64,000 bases of DNA, taken from the NCBI GenBank assembly GCA_050084985.1, contig JBITNC010000001.1:141050001-141114000 (forward strand). The letters are read 5' to 3'. This document shows positions 1 to 64,000 of the stretch, one piece after another. Each line of letters starts with the position of its first letter. The stretch's first letter is position 1. The notes under the pieces are model-generated. The model ran no database searches. It was not told where the DNA came from and saw only the letters and a list, made by a program, of their open reading frames with translations. Origin of the DNA: Nageia nagi (taxonomy: Eukaryota; Plantae; Pinophyta). A program made the position numbers and the translations under genes.

Positions 1-3000
1 GGAATGAGTCCAATTTCATGACAAGTCGTGAATGATATGAGATTGAAACTGAGACAAATTCTTATTACACAATTGTGAAATTGTTTTCCTTCAAGGCATA
101 AAGATAGCTTATTTAGTCGATGCTCCTTCTTCTCTTCCTCTTGGGTGACTTCTTCTTTCAAACTTGGCTCCTGGAGCATGAGACACTCAACATTATAATT
201 CGACCCTCTATGTTGTTCTCTCTATGATGCTAGCCAAACCAGGGAAGGTCTTGGAGGAGTATGGGAACCTTGGTGATATCTTCCACATAACCTTTGTTCT
301 TTCTTCAATTGTTCTACATCAATCCTTAATTCGTTCACCAAGTAGTCTACATCATCTCTTAGATCCCACATGGCACCTCTTAGATGCTCAAATTCTTCAT
401 CTTGCTTGCGCTGCTCCATGTCATAACACATCCTCCATAATCTTTCTATAGAATATTCAGAAGTATCAAATCTAGGAGTACTTGGTGAGCGTGAAGGATC
501 TTCAGGATCTTCAAGTTTTGAATGGACCATTTGTACTGGTCAGCTTGACTATTTATATGATTTCTTGTGTTCCACTGAGGTTGAAATACTGGTTGCATTG
601 GCTGTGATTGTTGTCTAGAAATGATAGCTTGAACCAGTGCTTGTTGTAGGATTGAATTTAAGTCAGCAGTCCCTCCTATCTAAGGCTAAGGTGGGGTTGG
701 ATTCAAATATGCTTGGCAACCTATCTGAGGCGGCATATGTATAGGTGAGAGATATGGTTTTCCTTGAGAGTTCCATGATATACTTGCTAACCCCCATGGT
801 GTTGTTATTGCCATGACTGTACAGTGTGATGGGAGTGGAAACCATCAAAGAATATGCTTCCAAGACTTAGAGTGTATGCTTGCAGTGTCTTGGTAAGAAA
901 GGATTGGATCCCTCGTTTGGTGTATGCATTTGTTTAAAGGACCCAAGTGAAAAAGAAAATAAAAGAGAAACAACTCGTACTAAATACAAGATAGTTCAGG
1001 CCCTCCTTCTAGCGCCAATTAATGTTGGTGTGTTTTTCTTTCCTACCCTGGATAGTGAGAAAAATGCCAACACCTTAGGTGAAAGGACATTACTCCCTCC
1101 CGCTATGAGGACTGGTTACCCCAAACGTTAGCTCCATGACTTGGTGAGGATAACTCAAGGAACAGCTAAGATGTTTGAAGTTGCCACTAACATGAATCAT
1201 GTGTGGATTCAAGGACTCAGATTGTCTTTGTAACCAAGCTAAGTTGTTTCTAAAAAATGTTGAAAGGGAAACACGGGTGCAAAAATTGAAGAAAAAGTGT
1301 AAAATAAAATAAAGAAAAAAAAAGTAGTGGAAAGACTGTGGGCAATCGGATGCAATGGTAGGCATGCATACTCACAAGCTTGGGATAAGGTCCTCAAGAG
1401 TCGACTTGCTAGGTCTCGGCATAGGTTCCACGCACCCTCAATCCGTTCCACTAGCCACCAACATGAATGGTCTAGTGGAAGGAGCGTGAAGTTGTGGCAA
1501 GGATGGAATAGGATGGGTGGAGGTGACACTCAACAATCCGGGTGAAGTTCCTACTATGAGCGATTTCAACAAGACATCTTGAGGTATTCAAGCCTAAAAT
1601 TGTAAATGACAAAATATCACCAACAATATGCTAATCAACCACTTCATAAGATATACAAGCACTCTCTTGTCCACTCCACACGGAATTTACAAGATGCACC
1701 AAGTGATGTAAATTAACACAAAGCAGTGATAGAACAAACTCCACAACACTGTCAATCATTCATTCAAATTTGGCATTACAACATGAGAAGCATATCATCA
1801 CAATTGCACTAACATATACCACACTTAACAACTTAGAGAATTTTTGGTCTAGCAAGCAAAATTTCCTTTCAATTCTTAAACGTGTCAATCCCCCCCTTAC
1901 AAATGAATCAAAATGGGGTATAAATAGTTTTAGGAGCAAACAACATGTTGCCCTAACCCTAATCACGAGTCTCAAGAAAAATAAATGTGGTCCAATAATA
2001 ATACATCACATGGCGTTACAATATTTATTCCAAGACTTGTGGGAGCAAATCCTCATTCATCATAAAGCTGTACAAAATTTAATGAGTTTTTAAAATCCAA
2101 TTCTAAAATAAAATTGCAATAAATAAAATAAAAGATAATTGTTGTGCTTGCAATAGCCCGCCTTAATGACTCCTAGGTTTATTCCAGTTGGTCCATCTTC
2201 TTTGTCTCTTCTGCTGACCTCGAGATGTGTTCATGCTCAAACTTCCGCGCCTGATCGTCAGAGACCAAATGTTGGGGCCTGGCGCATGCCCAGAAAAGAC
2301 AAGATTTTGTCTTTCTAGAATAGGTGCTCAACCCGAGGATGCATGTTCTTCGTCCATCGTTTTCCTATGTTCCCCACTCGTCCATCTCGACTCTTCATGC
2401 TCAAGATGAAACCTAAACTTGTCCATTTTACCTTCTCTAGTGTCCCAGCTTGCCGATTTTGCCCAACGAACTCACTCAAAGCTCCTCCAAGCCTGGCACA
2501 TGATTTCAAAAGACAAGATTGTCTTTTTGAAACGCGCTCCAAGTTCTCCAACTGCTTCAATCTAGGCGCATGGTCCAGAAAGTCAAGATTTGGTCTTCCT
2601 GAGGCATGCATTGGGTTGCAGGTGGCCATATTTGCTTCATTTTGGTCTTCTACCCCTAGGACTGTCATATTTTCAAGTTTGTTCCGTCCTGGTGCCTTCC
2701 CAAGCTTGGCACATGCTCCCAAAAGTCAAGAATTTGTCTATTTGAGGAATGCGCCAACCCCTCTAGTCATGCTGGAGCAAGATATGAGCTTCGAGACTCC
2801 ATGCCTTGGCAAAATTTCATGTTTCATCCCGACTGGATGCCTTCCTGGGCTTGGCACATGCTCCAAAAAGACAAAATTCTATCTTTTTGAGGCATGCACC
2901 AACCTTCTAGGTGTGTGCACTTCGATCTTCCAAGTCTCAAGTCCATCCTAGCGGCCTCATGGCCTGGGTGCATGCTCCCAAAAGACAAACTTTTGTCTTT

Positions 3001-3518
3001 TTGAGGTGTGCACTAACCTTGAAATATACTAAGTGGGCCTTCATTCAATCTTGGATGTCTCCCTAGGCTTGGCGCATGCCCCAGAAAGACAAGATTTTGT
3101 CTTTTGAGAGCATGCATTAGGTCTAGGAGTGACCCAATTTGCTCTTCCAGACTTAAACTCCAAATCAAGCATCTTCCTAACCCAAGCGCACGTCCTAGAA
3201 AGACAAAATCTTGTCTTCCTGGAGCATGCGCTAGGTTTGGGGTGGTCCAAATCTGTCTTGCTTGGCTCCGACTCAACTCAAGTTTCCCAATTTCACCTGA
3301 ACTCGACTTAAATACCCATACTTAGCTATTTTTTAGGGTTTTAACTCTTCAACACAATTGGGTTGTTTGGACACACTTGGATGATGGGCTGATAGGCATG
3401 ATTTTTGAGTTTGGCCTGAGACAAGGAGAGGATGTATTAACTAGGTACCAGACGAACGTAAGTTGTAGAGGGTCCCTAAAATTGTGGAATTTTGGGGTGA
3501 GTTGTGTAAGGCACAACA
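1..3518 (-). mobile_element. Ty3/gypsy-like LTR retrotransposon (non-chromovirus, Tat/Ogre-like): 5' LTR 1023-3518 (~2.5 kb), PBS 1000-1017, internal region running off the window start
   Basis: On the minus strand the LTR starts TGTTGTGC (3518) and ends CACCAACA (1023), followed after 5 nt by PBS-like TGGCGCTAGAAGGAGGGC. Its 5' terminus resembles that of the solo LTR at 29982. Lineage is inferred from LTR size and PBS type. Confidence 0.7.
2280..3260. repeat. Array of ~8 palindromic units (core AAAGACAA-N3-5-TTGTCTTT with GCATGC-like flanks) inside the LTR
   Basis: Cores near 2295, 2507, 2579, 2721, 2865, 2980, 3085 and 3198 with variable spacing. Confidence 0.85.
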
Positions 3519-4266
3519 AGTAGTGGATTCTAAATAGTAAAAAAAATTCATTTTCCAAATGTCAAAATGAGTGAGAGTGAGGGCCATGAATCAGAAAATG
3601 AAATGGAACAAAACATGCAACAAGAACAAACACAAGCTTTTGGAGGGGGCAACAATACATCCATTTATGAGTGTCCATCTTTGTTGTTAAAACCCTATGC
3701 CAAAGGACCATTTGACCCAAAAAAACATTTACTTCAGTTTGTTACAAACAATGACAAGGGGAAAAAACTTCAAAGGGGAGGGAGAAAGTGGACTTGCCAC
3801 TTTTCTTCCACTAATTTTTCTAGAAGTTATATCAAGGTTGTGTCACACCTTAAAAATAGATCAGGGTCAAGGGTGAGAGTATGCAAAAGCATGAATAACT
3901 TCCAATTTGCCAAAAACTCTAGGCTTGACCAAGGGGACACCCTTCAAGCACCAGGAAATCCAGTATTTAGTCAACCTAGCCGAGCATATCCTATTACACT
4001 TGCATCATCATCTTACACACAGCATTGTTCTTCTAGTTTACCGAGTCCTAATTTAAGTTCCAATTGTTGTATATATGATTGAATTGATGATAATAATGAA
4101 TTAGAAATAATAACATTTATAAAATCTAAAAATTTCAGAATTTTTTACTAGTATCATACTAGCCTCTCCCCCTGCCCTGGGCACTCCCTAAAAATGACCT
4201 CAATCGTTCCCTTTCTTGGGAACGCACTCCCACACTTTGTAGCCCCTGACACACCTTGGAACCTTG
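3519..4266 (+). mobile_element. Internally deleted hAT DNA transposon: BED-finger N-terminal transposase fragment (ORF 3567-4082) plus right end
   Basis: ORF contains KWTCHFSSTNFSRSYIKVVSHLK..G..VRVC (degenerate BED zinc finger). Ends GGAACCTTG (4266) with a subterminal region like that of the hAT end at 30416. The left part is displaced by the LTR insertion. Confidence 0.7.
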
Positions 4267-5279
4267 GATATTATACATCTAGCATTGGGAATATGATCTA
4301 TGGATTATGATTACCACAATTTGAAATGATATCATCTTAAAAACAAACAATCTAACATAAAACTTATAAAAGCAATAGCTAAGAGGATTAGCACATTAAC
4401 CAAACAAGAGATCTCATTCTATAGCCATGCTGCTTAAAATTCAAACTAAGGTGCTTCCATAAATTTGTAGTACATCAAGAAACAACATGTAGGCATAAAA
4501 CTCCACGTAGATAACTAGAAGATAAAAAAATTACTATTATTATTTGTTGTTATGTAGTTGTTATTTTCATTAACAAAAATTTGAGAAAGTAATGGTTCTT
4601 AAAAGAGTTAATAATCTTAACAAAAGGAGATGATGAACTTTTACATAATTGAAATAGGAAATTCCTTCATTAACATGACTTATTAGATTCCTTTATAAGC
4701 TTTAGCTTGGTAACATCCATCTCTTTGTACTAATATTCTAATTATCCATCTTATGGTATTACAGATTATACTTCACTAACAAATATATATACATTCTCAG
4801 AAATCATGACATTATTTTCTTTTTTTGGTAATGTTTGGAACTTTGGGTACAATATAGGCATGAACATGTGTGTAAGCACATGTATGCATAAAATATACAT
4901 TTACCTATATTTGATCCGGGAGGATCATACTCAGCTTTATATGAAGGATTTTCTGTTACAAATTTATCTTCAAAGTTGAACACCAATGGACTTTCTCCAC
5001 ACCTTTGAAGGCATTCAAATGTCACCATAACACATTCAATATAATATGAACAACCCTTTCTTCAATGAACAAGCTGATGTCGGAGGAAGAAGAATACACC
5101 AAAAGAAACTTTGTTTCCAATTACACAACAGATTCAATCCTCTACATGGAGAACATAGCGAAAGGCTTCTCCATCTCATACCTGTTATACATCTCTACAC
5201 AAACTTGGCTGTACACACTTGTATCAATACAATTTTTAATATTTTGAGCTCATATCTTGTATTGCTCTAAGTTTATCAG

Positions 5280-8200
5280 AGCGCGCACGGAAGCTAACAC
5301 TTTTTTTACTAGAGACACTAAGACTTCTACTTATCGATCATTACCTATCGATGATCCAAATGAGCCCGAGAGCATATATTTATAATAGCTCAAATGGGAT
5401 CAACGATTTACAATGAAAATACTCCAAATCTAAATTTGGGCCGTTAAAGCTATACCATACTTGCTACAGTGTTTTGAAGTGACTTAAAGTAAGCCACTAT
5501 CACATAAAGTTATTCCACTTACAATCCAAGTGGATAGGTAAAGCATATGATTCTTCCACTCACACCCCGAGTAGATAAGGATGCTATTACAGGCAATCCC
5601 GACTTGATTTAACCGAATCAAATTGTTGGCCATTATTATTTTAAGTGGGTTAAAGGCCCACCATGCTTCATCTTATGGTATCATGGGATACCATTTCGTG
5701 GAAACTTCACGAGAGAGCATTTCGGTTAGGCTTTCGTCATCAAGGATTCTTTGTTCTATAATCCACCGCCATTTCAACAACCACGTAGCGTGTATATCTA
5801 TCATTAAATTAAAGTGGTCATGAGCACTCAGATCATGAAATTCCAGTGGACATTAACTAGCCTGCAACCCATATTTGATGAACCATTCTTCAAACCAACT
5901 TGGTATTTCTTCAGAATTCTCACGTAAATGTGTACCTAAACCACTAAAATAATTGTGAGTAAAAAAAGAATTTTCATAACCAAGTAAGGTAAAGAAATGT
6001 CCCTTGTATTGTTCATAAGTCAGTTTGAATCCGCTTATTCTGACTTCTTGATTGTGATCCTAGGTTGGCCATTGATGGATGCCTCTAATTCTATTTATGA
6101 ATATAATGGCTCTTCCAATAAAATAATTTTCATCAATATGATTCCAATATTGCTTACAATAAATATCACCATGATGGAGTAAAACTCTGGAACCCATTGA
6201 ATGATTTAACACCCTGGTATGTATCGGATATGTACCTGGAATATTTATAACTCTACCATCTGGTAGAAGAATACCAATTCTCTGTTCAATGAACAACTCA
6301 TGTGTGTACCAGAAAGTTGGATTTCTTAAATCAATATTATGAAGTTTTGGTAATGTGGACACCACTTTCCAATCAGCTGTCCAAGGTCTAACCATGTTTA
6401 TATGATATTTTCTTGTTAAATAGTCAGCTACAAAGTCTTTGATGCCAGGGATATGTTCAAAGACTATGTCGTAGTCATCAAACCACATGCTCCATTTGAG
6501 CATTCTGCTACTGTCTGATGCTTTTTCAAATTTCTTTTGCAAGAAACTCTTCGTATTGTTAAGGTTTGATCTCAACACAAATTTCACAGACTGAACAAAA
6601 AATTGAAAGGCTTTTATAGCTTTTATGGCAGCCAAAATTTCCTTATGAGAAGATGGGTAATTCAGAGTAGAACCTGAAAAACTGCCTAATGTATACCTGC
6701 ATATCTTTTCTCCAATGCTGGTTTGCTCTTTAAGAACGGCTCCCCAAAATTGATCACTTGCATCTGTTTCAATAATTTTTAAGCCTGATCCTAGTAATGT
6801 CATGGGAGGAAGCTTAGAGCATTTTTCTTTTATTCTCTTAATAGCACTTGTCATTTCTTCATTCCATAGAAGAGCATTTTTTGTCAGTCTGATGTTCAAA
6901 AGTTTAGGATCTGCTGCTATAGCCTGATAATAACCTGAAACATAATTTACACATCCCAAAAATCTTTGCAATTGATTCAGGGATAATATTTCATCAGGAA
7001 AATTTTTAATCTTTTCAAAAATGAGCTTATAGTTGTATCTGTCCTCCTCTAATTTGTAGTCCAAGGAATTCAATTTCTTCTTTACAAAACACTAACTTCT
7101 TTTCACAAAAAACAAGAACTTGCTCATAACAAACTTTGTAGAATTCTTATAAATGTTGTACATGTTTTACATCTTTACTAAAAACAAGAATGTTGTCTAT
7201 GTACACACAAATGAAAGAACTGAAAGGCTGAAATAATCCGTCCATTACCTTATAAAAAATAGGAGGTGTTGTCTTTAACCCAAAGGGTAACACTGTCCAT
7301 TAATAATGGCCTCCTGGAACCACAAAAGTTGTCTTTGGCCTATCTGCAGATTTAACACTGATCTGCCAGAAACCTAATTTTAAATCAAACTTTGAAAACA
7401 CGTTAGAATGTTTCAATCTTCTTAATAACTCATCCTTAGAAGGAATAGGATATTGGACAGGTATGACATACTGATTTAGAGGCTTATAATTTAGAACTAG
7501 TCTCTTTTTACCTCTTGCTTGTTCAGATCTTATGTTTACATAAAAAGCACAACATGCCAATGGGGAATTAAACTTTTCAATTAAGTCTTTCTGTAGAAGC
7601 TCTTGAATTTCAATTTCACATTCTTTTCTTAAAGATGGACTAAACCCAATATGATGTGCCTTGAATTTGGGTTCTATCATCTTACCATCTTTTTCAACCA
7701 ATTTTAATTCTATACTGCATTAATGTACTTTGTGGTGCCTGAATGTTGTAGGGTCTTCTGAACACAAGTCCTTTATTTTTTCAATAATTTCATTTAAGTT
7801 TGAAGAATTCCAATTAACGAACTTTGTGACCCAATCCAATTTCTTTGCCTTAACAGGAGGATTCCAGATAGGGATTATTGATTCATAAAAGCTTTTCAGT
7901 GGATATTTATCCCTTTTAATACTATACAATTATCTTCTGTTAAACTAAAAGGCCTCAGTTTCATAAAATTGTCATATCCAATCATAAAATCATAATTTTT
8001 CATTTCATGCTGCACTAGTTTAAAAACTATGATCTCATTTTCAAAGACAAATGAAACTTCTGCAAACAGTGTGGAAACTATTTTTTCATAATTAAAAGAA
8101 AGACTTACTTTGTCTTGTATCCATAAGTCTTCTAGAATGGAGTTTCTTCTGGCAAGGCTACACTCACCACCTATATCAATTAAAGCATTCAAACTATAAG

Positions 8201-8880
8201 ACTTGAATCCATCAATTTTAACAGTCATTTTACATACAGGGGAGTAAGAATGGTTAACAACATTAATATTATGTTTTGCCAATTCTGAAGCATTTAGTTC
8301 TGTCTCATAATCAATTGTTTCATTGTAATCTGCTTCTTCTTTTAAGGGTTCCTCGAATTCCTCCTTTGCTTTCTGCAAAAACTTATGGAATTTTTGTATT
8401 CTCTGAAGTCTCCATTCTAACCTTTCTGCAATACTCTGTTTTCTGGGGACTTCTAAACAATGTTTTTCTTTTTGAAAAAAACTTGTTTTAGGCTTCATTT
8501 AGCCTTGATTGATCATGCATTCATTGCATGCACAAAACTTGTAATGTTTTGTATTTTTAGAAATCTATACAGAAGTACTTACAGGTGATATTTTTGAATT
8601 GCTGGTGGACTCCACTAATTCACCACGTTTCTGTGATTGGTGTGCAAGAGTCTGGAAATACTGATTTTATATAGTTCCGATTCAAATAATTCTATACATT
8701 TCAATCACAAATCCTGTACAAATTCTAGTTCAGATTCAAAAAGTTCTTCCTGTATAGATTCAGATATTGATTTTCAGATTCATATGTTTTCCCTTGGAAA
8801 ACCATCAATTCTTGATTTATCACAGCAAATCACCCAAACTCAGCAAGAGTTGTCATAGGTACCATACTATGATCTAGCAA
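5280..8880 (-). mobile_element. Endogenous pararetrovirus A (Caulimoviridae), decayed: Cys-rich region, aspartic protease, RT, RNase H, C-terminal florendovirus-ORF2-like domain, promoter/leader
   Basis: AP: LNALIDIGGECS. RT: AFYVNIRSEQARGKKRLVLNYKPLN, FSKFDLKLGFWQI, W..LPFGLK, VYIDNILVFS. Linker EKIKNFPD..QLQRFLGCVNY. RNase H: IETDASDQFWGAVL..ICRY..GSF..KEILA. No integrase. Several stops and frameshifts. Confidence 0.92.
5355..5384 (-). promoter_or_regulatory. Putative pgRNA promoter core of virus A (TATAAATA followed by TCATTTGGA)
   Basis: Minus strand TATAAATA at 5384-5377, then GCTCATTTGGA, resembling the CaMV 35S TATA..TTCATTTGGAG arrangement, placed after the last viral coding segment. 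Confidence 0.6.
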
Positions 8881-8882
8881 AG

Positions 8883-10956
8883 AATTACAACGGATTAATA
8901 GATTAGCTCATGAAATTACAGATAGGTCTCTTCGGATGGCAAAGATCGACCAGACTATACATAGTATACTTACAGACTTGAATTCCAGTTTGAAACTCAA
9001 AGCCAGCGTACCACAATATACACTTCAGGGGCTTTAACTCTGAGAACCGAAATCCTTACTAAGACTCTCTATACTCGGCTACTTGCTCTGCTACTAGCTA
9101 TCTCTTAGCTATCTATGCTTCAAATGAAGCTTACAAAGCTTATTTATAGTTTTTACAAAACCTTTTAATGGCTCAAATGTAATCCTTTTCTAACAAGATC
9201 TTAGCCGTTCAAACCTTCGCAATGAAGTAACAGTACTTTGACAAGACAAAGTTATTCATTCATATGTCGAGTGGAAAGCATAGAATATTAGAAAGGAATC
9301 TTAGGAGACAGTGAAGCTCCACTCTGTGAAGAATTCCAGCTGTCACTATCACTGTCGTCTCCAACTTATCTGCTTGTAGATGCCCTTTCTAGAGGTTGTG
9401 CCAAATAGTTTCAAAGCCAAGTGGTAGCTTCTTGTTCTAGTGATCTTAATGAGATGGGAGCGAATCCACATGTGATGTTGAACAAATATGATATCCTCCA
9501 TCTATTATTCAATTTTATTAAATTAAAAGAGAAACTGGAGGACCATTCGAGATGATATCTACAGATAGTTGATACAACAATAGCAAGTGTTTAGACTTCT
9601 CATGGATTGAGAGAACTGGGTTCGCATCTTGATATAAACTGTTGAGCAAACTCATTCCATAAGCAACTTCGAAACTTCACCTGCCATGTCCATCCAAGCC
9701 TGCAAACAAGGTTAAAATACAAATTTAACAAAACATCATTGTCCAAATGGACAATAGTAATAGATCCTACCTTTGACTCTTGATTAGTTGTCACATTAAA
9801 TCCTTGGGCCTGTAAGTCGATAGAAGCAAAAGCATTTCTTCAGATAAATTCTCCATTCATGCCACTACGAAGAATATTACTCTAGATCTCTATAGGAATC
9901 TCTATAAATGAAACATCACTCCTGTTAATTGTAGAAAAACCTATATTGTGCATTAAACATCCTGGAAGTGACAAACATTGAGGATTGCAGCTTAGCCAAT
10001 CTGAGACTATATTATTGCATCTTGCAATATGTTCAGCAATGTATTTAAATCTTTGAAAATACTCCTGCCACCTTAAGTACTTATCTCTCCCTTTTTTTTT
10101 ACCCTGGTTCTTTTTCCTTAAAGTAATAAACCTAGTACAGTCAATTCAAATGATGAATCTGAGGAGATGCATAAGTTTTAGAGCAAACTTGTTGAGAGCT
10201 TTTTTTACAACATATATCTCTTGATCAGAAGAGATCCACTTTTGAACACTGTCATCAAATACTCTTGATAAGTATTCACATACTCATTCTCGTTCTCTAT
10301 CACACACAAAACTACACCCCAACTTGTGTCACAAGCATCTGTATATAATATATAATCTTCGCTTTCTGGAACAAACAGTTTGGGTAACTTTTGACATTTC
10401 TATTTTATGTTCTGTACTGCGACAGTATGATCCACCCCCCATGCAAAAAAGTTTTTCTTTTTGAGTAAATTCTATAGGAGTTCTTGGTCTTTAGCAGCAT
10501 AAAGATAAAAATTATTGATGTAATTCAAAATCCCTAAAAAAGCTTATAACTGCTTAAAACTCATGACATCTGGGAATCACTGATTTTTTCAATGATGTGA
10601 GGTTGAACTTTGAGTTCAGAATTCTTAACATCCATGCCAAGGAAGTTGCAGGAGGTTGTACATAACTGAATTTTTTATGCTGAAATAACAACATTTTCTT
10701 GTGCTTTTTGGAAGAATTGAGTAAGATGGATAAGATAAGATTGGAGATTTGGACTGAATATTAGTATGTCATCTATTTATATACAAAGAAAAGATGACAT
10801 GTGAGAAAAGATTTCAACCATATGAGCTTGATAATAACTTGGAGCATTCATCAAACTGAAAGGCATTACTGTCCAATCAAAATGTCCAAAGGGACATGAG
10901 AATGTTGTCTTATGAACATCTGTTTCTCGGACTCTGATATGGTAAAATCCTGTTTA
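8883..10956 (-). mobile_element. Endogenous pararetrovirus B, left arm of the inverted repeat (partial RT, RNase H, C-terminal extension, promoter, leader); the more decayed copy
   Basis: Reverse complement of ~10983-13078 at roughly 90% identity by eye. ORF 9600-9794 matches part of ORF 11570-12514. Confidence 0.92.
9118..9148 (-). promoter_or_regulatory. Virus B promoter core in the left arm (intact TATAAATA then CTTCATTTGAAG); the right-arm copy at 12800-12807 is mutated to TATTAATA
   Basis: TATAAATA at 9148-9141 on the minus strand with a 35S-like downstream motif, located between the end of the polyprotein and the PBS. Confidence 0.6.
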
Positions 10957-13086
10957 TGTAAATACTTCTCACAATTTGATTGTAAATCAAGATTTTACCA
11001 TATCAAAGTCCGAGAAACAGATGTTCACAAGACAGCATTCTCATGTCCCTTTGGACATTTTGATTGGACAGTAATGCCTTTCGACTTGATAAATGCTCCA
11101 AGTTATTATCAAGCTCATATGGTTGAAATCTTTTCTCACATGTCATCTTTTCTTTGTATATACATAGATGACATACTAATATTCAGTCCAGATCTCAAAT
11201 CTCATCTTATCCATCTTACTCAATTCTTCCAAAAAGCACAAGAAAATGGTATTTTTCTTGCAACATCAAAAATTCAATCATGTACAACCTCCAACAACTT
11301 CCTTGGCATGGAAGTTAAGAATTCTGAACTCAAGGTCCAACCTCACATCATTGAAAAAATTCAGTCATTCCCAGATGTCATGAGTATTAAGCAGCTACAA
11401 GCTTTTTTAGGGATTTTGAATTACATCAATAGTTTTTATCCCTATGATGTCAAAGATCAAGAACTCCTACAAAATTTACTTAAAAAGAAAAACCTTTTTG
11501 CATGGGGGGTGGATCATACTGTCGCAGTATAGAACATAAAACAGAAATGTTAAAAGTTACTCAAATTGTATGTTCCAGAAAGCGAAGATTATATATTTTA
11601 TACAGATGCTTGTGACACAGGTTGGGGTGCAGTTTTGTGTGACTGAGAACGGGAATGAGTATGTTTGTGAATACTTATCAGGAGTATTTGATGACAGTAA
11701 TCAAAAGTGGATCTCTTCTAATAAAGAGATATATGCTGTAAAGAAAGCTCTCGAAAAGTTTGCTCTGAAACTTATGCATCTCCCCAGATTCATCATTCGA
11801 ACTGACTGTACTAGGTTTATTACTTTCAGGAAAAAGAACCAGGGTAAAAAAGAAGGGAGAGGTAAGTATTTAAGGTGGCAAGAGTATTTTCAAATATTTA
11901 AATACACTGTTGAACATGTTGCAGGATGCAATAATATAGTCTCAGATTGGCTAAGCCGCAATCCTCAATGTCTGTCACTCCCAAGATGTTTAATGCACAA
12001 TCCATGTTTTTCTACAACTAACAGGAGTGATGTTTCATTTACAGAGCTTCCTATAGAGATCCAGAGTAATATTCTCCGTAGTAGCATGAATGAAGAATTT
12101 ATCAGAAGAAGTGTTTTTGCTTCTGTCGACTTACAGATCCAAGGATTTAATGTGACAACTAATCAAGAGTCAAGGGTAGGATTTATTACTATTGTCCGTT
12201 TGAACAATGATGTTTTGTTAAATTTGTATTTTAACCTTGTTTACAGGCCTGAATGGACATGGCAGGTGAAATCTCGAAGTTGCTTATGGAATGAGTTTGC
12301 TGAACAGTTTATATCAAGATGTGGACCCAGTTCTCTCAATCCACGAGAAGTCCAAACACTTGCTACTATTACATCAACTATTTGTAGATATCATCTTCAA
12401 TGGTCCTCCAATTTCTCTTTTAATTTAATAAGATTGAATAATGAATGGAAGATATCATATTTGTTCAACATCACATGTGGATTCGCTTCCATTTCGCTAA
12501 GATCACTAGAATAAGAAGCTGCCACTTGGCTTCGAGACTATTCAGCACAACCTCCAAAAAGGGCATCTACAAGCAAACAAGCTGGAGACGATAGTGATAG
12601 TGACAGCTGGAATTCTTCATAGAGTGGAACCCCATGGTCTCCTAAGATTCCTTTCTAATATTCTATGCTATCCACTCGGCATGTGAGCGAATAACTTTAT
12701 GTCTTATCAAAGTACTGTTACTTCATTGTGAAGGTTTGAACGGCTAAAATCTTGATAGACAAATATTACATCTGAGCCATTGGAAGGTTTTGTAAAATCT
12801 ATTAATAAGCTTTGTAAGCTTCATTTGAAGCATAGATATCTCATAAATAGCTAAGAGATAGCTAGTAGCAGAGCAAGTAGCCGAGTCTAAAGAGTCTTAG
12901 TAAGGATTTTGGTTCTCAGAGTTAAAGCCCTCAAAGTGTATACTTTGTGTTACGCTGACTTTGAGTTTCAAACTAGAATTCAAGTCTGTAAGTATACTCT
13001 GTATATTCTAGTCGATCTTCGCCATCCGAAGAGACTTGTCTGTAATTTCATGAGTTGTTCTGTTAATCCGCTGTAAATTGGTATCA
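10957..13086 (+). mobile_element. Endogenous pararetrovirus B, right arm (partial RT, RNase H, C-terminal extension, promoter, leader, partial tRNA-Met PBS)
   Basis: KYFSQFDCKS..KTAF..WTVMPF..NAPS..IYIDDILIFS; caulimovirid linker QPHIIEKIQSFPD..KQLQAFLGILNY; RNase H TDACDTGWG..KEIYAV..FIIRTD..RYLRW-like KYLRWQEY..EHVAG..N.VSDWLSR. No integrase. TGGTATCA at 13079-13086. Confidence 0.93.
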
Positions 13087-13089
13087 ACT

Positions 13090-14450
13090 ATTGCAAAGAA
13101 AAATAAGAAGACCATAAAGGGACATAGAAGAATGTAAAATCAATGGAGGAAATCCTCAACAAATTGCAAAAGGAATGTGAAGAGTTGCAAGTCTCCACAC
13201 AAGAAGGTAACACCAAAACCCCTATTGAGATTAGAGCACAATAACAACTACAATAGTCATGTATTGATATGTTACTTTGGGAAACACAGAAAAATAGCAT
13301 AGAAAAAAGTGTGTGGGCACCTGGACACTCATAAGAACTACACATGCAGATTCTGCAAACAACTTCAGAAGCTTTGCTGAGCTCTAATTTCATTGATAGC
13401 ATTTTGAAGAATAACATTATGCTAGATAATTTGTTTCTTTCTCATTTATAGAAGGGGAGAAATACCTAATTGCTTAAGTGCTATTTACTCTAATGATAAT
13501 TAACTAGTTACAAGTGTTTAACAAACACACTCACAAATAATATCTATTATGCGGCATGCCTAATGAAGTATGTTGTGCCTCAATACACAACATATCCATC
13601 CCCTAGGAAGGCTTTGTCCCAAAGCTAGCAAAAACTAAAAAGTTAAGCAGGGCTAATTTAGAGTAGCATTACGGTGAATGATCATATGGGACATCCCAAC
13701 ACTGCACCTTTTTATTCATCATACCACAAAAAGTTAGTTCATGGGAGGATATGAACCTAAGACCTCACAAAGACTACACACTAACAGATAACATCCTAAC
13801 CAAGAAACATTTAGCTTATAAGAATATATCGATGGTAGATGAGGCCCTTTTTTTAAGCCCTTCTGCCTTTCACAACATTGATAGGCCCCGATGGACCTCC
13901 ATAAAAACCTTGACTTCCCGTGCAACATCCTCTACTACAAACTTTGTCCCCTCTATCCTGTATCTCTGCACTGCCCTACTTCTTTGATGTTGCCCTACGA
14001 TTGTTGCCTCCTTTGCTCTTCTGTTCTGATCTCTTCTTGCTCCATTCTGTTTGGAAACATGTCTAGGTTATCTTTTACCATCTCTTGCATCACCAACCTA
14101 CAATTTGGAGGTAACTCTTTTAGTGATTCTTGGAAAACCAACTCCTACTTCTGTACAAAAACAGAAATCTAGGAGGTGTTCTCTACAAAGTAATCACCCC
14201 CATACTGTCCAATCTAGCGATGAATCCAAAATTACCTTCATTAACAGTTTTCTTGTTACTTTCAGAATCAACCACTTTAATTTCCCATCCAGGTAGAGAC
14301 TTGATGGTGAAGTTTTGAACAGCCTTTTCAAAGTTTAGAAACCATTTCGTTTTGATTGGTAGAATATGTGCCCAAACAATATAACCATTGTAATCCAAGA
14401 ATAACATCAACACCCCCTATGTACACCACACAAAACCCGTTCATTTTGTA
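13090..14450 (-). mobile_element. Internally deleted, decayed Ty3/gypsy remnant with probable 3' LTR (~13092-13592)
   Basis: Minus-strand fragments IGGVDVILGLQWLYCLG (protease region), VFQESLKELPP, FQTEWQEEIR (cf. LQPEWIIEAR in ORF 54150). PPT-like AGGGGATGGA before TGTTG at 13592. TATA-like CTATAAAT near 13450. Confidence 0.6.
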
Positions 14451-15194
14451 CTCTGCCATTGGATGCTCAAGATTATGCTTATCTTTTGAGCTTGTATCTT
14501 GTCTCGCTTTTGGATGCTTGATTCAGATCATACACTTGCATCTATTTCTGGTTTAATTTCTATTTTTATGGATGTTCACATCTCACAATGTATTGGATTT
14601 TCGGTTTTGGTGTTGTCTCCCGATTTAGCCCCTCATTCCATGTCAATATTCTAAAATGGTTCAAACTTCAAAGCAATTAAAACTTACTACAGAACATCTG
14701 ATAGGTATCTATTTTCGCATTAACAAAGTTTAAATCAAATTCTCTCATCAAAGTGGCTTAATTACAATAGTTGGATCGAAGGTAATAAAGATAATCATGC
14801 ATGAAAGTAAACAAGCAAATCACATACATGTTTATAATAAAAATGATTGGATAGACTTGGAAACAGAACTTGGTTCTCATGGAATTGCTAGTGCATTTTA
14901 AAATAATATCCTCTTCGCTAAAGCAGACCGCACTATTTAATCCACCCTATTTCAATTGGAAATCTAAATATTAAAAATAGAACTGTTAACAGATACATTA
15001 AATCCACTTATTGTGAATCTGTTATTCATTTGCCTCCTACTCTTGTCTGCTTATAACCATGTTAGTACTTTCAGTCAGATCTCTCTTTCTTACCCAGTTA
15101 AAATTCGGTGAGAAAAAATTGGAGCCTATCCAGAAACTCATATGAGATATCTTTTACAGTTTTAGATTTAAACTTAAATTCAAAATTGTAAGGT

Positions 15195-15350
15195 TTTTGG
15201 CTTTTGTTTTTCACCTTAAGGACTAGTCTTAGCATGTTAACAGAAATGTACTCCATAAAATTGTCTGATTTTTGGCTTTTGTTTTTCACCTTAAGGGCTA
15301 GTCTTAGCATGTTAACAGAATTGTACTTCATAAAATTGTCTGATTTTTGG
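15195..15350. repeat. Tandem duplication, ~75 bp x2
   Basis: TTTTGGCTTTTGTTTTTCACCTTAAGG(A/G)CTAGTCTTAGCATGTTAACAGAA... repeated at 15195 and 15270. Confidence 0.9.
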
Positions 15351-16161
15351 CATTTGAAAAATTTAGGCACTCAGCATGCATAACCAAGTAGTAAGTCAGA
15401 CATGCTTAAAATCCTAATGGTACCTGCAGATGAGTGTTAATGGGGCTCAGTAAGATCCTCTTCTATATGGAAGTGCCAGTAATCCAGCCATGTTTACTGC
15501 AAGCACGTGGAAGCTGATTTGGTGAAGAGTCTGAAGGTAAGTGCTCCGTACCTGAAGTTTTTACGAAGCTCTGGCATAATATAAGTAATCCATACTATGA
15601 CACCAATGAATATAAAAGGCAGGTTCCCAACAATTAATTTCACTCACCCTTGTCACAGGAAGTTTGGACAATTATTCCTTGTTTTTTCAATTCTTGTTTG
15701 GACAGCATAGTTCTTTTTCTCTGATAGGAAACATTTTTCTATTTGGGCCATCTAAATTCTTCCTAGGTTGCTTTTTGGTGACAGGGTTCTTCATAGATTA
15801 AGTCCAAGTATAAGTCCATATATTCCAAAGTCAATCATGTATTGGAAGCTGATAATTTAATTGTACTGTTATAAAGCCCATGCTAAATATATTTTCAAAC
15901 TTGCTGATTTCTTTGCCTAATTATTGGCATGGTTTAAGACAAATAGCTAGATAGGTACCTTCCGATTTGTTTTCTAAGTTCTGACTCTGAACCAGTTCTT
16001 GTAACCATTCAGAAGCAACAAGAGAAAAATAAGAGTCAATTTTAAAAGTCTTTCAAATCTCCAAAATTAGCATAAAAATAAGAAATACGCCTAATCTTGT
16101 ACTCTCAAGTTTTTAGATGTGAAGTATATAAAAGTTCTGCAGTGTAATACTATATACTAAC

Positions 16162-16296
16162 CGTGGCCCCATATGATGTATGGCTTTTGCTGCTGCACGC
16201 ATGTCTTCAATTGTCTCCAATGGCTCTCTGCCTACTAATGTTGAAGCTTCCTTCAAATTAGGCGTAACGATCTCTGATATCGGTAGAAGCTGTTGC
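16162..16296 (-). CDS. TH1: TH1 coding exon 5 (135 nt)
   Basis: actcag|G CAA CAG.. [44 protein letters not shown](R) |gttag. Confidence 0.94.
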
Positions 16297-19200
16297 CTGA
16301 GTATACAACCAAAATAGGTATTGTATTTAGTAGGTACTAACTAATATATAATAAAACCATACAGCATGCTTCCAAACCGAAGAAAAACGCATAACTGATT
16401 TACTTTGGAAAAATCACTACCCCTAAAAGAAAAACATCTAGAAAAATCGAAAAAAATGAAATAACTTCTTTTTCTTTTTCTTTATTAATATAATAAGCCA
16501 AATTTAACACAAACAGACAGTATACAGAATTCTGAAGATATGCCATAAAGCTAATTCAAAATAAAATTAAGTGTAATTACTTCTACACTGAACAAATTAA
16601 AAGATTAATTGAACTTTATATTTGCAATCTTTCTATTTGTGCCTATTTTATTTGACATGTGCATTATATCCACATACAATCAGCAACTCACACAGATTTG
16701 TTGGCATCTGCAGAGGAACGAGCAGTCAAAATAGTGAAGCTGACATCAAGGCAAGTTGGCAGGTAAGATGAGGAGATTAAAATATACATAATCATTCAAA
16801 GATCACGCCAAGGCAAACTAAGAATGTTATTACAATTATAGTAGGTCATACTATTCAATTGGAAGCCACCATCACAAGTGCGAAGCGAAGGACATCATGG
16901 AGGGTGATAAGAAAATACCAGTTGTCTCCCCTACTCAGAGAGAGGAAGCCCCTGGGCTTTACACTGCAAGAAGGCGAAGCATGTATGGTTATAAGAGAGG
17001 AAAGAGTTCCAAGTAACATTTGGATCCAAGCACTATTTACAAATATCTTCTAGTTCTAACTACTGTGTTGCATATTATTTCAGACATCATTTGACACAAG
17101 CATAGAACCTTTGAATTCAAACTCTGAAACTTCTTGAATATTGATTATAATTAATGAAATGAAATCTTATAGACATCATTAACACATGACCATCGTAAAA
17201 GTGATGATATAAATTCCACTTAATACTTAGTCTCATTAACATCAACTTCTTGTAAACTTGCAGTGTTGGTGGTAACATTGTTGCAAAGCCAATCTTAGCT
17301 GCTCCAAAGGCAAAAGAGTCGGATTGCATCAGCATGTCAATGATAACCCCTCAAGAAAAACAAAATCCAATGGTGAGTCATGAGAGTAATCCCATTAAAT
17401 ATACTCACATTGTTGAAAAGGAAGGACTCGGTAGCATCAATGAAACTCTGGATGCCAAAATCAAAAATGGAAAATCTTACTTTCATCACATGTTAATATC
17501 ACTCTCCCCAAATTAAATGCAGATAAATGAGGTTATGGGATGCATCGATCAGGAGGTAAAACAACTGAAGATTTGATCCAAGAAACAGCAAGAAGAAATT
17601 CTCCAAAAGCTGGCTGTTTATGAGAGATATTTATTACACATTGCTTCTATCACGACCTGTTTAACCATTGACATGAAAAAGAGCATTAAGCATCCTTGGA
17701 AGGTTCAAATTTGGTGATAGAGATCAACAGCGAATAAGTGGCAATCTGGTTTTATAACACCTCATTTCAATCAATCAGAGGAATTGGATGAAGCCATGTG
17801 GCACCACCAACAATGCAAGTCTACAAGAAGTTGATGATGTAAATGAAACTAAGTATGGAGTTCAAATCATCACTTTTATATTGTTCATGTGCTAGTGAAG
17901 CCTACAATACCATATTTCATCAGATATAGTCAAGAGTCAAGATGTTCCAGAATTTGATTTCAAAGGTCATTTACATTTCATTGCTGTATCAAATCAAAAA
18001 ATGTCTGATTGTTCAAGCATCCACTAATACTCCATTCCTGATGCAATATACATGCTATGAAATAACTTTTTCTCCATCAAAAAAGTAGAGTTACATGATA
18101 ATATTGGATTCAGTAATTGCCAGCATATTGGTTTGAAAAAGCATCAGGGATTATTGTTAGAAATGCAATACCAACATGTATGATCATAAGCGAGCAGCTA
18201 TTTTTGTCAAATGGAGGCTCTGGACAGCTGGAATTACCAAGAAAGACCTCCCTCTCTAATCCTCATATCTAGTTAGTTGTGTCCTATAGAAGAATGAAAA
18301 GATGATGTGTCCCTGGATATCCTCACTGCTTCTTCTATATACATACATGCATACACAAACATATGCATTCATAGAAATTATAAACATGCATATAAACCCT
18401 TTGGGAGGCAATAAATTAGTTTCTAAGAAATTAAAATATTCAAGAACTCAGTATTTCAATAGAAATAATGAGAAACCTGTAAATCTTATCCAAATTATAA
18501 ATTATCAAAACTATCACAAAATGTTTGGGAAGTTGGGAGAAAAGTGGATGTGGAAATTCTCAAATGATGTTAACAGAGTCCCAAGTTCAAATCCTCCCCC
18601 CTCACATGTTGGTGATGCATCTCAAATGTCACATGATGGTGACATGTTTCAATAGCTCTACAAACCACGTTGTAAAAGAGTTGGGACCCTTTCAACACCC
18701 CTTCTTAACCATATCAAAAAAAAAACATCAAAACTCGTTAAATAGTTGAATGATGTCCTATGCACATTAATGAAAATTTAAAAAAAATTCCTTAATCATA
18801 TTTTGAATGGTGCGATAAGAGTAAAACAAAAAGCAAAACACCAGAAGTCATGATGAACTTATACAAATAAATTCATACCGAAGTCCATCAAGTATAGCAG
18901 GACTAGCTAACACATCTCCACTTGTTGCTACCATAACAGGGTCAACTACTAATGCTGCACACATGTAGATGAATAGATTAAGAATGAAAATTGAAATAAA
19001 GGAAGCAACCACACGTATTTCTTAAATAGCATACCTCGAACTGGATATTCTTTCAAGCTTCTGCATAAAGCTTGAATAATGCTGTTGATGGAAGCATACC
19101 TGTCTTTACCTACAATTTGTTTGAAAATTTGTAAAATTATGGTTCTATATAATAAAGCAATGTTGTTCAACACATATTCCATAATGCCAATAGATTCCTT

Positions 19201-22200
19201 GCACAAGTTCAACCAGAGACTATTCTATGAATAAATATTGAGATGATATTACAACAGGATATATAACACAGTAGGTAGGCTTAACAGGAGATTAAATCTT
19301 AATGCTGCATAAATTTTAACACACTGTCGCCCATTGTAAGCATCTATAGAAAGAACGAAAAATTACTAATGTCCACAAGTGACAAAAAATAGGTCAGTCA
19401 GGCTTGAGAAATAACTCATAGATACAAATCACTATTTAAGCCCAAAAGGGGCATTAAAATCCAGAAAAGCACAAGATAGAATGGTCTTTGAGATCCTAAT
19501 AAGGTTTTATGAAGGAAAACATAATTTCAAAGATCTATCATTACAAGCAGCACGGATGGTCAATGCTCAAGAAAAAATAAAAGGAGTGGGGTTTAAGACC
19601 TTTTGCAAGCTCCAATGCTAATGAGTAATCACTTCTTGAAGGAAGAGAGTCAAGCACCTTTGGTCAGGGTGAAAAAATGACAGAAAATGACCCTCCTAAG
19701 CTCTTGAATAAGCAATGGTTTCTCCCTCAAATTGCATATTAAATAGACCACTGAAAGATGAAATGTTCTTTAGTTTTCACTTCTTAAAGGGAATACACAC
19801 AAGAAATCCTATTATTCCAAGGAATATGATGGTTTGTTTTCACTCACAACAGGTGGGAAGCATATTTTAAGTTGATTGAGACGGATTGAAAGTCTAGGAG
19901 TCCAATGCTGCTTGGTATAATTAGTGTAACGTCCCCATTTTTCTATTTTATTTTTGGCATTGTTATCCCACTTAAAATGTTTTAATTTATTTATGTGCAA
20001 TAAAGGTGATGTGGGTGCCCCTTTTGTGCTAGGAATATAATGTTTTAAAGTTATAACTTAAGTGAGTCACTTAAGTTATGGTGGGCCCAACTCAACATCA
20101 AAATAGAACTTGTCTATAAAGGTATGTTGGGTGCCCAAGTTAGGATCAGCTTATAATTTTGTTATTACAATTTTATGTTGTGGGCTGCTCCCCAACTCCA
20201 CCGTTGAGAAAGCTAGAAGATGTGCCCTAGTTTCTTGTGGTTTTCAGTTGTATTAGCTAGGTGATGTGCCCTAGTGTATGGTTGAAGAGGTGAATTCATT
20301 TCAGAATTCATATTGGTTCTCAAATCTGTATTTTCTTTCAGTATTGGTGATCAAGGAATGTGACGCCCCATCTTGGGAGCTATTTTGTGCAGTACCCGGA
20401 TTTTTAGGGATTCGCGGATTTTTAGGGGGGATGTTTCAGGAAAAACAAATTGCAGATCTAGATATTCTTTTGGCTGTTTAGTCTGTTCCACTTTTCAGAA
20501 AAATAAATAAAAAATTTTGTGGTGTTTTCTATCAATTTTGTTATTTTTGGTAAGTTTCTGAGTTATATTCTGAAAATTTCTAAAACTGTAAATTTAGGGT
20601 CATCACAATTAGGATAAGTGAAAATGTCAAATTGAATATGCACGAAAAGCAGGACATGGTTTTAGAAAATAACACACTTGCAAAATTGAATAGGCAAGTA
20701 TGCAACAATAGTGAACTTGTGTAAATAAATTTGCGATATTTGATTCAATTATGTAGGTTATATCCAACTCATCAAAACACACCTTATTTCATTCAGATAT
20801 ATCTCCTTTATAAAATATTGCATAACACATCTATAATAAATACAAAACTACATTCTATCATTATCTTCATAGACCTTCAATTACTAAAAGTATTTGTCAA
20901 AGTCAAAAAGTATAACATAATATGCTAACACCTTCCAATTACTCAAACTTCCCTTAAAATCCTTGGAGAAAATTGAAGGAAACCTTTCAGAAGTAAATAT
21001 ATCTCCATCCAAATGAAGTAAAAGAAACAATAAGAAATGTATCCCCAACTGTTTTAACATTTGAAAGGTTAAAGAGCAACCTGATCTAATTAAAAATTAG
21101 ATACAAAATAGTTCAGCTATAACTCCCCTTAGCTACATAAGAATGCTACTTGCCTTTTAAAATTAAATATTATAATTTTTACATATTAAATGTATAATGA
21201 TCAAACCTAACAATAGCCCTAGGCGAGCCAAGAAGTTCCTCTATACATACTCCTAACTACTGTATAAACTTAAGCAACCAACTTTAACTTTTTATTGTCT
21301 TATATTTAATTGGTAGTCAAATATATAATAATCAAGCCTAACATATAATCATAAGCTAGAAAAGGAGTTTATAATATGTATACATCTTCCCAATATTGTT
21401 TATAAGAAATCAACAGTATCTTCTTCTTCTTTTAGATCTTGTATTGAATTGATACATTGACTCTCAAAAGACTCAAACCTACAGAATTATTAAAAATTGC
21501 TTTAAAAAAATCTCTCTTTATTATTAGGCTTAACGAATTTCATGATATAAACAGATTCGTGGGGATTGTTCTTTCATGTGATGAGCTGCTCTTGTGAAAA
21601 TTAACCATCCCATCAAAATTGACTAGATTCAATTCATAGTAAACATATAATAAAAAAACTAAGCATAAACATAACCTTTTGAAGGAAAATACTTGTAAGT
21701 GTACATAACTCTCAATGAAAAAGGATTTATTGATTTTTCTTCCAATACTTGTATGTTATTGCTAAACTGCACAAATTAAATTGTAAATGCTAAGATGTTT
21801 ACCAAAATTGAGAACTCCCCAGTCAAATAGCAAAAGCTACAAAATTACTAAACTTAAAATTGCTTGAAATATATAATGAATCATGTGGCAAGGCCAGACG
21901 TGCCAAGAAATAGGAATAACTCTGATGCTAGGAACTACAAAAAGCTTACAGATTGGGAAGTATATAAGCTTGCATATAGTAGTCAATATTGTTTCATTGA
22001 GAACAATAAGGTCATCAAGGCCTTTATAAGGCTTGCACAAGCCCAACTTCAGCAATCTTCAGCACTATTTGTTTCTATCAAATTCAATCCTTGAGATGGA
22101 GATTTGGTACCGGTGTAGTATAACTCACCCAAACAGATGCTCTTGCAAATTTACAAAAAGAGCAATTGCTATACTTTTGAAGCAGATTGTCTAGACACAA

Positions 22201-25200
22201 TTAAAGGCTTTGATTTTAAGGTCCAGGACTAACGGGTTGATATACAGAGATCCACACAACCTGTAAGAACACTCAGGTACCTGAAAGGGGGCAGAAAATA
22301 TACACAAATGCCAAATAACAGATTAGTCTCTAATTATCAATCTTAATGTCTTCCACCTAGAATGCTAGAGGTAGCCCACTCCATTGAGCAAAGGGTTAAG
22401 AAAAGACATGAAAGATGATCTTGATGATACTCTCAAGTTAAAGAGCTTGAGCAAAGAACTAAAGTTGAACAATACATAGTGAAACTTGCCTCCTACAACA
22501 AACCACAAATTAAAGAAGACATTTTGACTCACTCAATGCATGCCCTATTTGTACACCCAAATCTTGGTCCCCATAACTCATAACTCTGATGAATTGTATG
22601 TTTAATAATATAATCAAAAAAGGCATTTATTTGTAGGAATCAAGGTTCTACATCATTAAGGAACGAGGGAGCGTGGGAACGCATTCCCAAGTACCGGGAA
22701 CGCCTCCTCCAAGAGGGGGAACGTGTTCCCGTGGAACATTGATAGGAATATACTAGAAAGTAGAAACATTGGAGTTCCATTAGAGAGGGAAGCACATCCC
22801 TTGCAAAGTCGTCAATGTGCAACTTTTTCAAGATTAAGAGAAGGATGCATAAATTGAACTTTCATATATGTGTAGGATGGTGTAAACTATATTGGGTAGT
22901 TCTTGTGAAAGAAATACAACAAAGCATTATTGGAGGTATGAAAGACGATAACTTTATTTTCTATGATTGATAGCAAGCAAATGAAGTTTACAAAAGTGGG
23001 CAAGAGCATCTAACATACATTGTAAAAAGGTATGAAGGATAATAACCTTACTTTCCTAACGTTGATTGGAAGAGAATGAAGTTCATAAAAGTGAGCATGA
23101 GCATCTAACTTCCTTTGTAAATCCCTAGGGTATTTTGCAAGAAGAACCACATCAATAGCAAAGGATAATATGGCAATTAGAACGCAATGTAAAGGGAAGA
23201 TTAATATTAATGTGTTGGCAAATAAAGTCTTCAAGCTCATTAATGTAAATCTTGGGAAGGGCATCCTTGTTAACTCTAATATTACTCAATCTCATCAAAA
23301 ATCCCCTAGGTTGTTCAAAAATTATCAACAAGTACCACATAAATTCTCATGGTTGTAGTGATGAGAAGGTGAAAGATATCAAAAGTCCTATAACTTCTAG
23401 AAATAAAGTGCTTAAGGATTGTGCCAATGGCCTTTATAAAGTCCATTAAATTACAAAAATCTTTAGAAGACCTTTGGTGTGCCTCCTCAATAATAGCCCA
23501 AAAAGTAAAAATATAGTCACCAATTTGGTAACCATTTACAAATCCCACTTACCTTTTCTAGCAAATCGACTTTATTTCAACTCAGCGACAATCTTCATCT
23601 CAAGGGCCATGGCATAAAGCTCAACAAAAATGTGCCCAATCATTGGAGTCTAATAATTATCAGGATTTAAATTGTCCTTTTATTTATGGATAAAGAAAAA
23701 AATATATTTGACATGTCAAAGATCATCAATTAAATTTTGCTAGTGAAAGGAAGAGAAAAACTCATCCTAAGGCCTAGGGGGTCCAAAGGGCACTTAAAAG
23801 GAACATTAAAAAGTGGTGTTTTTTAATATAGAACATACAAAGACATTTAAGAAATGAAAGAAAGAAAATATATCAATATCCACGAGCAACCAAAAGCGGT
23901 CAATGGGACTGGAGCATGCATAGGAGGTGTGTTAGCAATTGGGAGTCCAAGATGATCCCCACTAAACCTAAAAAAAAATAGCTAAGAAACAAAAGATGCA
24001 CAAAGCTATAAAATGGGTTGAAACCCTAAAAGCGGGCAGGAATACAAAAGAGGAGCACTATATCAATTGAGTTGAGGAGAGTGTGAGGACCCTCTCAATG
24101 GTGGCGTCGTGATAAGGTCTCTCTAATCTCTAAAACTAGCACCTGTATCAACTTCGAAGAAGGTTGTAATTTGCTAAGATCTCAAAAGGATAAGTTGTAA
24201 TTTGTTGCCCTCGGGCTAGGGCCCCATACCTCCACACCATACAATACCGCAGGAGTTATCCAAGTATGAAACAGTTGTAGCTTGGACAAAATGTCTTCAA
24301 AGTGGAGCTACATGCACTGTCTCTCAAGGGAGGAGACTGCTACGTATCCTCTCTTAACTCTAGGGGAAGTTGTTGCTCTCTTCATGAATCTAGGCCCTAA
24401 TAATATTACTCCCAAGTATAGGAAGTGGTCGTCTCAATAACTCTATCTCAGTAGGTAATTTGGATTTGATCAAATATGTGCCTAGAAACGTTAAAGGCCA
24501 AAACATTAGTCTTGTTGAGATTCACTACTAGCTCTTGCTTGGCACTGAAAGAGTCCAAGACATTCATCAAACATTGAAGTCCCTCTTGTGGTATGTGAAA
24601 GAAGAACAATGTCATCTACAAAGAGGAGGATGGGTACACGACTACTATGGAGTAGGCAACCTACCTCAGGACCTACAATTTTAAGATGGATTCAAACTAG
24701 TCCATGTAAAGCCCAAAGAGAATCGGAGAGAGTGGGCACCCCTGCTTCACTCCGATAGTGCTAAGAATGTTATCTAAGAGTCCATCTAAGGTACAAATCC
24801 GACCAGATAATATCTCATATAGAGTCAGGATGGTTGTATGGCTAATTTTTGGAATCCCTAATCATCTAAGTTTGTCTATGAGTCAATGACAGAGAGTCGT
24901 GTCAAAGGCCTTCTAGAAGTCCACGAAGCAACAAAATACCAGGGGACTTTCGAAACTTGGCCTCCTCTAAGATCACCTACAAGGTGAGGATGTGGTTAGA
25001 GGTACGATGGTTCTCTACAAGAACCTGTCTGTCCTCCAACTCTAAGGCCTTTGCAATATGTGATATATAATCCTCCAAAAGAACTATTATCTTATCTCAA
25101 AAGAAAAAATAAATAAAAAGTAAAACAATAAAAGAAGGATTTCAAACACCTAAATATATAGGATAGTAATTTTGAAGTGTTTTGTTTGGATATACTTTTG

Positions 25201-28200
25201 TAATGGGTGTGATATCTTCAAGCAAGATAATGAAGATATATCTTCAAGTTTACTTTTACTACAAGATGAAGAATAGATATCTTAAAGCAAGATAAAGAAG
25301 ATATATCTTCATAATTACTTTTGTTCTAAGATACAAAAGAGAGATCTTCAAGATTGCTTCTATTGCAAGATAAAGAAGAGAGATCTTCATGATTGCTTTT
25401 GTTGCAAGATAAAGAAGAGAGATCTTCAATATTGCTTTTGTTGCAAGATAAAGAAGAGATTTCTTTAGGAATGCCTCTACTACAAGATGAGGAAGATATA
25501 TCTTCAATTGCTATGTTTAACATTTAATTATAACTTCCCAATCTATGTAAACTTTGAGATGAAGTATTCTACTTATTGTAGTTTGGTTGTTGCTTCTCTA
25601 AATAAAAGAGATGGATAACTCTAGGATCAACCATTCTCTGCAACCAAGGCTCCACAAGGACACAATCCCCCCTCTGGAACAATCAGTCCCTTATTTTGAG
25701 GATGGAGGAACATCATGGGGAACATTTTATGGGAATTCAAAGGGAAACATTCCAATCGTTCCTGAGAACATTCTAGGAAGGTAGGGTACCCTTCCCTCTC
25801 AATCCCCCCATCAAGAACACCAAAGGGAACGATTGGACATTCCTCGACCATCCCCAAGAACACCAAGGCATTCCCCTTGGGTTGGGCAACTAGCTGACCC
25901 AAAAAAACAAAAAAAAAATTACTTTAACTTTTAAAAAAAACACAAATATGAATGGGGTGGGACTCTCCATTGCCCACACCCCCAAAAACCTAACTTCACT
26001 TTATAGTTGTACCCAAACATAAATCATTTCATTTTATGTAGCTATGAGGAGTGTTAGGATGCTTTTCTTTCTAGCGATGACCCTCTGAAGATCGCATGTA
26101 GGACTTACGAGCCGCCAATCAACAGAGTTGGGAATGTGTTACCAATTCCCTCGTTTGAAAAGGACCGGCTACCTCCAAGGCTTTTGTAGAAACACCCCGC
26201 CTAGCAGCCCCAACGTTGTTATGTTGTGAGGTGTGTTCGCTAGGTGTGTTTCGAGATAGGGATGGATAAATAAAAGTGTGGTATCTCTCTTGGGAATCAA
26301 CCTCAATGGAATGGAATGAAAGTTAGTAGTCTATTTACCAACGTTGTTTTATTTGATGTATAGAGTTTATTCAAAATATTTGTGTGTGGACTTAAAGATT
26401 GTATTTGGTTTTAAAAGCATAAAGAAAGCATAAATAAAATATCGTAAAGTGAGAGAATACACTTTGTGAAATGAAAACGGATACTTGGTCAAATACCAAA
26501 CGAGTCACCACGATGAAGCATTGTCTAAAAAGTTCATCCTTTTCGGATCAGTTTAGGGATTTCATCCATTTCATCCAGCTTTGGGAACAAACAACTATGT
26601 TCAAGTTGTTCCAAAGAGGAGCGGGGAGGAATAACAATTGCGAGCAATCAAATGGACGTGGTGGAAGAACGTGGGAAGAACAAGAGCTTGGATGTAAAAC
26701 TCGAGTTTGATGTCATACAACAGGAAACAAATTCAGAATACCTCATCTAGTGCATGCTATGAACCAAGAAATTATCAAAGACTGATTTCCAACACTTTAA
26801 AGAATAAAGCAATGATACATTCCCTAGAACTCTCAAGTTTTCAAAGGAAGGACACGAAAGTGTCAAACGAGCAATGATAATCTTTAAGAAACAATTCACA
26901 ACACCATAAATGGATAAACAATCTCAATCTTTGCCTTAACCACTTTGTATTAACTTATAAAAGAGTTGTGCAAGGATACATCAATTTGCTCCTCTTTTAC
27001 AAAAGTTTCACTTTTTTCACAAAATGAGCTCTAGTGAAAATGAGACCCCATGCCACTTATTTATAGGCAAAATTAGGTCAAATTCTCAAGTGTTGCCTTA
27101 ATTTCTAAAAAAAGCTTTAAAATGCTAATTTGAATGCTAATTTGAGATTACAATATCGTTTTAGTAGGAGAAAAGTCTCATCCCACTAAAATATGCTAAA
27201 AATAAAATATTTACAAAAATAGATGCCCTCTGGCATGCATTTTGAGGCGTTTTGCATCAATTTGGCAAAAATTGGAGCTTCAAATCCTTGTTCTGGATCC
27301 TTCTAACAATCTTTTGAGCTCCTTTTTCTGAATTTGAATTTGCCTTTGATGTGATCATTGTGGCAAATTTTCAATGGATTCTGAGAAATTTTTCCGAAAA
27401 AGTGGATTTTTTTGTCTATTTTTTGAAAAAAGATGGGGGGGTCCGAAATTTGGAAAATTTTAAAAAAGTGGATTTGACCCCATGGATGGATGAAGGATGG
27501 TATTCAAGGTTATTGGCAAGTTTTGAGAGCTTTTGGGGGCTTTTAGGAGGTTTTGGGAAAGATTTGAAGTTTTTGGCAAAATTTTCGATTTTCATGTCTG
27601 GATTATTTTGCTAGAAAAAAGTGAAAATTTCAATAGGAATGACAAATGCCTCCTAAATTTTTGAGCACTTTAACTTGCTCAAATTTGAAAACTTGCAAGT
27701 TTAAAGTTGCTAAGAATTCCATTTTCCATGCAATGAAGGCAAAATTTTCGAATTTTGAGCAAAATTTGAAATTCTCCTCAAGTTAGGCGCTAGTTTTCAT
27801 CTCATTGGAATTCCATTCACTTGGAAAACTGCGCCTAGCCTTTTGGTCGCTTTAATTTGCTCAAATTGAAAATATGAAGTATTAAATGTGCTTGGAATGT
27901 CTTTCTCCATGCAATGAAGGGGTCCAACTTGACTTTTGAGTGAATTTGCACTTATCTCTCCATCTTAAGCGCTAATTTTCAGTTCTATGGATTTGTAATG
28001 AGATGAAAACCTGCGCATAGCTGCTAGAGGCATTAAATGAGCTCAAAATCACTTTTTTATAGACCTAAATGTGTTTTAAATGGCATTTTCCATGCAATGA
28101 AGTGCTCACATATGACTTTTGGACCAAATTTGTGAATTCTTGGCAACTTAGGCGCTAGATTTCAGCCCTATGGATCTTCAAACAGCCTCAAACCTGCACC

Positions 28201-31200
28201 TAGATATTTGTGCCCCCAAACTTGCTCAAAAATGAAATTTTTCAAGTTTAAATGTGCTTAGAATGGGGTGTTTTACCCATTTATGCCTTCAAATTTGGTT
28301 TTTGGTGAAAAATCCATCTTCCTCTTTGACTTAGACGCCAAAAAACACTCCATTGGAATTCCATTGGTATGAAAACATGCACCTATGCTTTTGAGTCATT
28401 TCCCTTGCTCAAAAGTGAAATTTTGTAGACCTAAACCTTCTTGAAATGCCCTTTTTTTTGCTCACAAACCTTCAAACTTGAGTTTTGGACAATATTTACC
28501 TTATTTCCTCATGCTAGGTGCCAAAATTCATTCTATTGGATTTCCATAGCCTTGCAAACCTGCGCCTAACCTTTAGAGTGCTCAAATGTGCTCAAAATCA
28601 GAAATTTTAAGACCTAAATGTGCTTACAATCATGTTTTCCTTGGTCCCAAGCACTTAAACTTGATTTTTGGTCAAAAAACATTCCATCTTGTCATCCTAG
28701 GTGCCATTTTTCACTCCATTGGAATTGGAAAACTCTAGAAACTTGCGCCTAGCATTCTGGAGGTCTTTACTTGCTCAAAATCAAAAAATTTGAGACCTAA
28801 TGTGCCTTAGAACCATTATCTCCACTCATTCATGCATTTAGATTTCATCTTCTATGCATTTTCATTTTTTCTCCACTTCTTAGGCGCCAAAATACACTTC
28901 TATGGATTTCCCATAGGCTTGAAAAACTATGCCTAGCCTTAGAGTGCCTTAGACTTGGCCAAAATCAAAAATTGAGTCTTAAACATGATAGAATTCACAT
29001 TATCTCTCTGAATACGCTCTTAAACTTGAATTCCGATGCCATTTGCATTTATCTTTGAGAAACGTGAACCATTTTCCCACACTTGGGTTTTCAATACCTT
29101 GGGAAAACATGCCTAGGGCTAAGGGTACTCAAACTTGCACTTTAGATTCATTCCGAACTCAATCTATGCATTTATGGCCACTCCTGGCGTTTCCAAGTTC
29201 AAACTCAATCAAAACGCCTTTTTCGACACCTCCGAGCTCAAACTCTGCATTTTCAATTATTTCCATGCTCAAATGGTGCGAAAACGACCATTTCCACCTT
29301 TCGGGGCTCAAAGTTGTCATTTCCGGCATTTCCAAGCTCAAAGTATTCAATTCCGCCCATTTCCAGGCCCTTAAGGTGAAAAAATGACCTTTTCCAGCAT
29401 TTTTGAGCATTTCTGGCCATTTTGGGCTCAACTCATCACTTTTGGTCATTTCCAAGCTTTCCAAACTCAAATCGTGCAAAAACGCACTTTTTTACCATAC
29501 TGGCCATTTTTCGGATCAAAAGTGACAAAAACGCACTTTTCTACCTTACTTGCCCTTTTCCAGTTCTCCAAGGTCAACTTTGGCAAAAAAATCAATTTTT
29601 GCCATCCTTGTCATTTTCAAGGCACCCGAACTTAAACTCTACAAAAATGCTCATTTTCGTCATATTTGGCATTTGTGAGCTTACCACTCTGAAAGATGAC
29701 CCCATCTCTATTGACTGCACTCTAGACCCAAAAATCCATGCTCTGATGCTATCTCTCAAATCCTGGCTCCTGGGCTCCAAAACTGGTGACTGGATACTCT
29801 GACACGCTTCGGGGTCTTCATCGCAAAATCTCCTTCAACTGCTCCCTAATATCATGTTTGCACTCTTCAGAATGAATTATCTGTCACCCAAAAGCCAATC
29901 TCAAAGCAATGCACCTAATTGCCTTTGCAAAAAAAGGGTCCCCAAGATGTTGCATCTTGGGGTGTGTTGTGTGAGCACAACAAGGAGAAAAAAACATTAG
30001 TGAGAAGAGAAACTCATTTCATTTTGTACTAGACTTTAGTATTTTACATTATGATAGACTTTTTAGTGTTTTACAGTTTTACTTTTACTAGACTGATCTA
30101 TGATCTATCATTATGACATTATCTACTAGACTGATCTATGCTCATAATTAATTTTGATATTATGATTCATACATGATGACTTATATTGATGATTGATGTC
30201 TAACTTGAAATTTGAGTTCCAAGTTTTGTATACATTATTAAATTGATAAATATTAAATAATAATGAGTTTAAAACAATGAAATATCAAAAATCTAAAAAA
30301 TTCTAAGAATTTTATTAGTATTATACTTGTCGTTCCCCAAAAATGGCCCTCCCCGTACCCCCATTTCCGGATACACCTTTTCCCATTCTCCCATTTCCCG
30401 ACCTTGTGGAACCTTGTTTGCAATCAATTACACCTTGGAAGATCTGAAATTTGTATTATAAAGAACACAAGCCAAAAAACATAGTAAGTGCCCTAACCAC
30501 ACCTTCATAACTCCAAAGATCTGCATTAGTTACAATTTCCCCGATGGTGCATGATTTTTTAGTACCTTTTCCTCATCTAGATAAAGTAGTTTATAATATA
30601 ATCTCCCACATACGAATATCGCAACCTCTTTATCAATTTTTTGGGCATATTAGATTATTCATTATACAACATGGTTTCTTGTGCATCCAATCCTAGACAA
30701 GTTCTATGTTTACAACCTTAGGTTGGCATGTGCTTCAAAAAGGCCAAGCATGTCAAAGATTCACTATCATAGGAGAGAATGCTTTATGTTAGTCACACGA
30801 GGAAGTGCCCCTTAGTTAGTGTCCTCTAGTATTGACCTCCAATGGCATTATTAATAATATAATGCATTGCATATCACTTTCCTTAGAACTCACTACCCAT
30901 GAGACAATATATATCATATATGTTATATTGACATAAAATCTAGGGCACATACAATGATAATATTTGTAGAGTTGTAAGGAAAAATGTAAGGATAGTGGTG
31001 AAATCCAGCTAGAGCTCGTAGGGGTCAGCGTTATACTCTTAGGGGTATGGAACAAAGATTGGTGAACTAATTTCACCAATTATTTATTTAGGCTCAAAGG
31101 TGCTAAGAATGATCCTCTTACACCCATTGAATGATGGCATAAGGTTGAAACCATATGTAAGCCCTTAAATATTATTAACGACAAATAAAACAAATGGCAC

Positions 31201-34200
31201 TGCTATTGAAGTGTATTCTCTATGGAAAGTTTGAAATGGATATAATCCTTTCCCTAATGGAGTTAAAGGTTGTCTCTCCCGTAGATTTACATTTAGGCGT
31301 TGTTTAAGCATACCAACTCTTCCATAATATAGGTGTTTAGTGTTTTGTGTAATCAATCTAAAAGTTGATCCTCTAACACTTAGTTTTCTTATATTTCTCC
31401 TTATTTCATTTGGCAAGAAGAAGCAAAAGGCTAGGGGAGAGACAATTTGAATAGTCAATCAATCTTAATCATTGTACAATGGACTTGCCATATGAGACAC
31501 AATAATGGTGGTGAATATTTGAAGAGACAAAATTTCCTACAAAGGAGAATAAGCCAAGGAGTGGGACTTGCATTTTGTACATCTTTTGATGCATGGATTT
31601 ACACTCATTATCATATCAAAAAATCATTGGACAAAAGCTAAACACGCAAGTATGCTTAGACTTGTGAGGATATGTTGGAAGACGTCAAGGATTGACTTCC
31701 ATGATGCAAGAGTTGAGAGTTAATATTTAACAATTGTTGTGGTGAAGCAAAGAGACTAGTTCACAAAACATAAACAAGAAAATGAGAGTATAATTGTTAG
31801 CTTACAAGGTATCAATAACAATAATTATGTCAATAGAAGGAAAAGGAAAGACAAAGAGATAGTTAGTAATCAAAATATAAACTAGAAAACAAGGGTGATA
31901 ATATTGTTAGCTTACAAGGTATAACATAAATTGAAGGATGCTAGATAAATAATATCTACAAGGGAAAGGAGAGAATGATGAATATGAAATATATGGCTAT
32001 GAGAAATCAAAGGCCATCTTGTAGGGACATAATCAACTACACTCATCCTCACCTATGGAAAGTGAACCCAAAAGACTTAGGAAAACACGGAAGTCCACTA
32101 AGAAATAGAAGGCCATTCAACTCAAGTGCAACAGATGTTTTCTTTCCACCTTAACCAAGTTCATCTCATCTACAAATTATCCATGCAATGCATGGTCCTC
32201 AAAATCAATCTCAAAAAGGCAAAGAACATCTTCCAGATAATCATTTAAAGGTGCCTAGTGGATCCAAGTGAGGACACTAAAGTCACCGATAAGGATGATG
32301 TCGCTCAAAGATAAGTATATGCCAATCTCCAAGAAAAAATATAAATGCATGTCACTATTAGAACAAATAATAATAACAAATAAGCTAAAGGAAAGTAACA
32401 AACAAAGAAAAATTCCTTTAGGAAACCCTTTTTACACAAAACTCTACACATTTAAAATGTACATTAAATGCCACCAAAGTCACTTGAAAGCAAAGAACAT
32501 CATATGAATGAGGCAAGCTACAGTGCAAATCACTTTGCACCCAATAACAAGAGGAAGGCCATGCCCAAAACTCATGATTTTTGGTCAAGAAGATAAGGTT
32601 TGTGATTATGCATCTAGAAAGTGCTTGATGATAGCCTCGTTACACTTCCAAAAGGTAGCAAAGATGTAATTGCCTACTAGGACCTGCATAACCCTTCATT
32701 TGTATGCCTCCTTACAATCTCACAAAGCCTACCTCTAAAGTAAGATGATAAAATATGACAAATATCCAAGAATACACATATAGTCAAAACTCATTCCTTG
32801 CATCAATGTTAAAGGTCAAACTTCACTAGTCCTTGTTTTTATGTTTTGCTTTTTGAAAAGCAAACACTTGTATCACATATGCCAAAAAGAATGACAAAAA
32901 AAATTAAGCAAAGAAGCTATTTCTTCTCAAATAAGAAAAATGAGATAACAACCTATTGTACCACAAAGTCAAAATCTACTTTCTACTTTTTAAACAAAAA
33001 TAGTGTTCCACAAAGTTGAAACCTAACACTAACTTGTTGGACCTTGGAGGGGCATAAAATTGGAATGCATACCAAAGGTCTTGTCATTACTTTTGGTTGT
33101 ATGGACAATTCGAGCAGAGTTAGACGTGTCCTACACCATGCTTCATGCAAAAGACAACATGGGAAATCCTATGGGCATGCGACAATAGTGTGATCCTGCA
33201 AAATAACATAAGAGATTTTGAAAAGGTTGGTTCTTTTGAGGAAGAACAAAATCCTAATCTAGAAGAAGGAAAGAGGTAAGGAAATTACTTTGAAAGAAAA
33301 TCCTACTCTAAAGAGACAATGTGTCCAAAGGAGGACTAGATTAGTGCATGAATCACTAGGAGCCATTCAGAGTGAACACACCCTCATGCCACTACATTCA
33401 ACCTTCATGTGGCTAACAACGACCATGAGTAATGAGATTAGATACTAGACGTAACTCTTCATGTACTGACTCTCAAAAACCACAGAGCAAACAAAAGCCA
33501 CTACAAGGACAAGGTCCATTTTTTAGACACGCCTCGCTATAGGGTAACTTTTATTGCAGAAAATCTAAATAGCTAACACATGACCTTTACGCAACTCATA
33601 TCAACTCTCAGAAGCATAGAGAAAACAAAAGCAACAAGAAGGATGAGGTCTTTTTAGAGATACCTCCGTAAAATTAACTTTTATTGTAGAAAGTATGAGT
33701 ATTAAATTGGCATGGCTTGAAGGCTCGATGTTACCTAACCTAATCAAGGCTTGAAAACAAAACAAACAAGAAGTGTAAGAAAAATCTATTGGCCATGGCA
33801 TTAGAATATTGTGATTTTACAAAATTCTTCAACCCTAACAATGGGTGAAGTTTTACAATTTAAAGGCATCATCATCTAACTGAACATTAATGGTGAGATG
33901 GCACCATTTCCCACTACACATTTATTTACAAAGCCCTTGATTGTGCAATAGGTCTTCTATTCATTTTCATTCAAGTAGTTTCTTGCAAGTTTTTCCCAAC
34001 ATAGTCTAAATTAGACCTTCCAACCTTATCAATTACAAATGTCGTATAAATGTTTATGACCAGTCTTTTGTAAGTTACATGATGACCATCTTTGATCTAA
34101 GCAACTTGTCCAGAGATATCTCGTTGAAGAAACAATGGAGTGGTTGGGAGGATTGAGAATGTCCAAAGATATTTGAGGAGCACACTTTTCGTTGTCCTTT

Positions 34201-37200
34201 ATTTAATGTTGAGTCTTCGTTTGAACTATGACAAGTGGGAAATTGGTTGTTTGATCGATTGGGTTCCTTTTGTTGGATGATAAGTTGAGCTTTGTGAAGC
34301 ACTCTTGGTAATTTCTCTTTAGGTTTTATAGATAGTTAGATGATCTAGTAGATCAACAGCTCGTGCTTTACTTTGGATGGAGATTGTTGAGTTGCACTTC
34401 TACTTGTTTCATGGTGGGCGGTGGGCCCCTCTTTCTTTTGGTCTGCCCTTCTCAAAGTTGTCTCCTCTTTTCCTTTGTTGTTAGCAGTTACCATTGATTG
34501 GTTAGCATCTTTTTTGCTTCCTCGGGTTCTCTTACTTTTGTGATTAGCATTTGTTGTTGATCGAAGGAATCAACTATCAATACTCTTTCGAAAACTTTAC
34601 CTTGCTTTCTTTTTATTTTAGTGCTCACCATTGATTTTGCAACTAATGAAGGACACTTTTCTAAGATATTGCCCTTTCTTCCGACTTTTAACTCCTCTAG
34701 ATTGAAAACCCTCGTGGGGATAAGAAGTGGGAATGCTAATCATACATGATAGTTGTGTTTGATAGCTAGTGCTCCCTTCTTAGCCACTTAATGTAATTGT
34801 ATCCTTTCAACTTGTGTGAAAGAATTTCACTACAGGTCCTATACAGTTACACACTACCTATAAGACCAAAACAACCAATCAAGAAAAATTATCCTCCAAT
34901 AGATGGTTAATAAACAAAACTATTAAAGCCATAGTCTCTCATTTTTCAAAAACCTCACAACATTGAAACATTTTACAAATAAATCCATTCAATACTTTGA
35001 AATCAAAAATGAAAGAACTAACACTAACAAAATTCCTAAACAACCAAGATCTCTTGAAAACTCACAATACACATCTAACAAACTCACAAATAAGCTCACA
35101 AAGTAACTCAAGATGTAAAGTGGTTCTTCCAACTAGGAGTACATCCACTAACTAAATATTTACTTCAATCACAAATACAACTCTCTTACAATCCTCCTAA
35201 TCTCAACACCTACACTTCTATCCTATAGCATAACTTTACTCCACAAATTGGTGTGATCATAAAGAGTGAGCCTTCTATTTATAGGCCAAAATCTCTCTTT
35301 GGATCATCCTTTTATCCAATGTACAAAAACATCCTTTTACCCAAGAGGCATGCTCATGACATGGAGTGTAAAACAAGTTACATTATCATATTCACTTAAA
35401 TACTTAAGGTATCAAATGATACCCTTAAGTATTAGTGAATTTACTTAAAAGATTTAATACAAACCTTTACAATAATGCATTATACATTCTAACACTCCCC
35501 CTTAATGCAATATTGGGATAGAACGAGTAAGAGAAAAGAAGAAGAGAAAGTAAGAGAGTTCTCCAAACAAATACAATGAAGATGAAAACTTTTTACATAT
35601 TTGTGAAGTAAGAAAGATCTAGTTTGAGACTCACTACTTTGCCAAATACAATCATTAACCACAACCGATTTCAATATACATGAAGTAGTCATCCAACTGG
35701 AAGTCATGAAGAGTTTCGAAGAGCTGCATACTTGAGGTAAGTAACCTGCAATCTCAAAGGAACCTGCAAGTCATAAGCAGCTCAAATAACAAGATCAATT
35801 AGATGCATCATATTCATATCAACAAGCATAGATGAATCACACAAATGCCATCATGAACTGATCAATGGTGCACTATAAGTCATCACGAAGATGCCATGCC
35901 AAAAACTTATAGTCACCTGCTGTATATAAAACATGTGTTGATTATCATTACAAAATAGAACATGCACATACAAGTTCCTTACATATGGATAACTGAACAG
36001 TGCCAAAAGACACATAAGAGCTCTTCACACATGGATAACTCAACAGTGCTAGATTGACCAAAAATAAAGTATGCACATACGAGTTCCTCACACATGGATA
36101 ACTGAACAGTGCTAGATTGACCAAAAATAAAGTATGCGCATACGAAATCCTCACATATAGATAACTGAACAGTGCCAAAAGACACATAAGAGTTCCTCAC
36201 ACATGGATAACTGAACAATGCTAGATTGGCCAATTTGTACAAGTTCCTCACGCAAAGCAAACTTACCACGAAGGTGTACAACAAAATCAACACTATACAA
36301 CATAAAATCTCTTAGGGGTGAAGTTGTCATCACAGACATGAATTCAACACAAGAATTCAAACTTTACTCCTCTTTGAGGGCAACTTCACCAACCTGATAG
36401 CATCCCTAAGCTTACAAAACATAACTTCCGAGAGGGGCTTGGTGAATAAATCAACAAAGTTCAAAGTGGATGGACAATACTCCAGGTGTATGATGCCATC
36501 AAGAACCTTCTCTATGATAAAATGGGCATGGATTTCCACATGTTTTGTTCTCTGATGGAACACTGAATTCTTAGCCAAAGAAATAACCGAATGATTGTCT
36601 GAAAAGATCAAAGATGAGCCACCTTGCTCATACCCAATTTTTTTCAAAAGATGCCTTAACCAAATGGCTTCCTGACGTGCAATAGACAATGGCACGATAT
36701 TCGGCTTCTGTGGTGGAAAGAGAAACAATAGGTTGCTTCTTGGAAGCCCAAAAGATAGCACCTGAACCAATGCTAAACACATATGCAGAGGTTGACTTCC
36801 TATCATCTTTATCTCCCCCATAGTCAGAATCTGAGAATCCAGAGAGAACAAATGAGAGCAACTTGGAATACTTGAAAGCAAGATCCTTAGTCCATGCAAC
36901 ATACCTCAAGATTTGCTTAACAGCATTGAGGTGCTCATCATATGATTTTTGCATGAATCGTGCCATCAGATTCACTGCAAAGGCAATATCTGGCCTAGAT
37001 ATAGTCAAATACAAAAGACTACTAATTAATTACCTATAAGTTGTAGCATCAGCTAACTAAGAGTTGGAGCTTAGAGAAACAGTGATTCCAAAAGAGACTG
37101 AGATTGCAGCATATCTACACTCCTCCATTCCAAATTTCTACAAAATGTCTGATATATACTTAAATTAACTGAAGTAAGTACAATCCTTGTATTGATACAC

Positions 37201-40200
37201 TTGCATTCCAAGATAGTAGATCAAGAGACCAAGATCAGTTATTTCAAACGTTGCCTTAAGTTTGGATATGCACTCTTGAATGATTTCATCATTGTTCCCA
37301 TTAGTCAAAAAATCATCCACATAAAGGAGAATCAAGACCACATCTTTTCCTTGATTGAGCACATATAGATCGAAGTCAGAAAAACACATAGAGAATCCAA
37401 TGTCTGCAAAGTACCTTGAAATCTTTCTATACCAGGCTCTAGGTGCTTTCTTAAGTCCATACAAAGACTTTTTTAGCTTGCACACAAAGGACTCTTTACC
37501 TTTCACAATAAACCCTTCTGATTGATCTATGAAGATTTTCACATCTAAGTCACAATTGAGAAATGCACTCTTGACGTCAAGTTGAAAAACTTTCCATCCT
37601 TGAGCTACAAAAAGAGAAATGATAACTCTCACACTACGCATCTTTGCCACAGGAGCAAAGGTTTCCTCATAATCTACATCGTATTTCTGAGCAAAACCTT
37701 TAGCTACTAACCTTGCCTTGTATTTCTCAATATCTAACTGAATTGAACTTGACCTTATAGATCCACTTATTGCCAATCACATTCTTATCATTGGAATATG
37801 GAACCAAGTTCCAAGTTTTATTTTTCATAAGTGCCTCATACTCCACTTTCATGGCTTCCATCCAACACTCATGTTTAAAAGCTTCTTTGAAAGATGAAGG
37901 CTCATAGTTGTTGTCAATCTTGGTAATTAAGGATTTGTTCAAGGTCATGCTCTTTGTTATCCTGTGTTGGAGAATTTTGTTCCTAAGGTGACTTGTCTAC
38001 ATCAATATCCAACCAACTAGGAGCAACTGAAGAGTCATCTGGATCATCAACATCCTCGTTAAAAGCAAATTCTTCAGGAAGTTCATTGAACTTTACATCC
38101 CTTGAAAGGAACACTACTTTATAGGATGGAAAATAAAGCTTGTAGCCTCTATGTTGACTGTCATAGCCCACAAAAATACATTTTTCAGCTCTTTTGTCCA
38201 ACTTCTTCCTTTTCTCAAAAAGAATATAGGAGAAAGCTTCACAACCAAACACCCTAAGATGAAAAATGTTAGGTTTTCTTTCTAACCATGCCTTAAAAAG
38301 AGTTTTATTCTGAACAGCTTTTGTGGAACACCTATTCAAAGTGTAAATAGCAGTGCCTACAGCTTCACCCCACAAGAATTTAGGAAGATTACCCAACATG
38401 CATCTAGCCATCTCCATAATTGTTCTATTTTTCCTTTCAGCAACACTGGTCTGCTGAGAAGTGTATGGAATTGTAAACTGCCTTTTGATTCTATACTTAG
38501 CACAATAGTTATTGAACTCGTTATATTCTCCTTCATTATTTGATCTCAACATCTTGATTTTAAAGTTAGTTTGATTGTTAACAAAGGCCTTAAAAACCTT
38601 AAAACTTTCAAAGGTTTGATCTTTGTGCTCAAATAGATACCGAAAGGTCATCCTATTAAAATCATCAATGAAAGTCAAGACGTAAGATGCTCCTTCAAGC
38701 GACTTAGTCTGAAACGGACCCATCAAATTTGAATGCACAAGTTGAAGAAGTTGAGATGCTCTTGTTGCCTTATCTTTTTCAAACTTTTGTCTATGCATCT
38801 TACCAAGAATGCACTTCTCGCATAGCCCAACCGAAAAAAAAATTGAAGGCAAACCTTCCACTAGTTATTGGTCTTTCATGACTTGAATACTCTTGTAGTT
38901 AAGGTGCCCTAAACAATGGTGCCAAAAATTGTCTTTAGAATACACACTAGAAGCAAGACACATCTTTGATGGAACTTGATCCACAATGTAGAGGTTATCT
39001 TTCACAGATCCTTTAACTAAAGTGGTAAGACCTTTCTTAATGCACTAGGAGTGAGAGTCAAACTCCAAAGAGTATCCTTTTCTAGCAACTTGGATTATGG
39101 AGAGAAGGTTCATCCTTAACTTAGAAACATAGAAAACATTTTCAAGAACCTTTTCGTGAATCAGCACACTCCCTATTCCTTGGATTTCAAAGGTAGAGTT
39201 ATCATCTATCACAACTGCATCCTTTTAATACTTGTGAAAGTTTTCAAACTTTTCTTTTTCAAAGCAAAGGTGATTAGTGCAACCAAAGTCAACAATCCAT
39301 TCAGATGAAAAAGAGCGAGACATGGAGTAGAGTGTCGCAGCAAAACCAACATAAGTATTTTTCTTTCTTTTGTAGTTATATTTCCATTTCCTTTGTTCTT
39401 TTCATCTCTTTTCTTTTTGTAGCAATCAATTTCTTTGTGACCTTAAATGCCACAATAGTTACATTTGCCATCAAACTTTTCCGTAGAATAAAAAGTGTTT
39501 GTTTTGCTTTTTCCATCTCTTTGCTTGAGATGATTATTGTTGTCGTTCCTGCTGCTGTTGTAGCCATTACCTCTTTTCTCAAACCTTTTGGAGGAAAAAA
39601 GATAAGATTTATTTTGATGATTGAACTTCTTGAAAGAAGTTTTGGTTGCACCAAAGGCAACGTTATTATCCTTAGAAGAAGAAATCAACACCTTATTGTT
39701 AAGGGTTTCCTCATGCTTCAATAAATGCTTAGATAGGTTCTCAAGGGAGATGATTTTTTTCATCATTAAGTCTTGTTTCCATAACTGTTACAAAGTTTCC
39801 AAACTTTGAAGAGAGGCTTTGAAGAATGATGAAGACCATAAACTCATCATTGATCCAATTGCATCCACAAGCAACAAGTCCTTAAGTCAATGATTTTGTT
39901 CAAGTAGATAGCAACATTTTCATCTTTCCTTTGACGAGATTGAAGCAACTTTTGGAAAATAGTAAACCTTCTTGAAAAGTTTGAACCAAGGTAGATTTGT
40001 TTAAGCTTATCCCACTCTTCCTTTGCTAAAATTGAAGAGGAAATCATTAGGAGCACATCATCTGAAACTGCACTGTAAATCATGGAAGTTGCCAACTCAT
40101 TCTTTGTGTTGTAAGCCTCTAGTGCCTTGTCATCTATAGGAGGTACAAGGTTCTTATTCACTGTTTGCCAAAACTTCCTTGCCTACAATTCGACTCTCAT

Positions 40201-43200
40201 CCGTGATTCCCAAATCCCATAGTTGGAACTATCAAGAATGTGTTTGGGTAAAAAGGATTCTCCCATTTGCTACACAAGAATGTAAAATAATAAGCATGTG
40301 ATTTCAATAAACAACATTAAATGTTAAATTTTAACCAAGTAAATAATACATGTTACATTTAACACTAAAACATGCTTGATTTGATTCACAAATGCAAATG
40401 TTTTACAATTCAAATAATAACCCACATACCCAAATAAATTTTTCATCTCAAGAACCATAGATGTAGAGTGACATTGTTGAGGCCTGTTGTTTTGTCTAAA
40501 ATTAGACTTTCACCTAGATGCCCACACAAGAGGAGCCCAGGTCCTACCAATCCTCAACCAATTCCCCTTGAGCAGTAATATACTCTCACAAGGAGAAGTA
40601 CTAGTTATTTTCCAAGGTTCCAACGTTTATTGGATCGACCAAATTATTAATCTTGATTAGGTTTCAAGTTGTCCTCCTAGGTTGTCAGGATAATCCCTGA
40701 ATAGACGTGCGGACATGTGGTATCACTACACACATGTCTGTCCACCTAATAGAGCTATGTCCAAACCAACAGAGGACTTAAAAGCAATTAAGAAGTACGG
40801 ACTTTTCACCACTTAGATTGTCGAACATTAAAGGCTTCAATCCATCTATCCTCACCTCATGGCTCCTTAAACAAGTCATGTTGCGAAATGTACGTGCGAA
40901 TGTGTTTATTTCAGGAGGTTGCTCATATCAATGTTTGCATTTTTGTTTGCATAAGCAAACAAATCAAAGTATGAAACATGAAATAAAATAGCATAAGTAA
41001 AACATCATCCATTCAATAACTTGAAACCTAAGTGTCCAATGGATTTTGTTTACCAACCCCTAAAGGATATCTTTACATTAATCCTAATTTTGCACAAGTT
41101 AATTTTGCAAAAAAAATGAGAAATACTTAAACATAAGCATTAAAAAATTTGCATAAGTTAATTTAAGGAATTAAGTCCTAAGCATGCAACATTCTATTAA
41201 AAAATAAGTAATAGGTATGCATTATGTAAATGAAGAAGCATTCATCATTCCATAATTTGCACAAGTTAATTCATTAACTTTGCAAAAAAAAATGCATAAG
41301 TCCATTCATAACATTGCATCAAAGATCTAAAAAAAAATTTAAGTATTGCATAAGGATTCAATACTTAAAAATTAATAAGGATATAACAATTTAAGTAAAA
41401 AAATTTATAAAATTTCCCCCTTATTTTTACTTAAAATCATGATCCCTCGAAAAATAGCATTAGCAACAAAATTGCAAGTTTTTCCTTAAAAAAATTTAAC
41501 TAAGAAAAAAAATGTTAAGCATTAATGCCAACAATAAGCACTTTAAAAAAGGCTTAAATAAAGTAATTATAGGGATTAAAAAAAGGCTACTTCAAAAAAA
41601 ATGATTTCCTCCATTTAAACAAGTAGGTGTTTTAATGCTTGTACTAGTACTTGAGAAAAAAAAGTCAAATAATTTTAATGCCATTTTACCCTAAACACTC
41701 CAAGTAAAATAAAAAAAATACACTAAGTTAGAGGCTATTCATGATGGAGTACTTCTTCCTAAGCAAAAAATAAGTGCATTTAGGTAAAAAGATATGGACA
41801 CCCCTCCCTTAAAAAGGAGAAAATGTTGCTTAAGTATATTGCAAGTAATTCAATGCACCTTGGGAGCCACCCTTTGCGTGGAAATCAAAAAGAAATTAAT
41901 CCATAGACAGTCAAAAAAAAAGGACCTCCTATTATCCTCTTAAGGCAAGAACAGGAGGTGCCTATGGAGAAACTCCAACAGCTCAATGGAATTGTGTAGC
42001 TTGAAGTTCAGCATAAAGTTAAAAAAAAAAAAAAATTATTAATAGTGCATAGGGCTGAGACGAGGGAGGTCGTGCGGAGGTCTATGCAAGGAAGCATATG
42101 CTAAATGGAAGGTGGAAGACTGCAATGAGATGAGCGCCTACTAGCGCAGCTGCGAGGTAAAAAATTTCCAACGTGGAAGGAGAGGGCCCGTGCAGGAGAA
42201 GGGATCGAGAGTTAAGCTGCAAGACCACCCCCCTATGCGAACGACCACAAGCAAGAAAACTGATATGAAAACGGAGAAGGGACAAAATCACATGAGTGGC
42301 AACTATGGTGGAGGAGAGGGCAGCTAGCAACGAAAAAAAAAAGGTAAAAAATTTAAATCTGCGAGACAGCTTGTGCGAAGGGAGGACAGAAGGGCTACGA
42401 AATAGTTGCAAGACAGCTTGGCAAGTGGTCTAAGGTGCTAGAAGAGGCTGTGAGGAGTCACGAAGGGGAAGATGTGGTGCTGGTGGAGGGGTGAGGTCGC
42501 CTTTAGGCACAGCCTACACAAGGGAGAATGCATCCTACGTGAGACGCATTGGTTGCCTTAGCTCAGCAAGAGGGGTGGCGTCGAAGCTGGCTGGGAGAGG
42601 AAGTGGTTGTGAGTGACTGAGCAACCATGAAGTTAAAAAGAAAAAACAGAGGGCGTGAGGAGCAATAGGGACCGTGAGTGGAGAGGAGAGGCGGTGATGG
42701 AGATGCAGGCAACCTGTGGAGGGGTGTAGCTAGTCTAAGGCACCAATTTCAGTTACTGGTTCGAAAGTAGGCATCCAAAGACAAGCTGGAGGGGCCAAGC
42801 ATCAGGAGTTTTTACTCATGCGATAGAGGATAGGCTAGCAAAGAATAAAGACCGCCTCTTCTTCTGTTTTGAAATAGTAAAAAAAATGTTTTTTTTGCTT
42901 GCAAAACATTAGGTATATATTAACAAAATTTATTGCTCTTTTAAAAATTCAAAACTTTGTATATAAGAAAAAAATACAAACTTCTTATATAATTTTTATA
43001 AAAAAAAGGTTAAGAGCTTCCTCTTTTATTCAACAATGAATAGCTTCTAAGAGAGAAAAAATATTTTAATTTTCATATACTAACCTCCTTAGTAAAACTA
43101 ACAATATGTTAAACAATTTTGAAAAAAAAAATTGCAATTAACACAATAAGTTAGTATAAGAAAAAAAATGCAACATATTACTATCTCAACCATATTTTGA

Positions 43201-45599
43201 AAAAAAAATGAACTAACATATGACACAAGGTATGTTAGTATCATTAATGAAATAATCCAAAAATAAATAACCAAGAAGGAAGGAATTTATACCTTCTCTT
43301 AGTTTTACCTCAACAAGACCTCAAAAATTGAAGAAAAAAGATCTCCAAAATGTTGAAGAGGAACCTTCAAACCAACGATGTGAAGAGGAGTCTCCAAGAT
43401 GCTCTGATACCAATTTGAAGGAACTAACACTAACAAGATAATTCCTAAACAACCAAGATCTCTTGAAAACTCACAATACACATCTAACAAACTCACAAAT
43501 AAGACAATCTCACAAAGTAACTCAAAATGTAAAGTGGTTCCTCCAACTAGGAGTACATCCACTAACTAGATCTTTACTTCAATCACAAATACAACTCTCT
43601 TACAATCCTCCTAATCTCAACTCCTACACTTCTAGCCTATAGCATAACTTTACTCCATAAATTGGTGTGTGATCACAAAAAAAGAGTCTTCTATTTATAG
43701 GCCAAAATCCCTCTTTGGATGACTATTTTATCCATTGCAAAAAAGCATGATATGCACATCCTTTTATCCAAGGGGCATGCTCATGACATAGAGTGTAGGA
43801 CAAGTTACATTATCATATTCACTTAAATACTTAAGGTATCAAATGATACCCTTAAGTATTAGTGAATTTACTTATAAGATTTAATACAAACCTTTACAAT
43901 AATGCATTATACATTCCAACAAAAAAACACCTTTATAATCTGTAAAATGAAAACATATATATCCGAGAAGTGCATCCATACCACATCTACTTCCATATCT
44001 GATAAAACCGACCTCAGCTGCTCAAAGACAAAATCCTTCGGCAGCAAATGAATACCCTATATGGAAGCAAACAAACAAATATAAGCTACTTGCCTTTCTT
44101 TTACTTTCCCAAAAACTTTCTAAATTTCTAAGAACAAATCATGGATGATATTGATTTACTTCAAAATAGAAAAAGAACCTATCAACATTGTCCGATATCA
44201 AATTTCAATGGCAAAATCATCAAGTCTTCTAGAAGTCTTTATCTTATTCTAATAAATCATTTTTACGTCAAGATAGCCGTGAAGGTATATTTACAGAAGA
44301 ACTTTTCACAGAAAAATGTTGTTTTTAAATGCACATGAAAAAACTCTATAGCCAACTCTCACACGCACAAAGGTACCTTAACAGGATTTGAACCAGGGTC
44401 ATTTAGAAGTCTACACTCCCTCACTGTAAGGTTACCTTTTTCCATCAATAAATTTTTAAAAAATTATATATTTATCAACTTTCAATATGAAATGTACTGA
44501 TCAGTTCTATGCTATTCTTCTGTTATTGGGCTATTAATTTTTTTTAATCTGAATATATATCTTGGGATTTATATTAATCATTTATTTAAGTTTAATGTAT
44601 AACTAATATTCATGCACTTTTAAGCATGGAATTCAGGAAACACAAGCACCTTAAATAGGAAAATGTGAATATAAATTAACAGAACATCCAAAAGTTTGTT
44701 TATGAATTGACAAAGCTTTCAGTGAATGTGATCTTTTTACATTATTTGCCTTAAAAACTTCATATGCACTATATGCATTTCCATCACTTACAATTTTCTA
44801 TCTCTTAGAAATACCCTAAATTGGGCAAGGTGTCAGAAAGTCTCTCTTTTACCTCTATTTTATTCAGTAAATCCGTTTTCAAATCATATGAACTCATTAA
44901 TCAACTTTATTGCAGGTCACCTTCTCCTTATACTTTCCATTAATGGTAATTGAAATAGCAACAGAGATATATTTATTATCCAACACACTCTCCCAATGAG
45001 ATAGAAGGTTCTAGCGTTAAATCCATTTCAAACTCTCTTAAATAGCATAAAAGGAATGAAATCCAAAGTAATGTTCGACTGCTGAAGATAATTGGTTTGT
45101 AAAATCAAGGCTCTCTCCCTCGCGACAGTTTAAAATGGATTTAGATTGGCGTTTACACATCATATTATAATTAATCTGGTGTTATACCTCTCTCAACCCA
45201 CAAAATGTACAAACCAAATTACCAGTGTACCCAAAAGTAGCATAACCACCAGAAGGGTATAAATACCCCTCGTCCTCCTATAGAGTTAGCAAATAGAATT
45301 ACCTGAACTCCTAAAGTATTCTGAGCAGTAACAGCAGTTATGACAGTGGAACAGTAAACTCCAAGGGCACCGCATGCCTTGATATCAGCTTGAATGCCTG
45401 CCCCTGCCCCTGAATCTGACCCTGCAACACTCACCACGTGTGGAATCTTCGTTTTCATCTCCATCTTTTGACTTTTATGGGTTATTTCTACTTTGTTTTC
45501 CCCCATTGCCATTGTGATTGTGTTATTCGACGACAAACAACTCCTACTGTGAGAGCCCACGGTATTTATGAAAAATGGAATGCGGACTGAGAAAGCCAT
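16162..45599 (-). CDS. TH1: Thiamine biosynthetic bifunctional enzyme TH1 (HMP/HMP-P kinase + thiamine-phosphate synthase), first five coding exons: 45599-45303, 44056-43982, 19109-19035, 18954-18879, 16296-16162; frameshift in exon 3; downstream exons not in window
   Basis: Spliced peptide carries ThiD motifs in the expected order: [33 protein letters not shown] / [15 protein letters not shown] / VKTGMLPS / [13 protein letters not shown] / [25 protein letters not shown]. All introns are GT-AG. N-terminus resembles a plastid transit peptide. Confidence 0.93.
17106..17968. repeat. Old inverted repeat in TH1 intron 4: arms ~170 bp (17106-17278, 17800-17968), spacer ~520 bp
   Basis: ACCTTTGAATTCAAACTCTGAAAC..CATCAACTTCTTGTAAACTTGCAGTGTTGGTGGT matches the reverse complement of 17800-17968 at ~70-75% by eye. 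Confidence 0.8.
18879..18954 (-). CDS. TH1: TH1 coding exon 4 (76 nt)
   Basis: gtgcag|CA TTA GTA.. (A)[24 protein letters not shown](R) |gtatg. Confidence 0.94.
19035..19109 (-). CDS. TH1: TH1 coding exon 3 (75 nt; 76 needed, so 1-nt deletion)
   Basis: tgtag|GTA AAG ACA GGT ATG CTT CCA TCA ACA (VKTGMLPST); homology continues in a shifted frame as [15 protein letters not shown]; donor GAG|gtatg. Confidence 0.9.
21830..23700 (-). mobile_element. Decayed non-LTR retrotransposon (RTE-like LINE) RT fragments
   Basis: PDNY..MIGH.F..LYA..; [38 protein letters not shown] (cf. DHIFTL..IIEE..FVDF.KAFD). Boundaries approximate. Confidence 0.7.
22641..22745 (+). mobile_element. Isolated left end of a hAT-family non-autonomous element
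   Basis: Starts CAAGGTTC with GGGAAC subterminal repeats, matching the TIR family at 25645, 30416 and 4266. Confidence 0.55.
24200..25070 (-). mobile_element. Second decayed RTE-like LINE RT fragment
   Basis: Minus strand [52 protein letters not shown]. Confidence 0.8.
25215..25515. repeat. 39-bp minisatellite, ~7-8 copies
   Basis: TTGCAAGATAAAGAAGAGAGATCTTCA..ATTGCTTTTG repeated; also visible as periodic ORFs 25259-25507 and 25326-25523. Confidence 0.9.
26052..29982 (-). mobile_element. Solo LTR (3931 bp) of a Tat/Ogre-like Ty3/gypsy family
   Basis: TG..CA termini, perfect 5-bp TSD AGGAG (26047-26051 and 29983-29987), no coding region, terminus similar to the LTR ending at 3518, TATA-like CTATAAATA near 27060 on minus. 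Confidence 0.88.
27640..29140. repeat. ~182-bp tandem repeat, ~8 diverged copies, inside the solo LTR
   Basis: Anchor (T/G)GCTCAAA recurs near 27676, 27857, 28040, 28223, 28405, 28589, 28771 and 28955. Confidence 0.88.
30600..32700 (-). mobile_element. Probable highly decayed LINE (endonuclease/ORF1 side)
   Basis: Only weak APE-like fragments on the minus strand (e.g. PLTPLGKGL); boundaries uncertain. Confidence 0.35.
35955..36250. repeat. Tandem repeats in the copia 3' untranslated region (5 copies of core CATGGATAACTGAACAGTGC)
   Basis: Units of ~46 and ~63 bp; reflected in the periodic ORFs 35948-36187 and 35979-36293. Confidence 0.9.
36357..40266 (-). pseudogene. Copia gag-pol, broken by stops and frameshifts
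   Basis: Gag MGESF..NYGIW; zinc knuckle CNYCGI; [12 protein letters not shown]; [18 protein letters not shown]; [25 protein letters not shown]; [25 protein letters not shown]. Confidence 0.95.
43982..44056 (-). CDS. TH1: TH1 coding exon 2 (75 nt)
   Basis: tatag|GGT ATT CAT.. [25 protein letters not shown] |gtatg; phase 0 at both ends. Confidence 0.93.
45303..45599 (-). CDS. TH1: TH1 coding exon 1 (99 codons; transit peptide + start of ThiD domain)
   Basis: [48 protein letters not shown], donor CAG|GTAATT at 45302. Confidence 0.95.
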
Positions 45600-45783
45600 C
45601 TATTACATGGATTGAAATTTCATCGCTTCATGCAACCGCCAAGCAGGAGAAGAGTTACTAATCAGTAGTTCTGAAGCCTAGGAGAAAGGCAAACACTATT
45701 AAAACATTAATTTAGTTTTCTTTATAGAATGGGTTTCTTTGTAATTGTGAGTTTATTAGGGAAGTTGGAGCGTAGGTTGACTA

Positions 45784-45786
<3 letters not shown>

Positions 45787-45829
<43 letters not shown>
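45787..45829. repeat. (TA)n microsatellite upstream of the TH1 start codon
   Basis: Direct reading. Confidence 0.98.
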
Positions 45830-45833
<4 letters not shown>

Positions 45834-46289
45834 GTTCGAGCATGGGTTGATTGAAAAAAAATATTGATGATGATAATGATGAAAGATTTGTTGATTTATA
45901 AATTTACAATAAATATGTTTGATATTGAATGTAAAATTTTGGATGATTTTGATAATAAAAATATTTTCGTTTTATTTTGAAATTGAAGTTAATTTTTTCA
46001 AAAAAAATAATTTAAAATAAAGTTTTCTTCTTCATGGTATTAAAGGAGTTGAAGAAATAATAAAAACATATGAAAAGCTTAGGTTCAAATCTTTTTAATA
46101 GCTTTTCTTAAAATTTAAAAAAAAAGTTTAAAGATATTTAAACAAAAAAATAACTTCTTTTATTCATTTTAAATTATTTCTTATACTTATTTATTTATAA
46201 TATTTACATTTTGTACATATATTTTAAATTTATCAAATTTCAATTTAATATATTTATTTATTTTTAAAGTGTTTGCAATTGTATAATAT

Positions 46290-46620
46290 TTATACTTATT
46301 TTCAATAGAATTATTATATTTTTCCTATTCATTATTTTTATATTGATATCATTTTAATTTAGAAAATAAAGAGTAATTTGATTTACCATTATAAATTTTT
46401 ACCTTAGTTAATGTAAGAATATTGTATCCTTGTTAATAATAAATATTATGATATTTATGCTTATTTTCAATAGAATTATTATGTTTTTTTATTCATTATT
46501 TTAATATTAATATCATTTTAATTTAGAAAATAAAGAGTAATACGATTTAACAATATAAATCTTTTATCTTAGTTAAAGTAAGAATGTTTTATTCTTGTTA
46601 ATAATAAATATTATGAAGTA
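46290..46620. repeat. AT-rich tandem duplication, ~165 bp x2
   Basis: CTTATTTTCAATAGAATTATTAT..TTAGAAAATAAAGAGTAAT..TTGTTAATAATAAATATTATGA occurs twice. Confidence 0.85.
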
Positions 46621-49303
46621 TAAATTCAATGTATCTTATTTTTAATGATGTATTTGAACTTAATTATAAAATTTATACATAAGTAAATTTCATATTAATG
46701 AAGATTTTATCCTTGTAAATATTTGATTTGTACATCACGTTAGTACTAGAAGTTGTTTAAAGTAACTCTAGGTTAAACTTGGACACCCAAAATAACATAT
46801 ATTTTTATTTATTTTATATTAGGATAAATTTAATATTTGGCATTGTTGATACTAATCAACATCATCCATATAAGATTTTTCGTGCATTATTAGTACATGG
46901 CATCATTTATCAAGGACCTTTACGATGCAATTAATTTTTATCAATTTTTTTAATGAAAAAAGGTATTTTAATTAATAAAAATATTTTACAATTAAAAGAG
47001 AGTTTACGGGTGGTGAAAGGCACACCTCAAAAAGATAACACCTAATGCTAACCGTAATTTAAGTAATAACATAATCATATTAACCCTGAAGATCGGTTAA
47101 GAGCCAAAAATAGAAAATATCATCATAACACAGAATAATTGTAACAAGGCAAAGTTGCAATTAATTTGCTTCATGTGAGGAGCCCTTGGGGGTTGCTTAT
47201 GAATCTACCATGCATTACTATTTATTAGAAGGGATGGGATGCAAGTCCTAACCATCATTAACTCGAAAGGGACTATCTTCTTGATCCATTATGTCTCCCC
47301 ATCCTGTACTCAATTAAGAGGAAGAGGGTGGTTGAGACCAACCTCATTACATCGAGGAAGTAATGACTAATGGAAAAGTCCATCCTGCAACAAGCTCGTT
47401 AGGCAATCGCATATCCCATCTGCTATAAGGATGAGATGAGCTTACCTCTAAATCGCTATATTGCATTCTTATTAGAGAGAGCTAAGACCAATGATGGTCA
47501 ACTCACTATGATCGTAAATGCAATAAGGGATACTGACATGAGAAAGAGCATGATTGATCCTGAAAAGCATTATTAGGAGGTAATCTACTAACTGCACAAG
47601 GAGCATTGACCAAATATTTCATAAGAGTATAAAGGTGTGAGAGCTTAAGCTCAACCTTACGCACCTAATCAATAATTTGTAACCATACATCAAAGAAAAT
47701 ATGTATTTTATCAAATAGAGAAAAATCTATTAATGGAGTAACATTATAAAATATACCATACATCCCGTAAAGGTAAAATGAGGGTGAAAGAATCCCCCAG
47801 TAAGGCATGTTGCCAAGAAAAGGAAATAGGCATGTAGGGAGCAAAAAAGGAAAACACCCACTCCTAGGTAGACATAACATTTTGCATGACCAAAACTTAT
47901 GCATGCAAGACTGTGGCTCGTTACAAAAAGCACAATGGCAATCAAGCACTCCTAAGTACTTAATTTGGATTCCTATGGGGAGACCCTAATTTAGAAGGTT
48001 CTAAACAAAAAAAAAATTGAGCTCAATATAAGATACCCAAGTTGCAACAAATTGTTGTTTCCATCTAGTATGCTTAGATACAAGATCCTATTTCTCATTT
48101 AATTGTGGCATTATAGGTGAGGCTAGAGAGAACCAATTATAACCAAGTGAAGGTTTGTACTTAAGAAAGGGATCATCAACATGTTAGCCCTAGTCTTCCC
48201 ACCAAGGCTTTTGAGAGTGTACACCTATTTTATGAACAATAAAATAAGGTGTAAGCTCCATAATGATATCATAAGTAGCCTTATCTAAGTGATTCAACTA
48301 GAACACTCATTTGAAATTATCATAAGCAAGCTAGTCCCTTGTGTGTTTGTTGAAGAATTCAATAATTGTAGCAATGCCTCTCTTATATAACTTACAAGCA
48401 TGAACCCAACCAGTGGCATGCCTTGGTATTGAAAAAGAGAATACCACCATATATTAATCTTGTTAATAGAAAGGTCTTTATTAAAAACATTTCATTTCCA
48501 TTTAATCCAAAGAAAAAGTTGTTGCCAAGTTTTCTAGATGCTCTTTATCACAAATGAGATTAGGATTTTTACAAACATTGAATATATAATAAGAGAAGGG
48601 AAATCCATACCCTTCCAAGCATTTTCTATTTAGAGGCAACTCGATATAAATAAAGTGTCAAATAAAAATTTTCCATCCTTATAAAACTTTAAGAGCTCGA
48701 ATAATCCATTTAGCACAAAGAGCCATCCCCTGTCGTTTGCAATCTAGCAAGTCCATACCATTCGACTCCCTAGGGAGGTAACTAGTATGCCATGTAACTC
48801 TACGAAATCTTTGTTTCTTAGTGTTACCATTCCATAGGAAGTCTCATAGGATTTTTTCAAGTGTTCTAGCATAATTACGATGGAAACTAGCAAGAATAAT
48901 AGTAAACATGGATGGATGCAAGCACTTTTGAATAAATTTGAAATTTTTCAGTCAAGGGAAGATTCTTAGAGTTCTAGTAGTCTAAATTTTTTTTACCTAA
49001 TCACATAAATCCATAGTTGAGAAGGTAACCCATTAAAAGCAAATTATATGCTAAGGAATTTAAAAACTTCCTTAAGGAGAATCTAATTTTGTTGGAATTA
49101 AGTTAGCCAAGTAGGCATGGGCAAGGGAGATTATCTATATAAAAAAAGTCTTCTTCCATTGAATGTTAGAGCCAGAGACTTTACAGAATATTTTGAGACA
49201 TTCAATTGCCTCAAAAATTAATTACTCATATTCCTAAATGGTAAGGAATGAGTCATCTTCAAAATTGGCATTGATGAGCTACCCTTGGTAATCAAGCAGA
49301 GCA

Positions 49304-50359
49304 TACTACTAAATAAACCCTAATTTATGTCCTTTTTTACGTCCAAACATATTTTATTTTTTTAACTTTAATACCAAAAATCTATGCAAATTTTGATGCA
49401 ACTGACATAGCAATTTTTGCATCAAATTACCAATTTTTACGTCGATTTTTGTATCAAAATTTCATCATTTTTTGTATCATTTTTTCAGAATTTATGTCAT
49501 TTTTTAGAATTTACATCAATTTTTGCATCATATTTTGTATCATTTTTACATATATTTTTAGAAGAAAATATCATAGAATTGTAGATCTTTTAATTCTATG
49601 CGATTTATAAAAAATGGGCTCAAAATGATATAAGAATCAAAAGTTACGGCCTCTACAAGGCACATCATTTTTATTAGGTCTTTGGGGCAATGACATAGGT
49701 CCATTAAACCAGTTCAAGAATGGGTTTAATGGTTTAGGTTTTAAAAATTTAAATTTATTGTATATTTTTTTCCTAAATAATACAACAAAGTTTTTAATGT
49801 TATTGCCTATTTCTTATTGCCTGCTTCTTTATCGACCTTCGAAGGAGTTTTCTTTTCTGCAACTAGAGATGTCTTTGTAACTAATTTTTTTCTATGGGCT
49901 TCTTCTCTACCTTAGGCATCATAGCTATGATTGAAACCTAAAATTTAAAGACAAAAATTAGCTAAATTCTATGAAATGTGAGGATTATAGGGAGGGTTTG
50001 TTGATATATATAGATAGGAGAGGGTATTTGGCTATTGGATAATCACTTTTGCTACAGATGGAGGATGAAATGAATGTGAATCATCGATTGGTCAATTGAT
50101 GAACATGTAAAATATGTTTTAATTTTTGTTAGTAAAATGTGATGCAAATTTTATGTCAGAATTTGTGTTGAAATTTGCATCAAAATTTACGTTATATTTT
50201 CATTATTTTTCGCATCGATTTTTATGCCAAAAAAAAGTGAAAAATGGAAAAAAATAAAATGACACATGTCGATGCAAGAGGATGCAAATTAATATTGATT
50301 TTTATTTTTCATGTTTGAAGACACAAAAAAGGATGCAAATCAACCTTTTGGTAGTAGTG
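49304..50359. mobile_element. Non-autonomous CACTA element
   Basis: Right end TAGTAGTG (CACTACTA on minus), left end TACTACTA, 3-bp TSD GCA/GTA, many TTTTGCATCA-type subterminal repeats. Confidence 0.7.
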
Positions 50360-52769
50360 GTAATTCTTATGAATTTTTCTTCAGAGGAATGCCTAGCCAA
50401 GAGGTATTCAAACACTTCAACTACTTCAATTGGTAATGAGCTCTAGATCCCCTTTCTTGGGGATGAACTTTATGTTTCCCTTATTGATAAGAGTACCCAA
50501 AGAGCCTGTATGTAAGGCCTTAAGGTAGATCTTGTGTAAATTTAGGCTAACAAATTCATAATAGGATTTGTATAATTCATAAGGGAAGCCATCTAACATA
50601 GGGGCTTTACCATCTTCCATCTGAGAGAGAGCTTCCTCCAACTCTTTTTACTTTGTTGCACTTAGCTCAAACAAATGTGAGAGACAAGATGGCATAATGT
50701 CTTTAAATCATTGTAAAGCCTGTGATCTATTTGAAGTATAGGGATGAGCTGTAAACATTTATGTATAATATCAAATAAAAAATTTAGCTATGTTTGGACA
50801 AGAATTCAACCTAATACCATCATAATATAATGCTTTGAATTGAGTAGATTACCTCAAAGGTCTTATTATTTGAAATAATTCTTTGGATACCTTATCCCTA
50901 ATATTAATCTAGCATGACTATGAATTAATTTGAGCTCATTTACCTTCATATAAATTCACCAACTTGAACTTATGTTTGATTTATGCAACATAAAATTGCA
51001 AGCAAGAGCTAAAAGGATTGGACTCTAATTGAACATAAGCTTTAACAAGTTCATATCTAAGATTTGAAGTGCAGTGCTAATGAAATTACGCAACTTTCTC
51101 ATAAAACCTACATAGAAGGCTAGATGTGCTAAAAATTGCATCATTCCACTATGCAATCTATCTTGACTCATCTAATGGTTTGAGAACTAAATTCCACATG
51201 TGGTGAATGTGATAGAGCATAACATCACTTTGGAGGAAGGAAGTATTAAGAAAGAATTAGGATCTATAATGCCTTTACAAAAGTGAAGTTATCCCAATTT
51301 TGAATATGATGGGGGAATGATCAGAGGAGATAAGTCTCAAAATAGTCACAACAAAAGGATCAAAGGATAAATTCCAAGAGAAATATATTTCTCGATGCTC
51401 AGATAACATCACATGATCAAAGCTTTTGAGAACTCTTACATGGTTAGATTGGAAATTAGACCAATTATACCATAATTGCTCAAGGAAGTGCTTTGCAATA
51501 AAGATTGTATTAGGGTATAACAAACCAAGCTTATGCTTCATAGAGAACCACACTTCATGCTCCCTAAGGGCCCACTTATTAGGGGTGAGGTATTTTTTTC
51601 ATTTTCTTTTTCAACCATATTAAAATCTCCACACATAAGCCAAATGATTGGTGGAAGGGATAACACACATCACCATCATGAATGCATCTATCTAAGGCCT
51701 CATTTCAGGCATAAATATTAATAATTTTGAATGATATGCCACCCACTTTCCCATGTAATGAAGTTACTTTTCCAATGGCTACCTAATAAGATGACGATGC
51801 CACCACTTCCATGGGGATGATTGGTAAACATACAATTGGATACCGATTTAGATAAGAATGTAAGCTAAATGTAGAGTGAAATTAGCTACTTTAACTTCTT
51901 ATAGAAAAATAAAATCAAGGTCTCCAAATAGATACAAATAGGACACCATTTCATCTCAAACCATGTAAAATCAAACTCGGTCCATCAACCCTCTAATATT
52001 CCATGAGAAGAAATTCATTCAAAAGTGTCAAGAAGCATACCTCCATTAGCCTTCGTGCTAAGCTCTAAATTAGAAAGAGATTGGAAATACTTAGTAAATA
52101 AACTTTCATGCTCTTTATTCAAAGGTTTGGTGTTTATGATCTTATCAACATGAACTAAGGTATGTCCTCTAGGAGGGCTACATGAAGACCAACCCTAGGC
52201 TTAAGTGTGAATACCCTCTACCTATTACAACTATTGAATGATTGTAGAAACTAAGGGAAGACCATCATCCTTCACATAGGACCTTGTCTCATTAACACCA
52301 TATCATGTTTAGGGGGGAGTGGTTTTAACCTCTAGGGGAGGTTTAAGAGTAACAACTTGAGCATAACTTGCCAAGGGTTGGTTGGTATTCACTGGCTTGG
52401 TCCCTTTACCCTTCCTACATGACATTATCTACCACTCATTATCTACCACTCCTCTCATGTACCCTTAGTGGGTTGAGTCAACGAAGGAGATAATGTCTAA
52501 CACTCTTCCTATGTACCATTAGTGGATAATCCTTGATTCTGTGAGAACCTGACTGACACCTATAGAAGGTGTTTGAGGGATTAACATAGACTAGCCTTTA
52601 GCGAAGAAGTATATCTCTAACTTGGATATCAATATAATCCTTTAAGAATTTAGCCATATCAACTTTGACATGCATCCTTTTGGATGAATGAGCCAAATAG
52701 AACTGAGCTAGTTTATCACAAATAAACTCACCAATTTGCATTACAAGGAGGTGGAGAAAAGGCCAAACG

Positions 52770-55700
52770 TGTTAGGTCCCTATACATTATATTGTTAGGT
52801 CGGCTATGGTTATTGTTATTTCCTTATTTATTATTGTTATGTCGGCTAGTGTCCTTTCATTGTAGTAGCAACCCTTGGAATCCTATATATACCAAGGAGA
52901 TATTATCATTTGGAATGTGGATTGTTTTGTAGTTGATGTGATGTAAAGGAGGTTGCCCCCTCGAAGTGGCTTATTGTTACAGATTTTATCTCTTATTCAA
53001 GGCTTGAGCACTTTCTCTTGTGATTTTATGCTATCTTGGGAACTTTGTTCATAACATTTGGTACCAGAGCAGACGATTCTAGGGTTTCACAGCTCAAAAC
53101 TAGTCATTGTGGCATTCGCTACCAATTTTTTTTGGGAGGATTTAGATTCTGAAATTTATTGGGTTTTTTGAAGACATACCGAGGACATTTTAGTTAAAAT
53201 TTCAGCTCCTAATTCGCTATATTTTTTACGTTACACTCAGGGGAAGTTAAGGTTTGTGACTAGTCTCAAAAGCAGGTCTGAAATAGGTGTTCTAGCTAAA
53301 AAGGGTATATATGAAGTTTTACAGCTCCAAACTTGGTGATACCTATTGGATTGGTTAGGTTATATACTGAAGTTTATCTGTTACAATTTTCAAGGTCTGA
53401 GAATAAACAGGTGACACAAGGCACTTCATACAAGTTCGCTCTTCAAAAAAATCCAAAAATCAGCACATTTTGGGAAAATTGTAGTCATTTTCTCTTGGAC
53501 TATCAGAATTTGACGAAATCTATGGCATTGAAAAGAAGACATCTGAGGCTACCATAGGTATAAATTTCAGACTCTAAAGGGCCGAAATTTCATATTTACA
53601 TCAGTTGGAAGGTTGGACAATAGAACAGTCTCCAAATCACGATTTAAAAAGGTACAATTTATTTATTTATTTCTTTAAATTTGCATATATTTTGATTGGA
53701 AGGTCTATTTGGGGTGATTCATAAGCTATTGGAAAGAAAATAAAGACTAGATTCTTTTAGGTATAGACGTGTTCTGGCATCTTTAAACATAGGAGCTGTC
53801 ATTACTTTGCCAGCACTGCATCCCGAGGAATTGTGGTCTCCTACAACGTACTCGCAGTATATCGCTTAGGCCACTGTTGGATTCTCTCACGTACCTTTGA
53901 GTATATAGAGAGGCCATCATGCTCATGCACGTACATGGTATATAGAGAGGTCCTTTAGGATTCCCTCACGTACCGCGAGTATATTAGCAAGGGCCCTTTT
54001 CGAACGGTTGTGCATTAGACAGCACTAACACAGAATTGAGCTCCCACGTACCTTGCGTATATAGGGAGACCCCCTAGAATCCTAAAACCAACCAAGTTAA
54101 CCTTTTGATCATATAGGAAATTCCTACTCCATAGTAATACTTAGTCAAAATGCCACCCAAAAAAATTGCTACACCAACTAAACCTCTAGAGGGTTCATCC
54201 ATGACTATAGCAGAAAGTGAAGACATATTCTTCCGAATATCCCAAGTGGAAGAATTGGTTAAAGGGTGTGTAAAAAAGGGTGATATAGAGGAATTAAAAA
54301 GGGAATTGACAAAAGAGATTGCAACTAAAATAGATCAAAATATGGAAAAGATTTTTCAACTCATACAAAAACCAGAGGGAAAGATTCCTAAAGATGTTGA
54401 TATGGCCCAGGGTTATCAGGAAAATAATGATATTGTTCAAGGAGATAAACCCTTCATTAATAAGCCTAATTCAGGAGGATATGCTTCTACTAATGGAAGT
54501 AGTCAATCAGGGTTCTCAAGGGGAATCCAACTCCCCAAGATAGACATGAGGAAGTTTGATGGAAAGGACCCCATCACTTGGATATTTCAAATGGAGCATT
54601 TTTTTGATCTACACCAAGTACCAACATCACAAAAAGTAACTATTGCATCCTTGTATCTAGAGCCTGAGCAGGTTGTATGGTATCAATGGCTTTGTGAATG
54701 TAAAAAGGGTTCTATTATATCTTGGTCTATTTTTACAGAGGAACTGATAGCCTACCATGAGGATGTTAAGAATAATTCCTTCTTTACTCAATTGACAAAT
54801 CTAAGGCAAAAAGGTTCAATGATGGAGCACATTCAACAATTTCAAAAGTTGAGTCTTAGAGTGAATGACATACCAAGTGATAGATTGTTGGATCTCTTTT
54901 TGGGAACCTTAAAGGATAACATTCAACATGAGGTGCGTCTATTTGAACCAACATCCTTAGATATGGCTTTTAGGATGGCAAGGAAGGTTGAAAGTAAAAA
55001 TATGGCAATGGCTACTAAAAGGTTTCCCTCGAACACCTATAAAGAAAATAATGTTAATTCTTCTTACTTACATAAACCTACAAGGATGACACCTCAACAA
55101 ATGGATGAAAGACGAGCAAAGGGTCTATGCTTCAATTGTGATAGCAAGTACAGTAAAGGACATAAGTGTGGGGAAAAGAAATTATTCTACATAGAATGTG
55201 AAGAAGAAGAAGAAGAAGAAAAATCATCCACACTCGAAGAATTAGAAGAGATTACTACTGAAGAAATGACTCCCACCATATCTTGTAATGCATTGTCTAG
55301 AATTACTACTCCTCAAACTCTCAAGATAGAAGGATATATCAAGAAGAAAAAGGTAATAGTGTTGATTGACTCTGGTAGTACACATAATTTTATTCATGCC
55401 AAGATAGCCAAAGATTTGAATTGCTTCATATATCCAGCGCCAGAGTTTCAAGTGATGGTGGCAGATGGAGGAACTATAAATTGCTCAGGGAAGTGCCACA
55501 ATATCAATTTAACCATGGGGGAATATGTACTAAATAGTCCAATGATTGCCATTCCAATGGGGGCTGCTGATGTTGTCTTGGGGGTCCAATGGTTACAATC
55601 ATTGGGAATAGTGGCTTTTAATTTTAAAGAACTTTTCATGACATTTTCCTTGGAAGGAAAAGATTTTGAATTAAAAGGTAACAAAGCAAAAGATTGTAAG

Positions 55701-58700
55701 ATAATCAGCTCTAATGGTATGATAAAACTTTTAAGGAAGCAAAGAAGTGGGGTAATTGTACAATTATGCTCACTAGATGTCCAAACATCTAAGCCAGGTA
55801 ATTCACCAGATCTCCAAAAAGTCATTAATAAGTATCCTAAGGTATTTGATACTCCCAAAGGTCTACCCCCTAATCGAGATCAAGATCATGGTATTAACTT
55901 AATTCCAGGAAGTGTTCCTCCCAACATTAGACCTTACAGATATCCATATGCCCAGAAGAGTGCAATTGAATGTATGGTTGCAGAAATGCTAAAAACAGGT
56001 ATAATTCGACCAAGCCAAAGTTCTTTCTCTTCCCTAGTTGTAATGGTGCTTAAGAAGGAGGGAGAATGGCGCATGTGTCCAGATTATAGAGAGCTAAACA
56101 AGCTCACTATTAAAGATAAATTTCCCATTCCTATCATTGATGAATTGTTGGATGAATTACATGGAGCAAAATACTTTACCAAGCTAGATCTTCGCTCAGG
56201 ATATCATCAAATTAGAATGAAGACAGAAGACATTCCGAAAACAGCATTTAGAACTCATGAAGGTCATTATGAATTCTTGGTCATGCCCTTTGGCCTTACT
56301 AATGCACCTTCCACTTTTCAAAGCTTGATGAATTCTATTTTTAAACCCTTCCTTAGAAAATTTGTGTTAGTATTCTTTGATGATATACTAATCTATAGCA
56401 AGTCTTGGGAAGATCATGTTCAACATGTTGATAGGGTGCTCAAACTATTGGAGGCACAACAATTGTATGCAAAACCATCCAAATGTTTCTTTGGGGTACA
56501 GGAGGTGGAATATTTGGGTCATATTGTGTCTCATGAAGGTGTTAAGCCAGACCTTAACAAAATTAAAACCATCAAGGAATGGAAACTTCCCACAACCTTA
56601 AGGCACCTTAGAGGATTTTTGGGGTTGACAGGGTATTATCGCAAGTTTGTTAAGAATTATGGGCGAATCGCCGCACCTCTAACAACATTACTGAAGAAAG
56701 ATGCATTTTCTTGGACTCTAGAAGCAACTAAGGCCTTTGAAAATCTTAAAGAAGCAATGTGCAAAGCTCCTGTATTAGCTACACCAGACTTCACAAAAAC
56801 TTTTATTATGGAATGTGATGCCTCAGGAAATGGCATTGGTGCTGTTTTAATGCAAAATGGAAGACCCATTGCCTTTGAGAGTCGTCCAATAAAGGGAAAG
56901 AATTTAAACAAACCTATTTATGAGAAAGAAATGATAGCAATACTACATGCCTTGAAGAAATGGCGTCCTTATCTAATGGGAAGGCACTTCAAGGTCAAAA
57001 CAGATCATGATAGTCTTAAATACTTCTTAGAACAAAGACTATCTTCAGAAGAGCAACAAAAATGGGTCACAAAAATGTTGGGTTATGATTTTGAAATCAT
57101 TTATAAGAAAGGGAAACAAAATGTTGTGGCAGATGCACTATCAAGAAAGGATGAGGATGTTGAGGCATTGATATGTGCAATTTCAATTCTCCAACCTGAG
57201 TGGATAATTGAAGCAAGGGATGAATGGAGGAATGATGAGAAGGTGTGGACACTCATTCAAAAGCTGCAGCAAGATCCTAGTGTGTCTGATACATTCAGTT
57301 GGAAAAATGATTCTCTATGGTACAAGGATCGCTTATATTTATGTAAGAACTCAAAACTAAAACAAAAAGTTCTTTTGGAATTACACTCCTTTCCTCTAGG
57401 AGGACATTCTGGAGTTTTAAAAACTTACCACAAAGTTAAGAAGGAATTTTTTTGGGATGGCCTTAAATCTGATATCCAAAAGTTTGTGGCAGAATGTTTG
57501 GTTTGCCAACAAAATAAAGTTGAAACAATCAAGACCCCAGGTCTTTTACAACCATTAACTATTCCAAGTCAGCGTTGGGAGGAAGTCTCAATGGATTTTA
57601 TCACAGGTCTACCCAAGTCTGAAGGAAAGAGTGTCATCATGGTGGTTGTTGATAGACTTACCAAGTATGCACACTTTTGTGCACTATCCCATCCCTTCAA
57701 AGCTAGTATAGTTGCTACTGCATTCATGGAGACTGTTCAAAAATTACATGGAAACCCAAAGATTATTGTAAGTGATAGAGATCCCATTTTCACTGGTAAT
57801 TTTTGGACAGAATTATTTTCTTGTCTAGGTACTCAATTGGCTCATAGCTCATCTTATCATCCTCAATCTGATGGGCAAACTGAGATAGTGAACAAATGTT
57901 TGGAAGGATATCTTCGTTGCTTTGTATCTGATAAACAAACACAATGGGTCAAGTGGTTATCTTTGGCAGAATGGTGGTATAACACTTCCTTCCATACCGC
58001 AACAAAAATGACCCCATTTATGGCACTTTATGGATATCATCCACCATCCATCACATCCTATTTAAGAGACAAATCAAAGGTTCAAGCAGTGGAAGATCAC
58101 ATAGAGCATCAGCAACAAGTTCTCCAACTCTTAAAGGATAACCTGACTTTGGCACAGAATAGAATGAAACAACAAGCAGATCAACATCGTAGTGAAAGAA
58201 GTTTTGAAGTGGGTGATTGGGTATTTTTACGACTACAACCATACAAACAGATGTCCCTTAGGCAATCTAAGAAGGATAATAAACTATCTCCCAAGTACTA
58301 TGGGCCTTATAAGGTGTTGCAAAAGATTGGTAGTATGGCATACAAATTAGAGCTTCCAACTTCTTCGAGAGTACACCCAGTTTTTCATGTTTCATGCTTA
58401 AAGAAGGTTATCGGTGACAAGATCTCAGTTCAAACTACACTTCCAGAACTCGATGAGGAAGGGAAAATTATATTGGATCTAGAAGTAATCACTAAATTAA
58501 GAATCCAAAAGCTAAGAAATAGATCAATTTCAGAGTATCTCATTAAGTGGAAGAACCTACCTGCTGAAGATTCCACATGGGAAGATGAGAATTTTCTACA
58601 GAAGCATCCAGAACTACTCAAACATTGAGGACAATGTTTTCTGAAGGAGAGGGGCATGTTAGGTCCCTATACATTATATTGTTAGGTCGGCTATGGTTAT

Positions 58701-58943
58701 TGTTATTTCCTTGTTTATTATTGTTATGTCGGCTAGTGTCCTTTCATTGTAGTAGCAACCCTTGGACTCCTATATATACCAAGGAGATATTATCATTTGG
58801 AATGTGGATTGTTTTGTAGTTGATGTGATGTAAAGGAGGTTGCCCCCTCGAAGTGGCTTATTGTTACAGATTTTATCTCTTATTCAAGGCTTGAGCACTT
58901 TCTCTTGTGATTTTATGCTATCTTGGGAACTTTGTTCATAACA
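52770..58943 (+). mobile_element. Intact Ty3/gypsy chromovirus (Reina-like): 287-bp LTRs 52770-53056 and 58657-58943, PBS 53059-53070, TSD AAACG
   Basis: LTRs differ at 2 of 287 positions; perfect TSD; PBS TGGTACCAGAGC; PPT GAAGGAGAGGGG; single gag-pol ORF with chromodomain. Confidence 0.97.
54150..58628 (+). CDS. Gag-Pol polyprotein, 1492 aa (Gag, PR, RT, RNase H, integrase, chromodomain)
   Basis: LCFNCD..GHKC; LIDSGSTHNF; LDLRSGYHQIR..VFFDDILIYS; ECDASG; HS..GGHSG..C..C; SMDFITGLP..VSDRD..DGQTE; GPY; EYLIKWKNLPAEDSTWE. Confidence 0.97.
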   Translation: MPPKKIATPTKPLEGSSMTIAESEDIFFRISQVEELVKGCVKKGDIEELKRELTKEIATKIDQNMEKIFQLIQKPEGKIPKDVDMAQGYQENNDIVQGDKPFINKPNSGGYASTNGSSQSGFSRGIQLPKIDMRKFDGKDPITWIFQMEHFFDLHQVPTSQKVTIASLYLEPEQVVWYQWLCECKKGSIISWSIFTEELIAYHEDVKNNSFFTQLTNLRQKGSMMEHIQQFQKLSLRVNDIPSDRLLDLFLGTLKDNIQHEVRLFEPTSLDMAFRMARKVESKNMAMATKRFPSNTYKENNVNSSYLHKPTRMTPQQMDERRAKGLCFNCDSKYSKGHKCGEKKLFYIECEEEEEEEKSSTLEELEEITTEEMTPTISCNALSRITTPQTLKIEGYIKKKKVIVLIDSGSTHNFIHAKIAKDLNCFIYPAPEFQVMVADGGTINCSGKCHNINLTMGEYVLNSPMIAIPMGAADVVLGVQWLQSLGIVAFNFKELFMTFSLEGKDFELKGNKAKDCKIISSNGMIKLLRKQRSGVIVQLCSLDVQTSKPGNSPDLQKVINKYPKVFDTPKGLPPNRDQDHGINLIPGSVPPNIRPYRYPYAQKSAIECMVAEMLKTGIIRPSQSSFSSLVVMVLKKEGEWRMCPDYRELNKLTIKDKFPIPIIDELLDELHGAKYFTKLDLRSGYHQIRMKTEDIPKTAFRTHEGHYEFLVMPFGLTNAPSTFQSLMNSIFKPFLRKFVLVFFDDILIYSKSWEDHVQHVDRVLKLLEAQQLYAKPSKCFFGVQEVEYLGHIVSHEGVKPDLNKIKTIKEWKLPTTLRHLRGFLGLTGYYRKFVKNYGRIAAPLTTLLKKDAFSWTLEATKAFENLKEAMCKAPVLATPDFTKTFIMECDASGNGIGAVLMQNGRPIAFESRPIKGKNLNKPIYEKEMIAILHALKKWRPYLMGRHFKVKTDHDSLKYFLEQRLSSEEQQKWVTKMLGYDFEIIYKKGKQNVVADALSRKDEDVEALICAISILQPEWIIEARDEWRNDEKVWTLIQKLQQDPSVSDTFSWKNDSLWYKDRLYLCKNSKLKQKVLLELHSFPLGGHSGVLKTYHKVKKEFFWDGLKSDIQKFVAECLVCQQNKVETIKTPGLLQPLTIPSQRWEEVSMDFITGLPKSEGKSVIMVVVDRLTKYAHFCALSHPFKASIVATAFMETVQKLHGNPKIIVSDRDPIFTGNFWTELFSCLGTQLAHSSSYHPQSDGQTEIVNKCLEGYLRCFVSDKQTQWVKWLSLAEWWYNTSFHTATKMTPFMALYGYHPPSITSYLRDKSKVQAVEDHIEHQQQVLQLLKDNLTLAQNRMKQQADQHRSERSFEVGDWVFLRLQPYKQMSLRQSKKDNKLSPKYYGPYKVLQKIGSMAYKLELPTSSRVHPVFHVSCLKKVIGDKISVQTTLPELDEEGKIILDLEVITKLRIQKLRNRSISEYLIKWKNLPAEDSTWEDENFLQKHPELLKH

Positions 58944-61301
58944 AAACGATTAGGGGTATACCTGAAAATTCCACCTATAGAGCGATAACTAGGGAGACAT
59001 TATCATTGACTGAAAAAACCTTAGACCATGGTTGAAAAATAAGAAGAGTTTTATAAATGTAGCTTGGACCCTTAGATATAACTTTCTTTGTTTATTCAGG
59101 ATTAGAAAACTAAAAGTTAAAAAAATACCTTAGTGAGGTTTTGAACATAATCAATTGATGGGATATGACCCAGAAAACACCCTCTGAGAGTATGATACTC
59201 TAACCGTGCATAATCTTGATGAAACCCATTCAAATGAATGACCAAGTTAGGAGATTCATTACCTCACTATAAAAATTGGGGATGAACTTACAAGGATGCT
59301 TTGCTATGGGTGCCATGCTCATTCTAGTAGCTTCAACCAAAAGTAAAGTTGAAGATTGAGGTTGATGCATCTTAAAAATAAATAAATTTACCTAAGGTTG
59401 AGTAAATGCATAATCCTGATCAAGATACAAATAGATCAATCATGCACACTCTTCAAGAGTAAATAGCATGCATGAGAACTAGGAAAACCTAATGCATGAG
59501 ACTTAGCTTGCTGCTCGACTCTCTTTAGTAGCTAGTATCACTAGAATTACCTATCCAAAGTTTTTAATCAATTTTTGCATCAATTTCCTTATCATAATTG
59601 AAGATGCTTAACTAACTAAAACTTGACCTTTATGTTTGAAAATACTAAGAGAAATACATAAGTCACATTATTGATTTAAAGTGTTAATAACACATTATAA
59701 GTTTAATAAAATGGCTTGTTATATTGGAATTTGAAAATGTAACTTTCAAATATAGAAAAATCCTTACTAAATTGGATAAGTATTGCATTGAACGATAATT
59801 GAGTTTTAGTTAATTCTAATTTTATTTGATGTAGTTAGTTTTGAAAAATACATTTTGGTGTATTCATTAATGACTTACATTATTTATTGGCTTTAGGATA
59901 ATATCCTTAATATTATTTTCAAAAATATTTGGGAATCAAATATTTGAGCTTGCATGTTGTTTATTAAAACTTTAGGATCATAAATTAAATTTAATATATT
60001 AAGTGTACACTTGAATTTGCTTAAATATATAATATTTTTTTCATTTAAATTAAAACTAACAATTGTTATTAGTAAAAAATAAAAACCTTATTTAGAAAGA
60101 GTTTATGGACTAATTTTTTACTACAAAAAATATAGCATCTTGAATGTTTAATTTTTAAAAAGAAAGTAAACTTTCATTATCTTATTTTATGCATTGAACT
60201 ACTTTAATACTCTTCTTTAAATAGTTAATGTAAATTGTTCATCATATAAAAAATAAATATCCTGTATATATATGATGTTGATGATAGTTAAAATAAAAAC
60301 TTTCTTGATTTAAAACCCTATAAGACTTCTTCTTCCACTAGTAGTTGAGATATATTGAAAGAATACATTTCAAAGTATTCATAAGTATCTAAATGTTATA
60401 AGGTTACAACTCTTGTCAACTTTAGTAGTGTAATAGTCCATTGTAAACCAATATTTCAACCTCTATAATAGCCATCTCTTTTATCTCAACTAAATCCATC
60501 TAAAAGCTAATATATTATATTAATGAAAACTTAAACAACATTAACTATCATATATGATAGTCATAGTCTCTTATGCACCATACCTCATAATTCTTTGATT
60601 CCTACAATTCACTTCATACGATAACAGACTAGTTCTTTTCGTAATCTAATCTTCAAGCTCCTAAAACATTGCCATCTCATGATCCCATCTTAACACTCCT
60701 TAATCAGATCATACCCTTGATGGTCAAAATGCAGAATCTTTACAAGACGTAAAATATGAATATGATATTATAAAATAAAATATTGATATAATATGTTGAA
60801 CAAATAGTGGAAAGACCATTTGAAATGAGGTTTTAGAAAATCTTTATATTGATACCTTAAAATACCCTAATTGATAAAATTTTATAATTCAAAATTTTGA
60901 TATGTTTAGTAGAAAGGAATAAAGATATCCATACTCATTGCTTTAACTACATTTGTGTTGATAAAATCTTATTCATATGTTTTGAAAGAATCCTCAAATA
61001 AGCAATCTTAAAGGTTTTATTACTTTCCTCATGATTTGATATTTGATTACACCAAGAGGCATCCTATAACCACAAATAAAGGGGGACATAAAGAACCCAA
61101 ATGTGTGTAACAAAACCATATCATGTAAATATTAAAATTTCAATTTAAAAAATTAATAGTCGTTTAAACTCAAAAGGAATAAAAAAATAACATATAAAAC
61201 TATATAAATGCAAAATGCTAAGAATAAATTATGCAAAATAGATCACATTAGAATAAACTAGCTTATATGCTTTAGATATATATCTACTAGCTTAAATATC
61301 C

Positions 61302-61321
61302 TATATATATATATATATATC

Positions 61322-61354
<33 letters not shown>
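61302..61354. repeat. (TA)n(TATG)n compound microsatellite
   Basis: Direct reading. Confidence 0.95.
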
Positions 61355-62894
61355 TGAGAGGTATGAATATCAAGGTTCTTATCTTGGAAATTACACTTCT
61401 AAGAAATAATTCAGGCACCTCGATATTGAGACCTCTTATTATTTTTAGATATGTATTGAAGATATCTAAGCTAGTTTTAATTATCTTTAAATATTAATTG
61501 CTTAAGCATTTAGTATAAAAATTTGTGAAAGAATTGATTTTGTTGATGTTTATGAATTTAAATAAATTGAAAATAAAACTTTATTTATTAGGTGATTAAA
61601 TTCCAATCTAAATTAAATATATTGACTTGTTATCTAAAATGTAGAATTAATAATATTTTAATGAAAATTTTATGATCGAGATATAAAGAATGAACTTACA
61701 ATGAATATTTCAATAATTTGGAATAATTATAAGAATATATGCATTATTATGAAACTATAACTATTTTTGTTCGTTTGATAAAATCTTTAGTTCAAATAGC
61801 TAAAATCACTTATGATTCAACAAAATAATTTTCTTAGATTTAAAATATTTTTATTTAAAAACTATTTATACGACATGCTAATTTGTTAAATGAACTTCTT
61901 TAGAAAGTATTCAATACAATCAAGGAAATATGTCTTTTAAGAAAACTATAAGAAATATCATTTTTTAAATAAGTTTGGGAATTAAGGTAAAGTTTGTTAA
62001 AGGTTGAGATATATATATGGTTAGTATTTGATAAGACTATTCTTACATAGGATAATCTTATGAGAAGAGAATGTGAAGTACCAACTTAGTTTAGCTTATG
62101 CAAACAAGAGCAAGAATAAATTTATCACCTATTTGAGGTATGTAAAATAAGTTGAAATTTTTTATAGTATTTTTATAGATAACATTATAATATAAGTTGA
62201 AATTAACAAGGTTATTTGAAAAAGATCTTAGAAATTGGACTTGAGGACACATGTTGAATTATTTAAAAGAAATAAAGTAAGAGGGTATTTAAAAGGAAAA
62301 TATATTAGTGATTTGGATGTTATAAAAGATAATAACTTATATTAATGAGCACATACCTTTTATATCTAATAAACTTATCTTAAATACAAAAGCTATGATT
62401 ATAGATAACTTATATAAATACATAAAAAATCAATAAACTTCAATTTTATTGAACTAGAAATAGGATCGTGAAAATTAAATCTTCACAAGATTTTAAAAGG
62501 ATATTTTGATAAGGTAAGACAAGGATGAATAATCCATAACATTAAAAATAAATTATAGTTCAAATTTAATTCAATATTTATGTTCAAATTTAACTATAAT
62601 CCATAACATTAAAAAGAAATAATAGTTCAAATTACATTCAATATTGATCATAGTCAAATCAATAGGCAAAACTATGAACAATATAACTCAAGAGACCAAA
62701 TGCTTTTATTGACCTTACCCTAATCAAATATAAATTCAAATGAACTACAAACCTATCATTTACCTATTCTAAATAGATCACAACCTAGATCTAAATCCAA
62801 TGAGGTCAAGATGGTTTACTCCCAAAGTTTGAACCTTCATTCCTCTTAAAGGAAGTATGTTGGCATAATATGATATACTAGTATATCAATATGT

Positions 62895-64000
62895 TGTTTG
62901 AATGTATAATGCATTATTGTAAAGGTTTGTATTAATCCTCTTTGTACATTCACTAATAATTAAGGTTATCATTATATACCTTAAGTATTTAAGTGAATAT
63001 GATAATGTAACTTATCCTACACTCCATATCATGAGCATGCCCCTTGGGTAAAAAGGAGTGCATGTCATGCCTTTGTAGATTTGGTAAAAGGGTGATCAAA
63101 GAGGGATTTTTGCCTATAAATAAAAGACTTCCTCTTTATTATCACACATCAATTTGTGAAGTAAAGTTATGCTAGAGGATAGTGTTTAGGAGATGAATTT
63201 AGAAAGATTGTAAGAGTTCATATTGTGAATGATGTGAGATCTAGTTAGTGGATGTACTCCCAGTTAGAGGAACCACTTTATATCTTGAGTTATCTTTGTG
63301 AGATTGCTACATGAGTTATTTAGATGTTATTTATGAGCTTTAATATGATCTTGGTTGTTTAGGAATTAAGTGTTAGTGCTAGCTCCTTCAATTTGGTATC
63401 AGAGCAAGGTTGGAGGCTCATCTACTACTTTCTTGGAGGCTTCATCTTTATATAATGTGTTAGTTCATCTTTTTTACTCTAAGAGTAGCAATATATTATC
63501 ATGCAATCTTTTGTTTATGCTAACATTTTTGTTGCAATTTTTTACAAAAGTTGCTTAATATATTGCTTGATTTTGTTTTTGCATCTTGTGAGGTTACATA
63601 AGATATAAAGGTTTTTTTTTTTAATATAAAAAAAGGAAGAGAGAAAGGCAAATATCTTGTCATTTTCTTTGAAGCATTATTTTTTATAAACATTGAATTG
63701 ACTATTTAAAAAAAAAAAAAAATCATTTATATAGCTTACATCAATTTTTGTCTAAAAGGAAATGCTTACAATATTTTTTAATTGAGAAGGGGAGTGTTGA
63801 CCATGCATAACGATGACCTCACCTCTATGATGGTGCATTTTCTCACCTACCCTCTCCTTGTCAACATATATTTCACTCAACATATGTCAAATTTATACTG
63901 TTGTTGCTTAAGTCTTCTTTTTGCTTAGTTCTCTCTTAAAATAATTAGCTTCCTATCGAATGCATGCTTCAAGGATGGACAAGTGAATTGGTTGATTTAT
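62895..64000 (+). mobile_element. 5' end of a second copia element of the same LTR family: LTR 62895-63390, PBS 63394-63405
   Basis: LTR is clearly similar to the reverse complement of 43416-43921 (TGTT.GAATGTATAATGCATTATTGTAAAGGTTTG..CCTTCA) and is followed by TGGTATCAGAGC. Confidence 0.9.

Follow-up and report, generated by a model that had tools for sequence, protein, structure and literature searches.

A decayed caulimovirid palindrome in a conifer genome and its possible origin from a folded-back minus strand

Gene content of the locus

The window, a 64,000-nt stretch of the genome of the conifer Nageia nagi, carries an inverted duplication of about 4.2 kb at 8883..13086, with two arms around a short loop. 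A palindrome with a loop of about 26 nt and its turn inside the reverse transcriptase (RT) had been described in a first-pass annotation, and both self-BLAST and a gapped alignment of the arms confirmed that it is real. Self-BLAST returned a single inverted match, 8885-13076, with 89.9% identity including gaps and a score of 5657 bits. The right arm (10983..13078, plus strand) contains RT, RNase H, a downstream ORF without Pfam match, a promoter and a leader. Its inverted partner in the self-alignment, the left arm (8885..10956, minus strand; from 8883 if two uncertain end bases are counted), enters the RT of the same virus, hereafter virus A, about 10 codons into the conserved block and continues through RNase H, downstream ORF, promoter and leader. 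The loop (10957..10982, 26 nt, plus strand) is unduplicated RT sequence in frame with the right arm. In the tested frames, the left arm had 11 stop codons and the right arm had 3, together with one frameshift near 11636.

Virus A is an RT-RNase H-promoter fragment of caulimovirid type that begins inside RT; this origin had been proposed before and was upheld by Pfam (RVT_1, RT_RNaseH) and by the tree. RT is followed by RNase H, with no integrase or long terminal repeats after the RNase H, and no direct repeat of at least 40 nt was found in the element. Among the best 8 of 29 matches, none had integrase domains and 7/8 had Peptidase_A3. In the tree, which took in 27 of 80 extant genomes and was drawn midpoint-rooted, virus A fell with the caulimovirids and apart from Ty3/gypsy (100/100), without a close neighbour among the 45 rows; its best full-length match stood at 48%. 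Two metagenome scans yielded no relative of virus A (0/131 and 0/325 candidate stretches). The ORF after RNase H had no Pfam family at E<=1 and gave 3 weak matches among 1.84 billion representatives; an F-box resemblance seen by eye was unsupported by Pfam. An Rfam search of 4000-16500 gave no match.

The left arm is joined directly to a second caulimovirid, virus B (5380..8884, minus strand, the left limit being approximate), in which Pfam identified A3 protease, RT and RNase H, with a downstream ORF. The RTs of viruses A and B share 38% identity over 127 residues and lie apart in the tree, as distant relatives. An apparent contig joint between opposite strands, 7474-10966, was read as RT homology of the two viruses. 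The right flank (13087..13700, no strand assigned) is host DNA or the start of the next ORF of virus A: it has no repeat in the window, tblastx against 80 viral genomes gave no better than E=0.039, to one of them, and its Markov composition score fell inside both control ranges. Further to the right, five exons of the thiamine biosynthesis gene TH1 have GT-AG borders; the last in the window (16164..16301, minus strand) has 91% identity to Araucaria TH1 and is followed by a GT donor. TH1 residues 221-540 had no credible match within the window. The virus cluster probably lies inside the TH1 intron opened by the donor of exon 5.

Turn, outer ends and divergence of the arms

Read on the top strand, the loop is in plus sense. 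The Pfam RVT_1 alignment begins at residue 1 at 10960, tblastn of P0001 starts at 10957 on the plus strand versus 10953 on the minus strand, and the alignments with all 80 extant genomes start in the first three residues of the loop. No loop sense had been given in the first-pass annotation. An inverted microhomology of 4 nt, read directly in the sequence, pairs 10953..10956 with 10983-10986 (no strand assigned) and is a candidate fold-back joint; the loop measures 26 nt when one unpaired base beside this pairing is allowed, and an ungapped tool gives 29 nt. Folding of the minus strand at the turn (z=-2.1) gave a best structure that differs from the proposed fold-back stem, and neither supported nor located the joint.

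Directly after the right arm lies TGGTATCA (13079..13086, plus strand), the first 8 of the 12 bases of the tRNA-Met primer-binding motif, which has no counterpart to the left of the left arm. The minus-strand gap of caulimovirids sits at the Met-tRNA site, according to the text consulted of PMC5902531. The position is typical: the distance from the RT motif to 13079 is 2119 nt (80 extant genomes: median 2007, range 1496-4299, 57/80 at 1500-2500), and the TATA box lies 266 nt from the arm end (49/80 extant genomes at 150-400). The chance of TGGTATCA at that coordinate is about 2e-4 for an 11-position window. The match is limited to 8/12 bases, compared with 12/12 in 78/80 extant genomes, so that the 8 nt of primer-binding site previously assigned to the right arm stand as to sequence and place, but as an incomplete motif. 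By its position, 13079 is a likely tRNA-Met primer site. Among the contigs listed for 4500-13600 and 8650-9350, there was no second virus A copy across this position, and none of the 6 contigs in the latter region ran through the primer-site-equivalent end of virus A.

The left arm had been said to begin at the equivalent of 13078. This holds within 0-2 nt: the end is certain only to 8885 (the equivalent of 13076), because 8884 mismatches and a relative of virus B aligns over 8747-8884, up to that base. The left arm thus stops 0-2 nt before the primer-site position and is not proven to reach it. Both outer ends fall within 8-10 nt of one viral coordinate, and within 0-8 nt of the position that fits the tRNA-Met primer site.

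Gapped alignment of the arms, proposed in the first-pass annotation as the way to fix their endpoints and divergence, paired 8885-10956 with 10983-13076/13078. The arms differed at 180 of 2072 aligned sites (8.7%; 142 transitions, 38 transversions, K2P 0.094) and in 27 indel columns, with an even mismatch density of 10-22 per 200 nt. In RT and RNase H, third codon positions accounted for 21/75 of the differences (28%), versus 51-89% in 20 extant virus pairs; these were the pairs less than 22% apart among 42 that passed a shared-word filter, and 79/80 of the stretches were open. The closest extant pair had 86/97 differences at third positions (Fisher p=1e-16 versus the palindrome arms). The pN/pS ratio of the arms was 0.7-1.1 unweighted and 1.2-1.7 transition-weighted. 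In the frame after RNase H, third positions were under-represented (8/50, p=0.01); this frame may be misassigned, and the main codon test was therefore limited to RT and RNase H. Transitions were concentrated in CG/CHG contexts (76/142, versus 137/648 unchanged C/G sites), which is what decay through host methylation predicts. The arm differences look like neutral decay with no purifying selection, and the pattern supports arms that would have been near-identical at insertion, with a small earlier difference possible. Such decay argues against an artefact and against two diverged virus variants.

A single DNA run, sharing 0.07 of the words, was listed in a search of sequencing runs; RNA runs were absent from the list, which has no bearing on expression. 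A 246-nt contig of run X1, which may be the source sample, was 100% identical to the right arm at 12760-13005 and differed from the left arm by 16 bases and 13 gap letters.

Origin of the palindrome

We favour a one-event origin, to which we give a probability of about 0.55: a free viral minus strand with its 5' end at the primer site would have turned back on itself, served as template for a copy as far as that end, and then been captured in the chromosome. The copying may have been done by viral RT acting on the nascent strand or, almost as probably, by a host repair polymerase acting on gapped virion DNA; the two would leave the same product. From the arms, loop sense, end positions and neutral decay seen directly at this single locus, we infer the following steps. 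On the bottom strand, a minus strand would have begun at the primer site (13086/13078), crossed the leader, the promoter and RNase H and entered RT, an order that would place its synthesis after the first template jump. It would have ended or broken at about 10953, where its 3' end could have paired with the 4-nt match 26 nt back. A polymerase would then have copied the strand toward its 5' end and halted 0-2 nt before the primer junction, which would account for the lack of a primer site on the left arm. A chromosome break next to virus B would have taken up the hairpin, which replication would later have opened. The 8 nt at the right end could be a primer remnant, primer-site sequence of the viral plus strand or, in part, microhomology.

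The bottom strand must be the self-folding one, since there the loop is minus-sense and continuous with the right arm, the first to be made. If 13079 is the primer site, the copy ends at the 5' end of this strand (0-2 nt short of the 13078 equivalent), and the arms show no third-position excess, as expected if they were identical at origin. The snap-back of a minus strand put forward in the first-pass annotation had been read along the top strand, where it fails because the loop is plus-sense; transferred to the bottom strand, it fits. On the bottom strand the 8 nt lie at the 5' (primer) end and would not be a read-through copy of the tRNA. Loop continuity, and two ends near one coordinate bearing TGGTATCA at typical RT and TATA distances, favour fold-back of one molecule. 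In yeast, fold-back inside free single-stranded DNA followed by capture at a break, with 2-11 nt of microhomology, is described in the text consulted of PMC11724301.

Several points count against this reading. The 8/12 motif and the lack of a second copy over the site among the contigs listed make 13079 a candidate primer site only. An RT that copied a strand with its primer in place should have gone on into the primer, but no primer sequence is present in the left arm; 8 nt kept at the 5' end would require RNA capture or another source. The 4-nt match is weak, and the right flank may still be viral. One end near the primer site is less surprising given that, in the text consulted of PMC526188, endogenous pararetrovirus ends cluster in the intergenic region. 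Two-molecule joints were common in yeast, identical barcodes being found in only 16% of 342 inversions (PMC11724301, text consulted), which also counts against a single molecule.

A switch between two molecules would take the top strand as a minus strand that began at the primer site, reached RT, passed to a second minus strand 26 nt on, perhaps by the same 4-nt match, and copied that strand back through 8 nt of primer. It accounts for both ends, a left arm without and a right arm with 8 nt of primer site, and has the frequency of two-molecule inversions in yeast (PMC11724301, text consulted) on its side. We hold it unlikely; it requires that two molecules were stalled or exposed no more than 26 nt apart, and the one-molecule form of this top-strand polarity is ruled out by the plus-sense loop. 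At a single locus, sequence alone does not separate this switch from fold-back of one strand. It is also rather improbable that the fold-back took place in the chromosome, where an integrated fragment ending near the primer site would later have broken in RT, folded, been copied for about 2.07 kb and joined to virus B. Fold-back repair is a general mechanism and two viruses are clustered and rearranged at the locus, but in a chromosome the template does not end at the primer site, and a halt within 10 nt of the insert edge would therefore be chance (roughly 10 in 2000, by our estimate), and local fold-backs in yeast are mostly 5-34 bp (PMC11724301, text consulted for both points).

Insertion of two separate viral fragments head to head is very improbable: although each insert is prone to end at the primer-site gap (PMC526188, text consulted) and two near-identical molecules of one infection would pass the codon test, the inner ends lie just 26 nt apart in a viral genome of about 7-9 kb. 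Arms from two diverged variants, an outcome that the first-pass annotation had named as telling against its proposal, are excluded by the codon pattern (28% versus 51-89%). An assembly artefact from fold-back reads is hardly credible. Among the 8 pieces and 6 loose ends listed from 108 contigs over 4500-13600, none spans the centre or a junction or covers 13012-13600, and long-read runs were absent from the list; artefact arms, however, would be near-identical, whereas these are 8.7% apart, are biased toward transitions and methylation contexts and carry indels specific to one arm, and the X1 contig matches the right arm exactly, unlike the left.

Comparison with known systems

Hairpin DNAs were reportedly described by Covey and Turner in the 1980s as transient free molecules in cauliflower mosaic virus (CaMV) replication, with a minus strand said to have its anchor at the primer-site gap and to pass covalently into a plus-sense copy. 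The conifer locus would share this arrangement; unlike those hairpins, it sits in a chromosome, as a duplex that has been opened and has decayed, and comes from an unplaced conifer lineage. Templated fold-back and distant inverted insertions in yeast (Yu et al., PMC11724301) are alike, in the text consulted, in their short spacer, short joint microhomology and free single-stranded DNA followed by capture, but they have medians of 50-150 bp and consist of host DNA, whereas the conifer arms measure 2.07 kb and probably derive from a viral replication form. Inserts resembling rice tungro bacilliform virus (Kunii et al., PMC526188) likewise have ends that cluster in the intergenic region and where replication is discontinuous; in the text consulted these are single ends, not paired palindrome ends, and the word 'inverted' occurs only in the reference list. 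Endogenous caulimovirids of gymnosperms (Gymnendovirus 1-4 and further OTUs, PMC13308828) come from the same host group and virus family as virus A, which the tree placed at family level; the main text consulted of PMC13308828 mentions no inverted, palindromic or hairpin loci. A literature search, with the 1980s CaMV hairpin papers and the supplements of PMC9868043 outside its scope, found no pararetroviral inverted repeat anchored at the primer site.

The entry of caulimovirid DNA into plant chromosomes is still called speculative (PMC10377300, text consulted), and the text consulted of PMC9868043 leaves open how inverted repeats that supply antiviral siRNAs came about. The present locus preserves the ends and the turn of what was probably a captured molecule, which makes a replication form, single-stranded or gapped, the likely substrate and suggests a testable signature, namely short-loop palindromes with outer ends at the primer site, whose loop sense reveals the folded strand. 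If fold-back and capture are true, a viral copying accident can leave the host a ready-made dsRNA template; if a TH1 intron spans the locus, TH1 pre-mRNA would carry a 2.1-kb hairpin. A far-reaching version, which we think unlikely to hold as a whole, is that tens of millions of years ago an intron of an essential conifer gene captured an RT hairpin by-product intact, together with 8 nt of its tRNA primer end, and that the hairpin has been transcribed ever since into a dsRNA stem of 2.1 kb. Virus replication errors would then directly and repeatedly give rise to heritable antiviral hairpin loci, which could be recognised across whole genomes as short-loop palindromes anchored at the primer site.

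Among the closest counterparts are the transcriptionally competent siRNA areas (TSAs) of tomato, inverted-repeat endogenous pararetroviruses (Valli et al., PMC9868043, text consulted). TSAs and the conifer locus are both pararetroviral inverted repeats of hundreds to thousands of bp; TSAs are often intronic, vary in arm identity and are a proposed source of hairpin RNA. A locus of the TSA type would lie in an expressed intron or long non-coding RNA and yield 22-nt siRNAs; the conifer locus lies downstream of TH1 exon 5 with its GT donor, later exons being absent from the window. The text consulted on TSAs gives no pattern of viral regions and places their origin 'at integration or chiefly afterwards'; the conifer locus, known from its DNA, differs in having both ends at the likely primer site, a 26-nt loop and a conifer host. 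Pararetroviral inverted repeats are already known, and until further cases turn up the conifer locus is one well-preserved example built from known ingredients.

Geometry and viral identity of the palindrome

The inverted repeat described in the first-pass annotation was borne out by a repeat search of the window, which returned six nested arm pairs with 88–94% complementarity, by self-BLAST, in which 8885–13076 formed a single match of 5657 bits, and by gapped alignment of the right arm (10983–13078, + strand) with the reverse complement of the left (8885–10956, − strand). The arms differed by 142 transitions and 38 transversions over 2072 aligned sites (p = 0.087, K2P 0.094), with mismatches evenly distributed at 10–22 per 200 nt. 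The unpaired centre spanned 10957–10982, given a 4-nt pairing of 10953–10956 with 10983–10986 and one unpaired base, and otherwise measured 29 nt. A mini-hairpin (10971–10983; 5-bp stem, 3-nt loop), off-centre within this spacer, might have caused a polymerase to stall.

The right arm encodes, on the plus strand, a reverse transcriptase (RT; Pfam RVT_1, E = 2e-22) followed by RNase H (Pfam); for the ORF downstream of RNase H, the Pfam search returned no family. The best relatives of the right-arm protein were polyproteins without integrase (38–48% identity). In an RT tree of 45 rows, both arms grouped with caulimovirids and were separated from Ty3/gypsy (100/100), and none of the rows was a close neighbour of the arms. 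We refer to the caulimovirid forming both arms as virus A. A 17-nt purine run in its RNase H region (11846–11862, + strand), at some 890 nt from the turn, is a possible plus-strand priming tract; it also codes for a motif common to relatives.

A second caulimovirid, virus B (about 5380–8884, − strand), shares the orientation of the left arm and abuts the palindrome. Pfam matches identify its A3 protease, RT and RNase H, and a further ORF lies downstream of these. Relatives at 80–90% in X1, a sequencing run that may be the source sample, were many for virus B and few for virus A. A 36-nt, 83% match (5502–5537 vs 12668–12702, E = 0.001) links the upstream-promoter regions of the two viruses, despite their RTs being only 38% identical. 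At 5262–5290, towards the distal end of virus B, the top strand holds a partial primer-site-like word inside a short inverted repeat, which may mark another junction.

Candidate primer site and sense of the loop

The word TGGTATCA lies at 13079–13086, at the right end of the palindrome, without a mirror at the left end. The left arm is certain as far as 8885, with a mismatch at 8884, and a relative of virus B aligns as far as 8884, so the left end falls 0–2 nt short of the primer-site position. Judged from sequence, 13079 is likely the tRNA-Met primer-binding site of caulimovirid minus-strand synthesis. Its distance from the RT motif is 2119 nt, against a median of 2007 (1496–4299) in 80 extant genomes, and from the TATA 266 nt, against a median of 198 nt (nearest TATA match, 80 extant genomes); an 11-position window would contain this 8-mer by chance with a probability of about 2e-4. 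The match ends at 8 bases here, compared with 12/12 in 78 of 80 extant genomes. No second virus A copy spanning the primer-site position was found among the X1 matches listed. The flank beyond 13086 gave a best tblastx E of 0.039, to one of 80 viral genomes, and a Markov score within both control ranges.

In a self-priming, folded-back strand, the bases left in the loop have the polarity of that strand and run on from its first arm. Translated from the top strand in the right-arm frame, the loop gives KYFSQFD; the RVT_1 match begins at 10960, and the tblastn match of the query protein P0001 begins at 10957 on the plus strand but ten residues further in on the left arm. In 80/80 extant genomes the alignment starts at the first three loop residues. 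Since the loop is plus-sense on the top strand, and continuous with the right arm, this strand cannot be a self-folded minus strand, contrary to the proposal of the first-pass annotation; its snap-back interpretation stands in part, with the folding strand reversed to the bottom. Read on that strand, the 8 nt match the primer 3′ end and are followed by minus-sense promoter, RNase H, RT and loop, then by a plus-sense copy to beside the primer junction, an order that fits exactly the geometry predicted for a one-molecule fold-back.

Decay of the arms and host setting

Had two circulating variants been inserted separately, arm differences should be concentrated at third codon positions. Across RT and RNase H they were distributed 31/23/21 over positions 1/2/3, with pN/pS of 0.7–1.1 unweighted and 1.2–1.7 transition-weighted. 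In extant caulimovirid controls (20 genome pairs 11–22% apart, from 42 pairs past a word filter, 79/80 genomes), third positions held 51–89% of differences, and the arms differed in third-position share from the closest extant pair (Fisher p = 1e-16). CG/CHG context accounted for 76 of 142 arm transitions vs 137 of 648 unchanged C/G sites, the pattern predicted by host methylation decay. Lacking the third-position pile-up of extant pairs and showing methylation-type decay, the arms were thus near-identical on entering the chromosome. Two separate insertions are unlikely. Neutral, methylation-type differences also speak against an assembly artefact; so does a 246-nt X1 contig with 0 differences from the right arm and 16 bases and 13 gap letters from the left; no contig across the palindrome centre was among the X1 matches listed, and we regard such an artefact as highly improbable. 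The left arm looked more decayed, but not significantly so (11 stops vs 3, p = 0.057), and 23 of 27 gap columns were bases missing on the left.

Arm divergence exceeds that of both LTR pairs in the window, which belong to a young, intact, chromodomain-bearing Ty3/gypsy element (52770–58943, + strand, 1496-aa ORF, K2P 0.007) and an older copia element (35026–43921, − strand, K2P 0.065). An LTR related to the latter is present, inverted, near 62894–63368. Conifer substitution rates are about 0.7–2.2e-9 per site per year, at which the palindrome would be some 20–70 million years old, an age probably inflated by methylation.

The minus strand carries five exons of the host thiamine-biosynthesis gene TH1 (16164–45584), ordered from right to left and with GT-AG borders; that at 16164–16301 is 91% identical to Araucaria TH1, which makes a conifer host likely. 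Given this exon order, and no credible match to TH1 residues 221–540 within the window, the virus cluster probably lies in the next TH1 intron. The introns, up to about 25 kb and one (intron 2) containing the copia element, fit the conifer long-intron pattern. Introns are known to hold Florendovirus loci (PMC4241990).

In a bottom-strand (TH1-sense) transcript, 1974 of 2096 columns were computed to pair, G-U allowed, with 34 paired runs of at least 21 nt, so the locus could still yield dsRNA. This RNA would pair at 94.2% vs 93.0% for the other strand (longest run 103 vs 71 nt), and arm transitions keeping G-U pairs in it numbered 83 vs 59 that do not, a marginal lean (p = 0.053) expected under either a mutation bias linked to transcription or selection for pairing.

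Formation of the palindrome and known systems

We favour, at a probability of roughly 0.55, a free viral minus strand that folded back, was copied to its end and was captured in a chromosome break beside virus B. This strand would have had the primer site as its 5′ terminus, folded at the 4-nt match and been copied as far as its end, and the hairpin would have been joined into the break, then opened by replication. Both outer ends would meet within 8–10 nt because the template ends there. Viral RT, or a host polymerase on gapped virion DNA, would give an identical sequence outcome. CaMV forms hairpin DNAs. The weak point of the mechanism is the 8 nt, which need a captured primer remnant, a viral plus-strand contribution or microhomology. 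In caulimovirid DNA the minus strand is interrupted by a gap at the Met-tRNA primer site (PMC5902531), pararetroviral inserts preferentially end in the intergenic region (PMC526188), and inversions in yeast arise inside free ssDNA, with capture afterwards (PMC11724301).

A top-strand minus strand that switched onto a second molecule would account well for both ends, but requires two molecules; since only 16% of yeast inversions had identical barcodes (PMC11724301), such a switch is not remote, and we hold it to be a tentative alternative. Chromosomal fold-back after integration seems slightly less probable again, as the copy would have to stop at the insert edge by chance.

The integration mechanism was called speculative in a 2023 review (PMC10377300), and inverted loci go unmentioned in the main text of a 2026 survey of 75 genomes (PMC13308828). 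Searches of an open-access literature library turned up no primer-site-anchored palindrome. A single locus with a candidate primer site defines a signature that is directly testable by genome survey. In tomato, intronic pararetroviral inverted repeats give rise to 22-nt siRNAs; they are described as using viral regions without pattern and as originating at integration or chiefly afterwards (PMC9868043). Whereas no region pattern was seen in those repeats, both ends of the palindrome here lie at the candidate primer site.
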